From the sequence record NZ_AP026977.1: a stretch of 51,855 bases of DNA; one strand, given 5' to 3'. Below the pieces are notes generated by a model. The model searched no databases, was not told the origin of the DNA, and saw only the letters and a list, made by a program, of their open reading frames with translations. This document shows positions 1-51,855 of the stretch, one piece after another (positions within the stretch are counted from its first letter, which is position 1; each line of letters starts with the position of its first letter). This stretch comes from a plasmid. The translations under genes were made by a program, and so were the position numbers.

Positions 1-147
1 CTTCGCCGCGCTGGACTGAGCACGGGAGGCGAACCCGGACTTGGCCGAGCTGCTGCCCGGGTTCTTCGCCGCTGCGGACTGGACTCGGGATGCGGCCGCG
101 GTGGTCATCTTGCCGCCGCTGTGGCCCTTCCCACCAGACTTCGACAT
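1..147 (-). CDS. small Gly/Ser/Lys-rich basic protein (KGG-repeat-like), copy A; start codon at 145-147, 3' end runs off the window
   Basis: Reverse strand reads ATG TCG AAG TCT GGT GGG AAG... = MSKSGGKGHSGGKMTTAAASRVQSAAAKNPGSSSAKSGFASRAQSSAAK. About 90% nt identity to the copy at 4363-4542. RBS GGAAAGGAAG upstream on the - strand. Substitutions between copies are overwhelmingly synonymous in this frame. Confidence 0.5.
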   Translation of the reverse strand, partial: MSKSGGKGHSGGKMTTAAASRVQSAAAKNPGSSSAKSGFASRAQSSAAK

Positions 148-556
148 GACGCACTTCCTTTCCGTACCTCGGCCCCTCCTCCGGGATACGCCCACTGGGC
201 TCAGCGCGCATCCGGATCGGTTCCCGCTGAAGAAGCTTCAGTCACGCTGAATACGCACGGTTCGCGCGAGCAAGTTATGGCCCGTGGGGTCCACCGCCAA
301 CGGAACTGGCGGTTAGCCGCTACCGCACATAGTGTCCGGAGTCGGCGCGGCCACGTCGCGGCATTCGCCCAGGTCGTAGGCGGAGTTACCGCACATAGGC
401 CGCAGCTATGCGCGATAACCCGCTACCGCCAGTTTTCGCAGAAATGGACTGGAACCCGGGAAGGTCGCAGGTCAGGGCGCTGCGCATCTCACAAGCGCCA
501 GATCTCGGGAATCTGGACCCCATGGGCCGTCTACACCCGGGCAGCTCGGTGAGCTG

Positions 557-680
557 CTGGGTTGTCGTTCCGCCCCATCCCCTTCGTACGCAGGCTTCCG
601 ATTTCTCGACCACCCTCACTCTGCGTACCTGGAGCGAGGGTGGTCGAGAAACCGGGGATAGGGCGGAACGACAACCCAGG
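557..680. repeat. nested inverted repeat (cruciform or structured-RNA-like): outer 26-bp arms, inner 13-bp arms
   Basis: CTGGGTTGTCGTTCCGCCCCATCCCC (557-582) pairs with GGGGATAGGGCGGAACGACAACCCAGG (654-680). Inner arms CTCGACCACCCTC / GAGGGTGGTCGAG. CGTACGCAG / CTGCGTACC is also present. Confidence 0.45.
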
Positions 681-788
681 AAATGCCTCGAATGAGCAGG
701 GGTGCCGTATCTATCCGGAGGCAAGCCGGGCGAAGCTGGCGCGGCAGTACCGCTGGCAGGGCCGTCCGCCGGTCTGAGACGCGCGGCC

Positions 789-1079
789 TCAGGCCAGCTC
801 GGGCCACCCGCCAGGGTTGTTTGCGTTGGCCGGCCAGTCACAGTAATTGGCTTGCGGGTTCCAATTCAGGCCGGGCGGACACGACTGCAGGACCCACTGA
901 CCGGCGTTGCACTGGTAGTACTTCGTCGGGTCAGGGGCGGGGGCGTAGCCAGAGGTACAGGATTGGGCACGGTTGAGTCCGGCGTGGTCGGCGAGGGCCG
1001 AGGGTGCGGCGGCGAGCGTGAGACCGAAACCGAGCAGCAGTGCGGCGGCGGGTGGGGCAAGGACGCGGGCGAGTCGCAT
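789..1079 (-). CDS. small secreted protein with peritrophin-A / CBM14-like chitin-binding domain
   Basis: Internal Met start gives MRLARVLAPPAAALLLGFGLTLAAAPSALA (signal peptide), then CTSGYAPAPDPTKYYQCNAGQWVLQSCPPGLNWNPQANYCDWPANA. This matches the CBM14 consensus C..G.Y..P.D...YY.C..G......CP.GL.FN.....CDWP.N. The upstream part of the 177-aa ORF looks non-coding. Confidence 0.6.
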   Translation of the reverse strand: MRLARVLAPPAAALLLGFGLTLAAAPSALADHAGLNRAQSCTSGYAPAPDPTKYYQCNAGQWVLQSCPPGLNWNPQANYCDWPANANNPGGWPELA

Positions 1080-1516
1080 GGTCGTCTTCTTCCGGTGAGG
1101 TGCAGGGCCGTTCCGATCATGACATCGGCTGGGCGGACACGAGTGTGGGCGCGCCGCGCCGGCGGCTGGAAGGCGGAGGTCCAGGCGTCCGCGTCGGGTT
1201 GAAAACGGCCTGCGCCGGGACAGATTGGATGTCCGGATACATCTACCGCATCCTGATAGCGAAATCCTTGCTCTCCCATACGGCCCGTGGGGTCCATCTG
1301 CGCGAAACCTGGCGGTAGCCAACGGGATAGCGCTCTGACCAGGGATGTTTCTAGCGGCCAGTCCAAATCTGCGAAATCTGGCGCTAGCGCGCTATCGCGC
1401 ATAGGTTCCGAACTATGTGCGGTAACCCTTATGCCGACCTGGGGAAACGACTCTTCCCGGGGTGCGACGACTCCGGAAATTATGTGCGGTAAGGCTTACC
1501 GCCAGATCTGACGGAC

Positions 1517-3202
1517 TTGGACCCCGCGGGCCAACTCCTCGTCAAGTCCGAACAGGGCCAGGCCCGCGCCGAGGCCCGCCTGCAGGCGAGGCGGCAGGAC
1601 AATCCGACGGCGGCCGTTGCGGCGCTGGCCGATGCGCTGATGTGGCACCCCAACTCCGAAATCGCCACCAAGCACCTGCGCCAGCTCACCTACGACTACG
1701 CCGAGCAGTGGGGCGTGCTCATCGACGCCGAGAACTTCAGCGTCAGCATCGACCCGGACTTCGATGGGGTCGCTGCGCAAGACCACGCCGAGGCATGGCG
1801 GCTGTTCGACCGTGAGTCCGCCGTGATGGACATCGTGTCCGCCATGCCGCTGCTGGACACCGCGAAGGATGCTGCGATGCAGGCCATTTCGGTATGGCGG
1901 GGAATCGGGATCTCCCCGGCCGATCCACGGGCGCATCTGCGCGATGAGGCGACGCGCCGGGATCACCTGAGCTTCGATCTGGCGGCGGCGAAGCTGCCCG
2001 AGCCCGACCGGGCCCGTGTCGAGTTCGTCGTGGACTACCTGCGTGGGAACACCGCCGACGTCGACCTGCTCGACAGCCCGGTCCTCGTCGACCCGGGTGA
2101 GGAGGCCCGTGGGCGGGTGCCGCGTCTGCTGGAGTTGTTCGCGAGCAACCCGAAGGCCGCGTCGGTGGTGGGCGAGGAGATCTCGGTCATGACCGCCGCC
2201 GACCAGGACCGGGTCCGCCAGGCCGGGAAGCAGATCGCCCGAGGTGGTGAGGTCGATTTCAGGCTGTGGCCCGATCACATCGACCGCTACGAGCTCGCCG
2301 AAGCACTCGCCGATTACGCCGCCGATTTCGGCGAATTGCGCAGCGTGGCCGACTATCTCGCCGACGACGGCTATAGCGCGGAGGAACGTGAGCGGCTCGG
2401 CGCGAACGACATTCCGGGCGTCACCGACGAGACCAGCGACCGGATCACCCGCCTGGCGCAGCAGCGTGAACAGCTGCGCGCCACGATCCAGACCAGCAAG
2501 GGGCTGGCCGCCGTGGAACGTGCCCAGCTCTCAGCTGTGCTCGCCGACATCGACACCGGAGCCATCCGCGACCACAAGCAGCTGCCGGAGCTGTTGTTCG
2601 CTGACGAGCGCACCAAAGCCGACGCGGACGTCGTTCGTGTCGGTGTGCCCGCGTCCCGGCTCTCGGCCGCGACCCGGGAAGCGATCACCCAGCGCATCGA
2701 GGCGTCCGGCATCGCACCCCAGGGCTGGGATGCCGAACGCCTCAAGGGCGCTGTGTCAGCGATCGGGGATTCGCTCTACACCGTGGCCTGCGGCGCCCGC
2801 GGCAACGGCGGCATCGAGGCCGAACGCAAGTCCTACGCCGACAAACGCGCCCGCCTGGGCACGCAGCTGGCCAAGGCGGGCGTCGGTGAGGAGGCACGAA
2901 CCGAGATACGGGAGCTGATCGACGAGCGGGCCCGCCAGGCCGGGGAATTGGGCAAGACCGCCGCGCAGCGCAAGCAGCAGTGGAAGGCCAAGCTCGATCA
3001 CGCCGTCGCCGCCCGCAACGACTCCATCGCCCAGCGCCAGGCCGCAGCCGCCGGCCGCGCATCGGGCTCCGGGCGAGCCCGCGCACCCCGGCCCGACCGG
3101 GATCCCGCCCAGGAGGCTCACGTGCAGGCCCAGGCCCGCGCTCAAGCCCAGACGCGGGCCGCCGGGCGTCGTGAGCTGCACTCGCCGGAGATCGGGCGAT
3201 GA
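1517..3202 (+). CDS. paralog 1 of a ~450-aa helical domain family (homologous to the primase C-terminus and to 48999-51221); TTG start, N-terminally truncated relative to its paralog, possibly a decaying copy
   Basis: Shared blocks LADALMWHPNSE / SVSIDPDF / VDPGEEARGRV / AKLPEPDRARVEFVVDYLRGNTADVDLL / RLWPDHIDR align with 49366-51221 (~50% identity) and with primase residues ~470-900. In-frame stop at 1490; first start is TTG. Confidence 0.5.
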   Translation: MDPAGQLLVKSEQGQARAEARLQARRQDNPTAAVAALADALMWHPNSEIATKHLRQLTYDYAEQWGVLIDAENFSVSIDPDFDGVAAQDHAEAWRLFDRESAVMDIVSAMPLLDTAKDAAMQAISVWRGIGISPADPRAHLRDEATRRDHLSFDLAAAKLPEPDRARVEFVVDYLRGNTADVDLLDSPVLVDPGEEARGRVPRLLELFASNPKAASVVGEEISVMTAADQDRVRQAGKQIARGGEVDFRLWPDHIDRYELAEALADYAADFGELRSVADYLADDGYSAEERERLGANDIPGVTDETSDRITRLAQQREQLRATIQTSKGLAAVERAQLSAVLADIDTGAIRDHKQLPELLFADERTKADADVVRVGVPASRLSAATREAITQRIEASGIAPQGWDAERLKGAVSAIGDSLYTVACGARGNGGIEAERKSYADKRARLGTQLAKAGVGEEARTEIRELIDERARQAGELGKTAAQRKQQWKAKLDHAVAARNDSIAQRQAAAAGRASGSGRARAPRPDRDPAQEAHVQAQARAQAQTRAAGRRELHSPEIGR

Positions 3203-3642
3203 CCCGCATCGACCCCTCGAACACCCTTCCCACCATGGCATTCGGAGACATCACCATGACCCGCACCGACGAACCCACCCCCGACACCGCCGCACTGGAG
3301 CGTCACCAGCGGACCGTGACCCGCATGTCGACCTCACGCGGGAGCCTGCTCACCGCACTGCTGGGGCCGACCGAACTGCTCGCTCCGCGTCACCAGGAGG
3401 TCATCGACCACACCGCCCAGAACATCGAGTTCGCCCTGTGGCGGGTCGCCTTGGTCTCGGACACGGCCGAGAGTATGGCGCTGTATCACCGTTCCCGGAT
3501 CGAACTCACCGCAGTGCTCACCTGCGCCGGGATCACCGCGGCAGCGTTGAACGCGATCAACATGCTGCTCACCGACTGGGTCCGCGAAGCCGAACTCCTC
3601 GCCACCCACGCACCCGCACCGGAACCGGTGGTGGCGCGGTGA
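3199..3642 (+). CDS. hypothetical protein (147 aa), translationally coupled (ATGA overlap) to the upstream gene; absent from the second module
   Basis: ORF with high GC3; start overlaps the stop of 1517-3202. No recognisable domain. Confidence 0.45.
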   Translation: MTRIDPSNTLPTMAFGDITMTRTDEPTPDTAALERHQRTVTRMSTSRGSLLTALLGPTELLAPRHQEVIDHTAQNIEFALWRVALVSDTAESMALYHRSRIELTAVLTCAGITAAALNAINMLLTDWVREAELLATHAPAPEPVVAR

Positions 3643-3944
3643 CCGACACCGAAGCCGTCGACTTGCACGTCATCGCCCGCCTCGACGATCCCGCTGGTGC
3701 GGTCGCCGATCTCTACTCCTGCGAGCTGTTCTACAGCGACGACGGCAGCGTCTACGGCCGACACGTCAGCTGCCGGTGGGAATCCATTCCTACCGAACCG
3801 GGTGCGGCGGCCAGCCTCGACGCGCTCGATCAGGCGCTCGCCGCCGCCGGGTACATCCGCACCGGCGAGTGGCGGCGTAAGACCACCAGTTCCGGCGCGG
3901 TGCGGTACTTCACCGTCGCCACGATCCGAATCGAGGGCATCTGA
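3639..3944 (+). CDS. conserved hypothetical protein (101 aa), paralog of 51218-51526; GTG start overlapping the upstream stop (GTGA)
   Basis: VTDTEAVDLHVIARLDDPAGAVADLYSCELFYSDDGSVYGRHVSCRWES...RTGEWRRKTTSSGAVRYFTVATI is ~90% identical to the copy at the window end. Confidence 0.6.
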   Translation: MTDTEAVDLHVIARLDDPAGAVADLYSCELFYSDDGSVYGRHVSCRWESIPTEPGAAASLDALDQALAAAGYIRTGEWRRKTTSSGAVRYFTVATIRIEGI

Positions 3945-4300
3945 TGAAGACAACACCGCAGGGAACCAGGCAGCGTGTGCTCGCTGTGTGGTGGCGCGGC
4001 CTGCGTCACGAGGTCGTGCACGCGCGGCGGTTGCGGCGGGCGCTGCTGTGCGCCGAGCTGAGCGTGCGGGGTGTGGCGCACGCCAGCGGCGGGGACGCGG
4101 TCACCGTGCGTGTGGACGGGCTGTGGTTCGACGTGTACGCCTGGCTGCGCGACGACGCCGGTTTGACCTGGGTGGTCGACCACCCGCACGCCGAACTCGA
4201 CGACGAGCACCCTGGCCGCGAGATCGGTCGTTGCGGCGGCTTCCGCTTTCCCCTCGACCAGTTGCCGGTGATGTGGGCGCGCTACCGAGGTACCGACTGA
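3944..4300 (+). CDS. hypothetical protein (118 aa); ATG overlaps the upstream stop (TGATG)
   Basis: ORF in operon context, followed 4 nt later by a very strong hairpin. Confidence 0.4.
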   Translation: MKTTPQGTRQRVLAVWWRGLRHEVVHARRLRRALLCAELSVRGVAHASGGDAVTVRVDGLWFDVYAWLRDDAGLTWVVDHPHAELDDEHPGREIGRCGGFRFPLDQLPVMWARYRGTD

Positions 4301-4303
4301 GCA

Positions 4304-4362
4304 CCCAGTAGGCAGGGCAGCCCCGGAACCCGCAACGTTCCGGGGCTGCCCTGTGTACTGGG
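4304..4362. terminator. bidirectional terminator-like hairpin (~25-bp interrupted stem, 7-nt loop) between convergent genes
   Basis: CCCAGTA-G-CAGGGCAGCCCCGGAAC ccgcaac GTTCCGGGGCTGCCCTG-TG-TACTGGG. A near-identical copy lies at 51763-51821. Confidence 0.6.
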
Positions 4363-4542
4363 CTACTTCTTCCCGCCGCTCTTACCGCTGCCGGACTTCG
4401 CCGCGCTCGACTGAGCACGGGAAGCGAACCCGGACTTCGCTGAGCTGCTGCCCGGGTTCTTCGCCGCCGCGGACTGGACTCGGGACGCGGCTGCAGTGGG
4501 CATCTTGCCGCCGCCGTGGCCCTTCCCGCCTGACTTCGACAT
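4363..4542 (-). CDS. small Gly/Ser/Lys-rich basic protein (KGG-repeat-like), copy B, 59 aa
   Basis: MSKSGGKGHGGGKMPTAAASRVQSAAAKNPGSSSAKSGFASRAQSSAAKSGSGKSGGKK. Strong RBS GGAAGGAG 6 nt upstream. Against copy A there are 10 synonymous and 2 nonsynonymous differences in this frame. Confidence 0.65.
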   Translation of the reverse strand: MSKSGGKGHGGGKMPTAAASRVQSAAAKNPGSSSAKSGFASRAQSSAAKSGSGKSGGKK

Positions 4543-4610
4543 GATGCACTCCTTCCCTACTTCGGGCCCCTCCTCCGGAATACACCGGCCTGCCCTGGCC
4601 TTCACAGCAG

Positions 4611-4643
4611 TGTGCCCCGGCGGATACGAGCCGCCGGGGCACA
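4611..4643. terminator. hairpin (13-bp stem) downstream of the - strand methyltransferase gene
   Basis: TGTGCCCCGGCGG atacgag CCGCCGGGGCACA. Confidence 0.45.
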
Positions 4644-4659
4644 CTCTTGTCGAGCAGGG

Positions 4660-6411
4660 TCAGGCAATCGCCTCCGCCGTGTGGAGGATGGCCCGCAGCC
4701 GAGACCCGATCCACGTACCCACAGACGGGCTCACGGCGTTGCCGAACCCGTCGCACTGATCCCTGGCCGACCCCCAGACGATGAACTCGCCCTCGTGCCC
4801 GGGGAAGGTGGTGTCGAATCCGCACCCCCTGCCGACCTCGTGCGGGCCGAGCATCCGGAAGAAGCAGTCCTCCACCGACAGATCCGTCAGCGCCGCGACC
4901 CATTCCGCGGTGAGCAGTCCGGGGATCTGCTCGGAGGTCACGGTCGGCATCGGCTCGGCGCTGAGGGTCGGGGTGGTGTTCTTCCGGAACGGAATGACAC
5001 CGGACATCAAGCTCAGGGTCTCCGAGGCGAGTGTCGTCGGTAGCGGCTCGGACACCCCGCGTGGGGCGCCTTGGTAGTTGTTCACCGACGCGAACAGCAT
5101 CGCCAGCTCATGGGTCGAGGTGACCGTGTCCATGGGCTGGCTGAGGTGTTTGCCGTCGCCGTTGTGCCGGTGCGCGGCGAACACCGCCCCAGTCGCGAGC
5201 GCCACCGGTGGAGTGACCAAACCCGTGGTGTTGGTGGCGGTCTGCGCCCACAGCGGCTGGCTGAGATCACGAGTCCGGCACTCCGATCCGGGCCGCTCGA
5301 ATGTGTTCCCAGCCGCGACCATGATGGCCCCGGTCGACAGGATCGCGGTCTCCTGCTGGCTGGTTTGCGTCACCAATGGCTGCCACGGGTGACGCTCCGA
5401 CCCGTGGACAGATTTGGCTGGCATGAGGATTGCCGGGAACTCGGCGAACCTCATGCGGCAGCGCTCGATCCGCGCCATCGTCGTCGGCCGGAGCGGCTTC
5501 GCCCGGTCCCCAATGCGGGTGCCCAGATTGGTGAGGTCCAGGGCGTGCAGTGACGGGGTCATCGGTGGGACCACCTCGCGGCGGCACCGTGGGCACCGGT
5601 AGTTGTACTGGGTGCCGTAGCGCACGGCCCCGGACAACGGCACCCCGGTCTTCCACGACCAGACCGCCTCCACGACGTCGTCGCAGGTGTGGCAGCGCGT
5701 CAGCGGGCGGTGGTCCAGGTCCGGGGTAGGCAGATGCCGGTCCCAGAATGCGATGTAGAGCCGGTCTCTGCTTTGCGGCACCCCGAAGAACATGGAGTTG
5801 AGCCGCATCTCCCGGTAGCGGTAGCCCAGGATCTCGAACTGCCGCAGCCACCAGCGGTAGGTGGAGCCGTCACCGATCTTGGTCTTGCCCGGGATCGCCG
5901 GGCCCCACGACACCAGTTCGGTGGTGCACTCGACGAGGATCAGCCGCGGGTGATGCTGGGCGGCGTAGTGCAGCACGCAGTTCGCGGTGGCCCGGTCGCG
6001 CTCGCTGCGAGTGACCCTCGCCTGGAACTCCGGGTCCTCCATTTCGAACAGAGTCAGGCCCTGCTCGTAGGCCTTGACCGTGTTCGCCTGCGAATGGTTC
6101 ACACACGAGACACCCGCAGCGAGGAGATCGGCGGCAGGCAGGTCACGCGCCGAGTGATAATCCGACGACTCCGGATCGACGAGATCGGCGATCCAGTGCT
6201 CGGCGTGCGGGTTGTTCCGCTCGTGAACCCGGATCTTGTACTCGTTGTGGTTGGCGGCCATGATCGTCGTGAATCCGGCGTCTTCGATGCCCCGGGTCAG
6301 CCCGCCGAACCCGCTGAAAAGGTCGACCGCAACGAGATCGTCGTGACGGAAACGGCGCCGCCGCGTGGCCGGTCGATGCACAGCGGTCCGAAGCTTCGTA
6401 GGCACGGTCAT
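4660..6411 (-). CDS. DNA (cytosine-5)-methyltransferase family protein (583 aa)
   Basis: Motif I DLFSGFGGLTRGIEDAGF. Motif VIII-like GVPQSRDRLYIAF. Large C-terminal region presumably a target-recognition domain. Confidence 0.65.
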   Translation of the reverse strand: MTVPTKLRTAVHRPATRRRRFRHDDLVAVDLFSGFGGLTRGIEDAGFTTIMAANHNEYKIRVHERNNPHAEHWIADLVDPESSDYHSARDLPAADLLAAGVSCVNHSQANTVKAYEQGLTLFEMEDPEFQARVTRSERDRATANCVLHYAAQHHPRLILVECTTELVSWGPAIPGKTKIGDGSTYRWWLRQFEILGYRYREMRLNSMFFGVPQSRDRLYIAFWDRHLPTPDLDHRPLTRCHTCDDVVEAVWSWKTGVPLSGAVRYGTQYNYRCPRCRREVVPPMTPSLHALDLTNLGTRIGDRAKPLRPTTMARIERCRMRFAEFPAILMPAKSVHGSERHPWQPLVTQTSQQETAILSTGAIMVAAGNTFERPGSECRTRDLSQPLWAQTATNTTGLVTPPVALATGAVFAAHRHNGDGKHLSQPMDTVTSTHELAMLFASVNNYQGAPRGVSEPLPTTLASETLSLMSGVIPFRKNTTPTLSAEPMPTVTSEQIPGLLTAEWVAALTDLSVEDCFFRMLGPHEVGRGCGFDTTFPGHEGEFIVWGSARDQCDGFGNAVSPSVGTWIGSRLRAILHTAEAIA

Positions 6412-6426
6412 GAGGCAGTCCTTTCG

Positions 6427-6557
6427 ACGATTGGCAGTTTTAAAACTGCCATATCTTCAGTGTAGCAGTTTTAAAACTGCCAATCGTCAAACGCCCTGAC
6501 CCAGGAAGGCTTCGGACGCCACTGCGACCGCTGCGGGTTATGCAGTTTCAAAACTGC
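6427..6557. promoter_or_regulatory. operator-like palindromes GCAGTTTTAAAACTGC (x2, within a 60-bp dyad 6427-6486) and GCAGTTTCAAAACTGC (6542-6557) in the divergent intergenic region
   Basis: AT-centred 16-18-bp perfect palindromes in a GC-rich background, between the C5-MTase start (6411, - strand) and the HTH gene start (6562, + strand). Confidence 0.5.
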
Positions 6558-6561
6558 TACC

Positions 6562-6888
6562 GTGTGGAGGGTGAGTGACTACAGCCCGACCGAGACCGTG
6601 GCACTGACCGACAAGGTCGCCGAACTGCGAGCCGCCTGGAAGGCCGGGCAGCAACTGACCGGAGGACAGCTGTTCGGGCTACCGCCCCTCGACGGAGACG
6701 TGTGGGTTGACACCGCCGGGGCCGCAGTCATCACCGGCGTGCCGCCGAAGACGATCACGAGCTACCTGTCGCGCGGCAAACCGAAGTCGAATCCGTTCCC
6801 GGCGCCGTCGAAGTTCCTCGGCCGCACATACTGGCCTGCCTCGATCCTGCTCAGCTGGACAGCGGCCCAACCCGCCGCAAACCGCTGA
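6562..6888 (+). CDS. small HTH DNA-binding protein (AlpA/excisionase-like HTH_17 type)
   Basis: DVWVDTAGAAVITGVPPKTITSYLSRGKP...FPAP.KFLGRTYW resembles the Xis/AlpA HTH. GTG start. Confidence 0.5.
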   Translation: MWRVSDYSPTETVALTDKVAELRAAWKAGQQLTGGQLFGLPPLDGDVWVDTAGAAVITGVPPKTITSYLSRGKPKSNPFPAPSKFLGRTYWPASILLSWTAAQPAANR

Positions 6889-6999
6889 GCCGACGGCGCG
6901 GACGACGTCGGTGGATCGCGTCACGTAAGCCTGTCGCAGTGTTGGTCTGGCTACCCGCCGGTGAAGGCCGATACGTTCCGCTGACCTTACGATCCCGAT

Positions 7000-7917
7000 A
7001 TGGGTAAACCGAAGCGTCAGAGCTTCACTCATGAGCAGCGGTTGAAGGCGTTCGTGCTTCGTGCCCGCAGGATCACAGCACACTCACTGTGGCGCGAGCA
7101 GAAGCAACTTCTGGAGAAACTGCACGCCGGGCAGATGAACGTGTCGGTGACGCTTAACCACCTGACCGGCGAAGTTACCTACATCCACCGTGAGGAGTTT
7201 CCGGAGGAAGAGTTGCTCGAATCCCTTGCGGCCCGGATTCGTCCGCTCATTCTTGACAGCGAGGAACTCCACTATTCCAAGGTGCTCGGTTCCATCGCGG
7301 CCCTCGTGCCGGCGGCCGACTTCCCCAACTACATACTGCCAATCGAGGATTGGCACGAATTGTGGGCGACGGTGGCCACGCGCGACGAGTCCGCCCAGGC
7401 GTACTACATCGTGACGGACCGGGGCGCCGCTTCAGACCAGGACCTCATGTACGCGTGGCTGTACGGCGATGTCGTGCACGCCGATGACAAGGAGGTCGAG
7501 TCGAAGGGCCTCAGCATCGAACAGCGATACAAGGCGGCTGCAGGAATCGTTACACGGATCGTCGACCGCACGGAGCTGACCCTGCTTCTAATCCGAATGC
7601 TCGTCGACGAAGGAGTCCTCACCGTCGACAGCGAGTTGTTCGAGCGCGAAGTCGTAGTGAGGCGGACTATCTTCTCGAATCCGGTCCAGGCGTACGCAGC
7701 CGTCGACCCTAATACGCCACTTCCTCTAGATGGTGGTCCACTCGATCCGGAGATCTGGATGCCGATGTACAAGACTGTCGCGGCGGCCGTGCCTTCGGCA
7801 TCCTCGTGCGTTGTCTGGTGGAAATCCCGCGGCCGACCATATCCGGCAACGCCTACTTTCCCGCAGCAGCGCGTGATCCTTCAGGACATGGATCCCCGTG
7901 ACGGTCAGGTGCCGTAA
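7000..7917 (+). CDS. hypothetical protein (305 aa) in a lower-GC patch
   Basis: Long ORF with visibly lower GC than surroundings. No motif recognised. Confidence 0.5.
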   Translation: MGKPKRQSFTHEQRLKAFVLRARRITAHSLWREQKQLLEKLHAGQMNVSVTLNHLTGEVTYIHREEFPEEELLESLAARIRPLILDSEELHYSKVLGSIAALVPAADFPNYILPIEDWHELWATVATRDESAQAYYIVTDRGAASDQDLMYAWLYGDVVHADDKEVESKGLSIEQRYKAAAGIVTRIVDRTELTLLLIRMLVDEGVLTVDSELFEREVVVRRTIFSNPVQAYAAVDPNTPLPLDGGPLDPEIWMPMYKTVAAAVPSASSCVVWWKSRGRPYPATPTFPQQRVILQDMDPRDGQVP

Positions 7918-7959
7918 AACGATCGCTTTATCGGCAGCGAACAGCGATGTGGGTGCTGG

Positions 7960-8670
7960 CTAGGGCGGTGTGAAACCGTCTGGCCACTGTGTAGTGAGGT
8001 CGTAGATGATGCGGGTGAGGTCCGTGCGGGTGAGGTTCGCGCCCCTGAGATCCGCACCGGTGAGATTCGCGCCGGTGAGGTTCGCGCCAGTGAGGTTCGC
8101 AGCACCGAGCAAGGTGTTGATGAGGTTCGCGCCGGTGAGGTCGGCATCGGTGAAATTCGAGTACGGGATGAAAGCATGGGTGAGGTTCACCGAGGCGAGG
8201 TTCGCGCGGGTGAAGTCCGCGTGGGAGAGCATCACCTCGGAGAAGTCGCCTCCCGCCAGGCAGGTCAGGCGTAGGTCCAGCTTGTCGGCGAGGGGTTCGG
8301 GACCCAGGACGCGACGTGTGATGACAGTCAGTACCGCCTGGATATCGGCGGGCATCGGTTGCAGGGGGCTCTGTGTTCGGCATTCGCCCGCGTTCGTGTG
8401 CGTGCGCAGGAACGCTGAAAGCATCGCGAAGACGGTCGGGTGATCGGCGGGGGAGTCTTTGGCGAGCCGCTCCAGCAAGTAGATACCCGACAGGCGGACA
8501 TCGACCTTGTCGGAGGCAAGTTGTTCGGCCGCCAGGCGAAAGCGGTCGGTCACCGCGGTTTGCTGCGATAGGGAATACTGGCTGTTCGTCGCGCGCAGAG
8601 ACTGCGCAGTGAACCACAGAGCACCAGCGGCGGTGAGCGTCGCACCGAGCGTGGCCACTGTCGTAGCCAT
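7960..8670 (-). CDS. pentapeptide-repeat protein with N-terminal transmembrane segment (start assumed at internal Met; ORF extends to 8802)
   Basis: C-terminal A(N/D)LTGANLTGANLTGADLRGANLTRTDL repeats. MATTVATLGATLTAAGALWF hydrophobic segment. Confidence 0.6.
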   Translation of the reverse strand: MATTVATLGATLTAAGALWFTAQSLRATNSQYSLSQQTAVTDRFRLAAEQLASDKVDVRLSGIYLLERLAKDSPADHPTVFAMLSAFLRTHTNAGECRTQSPLQPMPADIQAVLTVITRRVLGPEPLADKLDLRLTCLAGGDFSEVMLSHADFTRANLASVNLTHAFIPYSNFTDADLTGANLINTLLGAANLTGANLTGANLTGADLRGANLTRTDLTRIIYDLTTQWPDGFTPP

Positions 8671-9291
8671 TGCCGCTACTTTCGTCCACCCCGACCAATG
8701 CAGTAATCGACCAGCTCGGGATGCTCGGGGCGCGGGGGGCCTCAGCGAACGTCCCCGGCCTGCGACTAGACCGCGCCGCGATGTCGTTCCCCCCGTGCCC
8801 ATGCGTCATCTCCTTCGAAAGCGCCTGCCACTCCGATAGTCAGGATCGTGCACTCGCTTGGCCGACTCGCGAGGAGGATCCGGGTACTCACTTCGTTCCA
8901 ACGGCGTGAGATACCCCTGGCCACTATGTCCAAACTTCTTGCCCAACCGCACCAGTTGCCGGGTGTCGAGAATCGTTCGGTTTTCGGACACTCGACACCC
9001 AGCGCCAAAGGCGCGGAATACCAGCGCATCGCGTTGTCCAAGAAGCGTGTCCAGCCGCGAGGGAAGCGAGGTCGGGCCCGGGCGGGTGGTCGTAACGTCA
9101 CCGGACCCAACACATCAGCCTGAAGCGGGTGCCGAGGACGGCCTGCAGACCGTCGAGGCCCGTCGCTCTACGCGGAGCGACGGGCCTCGATGCACAGACG
9201 CGGCTGCGCTACGCGAATGGCTTGATCATCCGCGGGATGTAGCTCTGGACCGGTTGGTAGTCCTCGTCACCCGGGCGCTTCCGGAACGGAG

Positions 9292-9750
9292 TCAATCCGT
9301 GGTGGGCTGATCCCGGTATTGGCCCACGAGGTGCTGGTAGAAGCTGTTCTCTGGCGACTCCAGCGAGATGGCCCGCAGGCCGACGGTGACCTTCCGGCCG
9401 ACTACCACCGAGTATCCGTCCTGATCAATGCCGAGATCCTCGACGATCGCTGACACCAGTTCGTCCAGCTCGTCATCGGTCACATAGACGGCGAGACGGC
9501 ATTCGACTGGGACGCGCGCCGGGTCGTATGCGTCGCTCCACGCGCGCTGAGCGAACTCATCGACCGCGGTGACCGGACCGAAGCTGGTAAAGCACGGGAT
9601 ACGGTTGATCCCGCGGATCCGGTGGGTGCTCTCCTCGAGCGCCAGCGCGACCGGGTGGATTCCCTCGCCGTCGAGGGCACCGGGCCCGGTCGCGTCCGGC
9701 AACCCGAGTCCTACCGCAAACTCCCACACTTGGCGTTCGTCGTCGTCCAC
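9292..9750 (-). CDS. hypothetical acidic protein (~152 aa; GTG start inferred after RBS AGGAAGG)
   Basis: ORF downstream of, and co-oriented with, the secreted protein gene. The upstream part of the 220-aa ORF overlaps that gene out of frame. Confidence 0.35.
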   Translation of the reverse strand: MDDDERQVWEFAVGLGLPDATGPGALDGEGIHPVALALEESTHRIRGINRIPCFTSFGPVTAVDEFAQRAWSDAYDPARVPVECRLAVYVTDDELDELVSAIVEDLGIDQDGYSVVVGRKVTVGLRAISLESPENSFYQHLVGQYRDQPTTD

Positions 9751-9764
9751 GTACAACCTTCCTG

Positions 9765-10127
9765 CTATTTCTTCGATGAGCTCTCGACGCGGCAGTGCTT
9801 GACCTTCCGCCCCTTGGGTGCAGCCGCTTGTGCCTTGTTCCAGGCGTCTTTCTCGGCCGCGTCCTTGGTCTTTCCCGTTCCGGTGTACTTCTCTGGGCCG
9901 GTGGCGTCGGTCCGGTCCAGATTCTCGAAGTAGCAGGACAATGTCACGGTCCACTTGGCGGTGAGTTCGAACTGCCAGTGCGGGTGTGCCGCGTCGACGG
10001 GTTCGGCCGCAATCGTCGGTGTCTCAGCCTGTGCGATGCCGACCCCGGCTGCCGATGCGCCCGCGATGCACGCAGCCGTCAGCGCGATTGCTGTGACAAG
10101 TCGCCGCCCGGCCGAAATGGTTCGCAT
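9765..10127 (-). CDS. small secreted protein (120 aa)
   Basis: N-terminal signal-peptide-like MRTISAGRRLVTAIALTAACIAGASAAGVGIAQA. Confidence 0.5.
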   Translation of the reverse strand: MRTISAGRRLVTAIALTAACIAGASAAGVGIAQAETPTIAAEPVDAAHPHWQFELTAKWTVTLSCYFENLDRTDATGPEKYTGTGKTKDAAEKDAWNKAQAAAPKGRKVKHCRVESSSKK

Positions 10128-10596
10128 GTCGTCCCCTCCGTTGGTTTGAAGGTATCTCCTTCACTGCTCTTGGACGATGCTGCGGCACAACAGGTTCCAT
10201 CAGTGACCGGTGTCACAAGGTGATGTTCCTTGTTTGTTCTGCAGCATCTACGAGCAGCCCACCAGGCACGAAAAATCTGCCCGATACGGCCGACGTCATA
10301 CGCGCCACAATCTGCCGTAGACGAGCTATTGGGGTTCCGGTAGTAACCGCCGAAAAACCAACGGATATGCCGTGGCTGGTCGCGGGTGAGTCCTGGTTCA
10401 TCCTGCGGTGATGGCCTGTTGCTGGTTGGCTTGGCTCCCAACGCTATTGGTTGGTGCCGGAGGTCGGGTTCGTGGCAACGCGGGTGTTCGCGGATGAGGA
10501 GTTGGCGCGGCTGCGGGAGTTCCCGGAGATCGGTCGTGAGGAGTTGTTACGTCGGGGACCCGCGGTTCCGAATGGCGAGCCCGACATATGCAGAAG

Positions 10597-11241
10597 TTAG
10601 GACTTACTGCGTGCGAAAAGAATCGCTTGCTGAGCTTTCGCATCCGGGTCGAGCAGCATCTGGGCCTCGACCACGAATCCGGCATCGTGCAGCCAGGATG
10701 CCACCTGGTCAGGCTGACGGCGGTGGACATGGACCTTCATCGGGTGACCGCCGTAGCCCTCCGTCTTCAACCGCGACTCGTCGCCGACGTGAAACAGGAG
10801 TTGCAACGGTCCGCCGGGACGCAATGCTCGGTGGAAGCGTCCGAATACAGTCGGCACCTCGTCGTCTGGGATGTGGATCAACGACTGCCAGGCGAGCAGG
10901 CCGGCCACCGAAGCGACGGGCAGGTTCAGTTCCGTCATCGAGCCCACCTCGAACCGCAGGCCGGGGTGGTCGCGCCGGGCCACGTCGATCATCGCCGGGG
11001 AGAGGTCGATACCGAAGGCGTCGACACCGAGCTCATGCAGGTGGGCGGTGACTTCACCGGGGCCGCAGCCGACGTCCGCGACCGGTCCGCCGCCAGCGGT
11101 CCGCACGCTGTCGGCGAACAACGCCAGAGCCGCGCGAAGGTACTGGTGTCCGGCGAGGGCGCCGCGCACTTGGTTGGCATAGCTGACCGCGACCGTGTCA
11201 TAAGAGGTTCGGGTGTCGGCCAACCAGTCATCCGTGGTCAT
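10597..11241 (-). CDS. class I SAM-dependent methyltransferase (214 aa from internal Met)
   Basis: Motif I VADVGCGPGEVTAHL. Motif II-like DAFGIDLSPAMI. Confidence 0.65.
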   Translation of the reverse strand: MTTDDWLADTRTSYDTVAVSYANQVRGALAGHQYLRAALALFADSVRTAGGGPVADVGCGPGEVTAHLHELGVDAFGIDLSPAMIDVARRDHPGLRFEVGSMTELNLPVASVAGLLAWQSLIHIPDDEVPTVFGRFHRALRPGGPLQLLFHVGDESRLKTEGYGGHPMKVHVHRRQPDQVASWLHDAGFVVEAQMLLDPDAKAQQAILFARSKS

Positions 11242-11297
11242 GACCGGCACGATATTCCATGATCGCGGCGGACTCGGCGCTACCCGAGAACGACGAA

Positions 11298-11327
11298 GGT
11301 GCCTCCACCCGGCCGGGTGGAGGCACC
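11298..11327. promoter_or_regulatory. 30-bp perfect palindrome
   Basis: GGTGCCTCCACCCGG|CCGGGTGGAGGCACC, in the intergenic region between the methyltransferase and recombinase genes. Confidence 0.35.
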
Positions 11328-11464
11328 GGTAGGCAGGACGGCATTGCTCATTGCGCGGGCCCCGAGAGGCCTTGGCCGACTCTGTCATCCGGGGGCGTGG
11401 GCATCGGTGACTGCGCGAACGGCGGTACGCGTCTGGCCGTGACCGCTCAACGATAGCAGTGATA

Positions 11465-11491
11465 CCCCGGATAATGGCCTGTTATCCGGGG
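11465..11491. other. dif/core-type inverted repeat CCCCGGATAA-N7-TTATCCGGGG upstream of the tyrosine recombinase gene (a degenerate extra half-site lies at 11543-11557)
   Basis: Two 10-bp arms around a 7-nt spacer. Confidence 0.4.
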
Positions 11492-11578
11492 TAACATCGG
11501 AGCCGTGCTGCGGCGACCGCGCTGCCGCGCAGCACGAACCGGCCCCGTTATCCGGGGCAAGCCAGGAGAGGCGGGACG

Positions 11579-12586
11579 ATGGCGGCGAAGGTGACCCGGC
11601 TGCCCACCCCGCCGGCGCGCACTCTGCGCTCCGCGGCCGAGGCGTTCCTGGACACCATCGGATCGCCCAACACCCGCCGCGCCTACGGCATCGCGATCGT
11701 CAAGACCGTCGACGCCCTCGACGGGCCCGGCCCCGACGGACTGATCGGGCGCTCTCGCGCCCTGGACTCGGTCACCGACGCCGAGATCGGCGCGGCGCTG
11801 GAATCGCTGTGGGGCCAAGCTGCGGTCAACACATGGAACTCCCGGCGCGCCGCGGTCGGCAAATGGCTGAGCTGGTGCGCCGAACAAGGCTGGGACGCCC
11901 CGAAACTGCCCGCCTCGGCCGCACGGTCGACCCCGCCGGACTCCGAGACCCCGGTGCGCTCGCGCACCGCGATCGACCGGCTCATCGCCCGCCGCGAGGT
12001 CCATGTGCGGGAGAAGACGCTGTGGCGGATGCTGTATGAAACATGCGCTCGCGCAGAGGAACTGCTCCAGCTCAACATCGAAGACCTGGACCAGGCGAGC
12101 CGGTGCGCCCGGGTGAAGTCCAAGGGCGCCAAACCCCGCACCCGCCGTCGCGGGCCCGCCCACCACGAACACGTCCTCGAGATCGTGTACTGGGACGCGG
12201 GCACCGCCCGGCTGCTGCCCAGGCTGCTGCGCGGCCGCACCCGTGGACCGGTGTTCGTGACCCACCGCCGGCCAGGGCCCGGCAAGTACCTCGCCGACCG
12301 CGATGTCTGCCCCGATACCGGGCTGGCGCGGCTGTCCTACGACCAGGCCCGCGATCTGCTCGACGCCGCCACCGCGATCGATGGTCCCGGCACCGGCTGG
12401 GACCTGCACGAACTCCGCCATTCGGGCCTAACCCACCTCGGGGAATCCGGGGCCAGCCTGCTCGAACTGATGGCGAAATCCCGGCATCGCAAGGCCGAGA
12501 ACCTGCGCCGCTACTTCAAACCGTCACCACAGGCGATGCGCGATCTCACCGCGCTGCTCGGCCCGGGAGCCGACCGCCGACGCTGA
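11579..12586 (+). CDS. tyrosine site-specific recombinase (phage integrase / Xer family)
   Basis: C-terminal catalytic signature ...[40 protein letters not shown] (R..HxxR..Y). Confidence 0.85.
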
Positions 12587-12641
12587 GCTGCGTCGTTTCC
12601 ATATCCGTTGTTTTTTCGGCGATTGCTACCGGGACCCCCTA

Positions 12642-12669
12642 TTGCCTGATAACTACCGTTATCGGGCAA
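12642..12669. other. second related inverted repeat TTGCCTGATAAC-N5-GTTATCGGGCAA just downstream of the recombinase gene
   Basis: Shares the GATAA/TTATC core with the 11465 site. Confidence 0.35.
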
Positions 12670-12783
12670 TGCAGGTCCTCGCACCGGTTGCGGTGACTTC
12701 GACCAGTGGCGACGGTTCAGTTGACGGCCAGCACCGAGACTCTCGAGAGCGCGGAGCAGATCACCCGAATAAAGGAGCGAGGC

Positions 12784-13911
12784 TCAGCAGTTCGGCTGAA
12801 ACGGGTAGCACCCGCGCGGCGGTGCGGCTGGTGGTGGGGCCTGGACGGGTGGCGCTGGTGGGGCGGGCTCCTCGGCCACGGGTGGTGATGCAGGTTCTGC
12901 ATTGTCCTGCTGGACCGTTTCCGGGGTGCTCGTTCCCTGAGGCTCGTTGTTCGAGTCGGTGGGCAGAATCAGCCATAGGCCCAAGCAGATCGCCGCGAAT
13001 ACAGCTGCCGCCGCGATCAGTGGCCCGACCCGACCTGGCTTGTGTGGTTCTGAAACAGCGACCGGCTGTGGCGATTCGGGCTGACGGACGTCTGCGGTGT
13101 CGCCGGGAACCCGCCCGAGATCACGCGCAGCGGCCGGCCAGGGGAACGCTGCTGGAGGCTCCGACGCCGGCGGTGCCGCGGGCAGGGCTGGCCGCCGCGG
13201 GGTGGGTGGCGTCGCCTGGGGGATCTGCCGCGGCTGTGGTCGCGGGTTGTCGCGCTGTGCTGGTGGGGCTTGTGGCGGGGAGATGGGCAAGGCGCGTTCG
13301 AGAGCGGCGAGTGAGATATCTGGCGGTAGAGGGATCTGCCCACGCTGGATCTGCAGGTACCGTACTTCGATCTCGCCTTGGCGCTCGATGCGGAATCGGC
13401 CCTTGGAGTACCAGTCGTCGTAGGTGCCTTTGCCGCTGTGGTGGCGGCCGCCGCACTCGCACACGCACTCCCATACCGTGTCTGGGCGGGCGGTCTGGCA
13501 GCTGTGGCTGCACGTCGTCGTCGGTGAGACCTGTAGTCGCATCTCGATCTCGCCGTACCGCTCGGCCATCGCTGACGCCAAGGGCAGCAGGTGGTTGGCG
13601 CTGAGTTCCCAGACCTTGAGGTGACCGTGAGCAATCGGTTTGATCGGCACCCCTTTGCCCACAACCGCCCTGATCCAGGGTTTGTTCGAGGCGCCTTCGT
13701 ATGGCAGGTACATCCGTAGCGGACCGTTCGTGGCCCGCTTGCGAGCCCCACCGAGTAGTACCGTCCGCTCCAACCACGGCCCTTCTGACACCCGCGATCC
13801 CCCTTCTGCTCTCGACAGCCGCAGTAGTGATTCGCTGGCTGGACTGATCGCGGGATCCAGTGTGAACTCCGGCACCGACAACATTCCCGAGCTTTGCGCC
13901 GCATCGAACAC
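12784..13911 (-). CDS. membrane protein: N-terminal Cys/His-rich domain, one TM helix, Pro-rich tail ending in CYPFQPNC
   Basis: CSHSCQTARPDTVWECVCECGGRHH cluster. TM GPLIAAAAVFAAICLGLWLIL. C-terminal motif shared with 22543-22944. The opposite-strand ORF is Arg-rich junk. Confidence 0.5.
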   Translation of the reverse strand: MFDAAQSSGMLSVPEFTLDPAISPASESLLRLSRAEGGSRVSEGPWLERTVLLGGARKRATNGPLRMYLPYEGASNKPWIRAVVGKGVPIKPIAHGHLKVWELSANHLLPLASAMAERYGEIEMRLQVSPTTTCSHSCQTARPDTVWECVCECGGRHHSGKGTYDDWYSKGRFRIERQGEIEVRYLQIQRGQIPLPPDISLAALERALPISPPQAPPAQRDNPRPQPRQIPQATPPTPRRPALPAAPPASEPPAAFPWPAAARDLGRVPGDTADVRQPESPQPVAVSEPHKPGRVGPLIAAAAVFAAICLGLWLILPTDSNNEPQGTSTPETVQQDNAEPASPPVAEEPAPPAPPVQAPPPAAPPRGCYPFQPNC

Positions 13912-14073
13912 TTTTCGTTACGTCGAATGCTGCTGCGAGCGAGCCTGATCGGGCCGCTTCCGCGCCTGCGAAAGTGAACGGAATCGGGGGCGGCAGCCGT
14001 GACAATCGGAGGATCGGCCAGGCGCTTGCGCCAGGCCGAGGAATAGCCGACCGGGCTGTAGAGGGGCATCGGA

Positions 14074-14709
14074 ATGGGAAGAAGACGCGGTCGCCGCGGA
14101 TCGGACGTAGCGGCGTTGATGTTCATGGCCGCCGTTGCCGCGCTGGTGGTTGCACCCAAGGTCGCGGACATCGCCGCACGGCACGCCGTGGCACTCGCTT
14201 CTGTCGGGGTCTGTGTGCTGGCCGTTGCTGTCGTCGCCGCCGGGCTGGCGGCGCGGCATCGCCGTCAGGTACGTGCTCGCGATGACGCGCGGGTGTTGGC
14301 GGCGCTACGGCAGAACTCGCTGAGTCCCTCCGAGTTCGAGGAGGCGCTGGCCGCGTTGTGCCGCCGCGACGGCTGCACCGATGTCCGAGTGGTCGGCGGA
14401 TCCGGTGACCTGGGCGCCGACGTGATCGCCCGGGCACCGGACGGCCGCCGAGTCGTGCTGCAAGCCAAGCGATACCGCAACGACCGCACCGTGGGCAGCC
14501 AAGACGTGCAGCGCTTCGGCGGAACCGCGCACACCATCCACGGTGCCCACGTGGCGGCCGTGGTGACCACTGCACACGCGTTCACCCCGCAAGCACGCGC
14601 GTACGCGGCCGAGGCCAGGATCCTGCTCATGCCCGCAAAAGCGCTCGCAGCATGGGAATCACAAACCGGTCCGACTCCTTGGGACACCCTCGCAGATAAG
14701 TTGCGATAA
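14074..14709 (+). CDS. Mrr_cat-type restriction endonuclease domain protein with two N-terminal TM helices
   Basis: GGSGDLGADVIARAPDGRRVVLQAKRY...VGSQDVQRFGG...AAVVTTAHAFTPQARAYAAEARILL, typical of the Mrr catalytic core. Confidence 0.6.
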   Translation: MGRRRGRRGSDVAALMFMAAVAALVVAPKVADIAARHAVALASVGVCVLAVAVVAAGLAARHRRQVRARDDARVLAALRQNSLSPSEFEEALAALCRRDGCTDVRVVGGSGDLGADVIARAPDGRRVVLQAKRYRNDRTVGSQDVQRFGGTAHTIHGAHVAAVVTTAHAFTPQARAYAAEARILLMPAKALAAWESQTGPTPWDTLADKLR

Positions 14710-14713
14710 AATC

Positions 14714-14747
14714 TTGATACTTCGTAGATAGTTGCTACTATAGTTTT
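14714..14747 (+). promoter_or_regulatory. sigma-70/SigA-like promoter giving a leaderless transcript: TTGATA-N16-TACTAT-N6-ATG
   Basis: AT-rich stretch immediately upstream of the ATG at 14748. -35 at 14714-14719, -10 at 14736-14741. Confidence 0.4.
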
Positions 14748-15257
14748 ATGACCACCACCGAAGACGCCGTCGTCGTGTTCACCGGCAAAAGCCCCGAGCA
14801 GATCCTCAGCGAAGGCGGCTCCCAGGCCTGGAAGCTCGATCCCTCCCGCGCCAAGAAGTGCACATGGCTCGTATGCACTCAGAACGCCCACAACTACGAG
14901 GACTACGCCAAGGGCAATGAACCCCATGGCAGCGCCTTCCTCGTCGGCCGAATCTCTCGTGTCAGCCCAGCCCCCGAGGAGGATGGCCGCTGGATGATCG
15001 AGGTCAGCGAATACGCCCGCATGAGCCAGCCCAATGTGTGGACCGGCGACCGCAACCCCGTCCGCTACACCAATCTCGGTGCCCTCGGCATCAACCTCGA
15101 AGGGGTGGAGTTCCAGAAGATGGAACGCGACACCGCCGCCACGAAGCCGACCGCGCCGGCGGCATCGGCCGGGCTCACGATCGCGCAGGCCAAGGCCGGG
15201 CTCGCAGAGACCTACGGCGTGGCCGTTGATTCCATCGAAATTGTCATCCGTGGATAA
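14748..15257 (+). CDS. hypothetical protein (169 aa)
   Basis: ORF with a leaderless-type promoter. No motif assigned. Confidence 0.5.
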   Translation: MTTTEDAVVVFTGKSPEQILSEGGSQAWKLDPSRAKKCTWLVCTQNAHNYEDYAKGNEPHGSAFLVGRISRVSPAPEEDGRWMIEVSEYARMSQPNVWTGDRNPVRYTNLGALGINLEGVEFQKMERDTAATKPTAPAASAGLTIAQAKAGLAETYGVAVDSIEIVIRG

Positions 15258-15339
15258 CCGCAAAAGTCAAGACGGCGGTCACCACTCCTTGTGATGGCCG
15301 CCGTCTCATTTTCGTGTTCGAAACCGGACAATCCACAGG

Positions 15340-15900
15340 TCAGGCCGTGGCGGCGTCGGCCCGTAAGTACGCGTAGACGGTTTCACGGCTGACGCCGAAC
15401 TCCTTGGCCAGCGCGGCTTTCGACACCCCGCCGGCGGCACGGGCGCGCAGTTGGGTGGCCTGCTCGGGAGTGAGGGCGGGTTTGCGGCCGGTGTAGGCGC
15501 CGCGAGCCTTCGCCGCGGCGATGCCCTCACGCTGGCGCTCGAGGATCAGGGCACGTTCGAACTCGGCGAAGGCACCCATCACACTCAGCAGCAGGTTCGC
15601 CATCGGCGAGTCCTCCCCGGTGAAAGTCAGCGCCTCCTTCACGAACTCCACCCGAACACCCTTGCCGGTCAAGGTGCGCACCAACCGCCGCAGATCATCC
15701 AGATTGCGGGCCAGCCGATCCATGGAGTGCACGATCACGGTGTCGCCGTCGCGGACGAAGCCGATCAGCTCGTCCAGCTGCGGACGTGCGGTGTCCTTCC
15801 CGGAGGCCTTGTCGACGAAGGTGCGTTCGACCTCGATCCCGTCGAGCTGCCGGACGGTGTTCTGGTCGACCGTACTCACCCTGATATAGCCAACGCGCAT
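15340..15900 (-). CDS. serine recombinase (Tn3-family resolvase/invertase) with C-terminal HTH
   Basis: MRVGYIRVSTVDQNT... (catalytic Ser region), SMDRLARN, C-terminal HTH KEFGVSRETVYAYL. The ORF extends to 15930 with an earlier Met. Confidence 0.85.
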   Translation of the reverse strand: MRVGYIRVSTVDQNTVRQLDGIEVERTFVDKASGKDTARPQLDELIGFVRDGDTVIVHSMDRLARNLDDLRRLVRTLTGKGVRVEFVKEALTFTGEDSPMANLLLSVMGAFAEFERALILERQREGIAAAKARGAYTGRKPALTPEQATQLRARAAGGVSKAALAKEFGVSRETVYAYLRADAATA

Positions 15901-16510
15901 AACTGACTCTCCGTCCACTTGAAATGTCAAGGTGGAGTCTAAGAATCCAGCGGACGTGTGTCAAGAAATGCAGAAATGGACTCTATTCTGACGCTTTTCA
16001 GTCCGGTCTCGGCTGTGGCGCTGGGGTGTACCTCAACCTGACTATCGGTGAGCGTCCGTCGGTCTGGGGCGTGGGCCACCTCTCGTCAGCGACGTGCCCG
16101 GAACAACAACTGGCACGGCGGAGCATCACACCATCGGGCCGCGCCAACGTGATGATCGTCGTGGTACTTGCGCAGCGCGTCGGCTAGCGCTTCCAGATCG
16201 CCGCGCAGCCTGTTCCGCTCGGACAGCACTTGATGCCACTGCTGATCGATGTCCTCGCTCATCAACGACCTCCCGCAAACCTCTGCCGCCTTGGGCGCGG
16301 CGACGCTCTCGACCGCCCGATTGCTGGAGCGGTTGGCGTCCGTTGACACCACATACCAATGCTGACCTGCGGTTTTGAGTGGTATTCATTGAAAGACGAC
16401 ACGGCGTCTTGGTCGAATTACCGGTGGGCAAAGCCAGTCACAGAGTGGTCAATGGCAGTCAAAAGGTGGCATAAGTAGTCTTATCTGGCCGATGAAGAGG
16501 AGAACGCGCA

Positions 16511-16996
16511 ATGCCGCCGCGCCTGTCCAGACCAACTGACGTACCCGAGAATCACTGGCCGTTGATCGACATGTTGTGGCGGTTCTACATCGCCGCGGGC
16601 GACCCACCCATGAGAAAGATCGCCCGAGCCATTGAGGAACTGGACGACGATCAGCGGAAAGGCACGGCCAACCACGAGACGATCCGTCGCACGTTGGGTG
16701 CGATAGCCCTCCCGCAGTGGGAGACCGTAGAGGTGATCTTCTTGGCCTTGTGTCAGATCGCCAACGTCGATCCGGATGACATCGAACCCGACGACGGCAA
16801 CTCCAGCTTCGGTGGGTGGGAGCCCACCCGGTCCCATCGTGATGAGCTTCATTGGTGCTACCGCATGGCCAGATACGGATCGGTGACCGCACTGCCACGG
16901 ACGCGAGACCAGAAGGCTCAGCAGGAAGCAGCAGAAGCCGCGCGATCACGCCAGCTCGCCTCGATGAGCGGATCTGACGACGAACCGCCGTTCTGA
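16511..16996 (+). CDS. hypothetical protein (161 aa)
   Basis: Good RBS GAGGAG 7 nt before the ATG, low-GC upstream region. Confidence 0.5.
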   Translation: MPPRLSRPTDVPENHWPLIDMLWRFYIAAGDPPMRKIARAIEELDDDQRKGTANHETIRRTLGAIALPQWETVEVIFLALCQIANVDPDDIEPDDGNSSFGGWEPTRSHRDELHWCYRMARYGSVTALPRTRDQKAQQEAAEAARSRQLASMSGSDDEPPF

Positions 16997-17001
16997 TCGG
17001 C

Positions 17002-17676
17002 TCAGGGGCGTTCGATGAGGATGGCGCTGGCGTCTTCCATCGCGAGGACCCAATCGATGGTGGGGGTCGATCGCAGTTCGATGAGCTCAAGGATCCGCAT
17101 GAGGTCGTCGTTGAGGTTCCGAGCGAAGATGGGCTCGTGGTGAGCGATGCGGTTACGTAGCTTGCGGATCACTTCAAGGTCGGTATAGATCCGGCTGCGG
17201 AGTTGCCGGGGCGTTAGGCCTAAAGCGTTGGGAAACAAGGTCAGGATGTGGGGATCCCATACGCGCACATCGTGACGTGCTGTGAACATGCTCTGCCAGA
17301 ACGCGAACTTGAGTTCCGCGACGACCTTGCCGGTCGTCCGGTGCTGGCTGCGTACGGCGAGCAGGTCTCGTTTCGGGTTGTACGTGGGCGCTGCCGGGGA
17401 TGGCAGGCTTTGCGCGAACGTGGTGTTCCACGGCCACTGCGGGCCGTAGATGGCGGTGAGGGCCTCCGACGCCGCGTTGCGGGTCGCGACCTCGGCGAAG
17501 TGAGACGGCAGCATGAACGCTGCGGCTATGCGAGCGTTCCACCCATAGAGAGCCATGGCCTTCGCCTTGTCGCCCCCAACAGCAGTGATGTACGTCCGTG
17601 AGCGTGGCTCACTCAGCACGTCGCAAATCGCTGCCTCATCGGTTGGCTTGGCGCTCGGCACGCTCAGAAAGTACAC
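17002..17676 (-). CDS. Abi_2 family (AbiD/AbiF-like, HEPN) abortive-infection protein
   Basis: Characteristic LEVIRKLRNRIAHHEPIF (Rx4H HEPN motif). Lower-GC patch. Confidence 0.65.
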   Translation of the reverse strand: MYFLSVPSAKPTDEAAICDVLSEPRSRTYITAVGGDKAKAMALYGWNARIAAAFMLPSHFAEVATRNAASEALTAIYGPQWPWNTTFAQSLPSPAAPTYNPKRDLLAVRSQHRTTGKVVAELKFAFWQSMFTARHDVRVWDPHILTLFPNALGLTPRQLRSRIYTDLEVIRKLRNRIAHHEPIFARNLNDDLMRILELIELRSTPTIDWVLAMEDASAILIERP

Positions 17677-18657
17677 TCGATCTCACGAGTCGTGGGACTT
17701 GCGGGCTTCGGCCTCCCCCCGCGGACAAAAGAACATCAGAGAGGGGCCCCGCCTGAGCGGGGTCCCTCTCGCTTTGTCTGCCACATTGCGGCCCCCGCGA
17801 TCCGCCTACTTCGGATCCTGGCCGACAAGGGCGCCAGTGACGACATCCACGCGACGGCCGAGACACCTGGAGCCGGATTCCGCGAGCCGCTGGCTAAGCC
17901 GCTCCCAGGGGGCGTTGAGCAGTTTCGGGTCAGTTTGGAACGGTTTCAGTTCCAGGCAGGGCCGCGTCGGCGTCGTTTCGCAATTTGTCGGTAACCCGAC
18001 GAGATTTCGTCGGCGATCGCACCTAAAATTCATCTCGATCGGTCGGCAGTAGTCAGGGCAACTTGATTCGGCCGGTCGTCCTCTCTTCGGCGGCCCCGCA
18101 ACGGGATCCGTCCGGAGTGGTTCGCCGGCGAGTGAGGCAGCTGGGATCTCTCCGAGTAGTTCGGGGTGGTCGCGGCCGTCGCGCCCGCGGCGGGCAACAC
18201 CGAGCAAGGAGAGGAGGGCGTGCGTGCAACCCACTGCGCCCGAAACGAATACCCCGTCCAGACCGCGCTGGAGACATCTCCAGCGTCTGCTCGACTCACT
18301 CACCTGGGTTCGAGCAGCGGCAAACGCCTACTGGCTGCTGAAGCACGGTGCGCAAAACGCAACCGCCGACTCAGCGATCAGAGCGACTGCTGAGTCGGCG
18401 GTCCATGCGCTGGCGATCCTGCTCGGCCTAGGAAACTGAGGGATCACCTAGCTGCTCGAGGCGCCCGGGCTCTTCGGAGTTCCGGGCACTTCGCGCGGGC
18501 GTTGTCCTTGCGCGGAGCAAGAACTTACGTGCCGAATTGTACCTACTGTTTGCCATATGGCACATGCGGTGGCCTGGGAAAACTCAACGACCAGGGCAAC
18601 TCTAGGCCAACCAGTGGGCAACCGTTTGCCAGATGGTCGGAGAGCCGTACGGACGTC

Positions 18658-18834
18658 CTTACGCCTCGGGGACGGGCACCAACGAGTCGGCGCGAACACT
18701 GAACGGGTACCGGCCGGGGCTGTCCTCGAGCACGGATTCCACGAGCGCGTAGCCCTCCTCGTCGAGTTCCAGGACCTCGAACACGGAGACCCCGTTCGCG
18801 ACCAAGAGCACCCTGTCACCGACCTGAACCATGA
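18658..18834 (-). CDS. possible small protein (58 aa) not in the ORF track
   Basis: MVQVGDRVLLVANGVSVFEVLELDEEGYALVESVLEDSPGRYPFSVRADSLVPVPEA read from the - strand. Confidence 0.25.
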
Positions 18835-18871
18835 CCGCGAGCCTATCGCGCCAGACCGACCAGTACGTGAC

Positions 18872-19165
18872 ATGATCGAAAATGTGTTCGAACCTCCGCG
18901 CTTGGTCTACCGTCTCAGTGACGGGCGGGTCGTCGAACCTGGCCGTCTGTACCGGCTGCGCAACGGCCGATGGGCCGAGCCGTGGCCCGCGGCCTGCCCG
19001 TGCTGTGGGCAGCGGTTCGGCCCGAGACGGATGCTCGTCGGGTCACTGGCCTGCTTGCAGGCCGGCGGCCTCCACCGCCTCCACTGGTGCGTCCGGTGTG
19101 GTCACGTCGTCTACACCCCGCCGGTCGCCCCGGACTGCGAGCACCCGACGACACGCTCAACGTGA
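18872..19165 (+). CDS. possible small zinc-ribbon protein
   Basis: CPCCGQRF...CVRCGH, high GC3. Part of a longer annotated ORF whose upstream part looks non-coding. Confidence 0.3.
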   Translation: MIENVFEPPRLVYRLSDGRVVEPGRLYRLRNGRWAEPWPAACPCCGQRFGPRRMLVGSLACLQAGGLHRLHWCVRCGHVVYTPPVAPDCEHPTTRST

Positions 19166-19171
19166 TCCCGG

Positions 19172-19375
19172 TCAGCTGGCGAGATCCAGCAGGTAGCCGG
19201 GCGGGTCCTCGTCTTCGGCGGCACCGCAGTAGCACGTCTGGGTGCAGTCGGTGCACGTCGAGCAGCCCAGGCACCACGCCGACAGGTGATGGCCGCACTC
19301 GGCGTTCCATTCCTCGTCGAGGGTGACCGGGTGCGGGATGAGGGGACCGCCCTGATCGTATGAGCGAAACTGCAT
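19172..19375 (-). CDS. possible small Cys-rich protein
   Basis: MQFRSYDQGGPLIPHPVTLDEEWNAECGHHLSAWCLGCSTCTDCTQTCYCG. Confidence 0.25.
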   Translation of the reverse strand: MQFRSYDQGGPLIPHPVTLDEEWNAECGHHLSAWCLGCSTCTDCTQTCYCGAAEDEDPPGYLLDLAS

Positions 19376-19544
19376 AACTCGAATGGTCACCCCGGGCACC
19401 GACACGAACTCCGATCACCTGTCACCTGGATCCGTCACTGCCTTGGCTCTGTGAGCTGGCTGTGGGCCAGGCAGGGCCACAGCGGGGAGGCATCATCGAT
19501 CAACTCCCAGGTCTCCCTCGACCGACCCTCGGGATGATGACTTC

Positions 19545-20159
19545 GTGACCATTAACCCGAAGCTCTCACCGTCCCTTCCGTTTTCGCCCACCGGCCTGCA
19601 AGCGCTGCGCGATATCGCGACATCCAGGGCAGGGATCACCATCGTCTGCGGCTTCCCCGCTGCGGGCAAGACCACCGCCACCCAGCTGCTGGCGGAACTG
19701 CTGAATCCCGTGGTGCTGGACAAGGACACCTTCGCGCCACGGCTCGAGGAATCGGTCATGTCGGAGCTCAACGGCAACCCGCACGACCGCGACAGCGACC
19801 TCTACCGCCGCGTCGTGGCCCCACATCTGTACGCCGCGCTGGTGCAGCAAGCGGTCACGATCGCGAAGCGCTGTCCGGTCGTGGTGGACGCCCCGTTCCT
19901 GGGCTACGTCGAGACCGCCGCCCAGCGTGGCCTGCCGCTGTCGGACTACATCCGCACGATCACCCAGGCATACGACGCGGAGATTCGCACCGTGTGGGTC
20001 GACACCGACACGGTGCGAATCCGCGACCGGATGCTGCGACGCGGCGCCGAACGCGACCTGCCCAAGCTGTCGGACTGGAACACCTACCGCACCACAGTGC
20101 TCGACTCAGGCCTGGCCCGAACTGGGCCGAGCGTCGTCGACCACGTCGTCACCAACTGA
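19545..20159 (+). CDS. P-loop NTPase, AAA_33/zeta-toxin-like predicted kinase
   Basis: Walker A CGFPAAGKTTA. Later DKDTF and VVVDAPF, as in AAA_33 kinases. GTG start. Confidence 0.6.
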   Translation: MTINPKLSPSLPFSPTGLQALRDIATSRAGITIVCGFPAAGKTTATQLLAELLNPVVLDKDTFAPRLEESVMSELNGNPHDRDSDLYRRVVAPHLYAALVQQAVTIAKRCPVVVDAPFLGYVETAAQRGLPLSDYIRTITQAYDAEIRTVWVDTDTVRIRDRMLRRGAERDLPKLSDWNTYRTTVLDSGLARTGPSVVDHVVTN

Positions 20160-20303
20160 ACTACCACGCCTGAGAGTGCGGCCCGTGGGAGTACGGCGGT
20201 CCGGCTGTTTCGGACACCAGTGTCGGTGCGTCCAGGCACCATGAACCTCGGTGCACCGGAATCCGGTGCACGACAGGGGAACTGGTACAGGGAGGGTCTT
20301 GTC

Positions 20304-21224
20304 ATGGCCGACCGCACCGTGCATCGCCGCGCCTACGAGCTGTGGACCGACGAACGCAACATCGAACTGGTCGAGCTGCTGCGTACCGGGATGCCGGTCG
20401 AGCAGATCGCCGAACGCGCCGGCCGCAGCGTCTCCGCGATCCGGGGACAGTGCCGCAAGCTCCTTCCACCGCACTACCGCATCAGCGACACCACCGCGGT
20501 GCTCACGCTGCGCACGCTGCTGTCGACACCGGATTTCGATTGGCGGGAGTCACTACGCGAGCGGCACCGCCGCGCTCGCAGCGTCTACTGGGACTCCGAA
20601 ATGACCACCCAGTTGCGCCAGGCCTGGACCGACGCACGGCCGCTGCCGGAGATCTGCGAGGAATTCGAAGCCTCCGAGATCGAGGTAGCCCGGCAGCTGA
20701 TGCGCCTGGATCTGGCCGAGAACATGCGAGAGGTCGCCGACCACCTCGGCTGCGACCCGGCCGGGACACTGGCCGGGCGGCTGCGCGTGGCCGCTGACCG
20801 TACCTCCGCCGCGGTGTGGGTCCTGATCATCGACGGCCCCGCCACAGGGTCACGCACCCGTTTCGGCGACGCGGGCCCGGCGCTACGGCACGTGTCGGTC
20901 CACGTCGACTACGACACCGCCGACCTGACATTGGCTGATGTCATGTTCGATCACCTCACCCAAGGCGGGAGCGTCGACGACGTCACCGCCACGATCGCCG
21001 AACGCACGGTGGGCGACCTGAATATCGGCTCCGACACCCACCTCACCGGTCCCGACGCCCTACCGATCTCCCTCGCACCCACCAGCGACCACCAGGCACC
21101 AGACAACGAACCGGTGCCCATCATCGCCGCGGCGACACCGGTCAACCTCGACGACGACTCCAGCGCCGCCACGACCACCGACTCGGCCCCGGCTCGGTGG
21201 TCGTGGCGGCGCTGGCGCAAGTAG
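20304..21224 (+). CDS. hypothetical protein with two sigma-70 region-4-like HTH repeats (start at internal Met with RBS GGGAGGG)
   Basis: NIELVELLRTGMPVEQIAERAGRSVSAIRGQCRKL and MTTQLRQAWTDARPLPEICEEFEASEIEVARQLMRL. Confidence 0.5.
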   Translation: MADRTVHRRAYELWTDERNIELVELLRTGMPVEQIAERAGRSVSAIRGQCRKLLPPHYRISDTTAVLTLRTLLSTPDFDWRESLRERHRRARSVYWDSEMTTQLRQAWTDARPLPEICEEFEASEIEVARQLMRLDLAENMREVADHLGCDPAGTLAGRLRVAADRTSAAVWVLIIDGPATGSRTRFGDAGPALRHVSVHVDYDTADLTLADVMFDHLTQGGSVDDVTATIAERTVGDLNIGSDTHLTGPDALPISLAPTSDHQAPDNEPVPIIAAATPVNLDDDSSAATTTDSAPARWSWRRWRK

Positions 21225-21298
21225 CCCTCGCGGCAGCCGCTACCGGGTGACGCGATGATCCGAAGTGCGGTCCGACACTTGAGGCCCGCACATACGGT

Positions 21299-22036
21299 GT
21301 GCCTATGGAGGACGAAACACACGCAGAGCGCTTGAAACGCGTGTACCGGCAAATCGAGGAGCAGGAGAAAAGAGAGAGGGCTGCATGGCACCCAGCCGAA
21401 TCACTGGAGCGGACAGCATGGAACGTGCTCGGCTGTTGGCAGATGCTGGTATCGGAGGTGAACTTCATCTACTTCGATTCAGCAGGCCCTACCGGAGACC
21501 CACTGGACAGGGTGGAGCTGCCAGTAAAAATCCGGAATGCTGCTCAGATCCAAGGTATTCGCTGGCCACATGACGACTGGTCAGCGGCTGCCGGCCAGAC
21601 CAAGAACGTGCGGCACAAGCTCGCGCATCTGCTCTACATCGACTCCATCTCAGGCACCGATCCTGATCGCACAATGACCATCGTTCGAATGGGGGAGCCT
21701 GGAGAGGCCCCCCGCACCCCCGAGGGACACCCACGCGGGTTGAGCTGGCGCCACGTACCGGATCCGGTCACAGAACCTGATGGCGTTACGTGGTCGCAAA
21801 TGCGGTGGCATCTCGACACAATCACAGAGGCCGAACTATCGAGCGCCCTCGAGGCCATGCGATGGATGCGCGACTGCTGTCGAGTCATGCACCGCTTGGG
21901 ATCAATCGCGAAAGAGATACAGCCTCGGCGAGCGCTTCGGCTACCCGCCCACGAGCAAGATGAGCTGCCCTGGTGGTTTCCCGACTGGGGTGACCCCGCC
22001 ACCACTCGGCTCACATGGGGCAACGTGTTCCGGTAG
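21299..22036 (+). CDS. hypothetical protein in a low-GC patch, possible HEPN-like (Rx4H) protein
   Basis: GQTKNVRHKLAHLLY contains R-x4-H. GC clearly lower than flanks. Confidence 0.45.
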   Translation: MPMEDETHAERLKRVYRQIEEQEKRERAAWHPAESLERTAWNVLGCWQMLVSEVNFIYFDSAGPTGDPLDRVELPVKIRNAAQIQGIRWPHDDWSAAAGQTKNVRHKLAHLLYIDSISGTDPDRTMTIVRMGEPGEAPRTPEGHPRGLSWRHVPDPVTEPDGVTWSQMRWHLDTITEAELSSALEAMRWMRDCCRVMHRLGSIAKEIQPRRALRLPAHEQDELPWWFPDWGDPATTRLTWGNVFR

Positions 22037-22233
22037 ACCGCAACCTCGGACGCGCGCAGCGCGTCGTCCACGCCCGCACCCATGCGCCCGAGTCCGCTCC
22101 TCGCCTGCCGCGAACAGGGCTGCCGCGCCTCCCTCAGCGGGAGCCTTGCCTCCGGGTAGTCGGGCTGGGGCGCGTCCCGCACCTCGGCTCTCGGATTCGG
22201 GTCGAAAACCGGAATCCTGCGAGGCCACAGCAA

Positions 22234-22292
22234 CATGATCAGGCCGGGCCGAAGATGACCACGACCGGCGGCACCAGTCACAACCATCGCAC
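22234..22292. repeat. direct repeat copy 1 (~55 bp, ~85% identical to 22991-23043); degenerate copy of the 3' end of the 22979-23209 gene
   Basis: GATCAGGCC..CCGAAGAT(G/C)ACCAC..GGCGGCACCAG(T/C)CACAACCA(T/C)CGCA. Confidence 0.45.
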
Positions 22293-22542
22293 ACCCACCC
22301 GTTCATACCCCCCTATCGTATTCGTTGGCACACCCTTTGCACCATGCGTTTCTGCGCAAACCGGCTCGATCCCGGCCCCAAACCGGGGCTTCCATCCCCA
22401 TCCGGGGCGGAGGACGGAAGCGTCCAGGGGACGGGGTGGAAGGGAGGTGGAAGCCCGGTCCGGGAGTCTGGAAGGTGACTGGAAGTCGACCGGGGTCGGG
22501 AGCTTCCACCCGGAATCCTGCGGTAGCGCGAACTGATCTTGA

Positions 22543-22944
22543 ATGCTGCCGCGTGCGGTGGGCCGCTGGGATACTTCCAGGATGGGGTATGAGGCTGTCC
22601 GGGGGACCGGCCGCAGGGGACGCAAGCTGGGCGGGCACACGGTGCGCGGGTACGGGCGTTTTACAGACCGGCCCGTACCCCGCCCGCGGCGGCAGTCCAT
22701 CTATTTTCACGGCCACCGCAGTGGGTCTGCCGATCCGATCCTGATGGTCGGCGCGCTGGTCCTCGGTGGTGTGGTCTTCCTGTTGGTCGTGCTGGCCGCT
22801 ACCCACGCCCACGCTCCCCGCCGCCCGAACGACGTCACGCCGGGGCAACCCACGCCTACCGCGCCCGCGGTTGAGCCACAACCGCTCCGACCGACAGTGG
22901 CCCCGCCGCAGTCGTGCTACCCGTTCCAGCCGTCCTGCCCCTGA
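22543..22944 (+). CDS. membrane protein: TM helix, Pro-rich tail, C-terminal CYPFQPSC motif (start uncertain)
   Basis: ILMVGALVLGGVVFLLVVLAA then PRRPNDVTPGQPTPTAPAVEPQPLRPTVAPPQSCYPFQPSCP. Architecture parallels 12784-13911. Confidence 0.4.
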   Translation: MLPRAVGRWDTSRMGYEAVRGTGRRGRKLGGHTVRGYGRFTDRPVPRPRRQSIYFHGHRSGSADPILMVGALVLGGVVFLLVVLAATHAHAPRRPNDVTPGQPTPTAPAVEPQPLRPTVAPPQSCYPFQPSCP

Positions 22945-22978
22945 CCGCGGGCAGCAGCCGGTCGATCACCGAGTTCGG

Positions 22979-23209
22979 CTATGAGAACAGCACGATCAGG
23001 CCGAAGATCACCACCGCGGGCGGCACCAGCCACAACCACCGCATATCCAGCGGGCGCGCCAGCTCCATCACGCCCGCCCGCTCCAGCTCGACCAGGCGCT
23101 GCACCGCGCGCAGCTCCGCAGGCGTGATCGGCTGCCGGTACGGGCAATACGAGACGTAGTGCCACCCGACCAGGCATCGCGAGCAGGTGTACCGGTACGG
23201 GTACTGGGT
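22979..23209 (-). CDS. small zinc-finger protein with C-terminal TM helix (77 aa)
   Basis: MTQYPYRYTCSRCLVGWHYVSYCPYRQ...MRWLWLVPPAVVIFGLIVLFS. Confidence 0.4.
   Translation of the reverse strand, partial: TQYPYRYTCSRCLVGWHYVSYCPYRQPITPAELRAVQRLVELERAGVMELARPLDMRWLWLVPPAVVIFGLIVLFS
22991..23043. repeat. direct repeat copy 2 (inside the 3' end of the 22979-23209 gene)
   Basis: See 22234-22292. Confidence 0.45.
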
Positions 23210-23319
23210 CATCGCCGCGCCTCCCCTGTGCCACCGCGCGGGCCCGGCCTCCGGTGGCGGGCACCGTCTCGGTGTGGTGAGCGTAGCGGCTCTCCCCGAC
23301 CCGAATCGGCGAGTCGGTC

Positions 23320-23511
23320 TCAGGCCGCGAGGTCGAACAGCGTCAGCGCTTGCTCTTGCCGCGCGGCCGCGTCGAGCAGCTCGGCGCGCTCGCGCACCGC
23401 GCACGTCGGCCCGATTCCCTGTGCGACCGAGTGCTGCGACAGCAGCCAGCCGCCGCAGCGGCGGCAGTGCGCGACGAGTCGCAGCGTGGGCTGAGCGTCG
23501 GTGTCGGCCAT
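23320..23511 (-). CDS. small zinc-ribbon protein (63 aa)
   Basis: MADTDAQPTLRLVAHCRRCGGWLLSQHSVAQGIGPTCAVRERAELL... Confidence 0.35.
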   Translation of the reverse strand: MADTDAQPTLRLVAHCRRCGGWLLSQHSVAQGIGPTCAVRERAELLDAAARQEQALTLFDLAA

Positions 23512-23574
23512 GTCTTTCCCCTCCGGCCGCGAGTGGCAAGTACGGCCGCAGCCTGACACGAGGCACCGACACGT

Positions 23575-23760
23575 GCTCGCCCGAACTCCGCAACCACTCC
23601 CGCAATCTAACTCCGAACTCCGCAACCTACATCCGAACAGAACACCCATCGCTCATCCCCCAATCCCAGGTCACAGCCACGTCTCAACCACCCCTTACAC
23701 CTCTTGCACTGAGGTAACGAACAGATAACGAACAATGGTGTGGGCGTACCGTAGATAACG
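23575..23760. promoter_or_regulatory. repeat-rich region upstream of the relaxase: oriT candidate
   Basis: Direct repeats CCGAACTCCGCAACC at 23581 and 23613. AACGAACAGATAACGAACAA, with the GATAACG motif x3. Confidence 0.4.
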
Positions 23761-23762
23761 TG

Positions 23763-26700
23763 ATGTCACTGGCGAAAATCGCGAGTGGCGATGGATACGA
23801 GTATTACCTGCGCAATATCGCCACCCATGATGCCGATGAGCGCGGCCCGCAAGCGCTTTCGGACTACTACAGCGAGCGTGGGGAATCGCCTGGCCGCTGG
23901 TGGGGTTCGGGCCTGGCCGCGGTGGATATCGCGGTCGGAGACGAGGTCACCGAGTCGCAGATGTGGGCGCTGTTCGGGCGCGGGTGGCACCCGAACGCGG
24001 AGGCGATGATCGTCGAGCGGGTCGCCGAACTACGCGCTGAGGGTGTTTCGGCGCGCACGGCGAAGGCTTCCGCGCTGCGGGAGGTCGCCCGGATCGGGAC
24101 GCCGTTCGCGAAGATCACCGTCGACGAGCTGTCCTACCGCGCCGAATGCCGCCGCGCCTACGAGGGCTGGAACCTCGAACACGGCCGCGATCGGACGGCG
24201 CCGGTGCCCGATGAGGTGCGTGAGATCCTCTCGACCGAGGTCGCCGAGGCGATGTTCGCCGCCGAGTACGGGCGCGACCCGCTGACCGAGGCGGAGTTGT
24301 CGGCGTGGGTGGCCAAGGCCGCCCGGCCGGCGTCGAAAGCTGTTGCCGGGTTCGACCTCACCTTCTCCCCGGTGAAGTCGGTGTCGATGCTGTGGGCGCT
24401 GGCATCGCCCGAGGTCGCCGCGAAGATCGAGGCCGCGCACCAGGCCGCCATCGTCGACGCCTTGGAATTCCTCGAGGCGCACGCCACCTACACCCGGATC
24501 GGGCGCGGCGGTGTCGCCCAGGTCGAGGTGGACGGCCTGCTGGCGACCAGGTTCGACCACCGCGACTCCCGCGCAGGGGATCCCGACCTGCACGCCCACG
24601 TCGTGGTCTCCAACAAGGTCCGCCGCCGCGACGGAGGATGGGGCGCGCTGGACGGGAAGATGTTCTACCGGCACGCCGTGACCGCCAGCGAGATCTACAA
24701 CACCCGCCTCGAACACCACCTCGAAACCGCCCTCGGTGCTGTCGAATTCGTCGAGCGCGACCAGCTCGACGCCTACAAGCGCCCGGTGCGGGAGCTGGCC
24801 GGTGCGTCCCCGGAGCTGGCTGCGGTGTGGTCCTCGCGGGCGGAGGCGATCACGACGAAGCTCGCCGACCTGTCGCGGAAGTTCCAACAGCGTCACGGCC
24901 GGGAGCCGGGCCCGAAGGAGTTGTGGCGCCTATCCGAGGAGGCGACGCTGTCCACGCGTGGCGGCAAGCACCACGCCCGCTCCCGGGCCGAGCAGCGCGC
25001 CGACTGGCGCGCTGAGGCGGTGCGGGTCCTCGGGAGCGAGGACGCGGTGGACGCCATGGTGGCGGGGATGTTGTCGCGGACTGTCCCGCAGCGGGACACT
25101 GCGGCCACGCTGGAGGTGGGTGAGCTGGCAGTCGAGATCGTCGACACCGTCGCCGAGCAGCGCGCGACCTGGCAGGCCCACCACATCCGCGCCGAAGCCG
25201 CCCGCCGCCTGCGCGGCCGCATCACCCCGCACGACTTCGCTCAGGCCTTCACCGAGGTGGTGGCCGCGGCGCTGAGCGATCCGCAGTCCATCCCCCGCCA
25301 CGTCGTCGATCCGACCCCGATCGCCCTGGGGCTCACCCGATCCGACGGCACCAGCGTCTACACCACCGCCGAATCCACCCAATACACATCCCCGGCCATC
25401 CTCGCCGCCGAACAGCGACTACTCGCCGCCGCGCACCTGCCCGGCGGCCACACCCTCCCGGCCGCCGCCGTGGACGTGGCCATGGTCGAGTTCGCCGCCA
25501 ACGGCCACGAACTCAACCCCGGACAGCAAGCCCTGGTGCAGGCTTTCGCGACCTCCGGGCAGCGGTTCCAGGTCGCCGTCGCCCCGGCCGGGACCGGCAA
25601 GACGACCGCCATGCGCGTGCTCACCAACGCCTGGACCAGCGAGGGCGGGACCGTGGTCGGGTTCGCGCCCACCGCGGCGGCGGCCGCGCAACTGGCCGAG
25701 GACTCCGGCGCACCCGCGCACACCGTGGACCTGCTGACCACCCTCGCCGAGCACCTCGACACCGGTGCACTCGATCCGGATCAGGCACCGCAGTGGCTGC
25801 ACGCTATCGACGAGAACACGCTGGTGCTCCTCGACGAGGTCGCGAAAACCCCCACCCTGAAACTCGACGCCGCGGTGCGGTTCCTGATCGGGCGGGGTGC
25901 GACGATCCGCGCGATCGGCGACGACCGCCAGCTCGCCTCCGTCACCGCCGGCGGAATCATCCGCGACATCGTCGAAACCACCGCCCCGATCACCCTGACC
26001 AGGGTGGTGCGCTTCGCCGACCACGGAGAAGCCGCCGCGAGTCTGGCCCTGCGCGACGGTGACCCGGCCGCAGTCGCCTACTACGCCGACCACAACCGCC
26101 TCCACACCGGCACCCTCACCGAAGCCGTCCACAATGCGTTCCGAGCATGGCGAGCCGACCATACTCAAGGCTTCGACGTCGCGCTGCTCGCCCCGACCCG
26201 CGCCCTGGTCACCGAACTCAACGCCCTCGCGCGCGCCGAACGCCTCACCCGCGACGAACATCTCGGCATCCCAACCGGAGCAGAGGTCCCGCTCGGCGAC
26301 GGGCTGAGGGCCTCGGCCGGGGACATCATCACCACCCGCCGCAACTCCCGACGCCTACGGATCTCGGCGACCGACTACGTCCGCAACGGCTACCGCTGGG
26401 AAGTCACCGGCGTGCTCGACGACGGCCGCATCGCCGCAACCCACCTCCGCTCCGGCCGCGCCATCCTGCTGCCCGCGGACTACGTGCGCGAACACGTCAC
26501 CCTCGGCTACGCCACCACCATCGACTCCGCCCAAGGGCTGACCGTGGACCGCTGCCACGGTGTGGTCACCGGTAGCGAGTCCCGCGCCCAGCTGTATGTG
26601 ATGGCCACCCGAGGACGCACCGCCAACCACCTCTACGTCAACACCGCCACCGCGGTAGACGAGCACGCCGCCCACACCTACAGCGCCGTGCACCCGCCGA

Positions 26701-28508
26701 CCGCACTCGATGTCCTCACCCGCATCCTCGCCCGCGACACCACCCAAACCTCCGCGACCAGCCAGGCCCGCGACGCCGCCGACCCCGTGCAGCTGCTCGG
26801 TCCGGCTGTCGACGCCTACCTGCACGCGCTGGGCCACATCGCCGAAACCCGCATCGGCGCCGAGCGCCGCGCCGAAATCACCGCCGCAGCCGAACAACTC
26901 GCTCCTGGCGTGAGCGACGCCGACGCGTGGCCGGTGCTCGCGCAGCATCTGGCGCTGCTCGAGCTGTCCGGCCGCGACCCGATCCAAGCCCTCACCGACG
27001 CCGCGCAAGCCCGCGAACTCGGCTCCGCCGGGGACATCGCCGCCGTGCTGGACTGGCGCATCGACCCGACCGGACTGCACTCCCAGCCCGGCGCCCACCC
27101 GCGGCTGCGGTGGCTGCCCGCCATCCCCGCCGCACTCGGAGAGGGCAGCCAAGACCACGCGCACCTGGCCGCGCGCGCCCAGCAGATCAGCGAACTGGCC
27201 GACCAGATCGCCACCCGGGCCCGGACAGCCGACAGTGGGCAGATGCCGGTGTGGGCGGCGCGGCTGCACGAGATCGACCCGCGCTTGGTCGCCGACCTGG
27301 CGGTGTGGCGGGCGGCCCACGACGTTCCCGACGCCGACCGCCGACCCACCGGGCCCGCGCGGTACCCGGTGGCCGAGCGCCGCGAACAGGCCCGCCTGGA
27401 CGCCGCGGTGGCCGACCGGATCGGCGACCTCGACATCCACACCCGCCGCTGGAATCGCTTCGCCGCGATGCTCGACGAACGCCTACCCACCGACCCGTAT
27501 TGGCCGACCCTCGCCGCCGAACTGTCCCGCGCCTACGCCACCGGGGTGGATGTGTACACCCACGCCCGCACCGCGCACGCCCACCGGCCGCTTCCCGCCG
27601 AACAGCCCGCCGCCGCGCTGCGCTGGCGCATGGCCGCGAACCTCGACCGCGACCGAGACCCCGAATTCGTCGACCTCATCACCGAACTCCGCAACCAGAA
27701 CCTACGGGCACTACGCGACGCCGACCTCGCCCGCGAGGCCACCAGACGACGCCAACAGGTGGAGCACGCCGCCCCGTGGCAGCACGGGCCCGACCGGCTC
27801 ACCCGCGCGCTCGAAGCCCGCGAGCAGCTGCTCGAAGACCACCGCCGCCGCGACGCCCAGGCCGCCGACATCCGCACCGCCTACGCCCTCGCACGCCAAG
27901 ACACCGAACACTCCCTCCGCGAGGCCGACGCCCGCGAGGCTTGGCGAGCAGCACGCGACGATCTCGCCGCCCTGCGGTGGTGGCACACCCGCCAAACCCG
28001 CCTCCAGCGCGAGCAACACCACGACGACGCTCAAGAAGCACTCACCCAAGCCGTCGCACTCCGCGACGCCACCCGCGCCGAACTCAGCGAGCTGCGCGCC
28101 CGCATCGGTGCGCACGAATCCCTGTGGCCCCGCCTGCTCACCGAAGCCGCCGACACCGCCGCACGACACCAAGCCCTCACCAACGCCGACCGCGAGATCG
28201 CCGCCGGCCAACAAGAACGCGACCGCGACGACGCACGCCGCGCTGCGCGACGCGCCTGGGCTCAAGCCCCCGCCGACGAACAACAGCGCCGCGCCGAGCT
28301 TCCACCCGACGAGCTCGCTCGGGAAAACCGCGCCCGCAATGAGATCCACGCCCAGGACAACCCCCTGCCTTCCCGCGAGGAAATCGCCGCGCAGCGCGCC
28401 GAACGCAAACGCCAGCAGAAGCTCGAAGCCCAGCAGCGCCAACGCGACCGATGGAACACCGAGATCTACGACCACCGCCCCACTCGCAGCCCCGGCCACG
28501 GCCTGTAA
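23763..28508 (+). CDS. traA: MOBF-family conjugative relaxase/helicase (TrwC/TraA-like) with long Arg/Ala/Asp-rich C-terminal region
   Basis: N-terminal relaxase motifs (GFDLTFSPVKSVS, RFDHRDSRAGDPDLHAHVVVSN). Helicase Walker A VAVAPAGTGKTT and ATTIDSAQGLTVD. A GTG lies at 23760; ATG at 23763. Confidence 0.9.
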   Translation: MSLAKIASGDGYEYYLRNIATHDADERGPQALSDYYSERGESPGRWWGSGLAAVDIAVGDEVTESQMWALFGRGWHPNAEAMIVERVAELRAEGVSARTAKASALREVARIGTPFAKITVDELSYRAECRRAYEGWNLEHGRDRTAPVPDEVREILSTEVAEAMFAAEYGRDPLTEAELSAWVAKAARPASKAVAGFDLTFSPVKSVSMLWALASPEVAAKIEAAHQAAIVDALEFLEAHATYTRIGRGGVAQVEVDGLLATRFDHRDSRAGDPDLHAHVVVSNKVRRRDGGWGALDGKMFYRHAVTASEIYNTRLEHHLETALGAVEFVERDQLDAYKRPVRELAGASPELAAVWSSRAEAITTKLADLSRKFQQRHGREPGPKELWRLSEEATLSTRGGKHHARSRAEQRADWRAEAVRVLGSEDAVDAMVAGMLSRTVPQRDTAATLEVGELAVEIVDTVAEQRATWQAHHIRAEAARRLRGRITPHDFAQAFTEVVAAALSDPQSIPRHVVDPTPIALGLTRSDGTSVYTTAESTQYTSPAILAAEQRLLAAAHLPGGHTLPAAAVDVAMVEFAANGHELNPGQQALVQAFATSGQRFQVAVAPAGTGKTTAMRVLTNAWTSEGGTVVGFAPTAAAAAQLAEDSGAPAHTVDLLTTLAEHLDTGALDPDQAPQWLHAIDENTLVLLDEVAKTPTLKLDAAVRFLIGRGATIRAIGDDRQLASVTAGGIIRDIVETTAPITLTRVVRFADHGEAAASLALRDGDPAAVAYYADHNRLHTGTLTEAVHNAFRAWRADHTQGFDVALLAPTRALVTELNALARAERLTRDEHLGIPTGAEVPLGDGLRASAGDIITTRRNSRRLRISATDYVRNGYRWEVTGVLDDGRIAATHLRSGRAILLPADYVREHVTLGYATTIDSAQGLTVDRCHGVVTGSESRAQLYVMATRGRTANHLYVNTATAVDEHAAHTYSAVHPPTALDVLTRILARDTTQTSATSQARDAADPVQLLGPAVDAYLHALGHIAETRIGAERRAEITAAAEQLAPGVSDADAWPVLAQHLALLELSGRDPIQALTDAAQARELGSAGDIAAVLDWRIDPTGLHSQPGAHPRLRWLPAIPAALGEGSQDHAHLAARAQQISELADQIATRARTADSGQMPVWAARLHEIDPRLVADLAVWRAAHDVPDADRRPTGPARYPVAERREQARLDAAVADRIGDLDIHTRRWNRFAAMLDERLPTDPYWPTLAAELSRAYATGVDVYTHARTAHAHRPLPAEQPAAALRWRMAANLDRDRDPEFVDLITELRNQNLRALRDADLAREATRRRQQVEHAAPWQHGPDRLTRALEAREQLLEDHRRRDAQAADIRTAYALARQDTEHSLREADAREAWRAARDDLAALRWWHTRQTRLQREQHHDDAQEALTQAVALRDATRAELSELRARIGAHESLWPRLLTEAADTAARHQALTNADREIAAGQQERDRDDARRAARRAWAQAPADEQQRRAELPPDELARENRARNEIHAQDNPLPSREEIAAQRAERKRQQKLEAQQRQRDRWNTEIYDHRPTRSPGHGL

Positions 28509-28529
28509 GGCGTGGGTCACCTCACTCAG

Positions 28530-28572
28530 GCTGCCGCGCCCTCCCTCACGGGAGGGCTTGCCACACAACCCC
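28530..28572. repeat. direct repeat copy 1 (GCTGCCGCGCCCTCCC...CTTGCCACAC.ACAACCCC) with internal hairpin CCCTCCC tcac GGGAGGG
   Basis: Related copy at 28890-28940. The two flank a small - strand gene. Confidence 0.4.
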
Positions 28573-28591
28573 GACCGCGCCGTAGGTCAGA

Positions 28592-28777
28592 TCAGGATGA
28601 GCCCCGAGCCCCGCAGCAGTCCTCGCAGTAGTGCACCGGATCCAGGCCCTCGCCGGGGTATGTCGCGGACGGTTCGTCAGTGGCGTCCTCCAACTCGTCA
28701 TCCCAACCGGAGATGAACTCCCGGCCGCAGCCACCACACACCCAGACCCACGGATCAGTATCGACAATCTCGCTCAT
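28592..28777 (-). CDS. small acidic zinc-ribbon protein (61 aa)
   Basis: MSEIVDTDPWVWVCGGCGREFISGWDDELEDATDEPSATYPGEGLDPVHYCEDCCGARGSS. Confidence 0.35.
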   Translation of the reverse strand: MSEIVDTDPWVWVCGGCGREFISGWDDELEDATDEPSATYPGEGLDPVHYCEDCCGARGSS

Positions 28778-28889
28778 ACCTCTACCTGTACCGTGCGACG
28801 CGGTCTGTCGGGCTGGTCTCCACACGCGCAGTGTGAACCAGGCACCAGGTGAGATGGTCCCGCCGATGTCCCGGACCGCCGCGAATTGG

Positions 28890-28940
28890 GCTGCCGCGCC
28901 CTCCCCCCCAGCGGGGATGCCTTGCCACACCACAACCCCC
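28890..28940. repeat. direct repeat copy 2
   Basis: See 28530-28572. Confidence 0.4.
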
Positions 28941-28947
28941 GGGTCGG

Positions 28948-30972
28948 TCAGCGTTCGAAGCCGGACCGGTGATCCGGGCCCTGCCTGTGGCCGGGCGGGG
29001 GCATGAACTTCTGCCAGTCCTGCTCGGCCTCAAGGCGGCGCCCGGCAGCGTCGGTCGCCTCGTCGATGTCGTCGTTCTCGCGCGGCTCGGCCGGATCCGG
29101 CTGGTACTTGCCCAATCTGGCGTACAACTCGCTCTGCTCGGCCGCGGCCTTGGCCGCCCACCGCCGCAACGGCGACACCGGTTCCTCCGGTGCCGAGGCT
29201 TCGGCGCCCACCGGTTCGGCGCGCTCAGCCACCCCGGGTGCGGCCGGTGCGATGATGTGGCCGAACTCGTCGATCTCCGGGGCACCGGGGCGAGTCACCA
29301 ACGCGATACGCCGCTGTCCCCACTGCCCGGCCACCGTCTCGATCTTCTCGACCTGCCGCGCCTGGTCGACGGGACGGTCGGTAACCACCTTCGCGCGGGC
29401 GTGCGCCGCCCATCCCGGCGACCCGACCGCTTTCACGTACTCCCGGCCCGGGTCGACACCGGCCGCGCGCAAATGGATCTCGGTCAGCGCCTGGCGGGCA
29501 TGCACAGCCATCGCCGCCGCCGCGTTCGCGCGTTCGGTCGCAGCCAGCATGTCCATGACCGTGAGCAGGCAATCGGTCATGGCCTCGATCACCGCGATAT
29601 CGCTCGCAGCCTTCGACGTGGAAGACCACAACATCCGCGACACCGCCCGCAGACCCGACTTATGCGGCGAGCGCGGGTCACGCCGGCGTGCTGGGATCTG
29701 CGCGGCACGAGCGAGCTGGCGCGAGAGCTGATTCAACGGCCCCGGACGGGACTCGGTGCTCATACTCGCCGCCGCGAACACTCCCGCCGTCTGGCCCGCG
29801 GCTTTCGCCCAGGCGTCGCGGTCCTCCACCGGGATGGTGCGCATGTAGGCCGACCACTGAGCCAACCGGGTGATCGCCTCCCGCTCCGACACCGGATCCG
29901 GCGCGAACGACCGCCCGGACCGGGTAGTCATCGTGCCCCGCCACTGCGCCATCGCCGCGTCCTGCGCCTGCGGCGTCACCTCCCACCCCGCCCAAGCCCG
30001 CAACGCCTCCAGCGTGAGGTCTTTCGACAACCGCCCGCCGCCGTGCCACAGCGAGGTCCGCTCACCACCGGTGTCCTGCGCCCGAAACGGCGGGTACCGC
30101 ACCGAGTATCCGCCGACCGTGTACCCGCCCTTGGCGAACCGAGGCTTGACCATGATCCCGGCGGCGCGCAGCTGCTCGACGAACTCCGCTTCGGTGTCCG
30201 CGGCCGCCGCGATCGCACGCACCTGGCGGGCCAACAGCTCCCGATCGGTGGCCGGGGAGCCCCGCTCGGCGGCCCGCCGCAGTTCCCCCGGCATCGCCCC
30301 GCGTTCGGTGCCGCCCTCCTCCCGCGACCACAGCACCCGCAACCCGTGCTTGTGCTCCAGCACGTTCGCCGCCGCCTGCGACCGCCTCAAATCCCGATAG
30401 GTGTCGATCAGGCTGCCGTCCGGACGGACCACGCTCAACGCCAAATGCACGTGATCGTTGCCGTTCTTCGACAACCCGTGCCGGATCGCGGCCCACCGCA
30501 CATCCGGCACATCCGCACTCCCGATGAACCCCATCTCCCGCAGGAAATCCCGCGAGATCGCAGCCCACTTCTCATCCGAGAGTTCACCTTCGGCCGCCGC
30601 CAACGCCAGCGAGCAATGCCACACATGCTCATCACTGGTCGCCGCGTCGAACGCCTCCGCCTTCGACATCCCCTCGGCCATCAACGCCTTGGCCTTCTTG
30701 TAGGAGGTCACCAACACCGGCGCACCCCTCAACACCGTCTGACGCGAACTGTCCAACAACCGGCCCAGCTCCGCGCCCCGCGCCATGTCGATGCGACCAC
30801 CGAACACACTCACCGACACGATGTCCCCAGCGATCACCCGCTGATTCGTATGCTCGTTGTGCTTGCCCGGCCCGGCCAGATACCGCACCAGCCCGACCAT
30901 GTCGGCGCCCTTCGAAATGTTCGGAATCAACGGATCACCGGGCCGCGCGGTGTGCTCGCTGACGGCAAGCAT
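28948..30972 (-). CDS. relaxase/mobilisation-nuclease domain protein (MobA/VirD2-like), start uncertain (ORF extends to 31248)
   Basis: N-terminal region ISKGADMVGLVRYLAG...NGNDHVHLALSVVRPDG (HxDH.H.H-type motif) resembles MobA/MobL relaxases. A MobC-family gene lies upstream in the same operon. Confidence 0.55.
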   Translation of the reverse strand: MLAVSEHTARPGDPLIPNISKGADMVGLVRYLAGPGKHNEHTNQRVIAGDIVSVSVFGGRIDMARGAELGRLLDSSRQTVLRGAPVLVTSYKKAKALMAEGMSKAEAFDAATSDEHVWHCSLALAAAEGELSDEKWAAISRDFLREMGFIGSADVPDVRWAAIRHGLSKNGNDHVHLALSVVRPDGSLIDTYRDLRRSQAAANVLEHKHGLRVLWSREEGGTERGAMPGELRRAAERGSPATDRELLARQVRAIAAAADTEAEFVEQLRAAGIMVKPRFAKGGYTVGGYSVRYPPFRAQDTGGERTSLWHGGGRLSKDLTLEALRAWAGWEVTPQAQDAAMAQWRGTMTTRSGRSFAPDPVSEREAITRLAQWSAYMRTIPVEDRDAWAKAAGQTAGVFAAASMSTESRPGPLNQLSRQLARAAQIPARRRDPRSPHKSGLRAVSRMLWSSTSKAASDIAVIEAMTDCLLTVMDMLAATERANAAAAMAVHARQALTEIHLRAAGVDPGREYVKAVGSPGWAAHARAKVVTDRPVDQARQVEKIETVAGQWGQRRIALVTRPGAPEIDEFGHIIAPAAPGVAERAEPVGAEASAPEEPVSPLRRWAAKAAAEQSELYARLGKYQPDPAEPRENDDIDEATDAAGRRLEAEQDWQKFMPPPGHRQGPDHRSGFER

Positions 30973-31927
30973 CCCCGCAGTAGCGCCGTCGACGCCCGGT
31001 CGGAGGCTGCCGCATGACCTTGCCGCAACCGGCTGCTGCGCATCGTGTTTCGTGACATTCAGCCGCCGAAGTAGCCGCGCTGTCACGAAACTCGGAGGTG
31101 TAGTCGAGCGTGGATTCGGTCTGTAGCGGCCGGTTCGACCACAACACCTCGGTCCGCTCCCGGTGCGTTCCGCCCTGGGTGGTCCATGCCGCCAGCTCGT
31201 AGCGGTACCAATCCGGGTACAGCTGCCGGTCATACAGATCGCAGGCATACCCCGACACCACGACCGTCGCCGACGCGGCGTGTGCTGCCTCCGCCAGCTC
31301 GGTGTGCGCGGCCGCCGACATCGCCTCGATCCGATAGTTCCGCGCCCGCGTACCGCCCAGGTACGGCGGATCCAGGTAGATCAGCGTCCGATTCGTGCGC
31401 GGGCCCTGCCCGTAGTCGCGCAACACCTCCACTGCCGGACGGCACTCCAACGACACGCCACGCAGGCGCTCGGCCACCGGTCCGATCCGATCGATGTAGG
31501 ACGACAACCGGGCCGGACCACAGAACCCGTCCTCAGCCGATCGGGCATACCGCCACCCCGTCGTCCGCAACACACCACTGCGTCCCTGGGTCAGCATCAC
31601 CCACACCCGCCGGGCCCGCTCGACATCGTCGACATCAGCGTCCAACGCTCGGGCGTCCTGATGCTCCGCGCGGGCGTGCGGCGTCAACACGCACGCCCGT
31701 TCCAACTCCGCCGGACGGTCACGCAGCACCTGCCAGAACGTCATCAGATGCCGGTCGAGATCGTTCACCGTCTCCATCCGCGACCGCGGCTTCGCCAACA
31801 ACACCGACAGCGACCCCGCGCACGGCTCGACGTAATGCGAATGCGGCGGCAGCAGTGCCGCGATCCGCTCCGCGATGCGAGCCTTGCTGCCGTAATACAT
31901 CACCGGGCTGGCCAACCGACTCATCAC
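30935..31927 (-). CDS. Dam-family (D12 class) N6-adenine DNA methyltransferase with C-terminal Cys-rich tail
   Basis: YYGSKARIAERIAALLP (motif I/X). IYLDPPYLG (DPPY motif IV). Confidence 0.75.
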   Translation of the reverse strand: MMSRLASPVMYYGSKARIAERIAALLPPHSHYVEPCAGSLSVLLAKPRSRMETVNDLDRHLMTFWQVLRDRPAELERACVLTPHARAEHQDARALDADVDDVERARRVWVMLTQGRSGVLRTTGWRYARSAEDGFCGPARLSSYIDRIGPVAERLRGVSLECRPAVEVLRDYGQGPRTNRTLIYLDPPYLGGTRARNYRIEAMSAAAHTELAEAAHAASATVVVSGYACDLYDRQLYPDWYRYELAAWTTQGGTHRERTEVLWSNRPLQTESTLDYTSEFRDSAATSAAECHETRCAAAGCGKVMRQPPTGRRRRYCGDACRQRAHRAAR

Positions 31928-32442
31928 TCGCCCCCGCTCTCGTCAGGGTCCACCGCGTCGGCCCACCCGATCCCGCCGGCCTCGACGGAGCGGTCGACCT
32001 CGGGCAGCGACAACTCCGTCACCGCCGGGCCCTTGCCCACCATCGCGCGCGCGGCCTCGTCCAGCTGCAGACACACCCGCACCACCGAGCCCAACGCGAA
32101 CTCCAAGCCCTCAGCCAAATCCTTGTCCTGATGCGAATACCGAGTGAGCTGGTTGAGGTTGTTGCCCACCCGCCGCAACTCCGTATCCAGATCCGCGAAC
32201 GCCAACAACGCCTCCCGCACCGCCGCCACCGCCGCCGCCCCGCCCTCGACACCCTCACGCTCCAACGCCGTCTCCACCAACAACCGCGGCACCGTCATCC
32301 CCGCCGCCTCCGCCAACGCCGTGAGGTCCTCGTGCTCGGCATCGGTCAGCTTCACCACGCACCGATGCCTACGTCCCCCAGCCACATTCGCCTGCCGAGC
32401 GCGGCGCGCACGCGCCCGCAGATCCGGCGACTCCCCTGCCAT
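31924..32442 (-). CDS. mobC: MobC-family mobilisation (relaxosome accessory) protein
   Basis: LRRVGNNLNQLTRYSH matches the MobC signature (GNNLNQxAR). Stop overlaps the dam start. Confidence 0.65.
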   Translation of the reverse strand: MAGESPDLRARARRARQANVAGGRRHRCVVKLTDAEHEDLTALAEAAGMTVPRLLVETALEREGVEGGAAAVAAVREALLAFADLDTELRRVGNNLNQLTRYSHQDKDLAEGLEFALGSVVRVCLQLDEAARAMVGKGPAVTELSLPEVDRSVEAGGIGWADAVDPDESGGE

Positions 32443-32490
32443 CAGCAGCCCTCCAATATGCCCAGCGCAGCGACCACCCGAACGGGTGGG

Positions 32491-32508
32491 GGTGCACGAT
32501 AGTGCACC
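32491..32508. promoter_or_regulatory. inverted repeat GGTGCAC-gata-GTGCACC upstream of mobC (operator or second oriT candidate)
   Basis: Perfect 7-bp arms. A neighbouring hairpin CACCCG aa CGGGTG. Confidence 0.35.
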
Positions 32509-32645
32509 TAAATACCAGCTTGCTCCAATCCGATTCCGTCCCCAGCATAACCGACCGGACCGGCCTCCGGGCGGACGAAACGGGACCTCACCGCGCGGTC
32601 AATTCCGGCGCGGCAGAGTAGGTCTCGCGGCTACCGTTTGCGGCC

Positions 32646-32888
32646 ATGACTGCATCGCATGGGGAGCGCGCCGACGAGTTGGCGGCGCAGGCGAATCGGG
32701 AACTCGAACAGGCGCTGGCCTCCAGCGCGGACCTGCTCGACGGTGGGTGGGCGAACTACTCCGGGACCGGCAGGGAGTCCGCCGACAGGGTCATGTGGGA
32801 GCGGATACGCGCGCTACAGGCCCAGGCGCAGATCCACGCGGACCCTGGCCCTCAACGACACACGTACGCGGGTAATGTCCTGACATGA
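32646..32888 (+). CDS. possible small protein (80 aa)
   Basis: ORF in an otherwise empty intergenic stretch. Weak RBS. Confidence 0.3.
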   Translation: MTASHGERADELAAQANRELEQALASSADLLDGGWANYSGTGRESADRVMWERIRALQAQAQIHADPGPQRHTYAGNVLT

Positions 32889-32945
32889 CGAGACCCCGGC
32901 AGCCAGCTACTGCCGGGGTCTCGTCGTCGGTGTGCAGGTGCGGCG

Positions 32946-34868
32946 CTATTTCCGCAGTTCGATCACGCGGGCGCCGGTGTCCGCGTTGGAGATCCGTGTG
33001 TCGGCGTCCAGCCACTTCTTCACCGAAGCGAATCCCACGTGCAGGTCGCGAGCGATGCGGCTCGCTCCGTGCTCGGGGTTCTGCTCCTGGCGGGTCAGCA
33101 CCTGGGCGATCTGCTCGACCGAGGAGCGTGCTCCGGTCGCCTTCTTCACCTCGTGCGCCCGCACCCAGGCCGACGCCGTGACACCGGCCGGTGCTGCTCC
33201 GTACGCGGCGGCCTGGTGCTCCGTAGCGCCGGTCCGGGCGCTCCGCGGGGTGCTCCGTTCGGCGCGAGCGTGCTCCGTAGCAACCCTGCGGTGCTCCGTG
33301 GGCTGCTCCGCACGGCGCTCCGCCAGAACCGAAGTGCTCCGCAGGGTGCTCCGCACAGCAGGCGGGGTGCTCCGCTGAGTGCTCCGTACGACGGGCGGAC
33401 TGCTCGGTTCGTGCTCCGCAGACTGCTCCGTAGCAGTCACCGAGTGCTCCGTAGCAGGGTGCTCCACAACGGTGCTCTGCTGCTCGGTGGCTCGCGTAGC
33501 AGGGTGCTCCGCAACCTGCTCGACAGGCGCGGTCTCCACGGTGCCGGGCTGGGCCGCCACCGGCTCTACCAGCCCTTCAACGGGCGCGGCCGCGTCCTGC
33601 TCGACGTCCGGCTCGACCACACGAGGCGCGGGTTCGGTCCCGGGCGCCGTGGCGCTCCGCTGCTCCGCAAGGTGCTCCGTAGTGGCCTGGGTGCTCCGCA
33701 GACTGCTCAGTTCGTGCTCCGCAGAGTGCTCCACAAGCTGCTCCGCAGAGTGCTCCGTAGCGGTGCTCTGCTGCGCCGCAGGCTGCTCCGTAGCGGGGTG
33801 CTCCACAACGGTGCTCTGCTCGCCGGGCGGGGTGCTCTGTTCGTGCTCCGCAGCAGCAACCATCGGGCGCTGCGCAGCAGGTGCTCCGTTCGGGTGCTCC
33901 GTAGCAGTGCTCCGCTCGTCCGGCTGCTCCGCAGGAAGCTCGGCGGCCGACATCTCGATGTCGTCGGCCGTCGCCTCGTATCGCACGGGTTCGGGCCGTG
34001 CGGTGAGGATGTCGGGCAGGATCCGGTTCCCCGCGTCACCGACCTGGGTCAGGGCCGCCAGCCGGGCGTGCAGGTCCTCGTGATCGGGGACTTCGGCGGT
34101 GGCTCGTTCGATCGCGTGGCCGTAGCGTTCGGCGACCAGGCGGTGGGTGACCAGCGCGACGCCGATCATGATCGGTGCGACCACGTGCACACCGAAGCCG
34201 GTCACATCCCCGGTCCGGATGTACGGGAAGGTGTTGAGCGCGATGCTCGCGGTCAACAGGATGCCCTCGACGGTGTAGACCTGCCACAGTTTGTCGATGA
34301 CACCCCACTCGGCGGTGTCGGCGGTCGAGAGCATCAACGCCACCAGCACCACACTGATCAGCGCTTCCAGGCCGTAGGACAGCCAGAACATCGGATTGGT
34401 GACCCCGCCGGTCGGGGCGATGTTCTGCTGCACCGTGACCGCGGAGAACAGCATCGAGAACGCCACCACACCGGCGAGCATCCCCAGCACGCGCGGTTTG
34501 CGCTGGTGCAGGCGCGCGACTTTCGCGTGCGGGCTGCTGCTGTGGCGCTGCTCCCCGATCGCTTGCGCGGCCCGCAGCAGGTCCGCAGCTTCACGCTCGG
34601 CCAGCTCGGCGGCTGTGCGCCGAACCCGCTCGGCGGCGTCGGCGGCCGCCTGGATGCGTGCCCGCTGCTCGTTGCGTTCGTGGTCGCGCACCAGTTCAGC
34701 CAACTCGCGGGCGTCGACGAGCTCACGCTCCGACAACGCCGCCAGCAGCGCCGGGTCGTCCTGGTGAGCCAACCGCTCATGGGCGATCTGCACCCGGTCC
34801 GGCAGCGCCCCCACGACCAGGGCGTCCCCATCGGGAGGTGTGGTTCCGGGTTTCGAACGGGAGGACAT
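32946..34868 (-). CDS. membrane protein (640 aa): N-terminal coiled coil, 4 predicted TM helices, central tandem-repeat region, C-terminal putative HTH
   Basis: Hydrophobic segments VLGMLAGVVAFSMLFSAVTV, MFWLSYGLEALISVVLVALML, GILLTASIALNTFPYI, VHVVAPIMIGVALVTHRLV. Repeats STATEH/EHSAEQ. C-terminal VEQIAQVLTRQEQN...IARDLHVGFASVKKWL. Confidence 0.55.
   Translation of the reverse strand: MSSRSKPGTTPPDGDALVVGALPDRVQIAHERLAHQDDPALLAALSERELVDARELAELVRDHERNEQRARIQAAADAAERVRRTAAELAEREAADLLRAAQAIGEQRHSSSPHAKVARLHQRKPRVLGMLAGVVAFSMLFSAVTVQQNIAPTGGVTNPMFWLSYGLEALISVVLVALMLSTADTAEWGVIDKLWQVYTVEGILLTASIALNTFPYIRTGDVTGFGVHVVAPIMIGVALVTHRLVAERYGHAIERATAEVPDHEDLHARLAALTQVGDAGNRILPDILTARPEPVRYEATADDIEMSAAELPAEQPDERSTATEHPNGAPAAQRPMVAAAEHEQSTPPGEQSTVVEHPATEQPAAQQSTATEHSAEQLVEHSAEHELSSLRSTQATTEHLAEQRSATAPGTEPAPRVVEPDVEQDAAAPVEGLVEPVAAQPGTVETAPVEQVAEHPATRATEQQSTVVEHPATEHSVTATEQSAEHEPSSPPVVRSTQRSTPPAVRSTLRSTSVLAERRAEQPTEHRRVATEHARAERSTPRSARTGATEHQAAAYGAAPAGVTASAWVRAHEVKKATGARSSVEQIAQVLTRQEQNPEHGASRIARDLHVGFASVKKWLDADTRISNADTGARVIELRK
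33190..33950. repeat. imperfect short tandem repeats (units like GTGCTCCGTAGC / GTGCTCCGCAGA) inside the 640-aa gene
   Basis: Directly visible repeated 12-15-nt units encoding the TEH/AEQ peptide repeats. Confidence 0.5.
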
Positions 34869-34927
34869 CAGGAGGAACCTTTCTCTGTGGTGTCGCGGAT
34901 CGCGGGGCTGGTCGGTGCTGTGGCCCG

Positions 34928-36397
34928 TCATTTCTGGCCTGGGCGTTTCTGTGTGAGTTCGGATTCGAGGCGGGAGATGGTGTTCTGGGCGGCGGACAGG
35001 GCGCGCTCCAGCGCGTCGGCGCGGGCGTCAGCTGCGGCCTGAATCCGGTTGATCTCGGCGGCGTGGTCGCTGCGCAACTGCTCGCGGTCGTCGCGAGCTT
35101 CCGACCGCACCGTAGCCAGATCGGATCGCACCTCGCTGATTTCGGCCCGAAGTCGCTGCGCATCAGCGTCGGCGTCGGCGGCCGCGCGCTGGGCGGAGGT
35201 CGCATCCGCGCGGGCGGCGGCGAGCTCCCCACGCAAATCCGTGGCCTCGGTTCGGGCGCCGGCCAGCTGGGTGCGCAGATCGGTGAGCTCACCGCGGAGC
35301 CGGTCAGCCTCGGTCCGGGCATCGGAGGCTGCCTGCTCAGCGACGGCCTGGGCGGATTCGGCGCGGTGCCGCGCCGCGACCGCGGCGTCACGAGCGTCGT
35401 GAGCCTCGGTGATCTGGACGGCGGCGTCGTGCTCGACCTGGTCGACGCGAGCGGCGGCGACCTGCTCGGCTGCGGTGATCTGCTCCCGCGATTGTGCCTC
35501 AACCGCAGCGATGCGCTCGGCAGCTTCCGCGCGAGCTGCGTCGCGGTCGACGATCGCCGCGTCGCGCTGCGCACCGGCCTGCTCTGCCTCACCGCGGGCG
35601 CGGGCGGCGTCTGCCTCGGCCGCCGCGATCTGCTCATCGGCTTCCGCGCGGGCAGCGGCGACCTGCTCGGCTGCTTCGGTCCGGGCGGCCTCGATCTGCG
35701 CTACAGCCTCGGCACGCACGATTTCGACCTGCTCAGCGGCTGAAGCCTCAGCGGCCGCGATGCGCTCCTCCGCGTCGGCACGCGCCTGGTCCCGGGCGGC
35801 GATCGCGTCTTCGGCCGCACCCTCGGCCAGCACCTTGTCTTCGAGCGCGCGGTCACGCTCGCGGCGAGCGCTGATCGCGTCGGCCTCGGCTTCGTCCGCG
35901 CGGGTGTTCGCCACCGCCAGCTCGGCTTCGTGTTCACGGCGGATCTGTGTGACCTCCGCGACCGCCGCATCTGGATCGATCGCGGTCGCGACGATCTCGT
36001 GCACGCGGCCGACCAGCTCCCCCAGCTGCTCCCGGTGCGCGGTCGTCACCATCTCCACCTGCGCCAGCAGCTCCGACAGCGACGCCCGCGACGACGTCAC
36101 CGGCCGGGGCGCGTTCGGCCGCTCGCGACGCGGCGCGACCTGGCCTGCCGCCGCCAACTGCAACTCCCGCCGACGCTGAAACGCCGTGGTCCGGTCATGG
36201 GTGCGCCGCTGCCCATCCGGATCCATATGCGGCTCACCGCAATAGCTCGCCTGACGGCCCGGACGTGCCGTCAGCGACACCGCCCGCCCGCACACCTGGA
36301 AATCACCGGTCTCCGCATCGAAACCGATGGGGAACTTGCACACGCGCTGCTCACCCGCCGCCGACTCAGCGGCCGGGGTCTCTGACTGCTCGCTCAT
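34928..36397 (-). CDS. coiled-coil protein (489 aa) with N-terminal Cys-rich zinc-ribbon-like segment; Ala/Glu/Arg-rich low-complexity heptads
   Basis: CKFPIGFDAETGDFQVCGRAVSLTARPGRQASYCGEPH, then ~350 aa of AEAxARxE-type repeats. Confidence 0.55.
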   Translation of the reverse strand: MSEQSETPAAESAAGEQRVCKFPIGFDAETGDFQVCGRAVSLTARPGRQASYCGEPHMDPDGQRRTHDRTTAFQRRRELQLAAAGQVAPRRERPNAPRPVTSSRASLSELLAQVEMVTTAHREQLGELVGRVHEIVATAIDPDAAVAEVTQIRREHEAELAVANTRADEAEADAISARRERDRALEDKVLAEGAAEDAIAARDQARADAEERIAAAEASAAEQVEIVRAEAVAQIEAARTEAAEQVAAARAEADEQIAAAEADAARARGEAEQAGAQRDAAIVDRDAARAEAAERIAAVEAQSREQITAAEQVAAARVDQVEHDAAVQITEAHDARDAAVAARHRAESAQAVAEQAASDARTEADRLRGELTDLRTQLAGARTEATDLRGELAAARADATSAQRAAADADADAQRLRAEISEVRSDLATVRSEARDDREQLRSDHAAEINRIQAAADARADALERALSAAQNTISRLESELTQKRPGQK

Positions 36398-36400
36398 ACC

Positions 36401-36490
36401 TCGATTCTACCGCAATTCTGTTACGTAGTATCGTTAATAACGAATCGAATTGTTTCGATAAAACGTTTTTCTGAAACATAACAAAACCTG
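36401..36490. promoter_or_regulatory. most AT-rich stretch in the window, with short palindromes (CGTTAaTAACG, TCGAAttgtTTCGA), between divergent operons: promoter region and/or origin candidate
   Basis: tcgattctaccgcaattctgttacgtagtatcgttaataacgaatcgaattgtttcgataaaacgtttttctgaaacataacaaaacc. Confidence 0.4.
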
Positions 36491-36745
36491 CTTGCGATCA
36501 CGGTCGAGCCCAGCGGCGGACAGTCCCCCGCCCACACTGTCCGGGTCGGCGAGCGGTGCGAGCTTGGCGACCAGGGGTTTCATCGAGAGCCGGGGTGCAG
36601 ACGTGGGAGAAGCGGCTCATACGCCGGTGTGGTCGTTCTCTTCTCCGACTACTGCGCGGTATCGTCTCGGCTGAATCGAGCCAGGTAGCGGCCCCCTGCC
36701 CCAGGGCGGCAGGGCGAGCTCCGCTTCCTATTCGCCGCACCCGCC

Positions 36746-36770
36746 CCGGTGGAAAGACTCTTTCCACCGG
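36746..36770. promoter_or_regulatory. parS-like centromere palindrome CCGGTGGAAAGAcTCTTTCCACCGG upstream of parA
   Basis: 25-bp perfect palindrome. Second copy inside the 3' end of parB. Confidence 0.55.
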
Positions 36771-36796
36771 CGGGGCTTAGCTAGGAGCCACAGCCC

Positions 36797-37516
36797 ATGA
36801 CGACGGCAGATACCCGCCGAGTCCTGCGAGTCCTGTTCTCGACATTGAAGGGCGGTCCGGGTAAGACGACCAGCGCGATCCTGACGGCGGTGGCGCTGGT
36901 GCGCCGGGGCCTGAAGGTGGTCGTTATTTGCGCCGATACCCGCACGCGCGGCGCGACCGACTGGGTGCAGGAGGCGGAGCGGGTTGGGGACCGGGTGCCA
37001 TTCCAGCTCGCGATCTGGCATGAGAGCGATGGGCCACTGTCGCAGTTCGCCCGGACGACCGAGCGCTCGACCGGCGCCGATGTGGTGATCATCGATACCG
37101 GCGGCGAGCAGCCGGAGAACTTCACCCACGGCTGTCTGTACGCGGACTGGTTGATCTGCCCGGTCGGGCCGTTCCGTGCCGAGCTGCGGCGGCTGGTGCC
37201 GACCTATCAGAGCGCGGTCGCGGTCAACGACTCCGGATCCCCGCTCGAGGTCAGTGTCCTGCTGACCCGCTGCCCGGCCGCGCACAAGGGCAAGGCCAAG
37301 GAGGCCCGCGAAGCGCTCGCATCCAACCTGGTCAATGACCAGGGCGAACTCGATCCAGATACCCCGTACGCGCTGGGCCTGGATGTGCTGAACACCGAGA
37401 TTTCGCGCGGGGTCGCTTACGACGAGTTCTACGGCCTCATCCCCGAAGACGTCGGCGAGTACGACGACCTGGCGGAGGAGATCCTGGCCCGCCAGCGCGC
37501 GGACGAGGCGGCCTGA
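36797..37516 (+). CDS. parA: ParA/Soj-family partition ATPase
   Basis: Deviant Walker A KGGPGKTTSA. RBS AGGAG. Confidence 0.85.
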   Translation: MTTADTRRVLRVLFSTLKGGPGKTTSAILTAVALVRRGLKVVVICADTRTRGATDWVQEAERVGDRVPFQLAIWHESDGPLSQFARTTERSTGADVVIIDTGGEQPENFTHGCLYADWLICPVGPFRAELRRLVPTYQSAVAVNDSGSPLEVSVLLTRCPAAHKGKAKEAREALASNLVNDQGELDPDTPYALGLDVLNTEISRGVAYDEFYGLIPEDVGEYDDLAEEILARQRADEAA

Positions 37517-38454
37517 TGCCCGCACCGCAGCGACCGAAGAAGAACCGCAGCGGATCCGGTGGTTTACCGTCCACGGCGCACAGCGATACCGCGGAGATCG
37601 TCTCGGCTGTGCTGACTACCGCGCGAGCAGAGGTATCGACCAACGGTGCGTCCGCCGCTCCCCCGTCGGCCCCCCAGACAGACGCGCCGCTGGCGGAGTT
37701 CGCGCACCGGCCGGACAACCCGCGGTGGGCGCGTGAGTACGACCCGGAAGCCGATCCGGAGCTGGCGGCCTTCGCTGCGACGGTCGACGAGTTCGGCATC
37801 CTGCAGGCGGTGACGGTGTGCTCGCGTGAGGCGTGGCTGGAACACCATCCCGGCGACAAGTTCGCCGACGAGGTCCGCTACGTCGTCATCATGGGCAACC
37901 GCCGGCTTGCCACTGCCCGGCACAAGAAGGTCGACAGGCTGCCGCTGCACCGCAATGACGCGCTCGCCGATCCGAGGCTGAGCAAGGAAAGCGGGATCAT
38001 CGAGAACTACCACCGCAAGCCCTACGACCCGATCCGCGAGGGCGGGGAGATGGCCGCGGTGCTCGCGATGACCGGCGAGAGCAAGCGGGCCTTCGCCGAG
38101 CGTATGGGAATCTCCCACACCCAGGTGAACCAGCGGCTGCAGCTGCTCGAGTTGATCCCCGAGTTCCAGGGCATGGTGTCGGACCTGGCGATGCCGGTGC
38201 AGAAAGCGCTCAAACTCGCCGTGCTCACCGCCGAGGACCAGCGTGCGCTGCTTGACCTCGGCCAGCCCTACGACCCGGCCCGGCTCATCACCGAGCCGGA
38301 GTCCGGCACCGAGGGTGGAAAGACTCTTTCCACGACTGCGGCAGTGAAGATTCCCAAGAGCAGCACACCCGACGACGTCGCCCAGGTGCTGCGCGACAAG
38401 CTCGACCCAGCTCTTCTCAACGCAGTCCTGAACATCCTCAACGGGGCTACATGA
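37516..38454 (+). CDS. parB: ParB/Spo0J-family partition protein
   Basis: ParB N-terminal domain with VVIMGNRRLATAR. HTH GESKRAFAERMGISHTQVNQRL. Start overlaps the parA stop. Confidence 0.8.
   Translation: MPAPQRPKKNRSGSGGLPSTAHSDTAEIVSAVLTTARAEVSTNGASAAPPSAPQTDAPLAEFAHRPDNPRWAREYDPEADPELAAFAATVDEFGILQAVTVCSREAWLEHHPGDKFADEVRYVVIMGNRRLATARHKKVDRLPLHRNDALADPRLSKESGIIENYHRKPYDPIREGGEMAAVLAMTGESKRAFAERMGISHTQVNQRLQLLELIPEFQGMVSDLAMPVQKALKLAVLTAEDQRALLDLGQPYDPARLITEPESGTEGGKTLSTTAAVKIPKSSTPDDVAQVLRDKLDPALLNAVLNILNGAT
38315..38333. promoter_or_regulatory. second parS-like palindrome GTGGAAAGAcTCTTTCCAC
   Basis: Same core as 36746-36770. Confidence 0.5.
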
Positions 38455-38473
38455 GGGCACGACTAGACCGGCG

Positions 38474-40420
38474 TCATTCTGGGGGGCCAGCGGCCATCTG
38501 AGCGGCCCAAATCGCCTCGTCCAAGCCAGAGTCCAGATCCCACGGCGCGAGCTGCACAGTCGGCTCAGCGCCGCTGTCGTGGTCGGCGGGAATCTGGTGG
38601 CGTAGCTCCAGCCAGGCGTGCCACTCGGCGCGCTGTCGCTGGATCCGGGCGAGGTAGTCGGCGCGTACGTCGTGTAGACCGTGGGCGACGGCGATGTCGT
38701 CGAGTGTGGTCTCGCCGGGGGAGACGGTGCCGCGGCCGCGCGTGATGAGCCCAGCTTGAGCGAGGACGGCGAGGGTGTCGTAGCCGGTGCTGCGGCCCAC
38801 GCCCGCGGCCGCCAGCACGTCGGCGACGCTGGTGAGGCCGGTGTCAACGACTAGCTGGTAGACCGCACGATGGTGCAGCCCGAGGACCCGCCACGCGTCG
38901 TGAACCGGCCGCAGCTGCACGCGGTCGAACGGGACAGGCGCCACCGCTTCGTCCAGCTCTGCACCGCTGTAGGCGGTGACCAGGCTGTAGCAGTCCGCTT
39001 CCCGGTGCACCGCGCGACGGATCCGCAGGATCGGGCTGCCCGGCCGCTCCCTCAAGTCCGCCAGGACGTCGGCGACGGTCCCCACTGCCAGCAGCCCCGC
39101 GAACCCCGCCAGCGCGCGCACGCCGACTGCGACCAGCGGTGTGCCGTCCCGGCCGACCTTGCCTGCTACCAGCGATGCGTAGGCCAGTGCGTCGAGTACA
39201 GCAAGCACTGTCCAGCGGTGTTGTTGACCAGGCCAGGTCTGGTGGACCCAGGCATGTGCTGTGGCAAGCCAGCGGGAGTGGGTATCGCTGTGCAGCGAAG
39301 CTGATTTCGAGCTGTAGGCCCCTTCGGGGGGTGTGAGGTTTCCTAACCTGTGTTCGGGAGACCGGACTAATGCGCTGGCTGTGATCCAACGGGTACAGAT
39401 GCGCTCCCAGTCAGCGGCCAGTGCCTCGTCGGGGCGGTGGTAGTGCGCGTACGCGGCCGCCAGGCCCCGCCAGGTGTCGTCGCGGCGCGCACGTACGTCG
39501 TCGAGGCTCATCCCGCGTTTCGCGCAGGCGGCCAGGACACTGGCTCGGGCCTCCGACCGAGAGGGCCAGCGTCCATCGGCGGGCATGGCACCAGTGACTG
39601 CGAACGCCTCTACAGGGCCCGGGATCTGGCTTCTCCAGCACCAGGGGGCGCGCAGCCGCGCCGAGCTGCCCACGCCCTCCCACAGGTCCGCAGACAGCTC
39701 CACAGGAGCGGCGGACGTCTGCTCGGGGGTGGTGTGGTCAGGGCCGACACCCAGGTACTCCCGCAGCCGTGCGAGCAGACCGGGTTCCGCGCCCTGGCGC
39801 AGCGCGGCCGCCGCCTCGTCGACGGCGCCGTCGAGCTCGCGGACCGCGCCGTCGCGGGTCGCCGACCCGGGCGGGGTGATCGCACCCGTTTTCGGGTTGA
39901 GCATCAGGCCGATATCCAGCGTCGGCAACCGCGAGCCCAGCAGCCGCATGACCGGCTCGATCTCGTCGCGACTGTGGGTCTCACCAGCAGCGAAGGCCGC
40001 GATGACGTGGCGGCCGCGGTTGGCCGGGTTGAGGTCGGACACCGGGACCGCGCCGCACGCACGCAGCCACGCTTTCGCGTAGGCCACGTCCTGGGCCACC
40101 TGCACCGCCCCATGGCGCTTGGAGTCGAAGTCCAGCCCGAGTAACCGGCTACGGCCAGCAGCGTCGTAGACCGGCACTGCGGCCGGGGCCGCCGGCGGCC
40201 GCCGCGTCAGCCGCCGCGTGCCCGCCGTGGTGTTCGTGTCGGGGTCGATCAGCCGCATCGACGGCCGCGCCGCAATCAGCGGGGCAAGAGTCGCCCAGGC
40301 CAGCTCACGCGCCACATCGGCGGGAGCTGGAACGTCTGTGTCTGTGTCAGGTAGCAGGAAGAGCGCCGGACGCAAATTGTGACCTGCGGCCTCGGCCGCA
40401 TCACTTGGTCGCGTCCTCAC
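38474..40420 (-). CDS. replication protein candidate: bifunctional primase-polymerase (PrimPol) N-terminal domain plus C-terminal winged-helix
   Basis: LLGLDFDSK (DxD motif) and NRGRHVIAAF (sGxxH motif) typical of PrimPol. C-terminal HTH-like GLTSVADVLAAAGVGRSTGYDTLAVLAQAGLI. RHH regulator gene directly upstream. Confidence 0.55.
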   Translation of the reverse strand: MRTRPSDAAEAAGHNLRPALFLLPDTDTDVPAPADVARELAWATLAPLIAARPSMRLIDPDTNTTAGTRRLTRRPPAAPAAVPVYDAAGRSRLLGLDFDSKRHGAVQVAQDVAYAKAWLRACGAVPVSDLNPANRGRHVIAAFAAGETHSRDEIEPVMRLLGSRLPTLDIGLMLNPKTGAITPPGSATRDGAVRELDGAVDEAAAALRQGAEPGLLARLREYLGVGPDHTTPEQTSAAPVELSADLWEGVGSSARLRAPWCWRSQIPGPVEAFAVTGAMPADGRWPSRSEARASVLAACAKRGMSLDDVRARRDDTWRGLAAAYAHYHRPDEALAADWERICTRWITASALVRSPEHRLGNLTPPEGAYSSKSASLHSDTHSRWLATAHAWVHQTWPGQQHRWTVLAVLDALAYASLVAGKVGRDGTPLVAVGVRALAGFAGLLAVGTVADVLADLRERPGSPILRIRRAVHREADCYSLVTAYSGAELDEAVAPVPFDRVQLRPVHDAWRVLGLHHRAVYQLVVDTGLTSVADVLAAAGVGRSTGYDTLAVLAQAGLITRGRGTVSPGETTLDDIAVAHGLHDVRADYLARIQRQRAEWHAWLELRHQIPADHDSGAEPTVQLAPWDLDSGLDEAIWAAQMAAGPPE

Positions 40421-40477
40421 GAGCTTGCTACCCTTGGATCGCTTCGCAACAAGCGTGGTCCTAAGGGGCCTTTGAAG

Positions 40478-40545
40478 AGCCTCCCAGCGCCAACTGGGAG
40501 GCCTTCGTCATTTATGGGGTCTTCCTAGCCCGATGCGATGGGCTA
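40478..40545. other. two stem-loops between the RHH gene and rep: rep leader, antisense-RNA or origin candidate
   Basis: GCCTCCCAG cgccaa CTGGGAGGC. CTAGCCC gatgcgat GGGCTAG. Confidence 0.35.
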
Positions 40546-40556
40546 GAACTCCGGCA

Positions 40557-40763
40557 TTAGGCCGGGCGCTTCAAATCCTCCTGTTGCTCGTCGGGAACAC
40601 CGGGGTACGGGGGCAAGCCAAGTTCGCGCCTCAGAGCGATCTCATAGATCGCCCGCTTGTTGATCCCACGTGCAGTGACCGCCTCGTCGATGGCGTTGGC
40701 CACTTCACGTGAGATGTCCAATCCGATCTTTTTCGTGGGCGGAAGCGTTCTCGGTCGACCCAT
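40557..40763 (-). CDS. ribbon-helix-helix (CopG-like) DNA-binding protein (68 aa from internal Met)
   Basis: KKIGLDISREVANAIDEAVTARGINKRAIYEIAL, a typical RHH beta-strand plus helices. Confidence 0.55.
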   Translation of the reverse strand: MGRPRTLPPTKKIGLDISREVANAIDEAVTARGINKRAIYEIALRRELGLPPYPGVPDEQQEDLKRPA

Positions 40764-40814
40764 GCGCTTATTCCTAGGGGAAACAACCCTAATGGTGGGG
40801 GAGGCGCGCCGGTA

Positions 40815-40843
40815 CGCGATCCACACGCCCGGTGTGGATCGCG
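40815..40843. promoter_or_regulatory. inverted repeat CGCGATCCACAC-gcccg-GTGTGGATCGCG upstream of the RHH gene (operator candidate)
   Basis: 12-bp perfect arms. Confidence 0.4.
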
Positions 40844-40847
40844 TTGG

Positions 40848-41702
40848 TCACGATGCGCCAAGAGAGAAATCGGGCTTCCGAGCGCGCAGGGAAAAGTACA
40901 AGGGCAGTTCGATGCCCTTGGGCGGCAGGAACTCACGCTCAGACTGCTTGACCAGACACGGCAGTTGCCTATCCAGCCAAGGGAATTCGTGGAAGAACTC
41001 TAAGTGCAGACCTGCACCTGCGATAGCGGTGAGCAGGTCTCCGACGCTGTGGGTCCAGAGGTACTTGTTCGTGGATTCCACGTGGGCGTTGGGGTCAGCG
41101 TACGAGCCACGCACGTCGTGCCGAATCGGCTCCGGCCGGTGCCAATACGGCCGACCAAGTCGCACCTCAGGCGAGGAGTCGTCGAGAGCACGTGCCATTG
41201 GGTGCATGTCGGTCAGATAGAAAATCCCGCCAGGAGCGAGGAAACGGTGCACGATCTGCGCCCAACTGGTGAGGTCGGGCAGCCATCCGAGGATGCCTCG
41301 AGAGGCGTAGACGATGTCCCACTCGCCGACAAGGACTTCATCGAGGCGCATCACGTCCGAGACGAGGAACTGGGTGTCGACGCCGACGTCACGCGCAAGC
41401 TCGGCGGCGATCTGAATTGCCACCGGCGAAAGATCGACGCCGGTGACGTGTGCGCCGCGACGGGCCCAGGAGACTGAGTCGGCGCCGATTTGGCATTGCA
41501 GGTGCAGCAAGGAAAGGCCGGCCACATCGCCGACTTCGGCCACCTCGTAGGGCCGCAGCTTGTCGGCTCCGGCTCGGACCGCGTCGAGGTTGTACCAGCT
41601 TCCTTGCGCGTGGATAGCCGCCCACTCGTCCCATAAGGCGCGGTTCGAGGCGATGGCTGCGTCTACAGGCGGCTGTCCGGGCTCCGGCACCTGGTCCGTC
41701 AT
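40848..41702 (-). CDS. class I SAM-dependent methyltransferase
   Basis: LLHLQCQIGADSVSWARRGAHVTGVDLSPVAI (motif I/II). Start overlaps the GntR stop. Confidence 0.6.
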   Translation of the reverse strand: MTDQVPEPGQPPVDAAIASNRALWDEWAAIHAQGSWYNLDAVRAGADKLRPYEVAEVGDVAGLSLLHLQCQIGADSVSWARRGAHVTGVDLSPVAIQIAAELARDVGVDTQFLVSDVMRLDEVLVGEWDIVYASRGILGWLPDLTSWAQIVHRFLAPGGIFYLTDMHPMARALDDSSPEVRLGRPYWHRPEPIRHDVRGSYADPNAHVESTNKYLWTHSVGDLLTAIAGAGLHLEFFHEFPWLDRQLPCLVKQSEREFLPPKGIELPLYFSLRARKPDFSLGAS

Positions 41703-42439
41703 TACGAGACGGTGACCCACTGGTTCGCCGGAATGGCGAACTCGCCGAACTCCAACACCACACCTGTCTCCTCGGGCCAGCGGTTCTCACCGATCAGCAC
41801 AGGATCGCCCTCGGCGATGCCCAAACGTTCTGCGATGAGTGCTGTTGCAGGTGCGGCGCACTGGCGGTAGCTGTCCAGTCCGACTTTCGGGAAGCGCCCG
41901 GTCCGCTCTTTGACCAGGCCGATCGTTCCCTGGCCGCCCGGGATCGGCGCCAAATCCAGCAGTTCCGGAACCTGCTCTGTCAGCTCTCCGGGCATCCATG
42001 TCACCGACCAGGTGACCGGGACCTCACCGTGCATGGTCACGCGCTCACGACGGACCACCTGGTCACCGGTCTCGATGCCCATCGCATCAGCGACGTGCTG
42101 GGGAGCTGGGACCAGCTCGGCGGAAATGATCCTCGACGCGCCATGCGGGTAGATCACGCGCCCGCGGTGCACCGACCGCAGCCGGTCCGCTGGGGAGTAG
42201 GTGCTGCCTTCCATGAACGCGACGATCGTGCCCTGCTTGCTGGTCGAGACCAGCCCATCGGCGGCCAGTTGCCGCATTGCCTTCGCGGCGGTGGTGTAGG
42301 CGACTTTCCATTGATCGGCGATCTCGCGCACGCTCGGCATGCGCTCGCCTTCCCGCAGGTCACCAGCGGTGATCGCATCACGGTAGTGAGCGACGAGCTG
42401 CATGTAGACCGGCTCGGGTCGCTGCAAGTACGGAGTCAC
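41702..42439 (-). CDS. GntR-family transcriptional regulator (HutC/UTRA type)
   Basis: N-terminal winged HTH ...GERMPSVREIADQWKVAYTTAAKAMRQLAADGLV. C-terminal UTRA-like domain. Confidence 0.75.
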   Translation of the reverse strand: MTPYLQRPEPVYMQLVAHYRDAITAGDLREGERMPSVREIADQWKVAYTTAAKAMRQLAADGLVSTSKQGTIVAFMEGSTYSPADRLRSVHRGRVIYPHGASRIISAELVPAPQHVADAMGIETGDQVVRRERVTMHGEVPVTWSVTWMPGELTEQVPELLDLAPIPGGQGTIGLVKERTGRFPKVGLDSYRQCAAPATALIAERLGIAEGDPVLIGENRWPEETGVVLEFGEFAIPANQWVTVS

Positions 42440-42484
42440 GACGACCTCCTGTTTCTCGGTGTTTCTCCAAGCTCAGGCTAACAG

Positions 42485-42605
42485 TTGTGTGCGCGTGTGC
42501 GCGCTATGGATCACCTGCCCGCACAGCTCGGCGATTCCCCTTCGTGTGCGCTCTTGTGCGTGATAGCCATCACGGTCATACTCGGTTCTGTGCGCGACGC
42601 GCACA
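42485..42605. promoter_or_regulatory. GTGTGCGC-motif array incl. perfect palindrome TGTGCGCGaCGCGCACA (42589-42605) in the divergent intergenic region: GntR operator candidates
   Basis: TTGTGTGCGCGTGTGCGCGC, TCGTGTGCGCTCTTGTGCG, TGTGCGCGACGCGCACACGAACGCACACG. Confidence 0.45.
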
Positions 42606-42630
42606 CGAACGCACACGAAGGAGGAGCGCT

Positions 42631-42975
42631 GTGGCGAATCAGCGTGAGCGGCAGGGGTGGGCAGCGTCCCTGCCAGAGAAATGGACTCGTGAGGTCTGGC
42701 GGCGGTCTGCCGCACCGACTATCCCCGCGGTGGTCGAGGTCCGCGGGCACCTGGTGAGCGAGGCGACCGAGCATCACGCCGACTACGTGGGCCAGGACCG
42801 GTGGGTGGTGGATTTCCTGCCGGGTCGTCAGCTGACGCGGGAGCAGGCGCGGGCGGCGATGCGGATTGCTGTGGCGCCGGACCGGATTGAGGTCGAGCGG
42901 TGGGCGGGTCTGTTGGGTCTGACTGCTGCGGAGGCTCGTGGTTTTGCGGCGCTGCCGGTGGGGGTGGCGCAGTGA
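42631..42975 (+). CDS. hypothetical protein, first gene of the transfer operon (GTG start, RBS GGAGGAG)
   Basis: The upstream part of the annotated ORF overlaps the operator region. Confidence 0.45.
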   Translation: MANQRERQGWAASLPEKWTREVWRRSAAPTIPAVVEVRGHLVSEATEHHADYVGQDRWVVDFLPGRQLTREQARAAMRIAVAPDRIEVERWAGLLGLTAAEARGFAALPVGVAQ

Positions 42976-43223
42976 TGGCGCGCGAGCGAGTGGTCGACGT
43001 GGTGATCCCGGTCGTGCCGGATTCCGGCGGCAATGGGATCGGCGTCGTCGGTGCGATGGCTGGGCTGTTCGGTGCGGCTGTCGTCTTCGCTGGCATCACG
43101 TGTGTGGTCGTGTCCTGCACCGATTTCGGGCCGGGCTCGACGATCCCGACCGGCAACGGGTGCGCGCCGTTCTGCACCGCCACCTCGGTGCCCGCGACGC
43201 CGGTTTCGGGGGTGGCGCGATGA
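42975..43223 (+). CDS. small membrane protein (82 aa)
   Basis: GIGVVGAMAGLFGAAVVFAGITCVVV hydrophobic helix. Start overlaps the upstream stop. Confidence 0.4.
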   Translation: MARERVVDVVIPVVPDSGGNGIGVVGAMAGLFGAAVVFAGITCVVVSCTDFGPGSTIPTGNGCAPFCTATSVPATPVSGVAR

Positions 43224-43543
43224 GCATCCACCTGCACGATCCGGTGATCTACCCCGACCGTGCGTGCAACGGCGTCGACCAGGACGTCTTTTTCCCGCGG
43301 GGGCGGCAGCTGAGCGCGATTCGGCGTGCGCAGGCGATCTGCGGGGGCTGCCCGCGGCTGGCTGAGTGCGCGGCGTGGGCGCAGCCGATGGCGGAGTCGG
43401 GTGCCTTGGTCGGTTGTGTGGTGGCGGCTGTGTATCTGCCGCACGGCCGGACGGTCCAGGCCCGCCGCGACACTTCCGCCGCGGACTTGGCGTACATCGC
43501 TGAGAACGGCGCGTTGCCGGATCAGGTTGAGGGGGCAGCCTGA
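43220..43543 (+). CDS. WhiB-family (Wbl) Fe-S transcription factor
   Basis: C-x22-AICGGCPRLAEC, four Cys with the CxxC-x5-C arrangement. FFP segment. Confidence 0.65.
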   Translation: MSIHLHDPVIYPDRACNGVDQDVFFPRGRQLSAIRRAQAICGGCPRLAECAAWAQPMAESGALVGCVVAAVYLPHGRTVQARRDTSAADLAYIAENGALPDQVEGAA

Positions 43544-45393
43544 TGGACCGCAGTGTGAAGCAGCCTGGTAGTTCGGATTTCGCGGAGACGTGGGGTTATC
43601 CGGCCGCTGTCGCTGGCGTGATCGGTTTGGGTGAGGCGGCGGGGATGTCGATCCGGGTCGGTGAGGCCCTCTACGGCGGCCCTGAGCAGCACGTGTCCTG
43701 GAACCCGCTGACCATGGCACTCAACATCGCGACCGGTGATCTGCTGTGGACCGGCGCCGCTACCGGTGGTGCGGTCACGCTGGTGGCCGGGACCGCGCTG
43801 TCGGTGGCCGGGTCGGTGTGGGCGTGGCGGGCGACCTGCCGCAAATGCGGCCAGCTCTACCGCCAGCGGGGCCGGATCAAGCGCGAGGCCATCGACTCTC
43901 AGGCCCGGTTCATGGGCCGCGGCCGCGAGCTGGCCAGCCTGCGCCGCGACGCGATCTTGGGCAAGGCGAAGGAGCTGCGGGTGCAGCTGCGCGACGGTGA
44001 CGAGCCGGGCGTGCTGATCGCCCGCTCCGTCGCCGACGGCCAGGACCTCTACGCCTCCTACGAAGACCTGCACCTGGACATCTGGGGTCCGCGTACCGGC
44101 AAGTCGACCTCCCGGGTGATCCCGGCGGTCATGGAAGCCATCGGTGCGGTGGTCGCCACCAGCAACAAGCGGGATGTGGTGGATGCGACCCGCAAGGCGC
44201 GCTCCACTGATGGCCGGCGGGTGTTCGTGTTCGATCCGCAGGGGGTGGCGGCCGAGCCGTGCAGTTGGTTCTGGGATCCGGCCGACTGGGTGTTGGGCGA
44301 GAACGGCGGTGCCGGTGCCGAGGAACGTGCTGCGGAGTTGGCGGGGCACTTCGCTGCTGGCAACGACACCGCTTCGCGGGATGCGTTCTTCGAGCCCGAG
44401 GGTGAGGACCTGCTTGCGGGTCTGATCCTGGCCGCTGCGGTGGCGAAGAAGCCGATTACGCAGGTGTTCCGGTGGGTGACCAAGTCCTCGGATGACGAGC
44501 CGGTCGACATCCTTCAAGACGCTGGATTCGAGCTGGCCGCCGCGGCGCTGCGTGACCAGTACGGCGCCCCGGAGAAGCAGAAGGGTGGGGTGTTCTCCAC
44601 TGCCAAGAAGATGGCTGCCTGCCTTCGGTTCTCCTCGATCCAGCAGTGGGTGTGCCCGCCCGGGAAGGGGGAGAAGCCGCGGACGGCGTTCAAGGTGGCC
44701 GATTTCGTGCGCTCGCGCGACACCCTCTATCCGCTGAGTGAGGAAGGCCCGGCCAGTGCGGGACCGTTGGTGACCGCGCTGTGCGCGGCGGTCGCTGGTG
44801 CGGGCAAGGCCGAGGGGGTGGCTCACCCTGGTGGCCGGTTGCCGGTGCCGTTGACGATCGTGCTGGACGAGGCCGCCAACATCGTGCGCTGGCGGGATCT
44901 GCCCAAGCAGTACTCCCACTTCGGTTCTCGCGGGATCGTGGTCATGTCGATCTTGCAGTCCTGGGCCCAGGGTGTGCGCTGCTGGGGCGAGGACGGCATG
45001 AAGGCGCTGTGGTCGGCGGCCAACATCAAGGTCATCGGCGGCGGCTTGGACGACGAGGCGTTCCTGCGCGCCCGCTCGGAGTTGATCGGACCGCACTACG
45101 AGCAGTCCACCTCGGTCAGCAAGGGCCAGGGCGGTCACCGCTCGACGTCGGTGTCGCGCACCACCGAAATCACCCTGCATCCCAGCGATCTCGCCGCGCT
45201 GCCGCGCGGGCGCTGCGTGGTGTTCACCTCCGGTAATCGCCCGACTCTCGGGCAGACCGTGCCGTGGATGGACCGGCCGTATGCCGCTCAGATCAGCGCC
45301 GCGCTCGATGAGATCGCCGCCCAAACCCCGCCCCCGCGCCCGCATCTGTGGGTCGTGGGGTCGAGCACCGAGCAGGAAGGCCAATCCGCATGA
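43543..45393 (+). CDS. type IV secretion coupling protein (TraG/TraD/VirD4 family)
   Basis: N-terminal TM segments. Walker A DIWGPRTGKST. Walker B TIVLDEAAN. Confidence 0.85.
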   Translation: MDRSVKQPGSSDFAETWGYPAAVAGVIGLGEAAGMSIRVGEALYGGPEQHVSWNPLTMALNIATGDLLWTGAATGGAVTLVAGTALSVAGSVWAWRATCRKCGQLYRQRGRIKREAIDSQARFMGRGRELASLRRDAILGKAKELRVQLRDGDEPGVLIARSVADGQDLYASYEDLHLDIWGPRTGKSTSRVIPAVMEAIGAVVATSNKRDVVDATRKARSTDGRRVFVFDPQGVAAEPCSWFWDPADWVLGENGGAGAEERAAELAGHFAAGNDTASRDAFFEPEGEDLLAGLILAAAVAKKPITQVFRWVTKSSDDEPVDILQDAGFELAAAALRDQYGAPEKQKGGVFSTAKKMAACLRFSSIQQWVCPPGKGEKPRTAFKVADFVRSRDTLYPLSEEGPASAGPLVTALCAAVAGAGKAEGVAHPGGRLPVPLTIVLDEAANIVRWRDLPKQYSHFGSRGIVVMSILQSWAQGVRCWGEDGMKALWSAANIKVIGGGLDDEAFLRARSELIGPHYEQSTSVSKGQGGHRSTSVSRTTEITLHPSDLAALPRGRCVVFTSGNRPTLGQTVPWMDRPYAAQISAALDEIAAQTPPPRPHLWVVGSSTEQEGQSA

Positions 45394-46133
45394 CCACCAC
45401 CGAAACCACCCCCGCTGTCGAGGACATCGACCTGTCGGCGGTCGAAGGGAACGAGGAGATCGCGGCAGCGGTCGAGCTGACCGAGGCGTTGTCCGGCGCG
45501 GTCCGCAAAGCGGTGAACTCGCAGGTCAGCGAGGCGGCGCAGCTCATCGCCAAGGGCGTGGTCGACAAGGTCCTCACCGAGCCGGTCGCCGAGGAGATGC
45601 GGGTCGCGGCGGTGCGCGACGCGATAGCCGCCGTCGATCCCAGCCACCAGCCCGAGGACCCGGTCGCGAAGCTCAAGTACCGCAACCTGGAGCTTTTCGT
45701 CTCCAAGTTCATCGCCCAGCTCTACCGGCGCGATGCGATCCGGGAAGGCTCACAGAAGAAGCTGCGGTGGTGCCCGCAGTGGTGGGACCACGGTGAGGCC
45801 GTCGCACGCCTGAGCGCTTTGTGGCGGGCGTTCGAGCGGATGCGCCAAGGCGATGGCGTGGAGATGTCGGTGTGGTGGCTGCACCACGCCGACCCGACGA
45901 TGGACCGCCTGCTGGACCCGGAGAACGGCCCCTTCAAGTGGTGCTCGGTCCCTGACGGTCATGTGCGCCGGTTGCAGGCGCTGCCGGTGGTCGAGATCCC
46001 CGAGGCGTTGAAGTTCCCCGACGGCTACGACTACGACTACGACGTACCCCCCAGCGCGGCGGTGACGGGCACGGGGCTCTACCTGCCGTCCGCGCCGTTG
46101 CAGACCCGCCGCGTCATCAGGGAATTTCCCTGA
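45390..46133 (+). CDS. conserved hypothetical protein co-transcribed with the coupling protein (ATGA overlap)
   Basis: KLRWCPQWWDHGEAVARLSALWRAFE region. No function assigned. Confidence 0.5.
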   Translation: MTTTETTPAVEDIDLSAVEGNEEIAAAVELTEALSGAVRKAVNSQVSEAAQLIAKGVVDKVLTEPVAEEMRVAAVRDAIAAVDPSHQPEDPVAKLKYRNLELFVSKFIAQLYRRDAIREGSQKKLRWCPQWWDHGEAVARLSALWRAFERMRQGDGVEMSVWWLHHADPTMDRLLDPENGPFKWCSVPDGHVRRLQALPVVEIPEALKFPDGYDYDYDVPPSAAVTGTGLYLPSAPLQTRRVIREFP

Positions 46134-48985
46134 TGGCCGCCCCAGCACGCCCCAGCCCTGCGGGGTCGTGGGAGCGGGTCACCGAGGCCCTGGAACGGGC
46201 GGTCGGGCCGGGCCGCCCCGCCGGGTCCTGGGTCAAATACTGCTGCCCGGTACACGAAGCCGACGGCCGCGGGCACCGCCCGAGCCTGGGCGCGAAATAC
46301 ATCCGCGACATGGGCCGCACGAAGGTCCGCTGCTATGCGGGCTGCTCGGATGAGCAGGTCCTGCAAGCGGTCGGCCTGCGAGTCAAGGATCTCTACGACG
46401 CCCCGATCGAACGCGGCCGCCACGGCGGGCCTGCTCGCACACCACGGTCGCGGCCGCGTCCACAGCGGGTCTCGCGTGCTGATCAGGCCCTCGGTGCGGC
46501 GGGCCTGCCGCTGGTGCAGCCCAAGCGGCCGGATCTGGGTGCGCAGACCTCGCCGTGGAAGCGGGTCGCGGTCTACCCGTACCTGCGCGCCGACGGCGCC
46601 GTCGCGGGCGAAGTCGTGCGGAAGGAAGCCGACTTCGCCCGAGGCCGGGACAAGGAATTCAGCCAGCGGCACTGGAACCCGGCCACCGGCGAGATGGAGT
46701 CCGGCGGATTCGAGGCCATCCCCTTCCAGCTGCCGCAACTGCTGGAAGGCATCGCCGCCGGGCGCGTCATCTACGTCGTCGAAGGCGAAAAGGACGTCCA
46801 GACAGCCGAATCGGCCGGGTTGATCGCGACCTGCAACGCCGGAGGCGCGCTGAGCTGGAGCGCTGAGCACGCCGGGTGGCTCGAAGGCGCGGGCACGGTC
46901 GTCATCGTCGCCGACCGCGACACCGCCGGATACCGGCGCGCCGAAAAGGTCATGGCCAGCCTCACCGGCCTCGTCCAGCGGGTGCGGGTCGTGCAGGCGC
47001 TCACCGGCAAGGACCTCACCGACCACTTCGCGTGTGGTCACACCGTCGGCGAGCTGGAGCCGATCCCGTACCTGGACCCCTACACCCCCGCTCCCACCCC
47101 GGCCCCGGGCCCGGCGCGTGCTGCCGCTGCCGGACCGGCCCCACCGGCACCGACGGTCGCAGCCGATCTCGATGTCCCCGCTGAAAAACCCGCTCCTGGA
47201 GGAAATCTCATGGCCGAATACCTGCTCGCCCCGTCCTTGGACACCCCGCCCCCGCAATCGGACGAAGTCGACCACATGCACGGCCAGTGGTCGATATTCG
47301 CGAAGCTGTTGATGCAACACCTGCTGATGTTGGCGTCCAAGGCTGTCGCGCAGCGTCTGGCCGCCGCGCAGGCTGAGGCCGAGAAGTCGGAGGAAGAACG
47401 CAAGGCCGCTGAGGAACGGCGCGCCGCAGAGAAATCCGCGGTCGAGACCCGGCTGCGCAAGCTGCGCCAGGCCGGCTACGACACCGCCTCGCGCACCGAG
47501 ATCGCCGATGCCGTGCGTGATGCCGCGACGTGGGCCAATGACAGCGAGGTCGCCGGGATCGAACTGGGGCATCTGGCCGAGCACGTGGGCAGCCGGTTCG
47601 GGGTCGACATCGACATCTTCAACGGTGAGGCCCACCTCATCACCTCGGCGGATCCGGCGGCGCTGGCCGCCGCCGAGCAGGAACGCGCCGCCCTCGCCCG
47701 CGACCGCACCGCCCAGGACCGGGCAGTCGAGATCGTCGCTGCCGACGACGATCTCGACGAGAGCACGAAGATCGCGCTGTATGCCGCGATCGAGTCCTGG
47801 CGCACCGACCCGAGCCCTGACCGGCTCGAAACGCTGACTCGCCAGCTCAAGGACAAGAAGGTCCCCGAGCAGACCCGCCACCGGGTGCGGTTCGTCTTCG
47901 CCTACCTCAGCGACGACACCGAGATCGGCAGCGTCGGCAACCTCGGCAACGCCGTGTCGGCGGCCCAGGAACTGGCTGGCCACACCCGGCCCTTGGTCGA
48001 CCCGGGGGAAGAGGCCAAGGCGCGTATCGACAAGTTGCTCGCGACCTACCAGGAGCAGCTGAAGGTGGGTGCACCGACTCAGCAGGTGCAGCAACAGCTC
48101 GCTGGTGAGGTCGAGGTCCTGACCATGCAGGACCAGGAAGCCACGCGGGAGCGGGGCAAGGCGATCCGGGCCAATCCCGCGGGGAACTACCCGCGGCTGT
48201 GGCCTAACCACGTCGACCGCGACGAGCTGACCACCCACATCCGTGCCTACGCGACGCTGGCACCCCAAGCCGAGGCCGCCGCGGGCAAGGCGGGTGATCT
48301 CGCCGATGTCACCGCCGTGCAGTTGCGCAAGTCCGCTGCCCGGCACAAGGCCGCGATCAAGGAAGCGATCACCACCGGTGAGGGCCTGCACTCGCTGGAG
48401 AAAGACCAGCTGCGCGCGGTTTTGCGGGATATCGACTCGGGCAAGACCCGAACCCCTGAGCAGTTGTTCGCTGATGACCGCTCCGCCGCGGCCGTCGATA
48501 TCAACCGCTGCAAGCGCATCGCCCACGACAAGGCCCGCGCCAGGCGCCGTGATCTGGACAAGATCCTGGACGAGGGGGCCGTGCCCGAGCAGGTGCGTCA
48601 GCAGATCCGCGAGCACCTCGGCCACACCACCGGCGCGGTCGAGGATTCGGCCCAGCAGGTCGCTACCACTACCCGCCGCTGGGCCGAACGCCGCGAAGCG
48701 GTCGTGGTCTCCCGCGCCGCCGCCGGCGTCGAATCGGTCGACTATGACAGTCCGCAACGGCAGAAGGACATGGAAAACCAGTTGCGCGGTGCCGGGCTGG
48801 ACGACGACCAGATCGCCGAGCGCATGGCCGCCGAGTCCTCCTTCGCCAAACCGCCTTCGGCTGCGGCGAAGGCGGCGAAGCTCAACCCGCGCACCACCAA
48901 CCCCGGCGCCGGGATGCAGCGGTTCAACCACCGCGGCAAGGGCAAGGGCAACGGCCAGAACCCTGATCAGGGCAACAGCCGCTGA
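46133..48985 (+). CDS. conjugative DNA primase: N-terminal Cys/His zinc-binding segment, TOPRIM domain, Pro-rich linker, ~450-aa C-terminal helical domain
   Basis: CPVHEADGRGH...CYAGCS. TOPRIM VIYVVEGEKDVQTAESAG...VVIVADRDTAGY. C-terminal region homologous to 48999-51221 and 1517-3202. Confidence 0.8.
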   Translation: MAAPARPSPAGSWERVTEALERAVGPGRPAGSWVKYCCPVHEADGRGHRPSLGAKYIRDMGRTKVRCYAGCSDEQVLQAVGLRVKDLYDAPIERGRHGGPARTPRSRPRPQRVSRADQALGAAGLPLVQPKRPDLGAQTSPWKRVAVYPYLRADGAVAGEVVRKEADFARGRDKEFSQRHWNPATGEMESGGFEAIPFQLPQLLEGIAAGRVIYVVEGEKDVQTAESAGLIATCNAGGALSWSAEHAGWLEGAGTVVIVADRDTAGYRRAEKVMASLTGLVQRVRVVQALTGKDLTDHFACGHTVGELEPIPYLDPYTPAPTPAPGPARAAAAGPAPPAPTVAADLDVPAEKPAPGGNLMAEYLLAPSLDTPPPQSDEVDHMHGQWSIFAKLLMQHLLMLASKAVAQRLAAAQAEAEKSEEERKAAEERRAAEKSAVETRLRKLRQAGYDTASRTEIADAVRDAATWANDSEVAGIELGHLAEHVGSRFGVDIDIFNGEAHLITSADPAALAAAEQERAALARDRTAQDRAVEIVAADDDLDESTKIALYAAIESWRTDPSPDRLETLTRQLKDKKVPEQTRHRVRFVFAYLSDDTEIGSVGNLGNAVSAAQELAGHTRPLVDPGEEAKARIDKLLATYQEQLKVGAPTQQVQQQLAGEVEVLTMQDQEATRERGKAIRANPAGNYPRLWPNHVDRDELTTHIRAYATLAPQAEAAAGKAGDLADVTAVQLRKSAARHKAAIKEAITTGEGLHSLEKDQLRAVLRDIDSGKTRTPEQLFADDRSAAAVDINRCKRIAHDKARARRRDLDKILDEGAVPEQVRQQIREHLGHTTGAVEDSAQQVATTTRRWAERREAVVVSRAAAGVESVDYDSPQRQKDMENQLRGAGLDDDQIAERMAAESSFAKPPSAAAKAAKLNPRTTNPGAGMQRFNHRGKGKGNGQNPDQGNSR

Positions 48986-48998
48986 ACAGCTCGATCAG

Positions 48999-51221
48999 AT
49001 GACCGCCGTACACGACCCTCAGCAGCCCGACACCTTCGCGTGGCGGGCTGCTCCGGCTCACCTGAAAACCCGCCGCCAACTGCGTGCGGCGGGCCTGCGC
49101 CCGAACGGCCAGGAACCGGCCGCGCTGATGGTTCGTGAGCCCACGGGCCGCAAGCGCCGGTTGTGGGCCTACCTGTTCGACGTCGGCAAAGCCGCACCCA
49201 AACGCACCGCCAGCGCGGCTCAGCTCGCCGCCGTCGAGAAGGCCGTCCGCGAGCACCAGGCCCGCGCCGCCGAACGGCGCGGCATCGCCCGCGAAGAGCT
49301 CACCCAACCCACAGATCCGGGGCCGGGCTGGACCGACCCCACAACCCATCAGGAGGAAAACCCTATGTCCGACAACATCACTGCCCCAGGCGGCGAGGCC
49401 GCTACCAGAGAAGACCCGGCCGGGCAGCAGCCGCAGCTGGGTGCGCCGGCCGGGCACGGCCAACGCGTCGCGTACCTGCTGGCCACCGTCGCAGCCAACC
49501 AAGCCCGCGAGCGGTCGGCCAAGGTCGATGCCGCGATCGGGCGGGCCGAACGCGGCGAGGACGCCGATTGGGATCTGGAACCGAAAATCCGCGAAGCGAT
49601 GTCCCAGGCGGAAACCCGGCTCGAGAACATCCCGTGGCAGAACCGCGCCGCTATGGTCGCCTCGCTGGCTGATGCTCTGGTGTGGAGCCATGATTCGGAG
49701 CTGGCCCAGCAGCGCCTCGACGAGCTGACCAATTCCTACGCGTTGAGCTGGGGCGTGCTCATCGACCCCTACGACCTCACCGTCAGCATCGACCCGGACT
49801 TCGAGGCCGAGCACTTCCAGCGATACGCCGAGGCGGCGAGTGTGTGGGATCGCGAGTCCGCGGCGATCGACATCGTGGCCGCGCTGCCGATGCCCGAGGC
49901 CGCGAAGGAAGCTGCGGTTCAGGCGGTGATGGCGTGGCGCGGTCCCGAGGTCGACCCGCTGGATCCCGAGGAGCATCGGGTCAGCCAGACTCGGCGCCGC
50001 GAGCAGCTCGACGTCGACCTGGACGCCGCCCGGCTCACCGCCGAGGACCGCGCCCGGGTGGAGTTCGTGGTGGATTACCTGCGCGGGGAAACCTCGCGGG
50101 TGGATCTGCTGACCAGTCCGGTGGTCGTGGACCCGGGTGAGGAAGCCCGCGGCCGGGTGGCGGCGCTGCTGGAGCAGTTCGCGAACAACCCGAAAGCCGC
50201 TCGTGAGGTCGGCAAGCAGATCTCGGTGCTGACCGACGCCGACCAGGAACGCGTCCGCGACGTTGGCCGCGCCATCCAGGCGGGCCAGGCGGTCGATTTC
50301 GAGGTGTGGCCCGGCTACGTCAACCGCGAACAGTTCCGGGAAGCGCTGGTGGAGTACGCCGACGACGCTGCCGAGCTGCGCAGCATGGCCGACTACCTCG
50401 CCGAAGGCCATCTCACCGCCGCGGAGCAGGCTCGCCTCGGTGCGGTCGTCGGCACGATCACCGACGACACCAACCAGCAGATCACCCGCATGGCCACCCA
50501 GCGGGAACAGCTGCTCGACCAAGCCCGCCACGGCCATGGGCTCACCTCGATGGAGCGCGCACAGATCGTGTGCACGATCGAGGACATCGACGCCGGGGTG
50601 ATCCTCGGGCACGAGGAACTGCCGGAGCTGCTGTGGGCCGACGAGCGTACCAAGGCCAGCGTCGATTTCGCGCGCACCGCTGAGCCCGCCGCCGACCTGT
50701 CGAACAGAACACGCCGCCAGATCACCGAGCTGGTCGACACCGCCAGCACCGCTGCCCCGCACAGCCGCGAGGACCAGCGGCTGCGGTTCGAGGTGTCCTC
50801 GATGACCGATTCCCTGTTCAGCGTGGCCACCGGATCGCCAGGAACCAGCGTGGAGCTGGACCGCCAGCAGTACACGATCAAACGCACTGAGCTGGGCAAG
50901 GCCCTGGCCCGCGCGGGCGTGGATTCGGACATACAGCAGCGGATCCGGACTCTCGTCGATGACCGCGCCCGTCAGGCCGGGGAACTCGGCCGCGGTGCTG
51001 CCGCTCGCCGCCAGCAGTGGAGGGACAAGTCCGCCAACGTTGTCGCCGCACGTGACGACGCGATCGCCCAGCGCCAGGCAGCGGCCGCCGACCGCAGCCC
51101 CAGCCCGCGCTCGGGACGCACCTGCGCGAGCAGGCCCGACCGGACGGCCCAAGCCGCTTCGCCTGCCCCAGCCCGTTCGGCAGCACGGCGGCCGGTGCAC
51201 ACGTCGGGGGTGGAGCGGTGA
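48999..51221 (+). CDS. paralog 3 of the helical domain family (741 aa if started at 48999; strong internal RBS AGGAGG before an ATG at 49366)
   Basis: Open, high-GC3 frame from 48999. Blocks LADALVWSHDSE / SIDPDF / VDPGEEARGRV / FEVWPGYVNRE shared with the primase C-terminus and with 1517-3202. Confidence 0.55.
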   Translation: MTAVHDPQQPDTFAWRAAPAHLKTRRQLRAAGLRPNGQEPAALMVREPTGRKRRLWAYLFDVGKAAPKRTASAAQLAAVEKAVREHQARAAERRGIAREELTQPTDPGPGWTDPTTHQEENPMSDNITAPGGEAATREDPAGQQPQLGAPAGHGQRVAYLLATVAANQARERSAKVDAAIGRAERGEDADWDLEPKIREAMSQAETRLENIPWQNRAAMVASLADALVWSHDSELAQQRLDELTNSYALSWGVLIDPYDLTVSIDPDFEAEHFQRYAEAASVWDRESAAIDIVAALPMPEAAKEAAVQAVMAWRGPEVDPLDPEEHRVSQTRRREQLDVDLDAARLTAEDRARVEFVVDYLRGETSRVDLLTSPVVVDPGEEARGRVAALLEQFANNPKAAREVGKQISVLTDADQERVRDVGRAIQAGQAVDFEVWPGYVNREQFREALVEYADDAAELRSMADYLAEGHLTAAEQARLGAVVGTITDDTNQQITRMATQREQLLDQARHGHGLTSMERAQIVCTIEDIDAGVILGHEELPELLWADERTKASVDFARTAEPAADLSNRTRRQITELVDTASTAAPHSREDQRLRFEVSSMTDSLFSVATGSPGTSVELDRQQYTIKRTELGKALARAGVDSDIQQRIRTLVDDRARQAGELGRGAAARRQQWRDKSANVVAARDDAIAQRQAAAADRSPSPRSGRTCASRPDRTAQAASPAPARSAARRPVHTSGVER

Positions 51222-51526
51222 CCGATACCGAAGTCGTGGATCTGCACGTCATCGCCCGCCTCGACGACCCTGCCGGTGGGGTCGCCGATCTCTACTCCTG
51301 CGAGTTGTTCTACAGCGACGACGGCAGCGTCTACGGCCGTCACGTCAGCTGCCGGTGGGAATCCGTTCCCGCCGCCCCGGGCGCCCCGCTCAGTCTCGAC
51401 GCGCTCGACGACGCGCTCACCGCCGCCGGGTACACCCGCACCGGCGAGTGGCGGCGCAAGACCACCAGCTCCGGCGCGGTGCGGTACTTCACCGTCGCCA
51501 CCATCGGAATCGAGGACATTCAGTGA
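51218..51526 (+). CDS. conserved hypothetical protein (102 aa), paralog of 3639-3944; GTG start overlapping the upstream stop
   Basis: ~90% aa identity to the first-module copy. Confidence 0.6.
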   Translation: MTDTEVVDLHVIARLDDPAGGVADLYSCELFYSDDGSVYGRHVSCRWESVPAAPGAPLSLDALDDALTAAGYTRTGEWRRKTTSSGAVRYFTVATIGIEDIQ

Positions 51527-51759
51527 ACACCCGCCACCTGGCCGCCGCCGTGATCGGCATGGCCATCGCCACCCTCACGGCCGACCCGGCACCCGCGTCC
51601 AACCCGCCGGCGCCGGTCGTCACCAGTGATTTCGACCGGTACCCGGTCGACACACCCTGTGCCCTGGGCCCTGGGCCGCTGGGGCGGATCGTCGATGCCG
51701 GGCGCGGACATCACATCTGCGAGCAGCGCATTCCCGGCAGCAGCTCCTACTACGAGTAG
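51523..51759 (+). CDS. small secreted protein (78 aa; GTG start overlapping the upstream stop)
   Basis: VNTRHLAAAVIGMAIATLTADPAPA signal-peptide-like N-terminus. Cys-containing mature part. Confidence 0.4.
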   Translation: MNTRHLAAAVIGMAIATLTADPAPASNPPAPVVTSDFDRYPVDTPCALGPGPLGRIVDAGRGHHICEQRIPGSSSYYE

Positions 51760-51762
51760 ATT

Positions 51763-51821
51763 CCCAGTAGACAGGGCAGCCCCGGAACACGCAACGTTCC
51801 GGGGCTGCCCTGCGTACTGGG
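51763..51821. terminator. second copy of the giant bidirectional hairpin
   Basis: CCCAGTA-G-ACAGGGCAGCCCCGGAAC acgcaac GTTCCGGGGCTGCCCTG-CG-TACTGGG. Confidence 0.6.
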
Positions 51822-51822
51822 C

Positions 51823-51855
51823 CTACTTCTTCCCGCCGCTCTTGCCGCTGCCGGA
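51823..51855 (-). CDS. small Gly/Ser/Lys-rich basic protein, copy C (only the last ~10 codons plus stop lie inside the window)
   Basis: Reverse strand ...TCC GGC AGC GGC AAG AGC GGC GGG AAG AAG TAG differs from copy B by one synonymous change. Confidence 0.4.
   Translation of the reverse strand, partial: SGSGKSGGKK

Follow-up and report, generated by a model that had tools for sequence, protein, structure and literature searches.

The DNA analysed here (the window) is the entire circular 51,855-bp plasmid of Nocardia sputorum IFM12275. A 1,254-bp unit (279-1532) consists of two arms in inverted orientation, here called TIME-L (279-528, plus strand) and TIME-R (1282-1532, minus strand), around 753 bp of cargo (529-1281) with a hairpin, an oriT-like element and a gene for a chitin-binding protein. 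Its right end overlaps the start of copy B (1517-3202, plus strand), a 5'-truncated RRQRL-motif protein paralog of the full-length gene copy A (48999-51221, plus strand).

A preliminary description had interpreted the locus as one insert bounded by inverted repeats of about 70 bp. These repeats are present and 82% complementary (385-455 and 1355-1428, 58/71 aligned positions), but they are merely the best-conserved core of a longer repeat, as self-BLAST within the window aligned 278-530 with 1280-1533 over 255 bp (72% identity, E=4e-29). Instead of one insert there are two elements of ~250 bp, and each of them has its own 38-bp terminal inverted repeats, a palindromic 13-7/8-13 site and a third copy of the 13-mer. 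The motifs which the repeats had been said to share were confirmed, with all counted sites inside 279-1532, namely six TTACCGCACATAG-like sites at 0-2 mismatches, a further one at 1392-1404 that has 3 mismatches, six TACCGCCAG-type sites and four TGGACCCCRYGGGCC sites. Open reading frames in the two arms match each other (MRD..L.P.FA..DW), but their GC3 of 0.65 indicates non-coding DNA and a coding function was rejected. Promoter and terminator scans over 1-1700 returned nothing.

TIME-L is 250 bp long, lacks a transposase gene and has the order terminal repeat, A1, core palindrome, internal IR-like sequence and terminal repeat. The outer 38-bp terminal inverted repeat (279-316, plus strand) reads GGCCCGTGGGGTCCA...CTGGCGGTTAG and is complementary at 27/38 positions to the cargo-side repeat (491-528, minus strand). 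In other copies, 5-bp target duplications lie beside the tips homologous to this outer repeat. The single 13-mer A1, CTACCGCACATAG (320-332, plus strand), is a candidate accessory recombinase-binding site, and in related loci that carry a recombinase gene (int) it precedes the start codon of this gene by ~20 bp. The core palindrome TTACCGCACATAG-gccgcag-CTATGCGCGATAA (386-418, plus strand, 13-7-13) is the candidate crossover site. Directly behind it lies motif B (419-455, minus strand, in minus-strand reading ...TTCTGCGAAAACTGGCGGTAGCGGG), an internal Tn3-type IR-like sequence, whose homolog in int-bearing transposons is the GGGG...GCTAAG terminal repeat directly adjoining the site. The boundaries of TIME-L are common to copies in other Nocardia, namely L031 from N. 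noduli (91% identity), L024 (87%), L020, L025 and L018.

TIME-R measures 251 bp and belongs to a second sublineage, with 86% identity to L025b, 84% to L020, 81% to L018 and 74% to TIME-L. Its core palindrome TTACCGCACATAG-ttcggaac-CTATGCGCGATAG (1392-1425, minus strand) has a 13-8-13 layout, and the core spacers of the two arms differ, being GCCGCAG (7 nt) in TIME-L and TTCGGAAC (8 nt) in TIME-R. The A1 site TTACCGCACATAA (1480-1492) and the outer 38-bp terminal repeat GGCCCGCGGGGTCCAAGTCCGTCAGATCTGGCGGTAAG (1495-1532) follow, both on the minus strand, and the latter contains the TTG start and the first five codons of copy B. Within copies of the element the terminal repeats are complementary at 27-33 of 38 positions, and the window copies reach only 27-28/38. 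The outer tip starts with GGCCCGTGGGG, not with the canonical GGGG, and ends in TAAG. Each arm is nearer to copies from foreign species than to its partner, and the two arms belong to different sublineages and are probably independent, diverged copies. Duplication of one arm in situ by intramolecular replicative inversion was rejected for the same reason, given the 74% identity of the arms, and the flank combinations that such an inversion predicts were not matched either.

The suggestion that the arms behave like MITEs was borne out by other genomes. Copies of 250-254 bp without transposase and with the same boundaries, GGCCCGTGGGGTCCA...TGGACCCCACGGGCC, were found in five further species of the genus (N. 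niigatensis, N. cyriacigeorgica, N. amamiensis, N. noduli and Nocardia sp. NPDC049737), where they lie in unrelated chromosomal and plasmid contexts. Two of them are flanked by perfect 5-bp target duplications, TACAT in L020 and GTCCC in L031. Furthermore, two such elements form a 2.7-kb composite, L025:2064-4738, which has a target duplication of its own, TGCTC(G). Among PLSDB plasmids no further 250-bp copies were found, as BLAST with the arms gave chance-level matches except for a core site in NZ_CP107850, and a phage collection gave no match. The complete unit 279-1532 was matched by two Logan contigs only, both 100% identical to the window and presumably derived from the same strain.

Scanning one genome per species, the core motif was detected at 26 loci, almost all of them in Nocardia, Gordonia or Mycolicibacterium. 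In at least 14 of the 26, A1 and the core lie directly upstream of a gene for a tyrosine recombinase of ~313-340 aa (PF00589, E~1e-15), and one accessory 13-mer copy was recognised in the site. The opposite flank of the site is formed by a 37-38-bp repeat, GGGGTCG..GAGAAA..GGCGCTAAG, where the similarity between loci stops. In a gapped alignment this repeat matches the 38-bp terminal repeat of Tn3 at 28 positions, including GGGGTC and GAAAA.TCACG.TAAG. The site thus has a Tn3-type terminal repeat on one side and a tyrosine recombinase gene on the other, which is the TnpI/IRS layout of Tn4430. Tn3 DDE transposase genes (PF01526) were found within 2-3 kb in L014 (E=1e-130), L030 (E=1e-127), L026 (E=6e-78) and L011 (E=1e-17). 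The element L023:164-4122 is bounded by GGGGTCGAGGAACAT...GGCGCTTAAG repeats, contains both recombinase and site, and is flanked by the 6-bp target duplication CTGCAA. Tips of the same type as in the miniature copies also terminate the int-bearing elements in L022, L032 and L026, of which the last has tnpA as well; within the 8-kb loci the distal ends of the int-bearing elements were not located for L022, L032, L014, L016 and L035. The plasmid was also searched for a Tn3 transposase and for a recombinase or transposase cognate to the arms, and none was located in this strain; the lack of a Tn3 transposase fits the non-autonomy of the elements.

The gene between the arms (789-1079, minus strand) encodes a predicted secreted chitin-binding protein of the CBM14 (peritrophin-A) type, as had been proposed; the profile PF01607 (CBM_14) matched with E=2.2e-11 and 44.2 bits against a Pfam cut-off of 22.1. 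The product has 96 aa, not 97 as given before, and the gene has a GC3 of 0.77. Judged by eye, its N-terminus resembles a Sec signal peptide (...APSALA|DH). Four of the six consensus cysteines are present (C41, C57, C67 and C80), the second one standing opposite a gap in the alignment with PDB structures, and the Nocardia homolog P0002 likewise has four. Relatives in the PDB are the CBM14 domains of insect and human chitinases and tachycitin. A single close homolog was found on the chromosome of Nocardia sp. NPDC046763, with DNA homology confined to 810-1161, and all sampled relatives outside Nocardia are animal proteins. The cassette is foreign to this plasmid family, and its presumably secreted protein is a testable lead.

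The CBM14 gene is real, but it is not the only feature enclosed, as the preliminary description had it. The cargo also contains a conserved 123-nt hairpin (557-679, plus strand), whose internal loop is asymmetric and whose apical CTGCGTACCTGG is invariant; DNA folding gave -58.8 kcal/mol (z=-10). The hairpin recurs on three other Nocardia plasmids (78-84% identity), where it lies downstream of mobC and a MobP-like relaxase gene at a distance of 100-150 bp, and 14 of its 44 pairs show compensatory changes. On these other plasmids, plasmid-specific short repeats precede the same hairpin. An oriT-like element, GGCAAG-stem-GCGCGGCAG (714-752, plus strand), matches with 84-93% identity, in inverted orientation, the element that follows the hairpin in L002-L004. 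Further oriT-like copies lie at 28530-28564 and 28890-28928, downstream of the plasmid's own relaxase gene. The hairpin, conserved in structure and otherwise found beside relaxase genes, is a second testable lead and a candidate cis element related to transfer. Searches in Rfam gave sub-threshold matches to miRNA hairpins only (e.g., 37 bits, with the gathering score at 268). A reading as integron, with attI and an attC-like hairpin, was dropped because the hairpin is a plasmid feature beside relaxases and not a cassette boundary.

On the right side the arm meets copy B (GC3 0.86). Its TTG at 1517 is preceded by an in-frame TAA (1490-1492), as reported earlier. The 561-aa product is homologous to full-length relatives from codon 10 onwards, residue 10 aligning with residue 196 of the 740-aa product of copy A (51% identity). 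The N-terminal region is indeed missing, but the loss amounts to ~195 residues rather than the ~120 first estimated. Lost with them is the RRQRL zinc-binding domain (NF041638), which in copy A spans residues 12-86. Copy A lies in the conserved order T4CP - DUF4913 - Toprim - RRQRL. Related plasmids possess a single full-length paralog and no structure of the 279-1532 type at this locus. The tip of TIME-R abuts codon 6 of copy B and supplies its start codon, so that the tip is exactly the truncation point. This agrees with the earlier claim that an insertion had truncated the paralog. However, no target duplication was detected at TIME-L (GTTAT/GTCTA), at TIME-R (CATAC/AACTC) or at the pair (GTTAT/AACTC), and the missing 5' part of copy B was found nowhere on the plasmid, including the left flank. 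This rules out a simple insertion into the gene, and a deletion or recombination must also have taken place at this junction.

The closest described counterparts are the Tn3-derived miniature elements (TIMEs), which measure 209-262 bp, have 38-bp repeats, generate 5-6-bp duplications and may carry res sites (PMC4133298; PMC13367494). Composites of them start from about 1 kb, with the copies mostly inverted, and are often without flanking duplications (PMC4133298; PMC13367494). The Nocardia elements resemble TIMEs in their size of ~250 bp, in the lack of a transposase gene, in 38-bp repeats related to those of autonomous Tn3-family transposons, in target duplications of 5-6 bp (seen here in the relatives) and in having an internal resolution site, which IS101 and TIME244 have too. 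Likewise, a pair of copies, inverted in our case, encloses ~1 kb of cargo that includes plasmid-backbone sequence, and mostly plasmid-borne copies and frequently missing flanking duplications are further common traits. They differ in the host, an actinomycete in contrast to the Gammaproteobacteria of the described TIMEs, and in the site, which is of the tyrosine-recombinase (TnpI/IRS-like) and not of the serine-resolvase res type. In addition, the bounding copies here are only 74% identical and come from different sublineages, the tip has GGCCCGT before GGGG, and every element contains a third, internal IR-like sequence.

With Tn4430 and Tn5401 the relatives share the order terminal repeat, resolution site, tyrosine recombinase gene, and a core of two inverted recombinase-binding motifs with extra copies on the gene side (PMC2847244; PMC7157771, which also describe the TnpI/IRS layout). 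However, Tn4430 has a 14-4-14 core and two accessory repeats whereas the Nocardia sites have 13-7/8-13 and one recognisable copy ~53 bp away, and the sites have no sequence similarity. Members of the Tn3 family with TnpI were known only from Bacillus as of 2020 (3/190; PMC7157771). The Tn3-like MICs of Xanthomonas also hold transposase-less passenger genes within Tn3-family terminal repeats, but their boundaries are bare terminal repeats while either end of the present unit is formed by an entire miniature element that has two repeats of its own and a resolution site (PMC4337579). The palindromic sites of the present unit are embedded in Tn3-type elements, unlike pdif sites. In the pdif modules of Acinetobacter, plasmid genes lie between inverted palindromes of recombinase type, which are 28-bp XerC/D sites without transposon ends or target duplications. 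Modules of the pdif type and recombinase-in-trio elements were dropped as candidates in view of the Tn3-type terminal repeats, the Tn3 transposases and the target duplications.

Taken from sequence comparison, 279-1532 is probably a TIME-COMP-like structure with Tn3-derived miniature elements as arms. Its outermost repeats (279-316 and 1495-1532) are intact and correctly oriented, with unrelated DNA (529-1281) between the elements. Since the pair has no flanking duplication and no second site was found for the unit, the label is limited to TIME-COMP-like. The arms would be ~250-bp non-autonomous, TIME-like MITE copies descended from Tn3-family transposons, whose 38-bp terminal repeats would serve as sites for a Tn3-type transposase. 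The internal site would be a TnpI/IRS-type resolution site, made up of the 13-7/8-13 palindromic core and one extra 13-mer, and the 13-mers are the predicted binding sites of the recombinase. As parents we propose transposons of Nocardia and related Mycobacteriales that have a Tn3 DDE transposase and, beside the site, a tyrosine recombinase gene. Either element or the whole structure would be moved by a transposase acting in trans, paste-and-copy via a cointegrate, which would be resolved by a TnpI-like recombinase at the core or by homologous recombination. The present junctions do not correspond to a fresh insertion. They most plausibly arose through intramolecular transposition with deletion of adjacent DNA, or through recombination that involved a copy of the element; both would be compatible with the backbone segment having a second, mosaic copy.

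Gene shuffling by an architecture of the TIME-COMP type is a known kind of process but has not previously been described in this bacterial group. Genes can pass between replicons by way of TIMEs and their composites, a route that is under-annotated and has so far been recorded for Pseudomonas and Enterobacteriaceae, chiefly with antibiotic-resistance genes as cargo, and the Nocardia case takes the architecture into another phylum and into the rare TnpI branch of the Tn3 family. It accounts for the mosaicism of the plasmid with its truncated second copy of a backbone gene, and the exact sequences are now available for annotating such elements in Mycobacteriales genomes. A more far-reaching view, which we consider rather unlikely, is that an undescribed actinobacterial branch of the Tn3 family with a TnpI-like tyrosine recombinase spawned 250-bp miniatures, each with a complete resolution site, of which a pair packaged an oriT/ssi-like hairpin module and an animal-type CBM14 gene, possibly of inter-kingdom origin, into a cassette that would be transposable and would confer conjugative mobilisability on any replicon receiving it.

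It is quite possible, although on balance doubtful, that two unrelated insertions occurred independently around a resident hairpin and CBM14 gene, and that the pair never was and cannot be a mobile unit. The different sublineages of the arms and the pair without flanking duplication agree with such a history, and hairpin and oriT-like module are sequence of the backbone type in related plasmids. On the other hand, the outer ends are intact and properly oriented, the comparable two-element composite in L025 did transpose, and the CBM14 cassette is no native part of the plasmid family. This history involves the same elements and is a sub-case of the TIME-COMP-like explanation.

Other explanations fit less well. 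That a single MITE- or IS-like element with ~70-bp inverted repeats truncated the paralog in one insertion is highly improbable: repeats and gene exist and the truncation point does lie at the right boundary, but each arm by itself forms a full element, terminal repeats included, and has nearer relatives in other species, and neither a target duplication nor the 5' part of the gene is present. Just as improbable are resident cis-acting plasmid sites, i.e., origin iterons, a partition centromere or operators for the divergent flanking genes. Symmetric repeats do cluster intergenically here with divergent genes on either side, and the short repeats ahead of the hairpin on other Nocardia plasmids would suit this idea. 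However, the 250-bp units occur elsewhere in unrelated contexts with target duplications, the locus is free of them in related plasmids, and it is the region near 36-38 kb that holds ParA/ParB-like genes and the minimum of the cumulative GC skew. Least credible is an inversion switch in which a tyrosine recombinase flips the 753 bp between the cores and alters CBM14 expression or hairpin orientation. In its favour, the gene is flanked by inverted resolution sites, inversion inside TIME244-bounded composites is on record (PMC13367494) and one Logan contig stops at window position 1418 within the right core. Against it, the core spacers, unequal in length and sequence, should block strand exchange by a tyrosine recombinase, the arms are only 74% identical, the orientation is the same in both assemblies and the plasmid's own recombinase uses a different site. 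The latter is encoded in a second non-autonomous Tn3-type element of the plasmid (10331-12638), which has 39-bp GGGG repeats and the target duplication CTATT and carries this paralogous recombinase together with an analogous palindrome that differs from the cores of the arms.

The inverted repeat that the preliminary description had placed at 385-455 and 1355-1428 is real (82% complementarity), but it is merely the core of a longer one. Self-comparison of the window gave a 255-bp inverted repeat (278-530 versus 1280-1533; 72% identity, E=4e-29), and the three motif types composing it are all restricted to the repeat region.

A weak BLAST match led to the palindrome CTACCGCACATAG-N7-CTATGTGCGGTAA on the Nocardia sp. 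NBC_00511 plasmid NZ_CP107850, where it precedes a truncated tyrosine-recombinase gene by about 20 bp. A scan for this palindrome, covering one genome per species, yielded 26 loci, nearly all from Nocardia, Gordonia or Mycolicibacterium, which split into two classes. Class I (at least 14 loci) has the order tyrosine recombinase gene (PF00589), A1 13-mer, about 53 nt, 13-7-13 core and a terminal-repeat-like sequence. Beyond the core the reverse complement reads GGGGTCG..GAGAAA..GGCGCTAAG, and among the Class I loci similarity ends at GGGG. In a gapped alignment 28 positions match the 38-bp Tn3 repeat; by its length and both ends the Class I repeat is a Tn3-family terminal repeat. Tn3 DDE transposase genes were found at most 2-3 kb away in four Class I loci (PF01526, E down to 1e-130), and at L023, from Nocardia sp. 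NPDC051990, the Class I repeat occurs at both ends of 164-4122 with a 6-bp target duplication CTGCAA. This 3,959-bp element carries the recombinase but no transposase, with repeats of the GGGGTCGAGGAACAT type; the near-identical locus L011 has a truncated Tn3 transposase fragment just outside the corresponding element. The Class I layout is the same as that of TnpI-IRS of Tn4430 and Tn5401, i.e., a terminal repeat, an inverted-core site with accessory copies and a tyrosine recombinase (PMC2847244, PMC7157771).

Class II consists of 250-254-bp elements without a gene, and both arms in the window are members of it. The others are from N. niigatensis, N. cyriacigeorgica, N. amamiensis, N. noduli and Nocardia sp. 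NPDC049737; those of N. cyriacigeorgica and N. amamiensis lie on plasmid-like contigs (Replicase, ParA). The ends are GGCCCGTGGGGTCCA...CTGGCGGTAAG (38 nt) and its inverse, and between them lie A1, the core and a further, internal repeat of the Class I type. Two of the copies, at L020 (TACAT) and L031 (GTCCC), lie between perfect 5-bp target duplications. The Class II tip type also ends int-bearing elements at loci L022, L032 and L026, the element at L026 having tnpA as well. In Nocardia sp. NPDC049737 two elements form a 2.7-kb composite (L025:2064-4738) with TGCTC(G) as a direct repeat on either side. One end is a 250-bp element, the other a 180-bp mini-element whose tips differ in type, GGGG and GGCCCG. 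The composite shows that both tip types are able to act jointly, and its two cargo ORFs gave no Pfam match. The properties of Class II are those of TIMEs, which measure 209-262 bp, have 38-bp Tn3-type repeats, 5-6-bp duplications and sometimes an internal res site, and can form composites; in databases their flanking duplications are frequently missing (PMC4133298, PMC13367494).

For the left element, TIME-L (279-528), identity is 91% with the copy of N. noduli and 87% with that of N. amamiensis; for TIME-R (1282-1532) it is 86, 84 and 81% with the copies at L025, L020 and L018, respectively. TIME-L and TIME-R share only 74% identity with each other, and their core spacers are 7 and 8 nt long; they are therefore independent members of two sublineages. 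An in-situ duplication of one arm is ruled out by the low mutual identity, the unlike spacers and the closer copies elsewhere. Since the two are mutually inverted with intact outer tips, 279-1532 (1,254 bp) is built like a TIME-COMP, a composite bounded by two TIMEs; in the TIME-COMPs of Enterobacteriaceae the inverted orientation is prevalent and stable (PMC13367494). The structure is explained by a known mobile-element class in a new guise: actinobacterial, based on a tyrosine-recombinase resolution site and with an unusual cargo. No Tn3 transposase is encoded on the plasmid. The pair may be, or may formerly have been, a mobile unit. A contig of a Logan short-read assembly (L006, DRR412799; 100% identical to the window and presumably from the same strain) stops at 1418 inside the TIME-R core. 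No repeated 31-mer accounts for this contig end, which could come from low coverage there or from a heterogeneous site.

At 10331-12638 the plasmid has another non-autonomous Tn3-type element, of 2,308 bp, whose 39-bp GGGG terminal repeats begin GGGGTTCCGG and whose 5-bp target duplication, CTATT, is perfect. Its genes are a paralogous tyrosine recombinase (11579-12586), with an analogous 13-7-13 palindrome (11463-11495) and a half-site upstream, and a SAM methyltransferase passenger (10597-11388, minus).

Downstream of TIME-R, the truncated RRQRL-protein gene (copy B, 1517-3202) starts at a TTG following an in-frame stop, as described. Its N-terminal part is indeed missing compared with copy A (48999-51221), but the loss is about 195 residues, including the RRQRL zinc-binding domain, instead of the about 120 claimed. 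The outer tip of TIME-R ends at 1532, five codons inside the ORF, and homology to full-length proteins begins at codon 10; thus the terminal repeat supplies the TTG and the first codons. A simple insertion, which was proposed to have truncated the paralog, is excluded: the left flank of 279-1532 is the end of backbone unit A rather than the 5' part of copy B, this 5' part was found nowhere on the plasmid, and neither TIME-L, TIME-R nor the pair has target duplications. The backbone segment forms a diverged tandem repeat (unit A, 49663-51855 plus 1-192; unit B, 1623-4586) of mosaic identity (67% in the RRQRL-protein gene, 89% over 3626-3940, 89-95% over 4304-4586), which suggests that two related plasmids fused or recombined, rather than a recent duplication. 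Copy B is 56% identical to the N. farcinica HB204 homolog versus 51% to copy A, and related plasmids have a single full-length copy straight after the Toprim gene. The most economical reading of the truncation would be that intramolecular replicative transposition deleted the adjacent DNA, or that recombination went through a copy of the element while two related plasmids fused. A gene for a 59-aa Lys/Gly/Ser/Ala-rich protein (MSKSGGKGH..AASRVQSAAAKNP..) is also present twice (51823-51855 plus 1-147 and 4363-4542, both minus), both copies sharing about 92% DNA identity with a gene of N. asteroides plasmid CP082845.

The cargo gene at 789-1079 (minus; IFM12275_68930) encodes a genuine CBM14 protein, as predicted from the sequence (PF01607, E=2.2e-11, 44 bits versus a cut-off of 22). 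In the PDB it is related to the CBM14 domains of insect and human chitinases and to tachycitin. Its only close relative, with 67% aa identity, is encoded on the chromosome of Nocardia sp. NPDC046763; DNA homology to that gene is restricted to 810-1161 (83.6%), and no miniature elements lie near it. An exhaustive search with the protein gave 1,642 cluster representatives at E<=1e-3; besides the Nocardia one, all ten best matches sampled were animal (beetle, moth and mosquito peritrophins, hemichordate, fish). In a 2005 survey Ralstonia alone represented the bacteria with this domain (PMC554113). The domain (residues 41-80) has four of the six consensus cysteines, like the Nocardia homolog P0002, so of the three disulfides usual in such domains one is presumably missing.

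The cargo also contains a 123-nt hairpin (557-679; fold z=-10), which is 78-84% conserved in three other Nocardia plasmids (L002, 5001-5122; L003, 5015-5136; L004, 5001-5121). On those plasmids plasmid-specific short repeats precede it, and mobC and a MobP-like relaxase gene are 100-150 bp upstream; on the N. sputorum plasmid it is about 28 kb away from the homologous relaxase. Across the four sequences compensatory changes were seen in 14 of the 44 stem pairs, and the hairpin has an asymmetric internal loop and an invariant apical CTGCGTACCTGG. It matched no Rfam family and is possibly an oriT- or ssi-type element. It is followed by a GGCAAG-stem-GCGCGGCAG element (714-752), also in L002-L004, but there oppositely oriented. 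The unit GTGGCAAG-(G+C-rich stem-loop)-GCGCGGCAGC occurs three times on the plasmid, the other two copies (28530-28564 and 28890-28928, minus) sitting downstream of the plasmid's own relaxase gene. Between these two, where the TrwC and MobP-like relaxase genes converge, lies a small Cys-rich ORF (28605-28776, minus).

The window is the whole Nocardia sputorum plasmid (51,855 bp), which is circular, the last base joining the first, and of conjugative type, encoding a TrwC relaxase (23760-28508), a MobC/NikA-like protein with the MobP-like relaxase (28948-31248), ParA/ParB-like proteins (36797-38454), a T4 coupling protein and DUF4913 and Toprim proteins. An orphan-looking C5 cytosine methylase (4660-6411, minus) adjoins unit B and, together with a pentapeptide-repeat protein (7960-8802, minus), an Mrr-type endonuclease (14074-14709) and a serine resolvase (15340-15930, minus), makes up a defence/anti-defence-like accessory region.

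What the first reader, a model, noticed from the sequence alone, without database searches (positions are those of the whole stretch)
4304..4542. Triplicated module: conserved tiny Gly/Ser/Lys-rich basic protein gene followed by a ~25-bp-stem hairpin
The same ~240-bp unit occurs at 1-147 (partial), 4304-4542 and 51763-51855 (partial). Each has a 59-aa protein, MSKSGGKGHGGGKM..KSGGKK, and a very stable hairpin. Across copies the nucleotide differences are about 10 synonymous to 2 nonsynonymous in the - strand frame. Purifying selection therefore acts on this tiny disordered basic protein, not on the antisense ORFs the 6-frame track proposes. The composition resembles KGG-repeat stress proteins or histone-like tails. 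Each copy terminates a convergent operon that ends in members of the paralogous helical-domain family.
Basis: seen in the sequence. Interest (0 to 1): 0.6.

Follow-up and report, generated by a model that had tools for sequence, protein, structure and literature searches.

The report
Duplicated tiny SMP-like gene plus terminator hairpin
A circular Nocardia-type conjugative plasmid carries two (not three) diverged copies of a real 59-residue basic protein gene, a single-repeat relative of plant "seed maturation" stress proteins, each followed by a long hairpin wedged between convergent genes; it is a genuine but fairly ordinary feature.

Summary
The repeat is real, but it has two copies, not three. 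The pieces at 51763-51855 and 1-147 are the two halves of one copy split by the linearisation point of a circular 51,855-bp conjugative plasmid.

- **Gene:** each copy holds a 59-aa ORF on the - strand. It has a strong Shine-Dalgarno site and 11 synonymous versus 2 non-synonymous differences (dN/dS 0.05).
- **Family:** about 337 representative clusters, mostly 45-110 aa, all labelled hypothetical. It is not KGG or histone-like. The family consensus passes Pfam SMP (PF04927, 32 bits against a cut-off of 22), but the window proteins themselves score only 12-14 bits.
- **Predicted fold:** AlphaFold2 gives a confident helical-hairpin core with floppy Gly/Ser/Lys tails.
- **Hairpin:** 26-nt arms, about -57 kcal/mol. 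It fills the gap between convergent stop codons. Pairing is kept by compensatory changes in four other Nocardia loci. It has no T-tract.
- **Context:** copy B sits in the arrangement conserved across Nocardia elements, at the end of the T4CP-DUF4913-Toprim-~740 aa-~101 aa transfer operon. Copy A ends an older, mosaic paralogous block.

The function is inferred only: a hydrophilin-like stress protectant. This is a new member of a known kind, of modest interest.

The parts
4363..4542 (-). Copy A coding sequence: 59 codons plus TAG. The ATG is at 4542-4540 and the stop at 4365-4363.
   Evidence: Translation and dN/dS. An identical protein and gene call is present on Logan contig L002.
4543..4586 (-). 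Copy A conserved 5' leader. GGGAAGGAG (4557-4549) is a Shine-Dalgarno site 6 nt before the ATG. The conserved GGTGTATTCCGGAGGAGGGG segment presumably holds the promoter -10 region or the transcript start (inferred).
   Evidence: Conserved between both copies and in L001, L003, L004, L005, L007, L008, L010 and L025. No sigma-70 consensus was found.
4304..4362 (.). Hairpin A: arms 4304-4329 and 4337-4362, with a 7-nt loop. It starts 3 nt after the TGA of the + strand gene 3944-4300 and ends directly at the TAG of the small gene.
   Evidence: Compensatory changes are seen in relatives.
1..147 (-). Copy B coding sequence, 5' part (codons 1-49). The ATG is at 147-145.
   Evidence: It continues into 51823-51855 across the circular junction.
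51823..51855 (-). Copy B coding sequence, 3' part (codons 50-59 plus TAG at 51825-51823).
148..192 (-). Copy B conserved 5' leader with its Shine-Dalgarno site (GGAAAGGAAG).
51763..51821 (.). Hairpin B: arms 51763-51788 and 51796-51821. It starts 3 nt after the TAG of the + strand gene 51523-51759.
   Evidence: It matches hairpin A at 56 of 59 positions.
51218..51526 (+). 102-aa protein, the penultimate gene of the transfer operon convergent with copy B. Its paralog is the 101-aa protein at 3639-3944.
   Evidence: 88% aa identity between the paralogs. The DNA stretches 3626-3940 and 51205-51519 are 89% identical. Orthologs abut the hairpin in L003, L005 and L008. No Pfam hit.
3639..3944 (+). 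101-aa paralog of the 102-aa protein, in the block convergent with copy A.
3944..4300 (+). 118-aa ORF, the last gene before hairpin A. It is unrelated to the gene in the equivalent place at copy B.
   Evidence: No similarity by BLASTP or blastn. No Pfam hit.
51523..51759 (+). 78-aa ORF with a hydrophobic N-terminus, the last gene before hairpin B. Its start overlaps the preceding stop (GTGA).
   Evidence: Frame plot and translation. A partial homolog is present in L007. No Pfam hit.
1517..3202 (+). 561-aa protein, a paralog of the 744-aa protein at 48987-51221 and of the C-terminal part of the Toprim protein at 46133-48985.
   Evidence: 52% identity, E 1e-159; and 31% identity, E 2e-27. No Pfam hit.
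48987..51221 (+). Protein of about 744 aa in the transfer operon (T4CP 43543-45393, DUF4913 45348-46133, Toprim 46133-48985, this gene, then the 102-aa gene). The exact start codon was not determined.
   Evidence: Synteny is conserved in L003, L004/L027, L005, L008 and L030.
4604..4650 (.). Separate hairpin downstream of the Dcm gene (4660-6411, - strand). It bounds the upstream side of copy A's promoter region, so the small gene is likely to be its own transcription unit.

Best explanation
**What it is.** The module is a stand-alone, monocistronic gene for a 59-residue, very basic protein (net charge +11, no acidic residue). The protein is a divergent single-repeat member of the SMP ('seed maturation protein', LEA D-34 type) domain family.

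**Expression signals.** The gene has its own conserved leader of about 45 nt with a strong ribosome-binding site. A 26-bp G+C-rich hairpin follows it directly. This hairpin fills the 62-63 nt between the small gene's stop codon and the stop codon of a convergent + strand operon.

**How it most likely works.**
- The hairpin most likely serves both strands as a transcript-end structure. It would act as a U-tract-poor intrinsic terminator and/or a 3'-end stabiliser, keeping the convergent transcription units apart.
- The protein most likely acts as a small hydrophilin. A short helical hairpin core flanked by flexible Gly/Ser/Lys tails would protect cellular components under water or heat stress, as proposed for SMP/LEA proteins.

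**Where it sits.**
- The replicon is a circular 51.9-kb conjugative plasmid of a Nocardia-like actinobacterium.
- Copy B occupies the position conserved in several Nocardia conjugative elements, at the end of the WhiB/T4CP-DUF4913-Toprim-~740 aa-~101 aa operon.
- Copy A ends a partial, mosaic paralog of that block. It is older than a recent in-plasmid duplication.

**Status of each step.**
- Shown: gene reality, purifying selection, family membership at the profile level, hairpin stability and covariation, synteny, and the copy number of two.
- Inferred: termination, promoter, and protein function.
For: - **Two copies on a circle:**
- **Coding:** 11 synonymous to 2 non-synonymous differences, dN/dS 0.05. 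dN/dS is 0.03-0.39 across nine Nocardia copies. The sense frame is open in all homologs and the antisense frames are not. Shine-Dalgarno sites are conserved. A homolog is annotated as a CDS in Nocardia asteroides plasmid CP082845.1.
- **Family size:** 13 close homologs. A profile search found 337 representatives at E <= 1e-3, mostly 45-110 aa.
- **SMP link:** the window proteins score 11.9 and 13.6 bits. 13 of 15 close homologs give weak hits. 23 of 60 relatives hit at E < 0.01, the best at 1.6e-31. Two-repeat relatives pass the cut-off. The family consensus scores 32.3 bits against a cut-off of 22, E 1.3e-7. UniRef names P0001 an 'SMP domain-containing protein'.
- **Fold:** helices at 16-28, 33-37 and 39-55, with core pLDDT 85-91.
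- **Hairpin:** -56 to -59 kcal/mol, z -8 to -11. 8 of 26 pairs show changes on both sides and 96% of cells are paired, against 30-47% when the partners are slid. Similar hairpins with 15-20-bp stems and 6-7-nt loops sit at 4604-4650, 9153-9190, 11460-11496 and 32887-32925.
- **Plasmid nature:** TrwC relaxase, a MobA-like relaxase, T4CP, Toprim and DUF4913.
- **Synteny:**
- **Copy A is not a recent duplicate:** dS between A and B is 0.30, but between B and L003 it is 0.15. Block identities are mosaic: 67%, 89%, none, 91%.
- **SMP-family LEA proteins linked to stress protection and client binding:** PMC7412488.
Against: - There are no transcript, 3'-end or peptide data.
- No T/U-tract follows the hairpin on the small gene's strand. 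On the + strand there is only a pyrimidine-rich CUACUUCUUCCC. The consensus terminator scan found nothing.
- No recognisable sigma-70 promoter was found.
- The window proteins themselves fall below Pfam's SMP cut-off, at 12-14 bits against 22. They carry one repeat, whereas characterised plant SMP proteins carry several.
- No bacterial member of the family has a tested function; every source name seen is 'hypothetical protein'.
- The repeated placement next to a conjugative-transfer operon and the extreme basicity could point to a nucleic-acid-related role instead.
- Other Nocardia copies carry a different hairpin. The hairpin is therefore not an obligatory part of the gene module.
Confidence: 0.6

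Rival explanations
1. The small basic protein is a nucleic-acid-binding accessory of the conjugative element rather than a general stress protectant. It might coat or condense plasmid or transferred DNA, or assist the relaxosome, primase or T4CP. Its link to the transfer operon would then be functional.
For: - Net charge is +11, pI about 12, with no Asp or Glu, and the tails are Lys/Gly/Ser-rich.
- The gene lies convergent to the T4CP-DUF4913-Toprim-~740 aa-~101 aa operon in this window, L003, L004/L027, L005, L008 and L030. A TrwC gene is nearby in L014, and the context is partly kept in L007 and L009.
- It is kept in two copies here, each beside a paralog of the ~740-aa protein.
Against: - The family is broad: 337 representatives, including Streptomyces, Micromonospora, Chloroflexi and fungi.
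- Close Nocardia homologs also sit in plainly non-conjugative contexts (L028, L031).
- Some members are strongly acidic, with net charge down to -15, yet keep the same core.
- The gene is a separate, oppositely oriented transcription unit, not part of the operon.
- There is no Pfam hit to any DNA-binding family.
Confidence: 0.15
2. The long palindrome is primarily a DNA-level site, either a recombination or cassette boundary or a protein-binding inverted repeat. On this view it mediated the mosaic duplication and the swapping of the small terminal ORFs next to it, and it is not an RNA terminator.
For: - Homology between the two blocks resumes exactly at the hairpin (4304 / 51763). It follows an unrelated segment, 3941-4303 versus 51520-51762.
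- That segment is absent in L003, L005 and L008, where the ~101-aa gene ends about 18 nt from the hairpin.
- These are the longest, most stable hairpins in the plasmid.
- There is no T-tract.
Against: - Arm sequences change while pairing is kept at 8 of 26 pairs. This favours selection on structure, not on a recognised sequence.
- The palindrome fits precisely between two stop codons.
- Other gene ends in this plasmid and in related loci carry analogous but unrelated long hairpins.
- Apart from one weak partial match (82% over 45 nt, E 3e-3) in a Paenarthrobacter plasmid, the hairpin alone found nothing among 72,556 plasmids. It does not look like a dispersed element.
Confidence: 0.1
3. The 59-codon ORF is not a gene. 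On this view the conservation reflects an antisense ORF or a non-coding element.
For: - One antisense frame shares wobble positions with the ORF and shows a similar count of 10 synonymous to 3 non-synonymous.
- GC3 cannot separate the two frames.
Against: - That antisense frame has a stop in both copies. No antisense frame is open across homologs, and L014 has stops in all three.
- The sense protein is conserved from 49% to 75% GC.
- The Shine-Dalgarno site and ATG are conserved.
- A profile search finds hundreds of similar small proteins.
Confidence: 0.02

Closest known systems
SMP / 'seed maturation protein' domain, Pfam PF04927 (plant LEA D-34 group, e.g. MtPM25, AtSMP1, GmPM28)
   Same: - The core motif is shared: M-T-x-x-AASRIQSA-x-A-x-NP...SGFA-x-RAQSAAA-x-N.
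- The family consensus matches profile positions 17-58 of 59 at 32.3 bits, above the cut-off of 22.
- Two-repeat and seven-repeat relatives found with the family profile pass Pfam's cut-off.
- Composition is hydrophilic and rich in Ala, Ser and Gly.
   Different: - It has a single repeat of 59 aa, whereas plant proteins have several repeats and about 170-260 aa (own knowledge).
- The window proteins themselves score only 11.9 and 13.6 bits.
- It is extremely basic and lacks acidic residues.
- It is bacterial and plasmid-borne.
- No expression or function data exist.
Intrinsic (factor-independent) bidirectional terminators between convergent genes, including the U-tract-poor 'I-shaped' hairpins described in high-GC actinobacteria (own knowledge)
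   Same: - A G+C-rich perfect stem with a 7-nt loop sits directly after two convergent stop codons.
- It is stable on both strands.
- Pairing is kept by compensatory changes.
   Different: - The stem is unusually long, at 24-26 bp.
- There is no U-tract on the small gene's strand, and the consensus scan does not call it.
- Termination has not been shown.
   Same: Both are small, hydrophilic, Gly/Lys-rich, putative stress proteins.
   Different: There is no Pfam KGG hit even at E <= 10. The conserved core is the SMP-like AASRIQSA...RAQSAA motif, not KGG repeats.
The homologous 59-aa hypothetical protein UAK36138.1 on Nocardia asteroides FDAARGOS_1485 plasmid CP082845.1
   Same: It is 98% identical in protein sequence, 92.6% in DNA, and has the same leader.
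   Different: Its 3' flank carries two other hairpins, and its neighbours differ: a Tn3 transposase and a recombinase. It is present as a single copy in the stretch examined.

Membership tests
SMP domain (Pfam PF04927) | The protein matches the Pfam SMP HMM at or above the gathering score of 22 bits. | tested here: not met
   Copy A scores 11.9 bits (E 0.29) and copy B 13.6 bits (E 0.09).
SMP domain (Pfam PF04927) | The protein family, taken as a profile or consensus, is homologous to the SMP repeat. | tested here: met
   The consensus of 48 small homologs scores 32.3 bits, E 1.3e-7, over profile positions 17-58 of 59. 13 of 15 close homologs give weak SMP hits. 23 of 60 relatives hit at E < 0.01, the best at 1.6e-31. 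P0021 scores 26.3 bits and P0025 34.8 bits.
SMP domain (Pfam PF04927) | Multi-repeat architecture, as in plant LEA D-34 proteins. | tested here: not met
   One repeat in 59 aa. Some relatives have 2-7 repeats.
SMP domain (Pfam PF04927) | Accumulation or protective activity under desiccation or heat. | not testable with these tools
   No expression or biochemical data are available. The plant literature was consulted only.
KGG repeat stress proteins (Pfam PF10685) | A match to the KGG repeat HMM. | tested here: not met
   No hit at E <= 10 for either copy, and none among 15 and 60 relatives.
Histone-like / nucleoid-associated proteins | A match to any known DNA-binding or histone-like family. 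| tested here: not met
   Pfam, NCBIfam and PHROGs gave no such hit. There is no PDB relative by sequence or by fold.
Intrinsic terminator | A stable G+C-rich stem-loop immediately downstream of the stop codon. | tested here: met
   Stems of 24-26 bp at -56 to -59 kcal/mol, lying 0-3 nt from the stop codons on both strands.
Intrinsic terminator | A U-tract directly 3' of the stem. | tested here: not met
   The scan found no terminator-like sites in 3900-4800. The tails are UGCUCAGU on the - strand and CUACUUCUUCCC on the + strand.
Intrinsic terminator | The structure is conserved by covariation. | tested here: met
   8 of 26 pairs have changes on both sides in 6 sequences, and 0 of 500 shuffles reach the observed value. 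Caveats: the sample is small and the sequences are related. A DNA palindrome would give the same signal.
Intrinsic terminator | Transcript 3' ends at the hairpin. | not testable with these tools
   No RNA data are available.
Known RNA families (Rfam 15) | A match above a family's gathering score. | tested here: not met
   Only generic hairpin matches far below threshold were found, for example miRNA precursors and F6 at 26.7 bits against a threshold of 46.

The most novel reading that the evidence does not exclude
A plasmid-backbone, LEA/SMP-type mini-protein has been recruited by Nocardia conjugative elements as a functional partner of the transfer machinery. It might shield the relaxosome or transferred DNA, or help donor cells survive on dry surfaces where actinobacterial mating happens. 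Its very basic tails would adapt an ancient desiccation-protein repeat to nucleic-acid binding. The two diverged copies would then each serve one paralogous ~560/740-aa protein module.
Probability: 0.12. Interest if true: 0.6.

Novelty: new member of a known kind. Interest (0 to 1): 0.3.

Why it matters
- **Annotation:** this is a cautionary example. Naive ORF and GC3 calling picks the antisense ORF. The real product is a 59-aa protein of a large, wholly uncharacterised bacterial and fungal family of single-repeat SMP/LEA-like mini-proteins.
- **Biology, if the stress role holds:** conjugative plasmids of Nocardia would carry a desiccation or stress protectant as near-backbone cargo. That bears on the persistence of soil and clinical actinomycetes.
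- **Transcription in high-GC bacteria:** the hairpin adds one more covariation-supported case of a long, U-tract-less stem between convergent genes. Whether such stems terminate transcription in high-GC bacteria is still debated.
- **Overall:** none of this is surprising to a specialist.

Tried and rejected
- **tblastn against phages and plasmids:** the 59-aa protein found nothing, probably because of low-complexity masking. The DNA search did find the N. asteroides plasmid copy.
- **Phage origin:** megablast of 23000-31000 against phages found no match. The 1582-aa ORF is a TrwC relaxase, not a tape measure. A phage origin is rejected.
- **PHROGs and NCBIfam:** no meaningful hit.
- **The search for related loci with the 15-sequence alignment:** this failed for lack of a conserved stretch. 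It worked with 6 closer sequences.
- **Copy B look-up:** P0004 is not on record.
- **PDB by sequence and by fold:** nothing useful. The afdb50 library was unavailable.
- **Sigma-70 promoter and T-tailed terminator scan:** none found. I inspected the upstream regions by eye for a SigF/SigB-type GGGTAT -10 or an ECF motif. No pattern was consistent across the family, so no sigma factor is proposed.
- **Rfam:** only sub-threshold hairpin noise.
- **Hairpin as a dispersed repeat:** apart from one weak partial match in a Paenarthrobacter plasmid, it is not found elsewhere in the plasmid collection.
- **Literature:** searches for bacterial SMP-type proteins returned only plant LEA papers, or papers on the unrelated synaptotagmin-like 'SMP' lipid-transfer domain.

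Full report
**1. What is in the sequence**

The stretch 4304-4586 recurs at 51763-51855 continued by 1-192. The two are 90.9% identical over 286 bp, E 2.6e-110. The piece at the window's end (93 bp) and the piece at its start join without gap or overlap. They align colinearly with the internal copy straight through the junction, and the ORF reads through it.

The window is therefore a complete circular molecule opened inside copy B. The module is duplicated, not triplicated.

The replicon is a conjugative actinobacterial plasmid. Its identified genes are:
- a TrwC-type relaxase/helicase (23760-28508);
- a second, MobA/VirD2-like relaxase (28948-31248, - strand);
- a TraG/VirD4 coupling protein (43543-45393);
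- a DUF4913 protein (45348-46133);
- a Toprim protein (46133-48985);
- a Dcm methylase (4660-6411, - strand);
- a tyrosine recombinase (11579-12586).

G+C content is 67.7%. It has no close relative among phages. In PLSDB only short stretches match; the best match for the module itself is a Nocardia asteroides plasmid.

**2. The small gene is real**

Copy A (4363-4542, - strand) and copy B (51823-51855 + 1-147, - strand) each encode 59 residues and differ at two of them.
- The 13 nucleotide differences split 11 synonymous to 2 non-synonymous. dN/dS is 0.05, and the binomial p against random placement is 1e-5.
- Across nine full-length Nocardia copies, every pairwise dN/dS lies between 0.03 and 0.39.
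- One antisense frame shares the wobble positions and shows a similar ratio of 10:3. However, it carries a stop in both copies. No antisense frame stays open across homologs, whereas the sense frame is intact from 49% to 75% G+C.
- A strong ribosome-binding site (GGGAAGGAG, 6 nt spacer) and a leader of about 45 nt are conserved in both copies and in eight Nocardia loci.
- GenBank annotators called the homolog as a CDS on plasmid CP082845.1.

My own crude GC3 gene finder picked the antisense ORF 41-250. This shows why the six-frame view misleads here.

**3. What the protein is**

No KGG (PF10685) or histone-like signal appears, even at E <= 10. The only Pfam signal is SMP, 'seed maturation protein' (PF04927), and it is sub-threshold for the window proteins at 11.9 and 13.6 bits against a cut-off of 22.

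The evidence at family level is stronger:
- 13 close homologs exist, mostly from Nocardia. UniRef names one of them an 'SMP domain-containing protein'.
- An exhaustive profile search finds 337 representatives at E <= 1e-3, nearly all 45-110 aa.
- 13 of 15 close homologs hit SMP weakly. 23 of 60 relatives hit at E < 0.01, the best at 1.6e-31. Two-repeat relatives pass the cut-off.
- The plurality consensus of 48 small members scores 32.3 bits, E 1.3e-7, over SMP profile positions 17-58 of 59.

The family is thus a single-repeat SMP lineage. The window proteins are divergent members whose core reads M-(P/T)-x-x-AASR(V/I)QSAAAKNPGSSSAKSGFASRAQSSAAK.

All source names seen are 'hypothetical protein', and one relative is from a basidiomycete. 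No solved structure is related by sequence or by fold.

AlphaFold2, run with the 48-sequence alignment, predicts helices at 16-28, 33-37 and 39-55. pLDDT is 85-91 in the core and about 54 in the Gly/Ser/Lys tails. The protein is therefore not simply disordered.

Net charge is +11 and pI about 12, with no acidic residue. The family median is +7.5, although some members are strongly acidic.

**4. The hairpin**

- The arms are 26 nt with 24 of 26 positions paired, and the loop is 7 nt.
- Free energy is -56 to -59 kcal/mol on either strand, z -8 to -11.
- The hairpin occupies essentially the whole space between the convergent stop codons. It lies 3 nt after the + strand stop and 0-1 nt after the small gene's TAG.
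- A homologous hairpin follows the gene in L003, L004, L005 and L008. In six sequences, 8 of 26 pairs carry changes on both sides and 96% of cells are paired. This compares with 30-47% when partners are slid, and 0 of 500 shuffles reach the observed values.
- Other Nocardia copies (L001, L007, L010, L025) carry a different pair of hairpins instead. The requirement seems to be 'a strong stem here', not this particular sequence.
- Stems of 15-20 bp with 6-7-nt loops lie at other points of the same plasmid.
- No T-tract follows, and the consensus terminator scan is negative.
- Rfam gives only sub-threshold hairpin noise.

I read it as a shared transcript-end structure for convergent units. Termination is inferred, not shown. 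A DNA-level palindrome function cannot be excluded by covariation alone.

**5. Context and history**

The arrangement around copy B is T4CP, DUF4913, Toprim/~1000 aa, ~740 aa and ~101 aa, convergent with the small gene. It recurs in Nocardia loci L003, L004/L027, L005, L008 and L030, often preceded by a WhiB gene. Other close homologs sit in unrelated chromosomal or mobile contexts.

Copy A ends a partial paralogous block. The correspondences are:

| Segment near copy A | Segment near copy B | Identity |
|---|---|---|
| 1623-3100 | 49663-51143 | 67% |
| 3626-3940 | 51205-51519 | 89% |
| 3941-4303 | 51520-51762 | unrelated |
| 4304-4586 | 51763-192 | 91% |

But the genes that actually abut the hairpins (118 aa and 78 aa) are unrelated to each other.

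Synonymous divergence between copies A and B (0.30) exceeds that between copy B and the copy in Nocardia sp. NPDC057455 (0.15). Copy A is therefore an old duplicate, or it was imported by recombination with a related element. It is not a recent in-plasmid duplication.

**6. Mechanism and rivals**

- *Most likely.* A monocistronic stress-type hydrophilin gene sits at the edge of the transfer region and is insulated from it by a bidirectional hairpin. The protective role is inferred from SMP/LEA homology, for which client binding and stress phenotypes are reported in plants (PMC7412488).
- *Main rival (about 0.15).* A nucleic-acid-binding accessory of conjugation, suggested by the basicity and the recurrent synteny. 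The family's breadth, its acidic members and its non-conjugative contexts weaken this reading.
- *Second rival (about 0.1).* The palindrome is a recombination or cassette boundary, suggested by homology resuming exactly at the hairpin next to a variable segment.

**7. Verdict**

This is a new member of a known kind and of modest interest.

Noticed in passing
window 278-533 and 1280-1533: Two blocks of about 255 bp are 72% inverted repeats of one another. Each is also internally quasi-palindromic and studded with the 12-mer TACCGCACATAG (321 and 387 direct; 1412 and 1481 inverted). They flank a segment of about 750 bp. The block-edge motif CCATAACTTGCTC is conserved about 110 nt upstream of the small gene in L001, L003, L007, L008 and L025. 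This could be an oriT, iteron or partition region, or the ends of a mobile cassette.
   Followed up: partly
window 789-1082 (- strand): A small secreted protein has a signal peptide (MRLARVLAPPAAALLLGFGLTLAAAPSALA) and a CBM_14 Peritrophin-A chitin-binding domain (44 bits, E 2e-11). It also hits CBM_19. To my knowledge CBM_14 is mainly eukaryotic, so it is unusual on an actinobacterial plasmid.
   Followed up: partly
window 557-679: A nested long hairpin lies in the segment between the two palindromic blocks. The outer arms 557-582 / 654-679 are 96% complementary, and the inner arms 598-621 / 632-655 are 92% complementary. Candidates are a structured RNA, a single-strand initiation site or an oriT.
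   Followed up: no
window 23760-28508 (+) and 28948-31248 (-): The plasmid carries two different relaxases: a 1582-aa TrwC/AAA_30 relaxase-helicase and a 766-aa protein with a MobA/VirD2-like nuclease domain.
   Followed up: no
window 1517-3202, 46133-48985 (aa 460-793), 48987-51221: Three paralogous domains of about 350-520 aa have no Pfam match: the 561-aa and 744-aa proteins, and the C-terminal part of the Toprim protein. The family is conserved next to the T4CP/DUF4913 genes in several Nocardia elements.
   Followed up: partly
window 3941-4303 versus 51520-51762; L003, L005 and L008 around 6240-6260 (L005 5010-5030): The slot between the ~101-aa gene and the hairpin is variable. It holds a 118-aa ORF at copy A and a 78-aa ORF with a hydrophobic N-terminus at copy B. 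In three related Nocardia loci it is empty.
   Followed up: partly
window 7960-8802 (- strand): A pentapeptide-repeat protein (74 bits) lies a few kb from copy A, near the Dcm methylase. Proteins of this kind can be quinolone-resistance or DNA-mimic proteins.
   Followed up: no
window 33215-33944: Degenerate internal tandem or direct repeats (68-74% identity) lie inside the 661-aa ORF at 32946-34931 (- strand).
   Followed up: no
L007 and L010 (Nocardia sp. SC052): A second genome also carries two diverged copies of the small gene, on separate contigs. Multiple copies per strain are therefore not unique to this plasmid.
   Followed up: no
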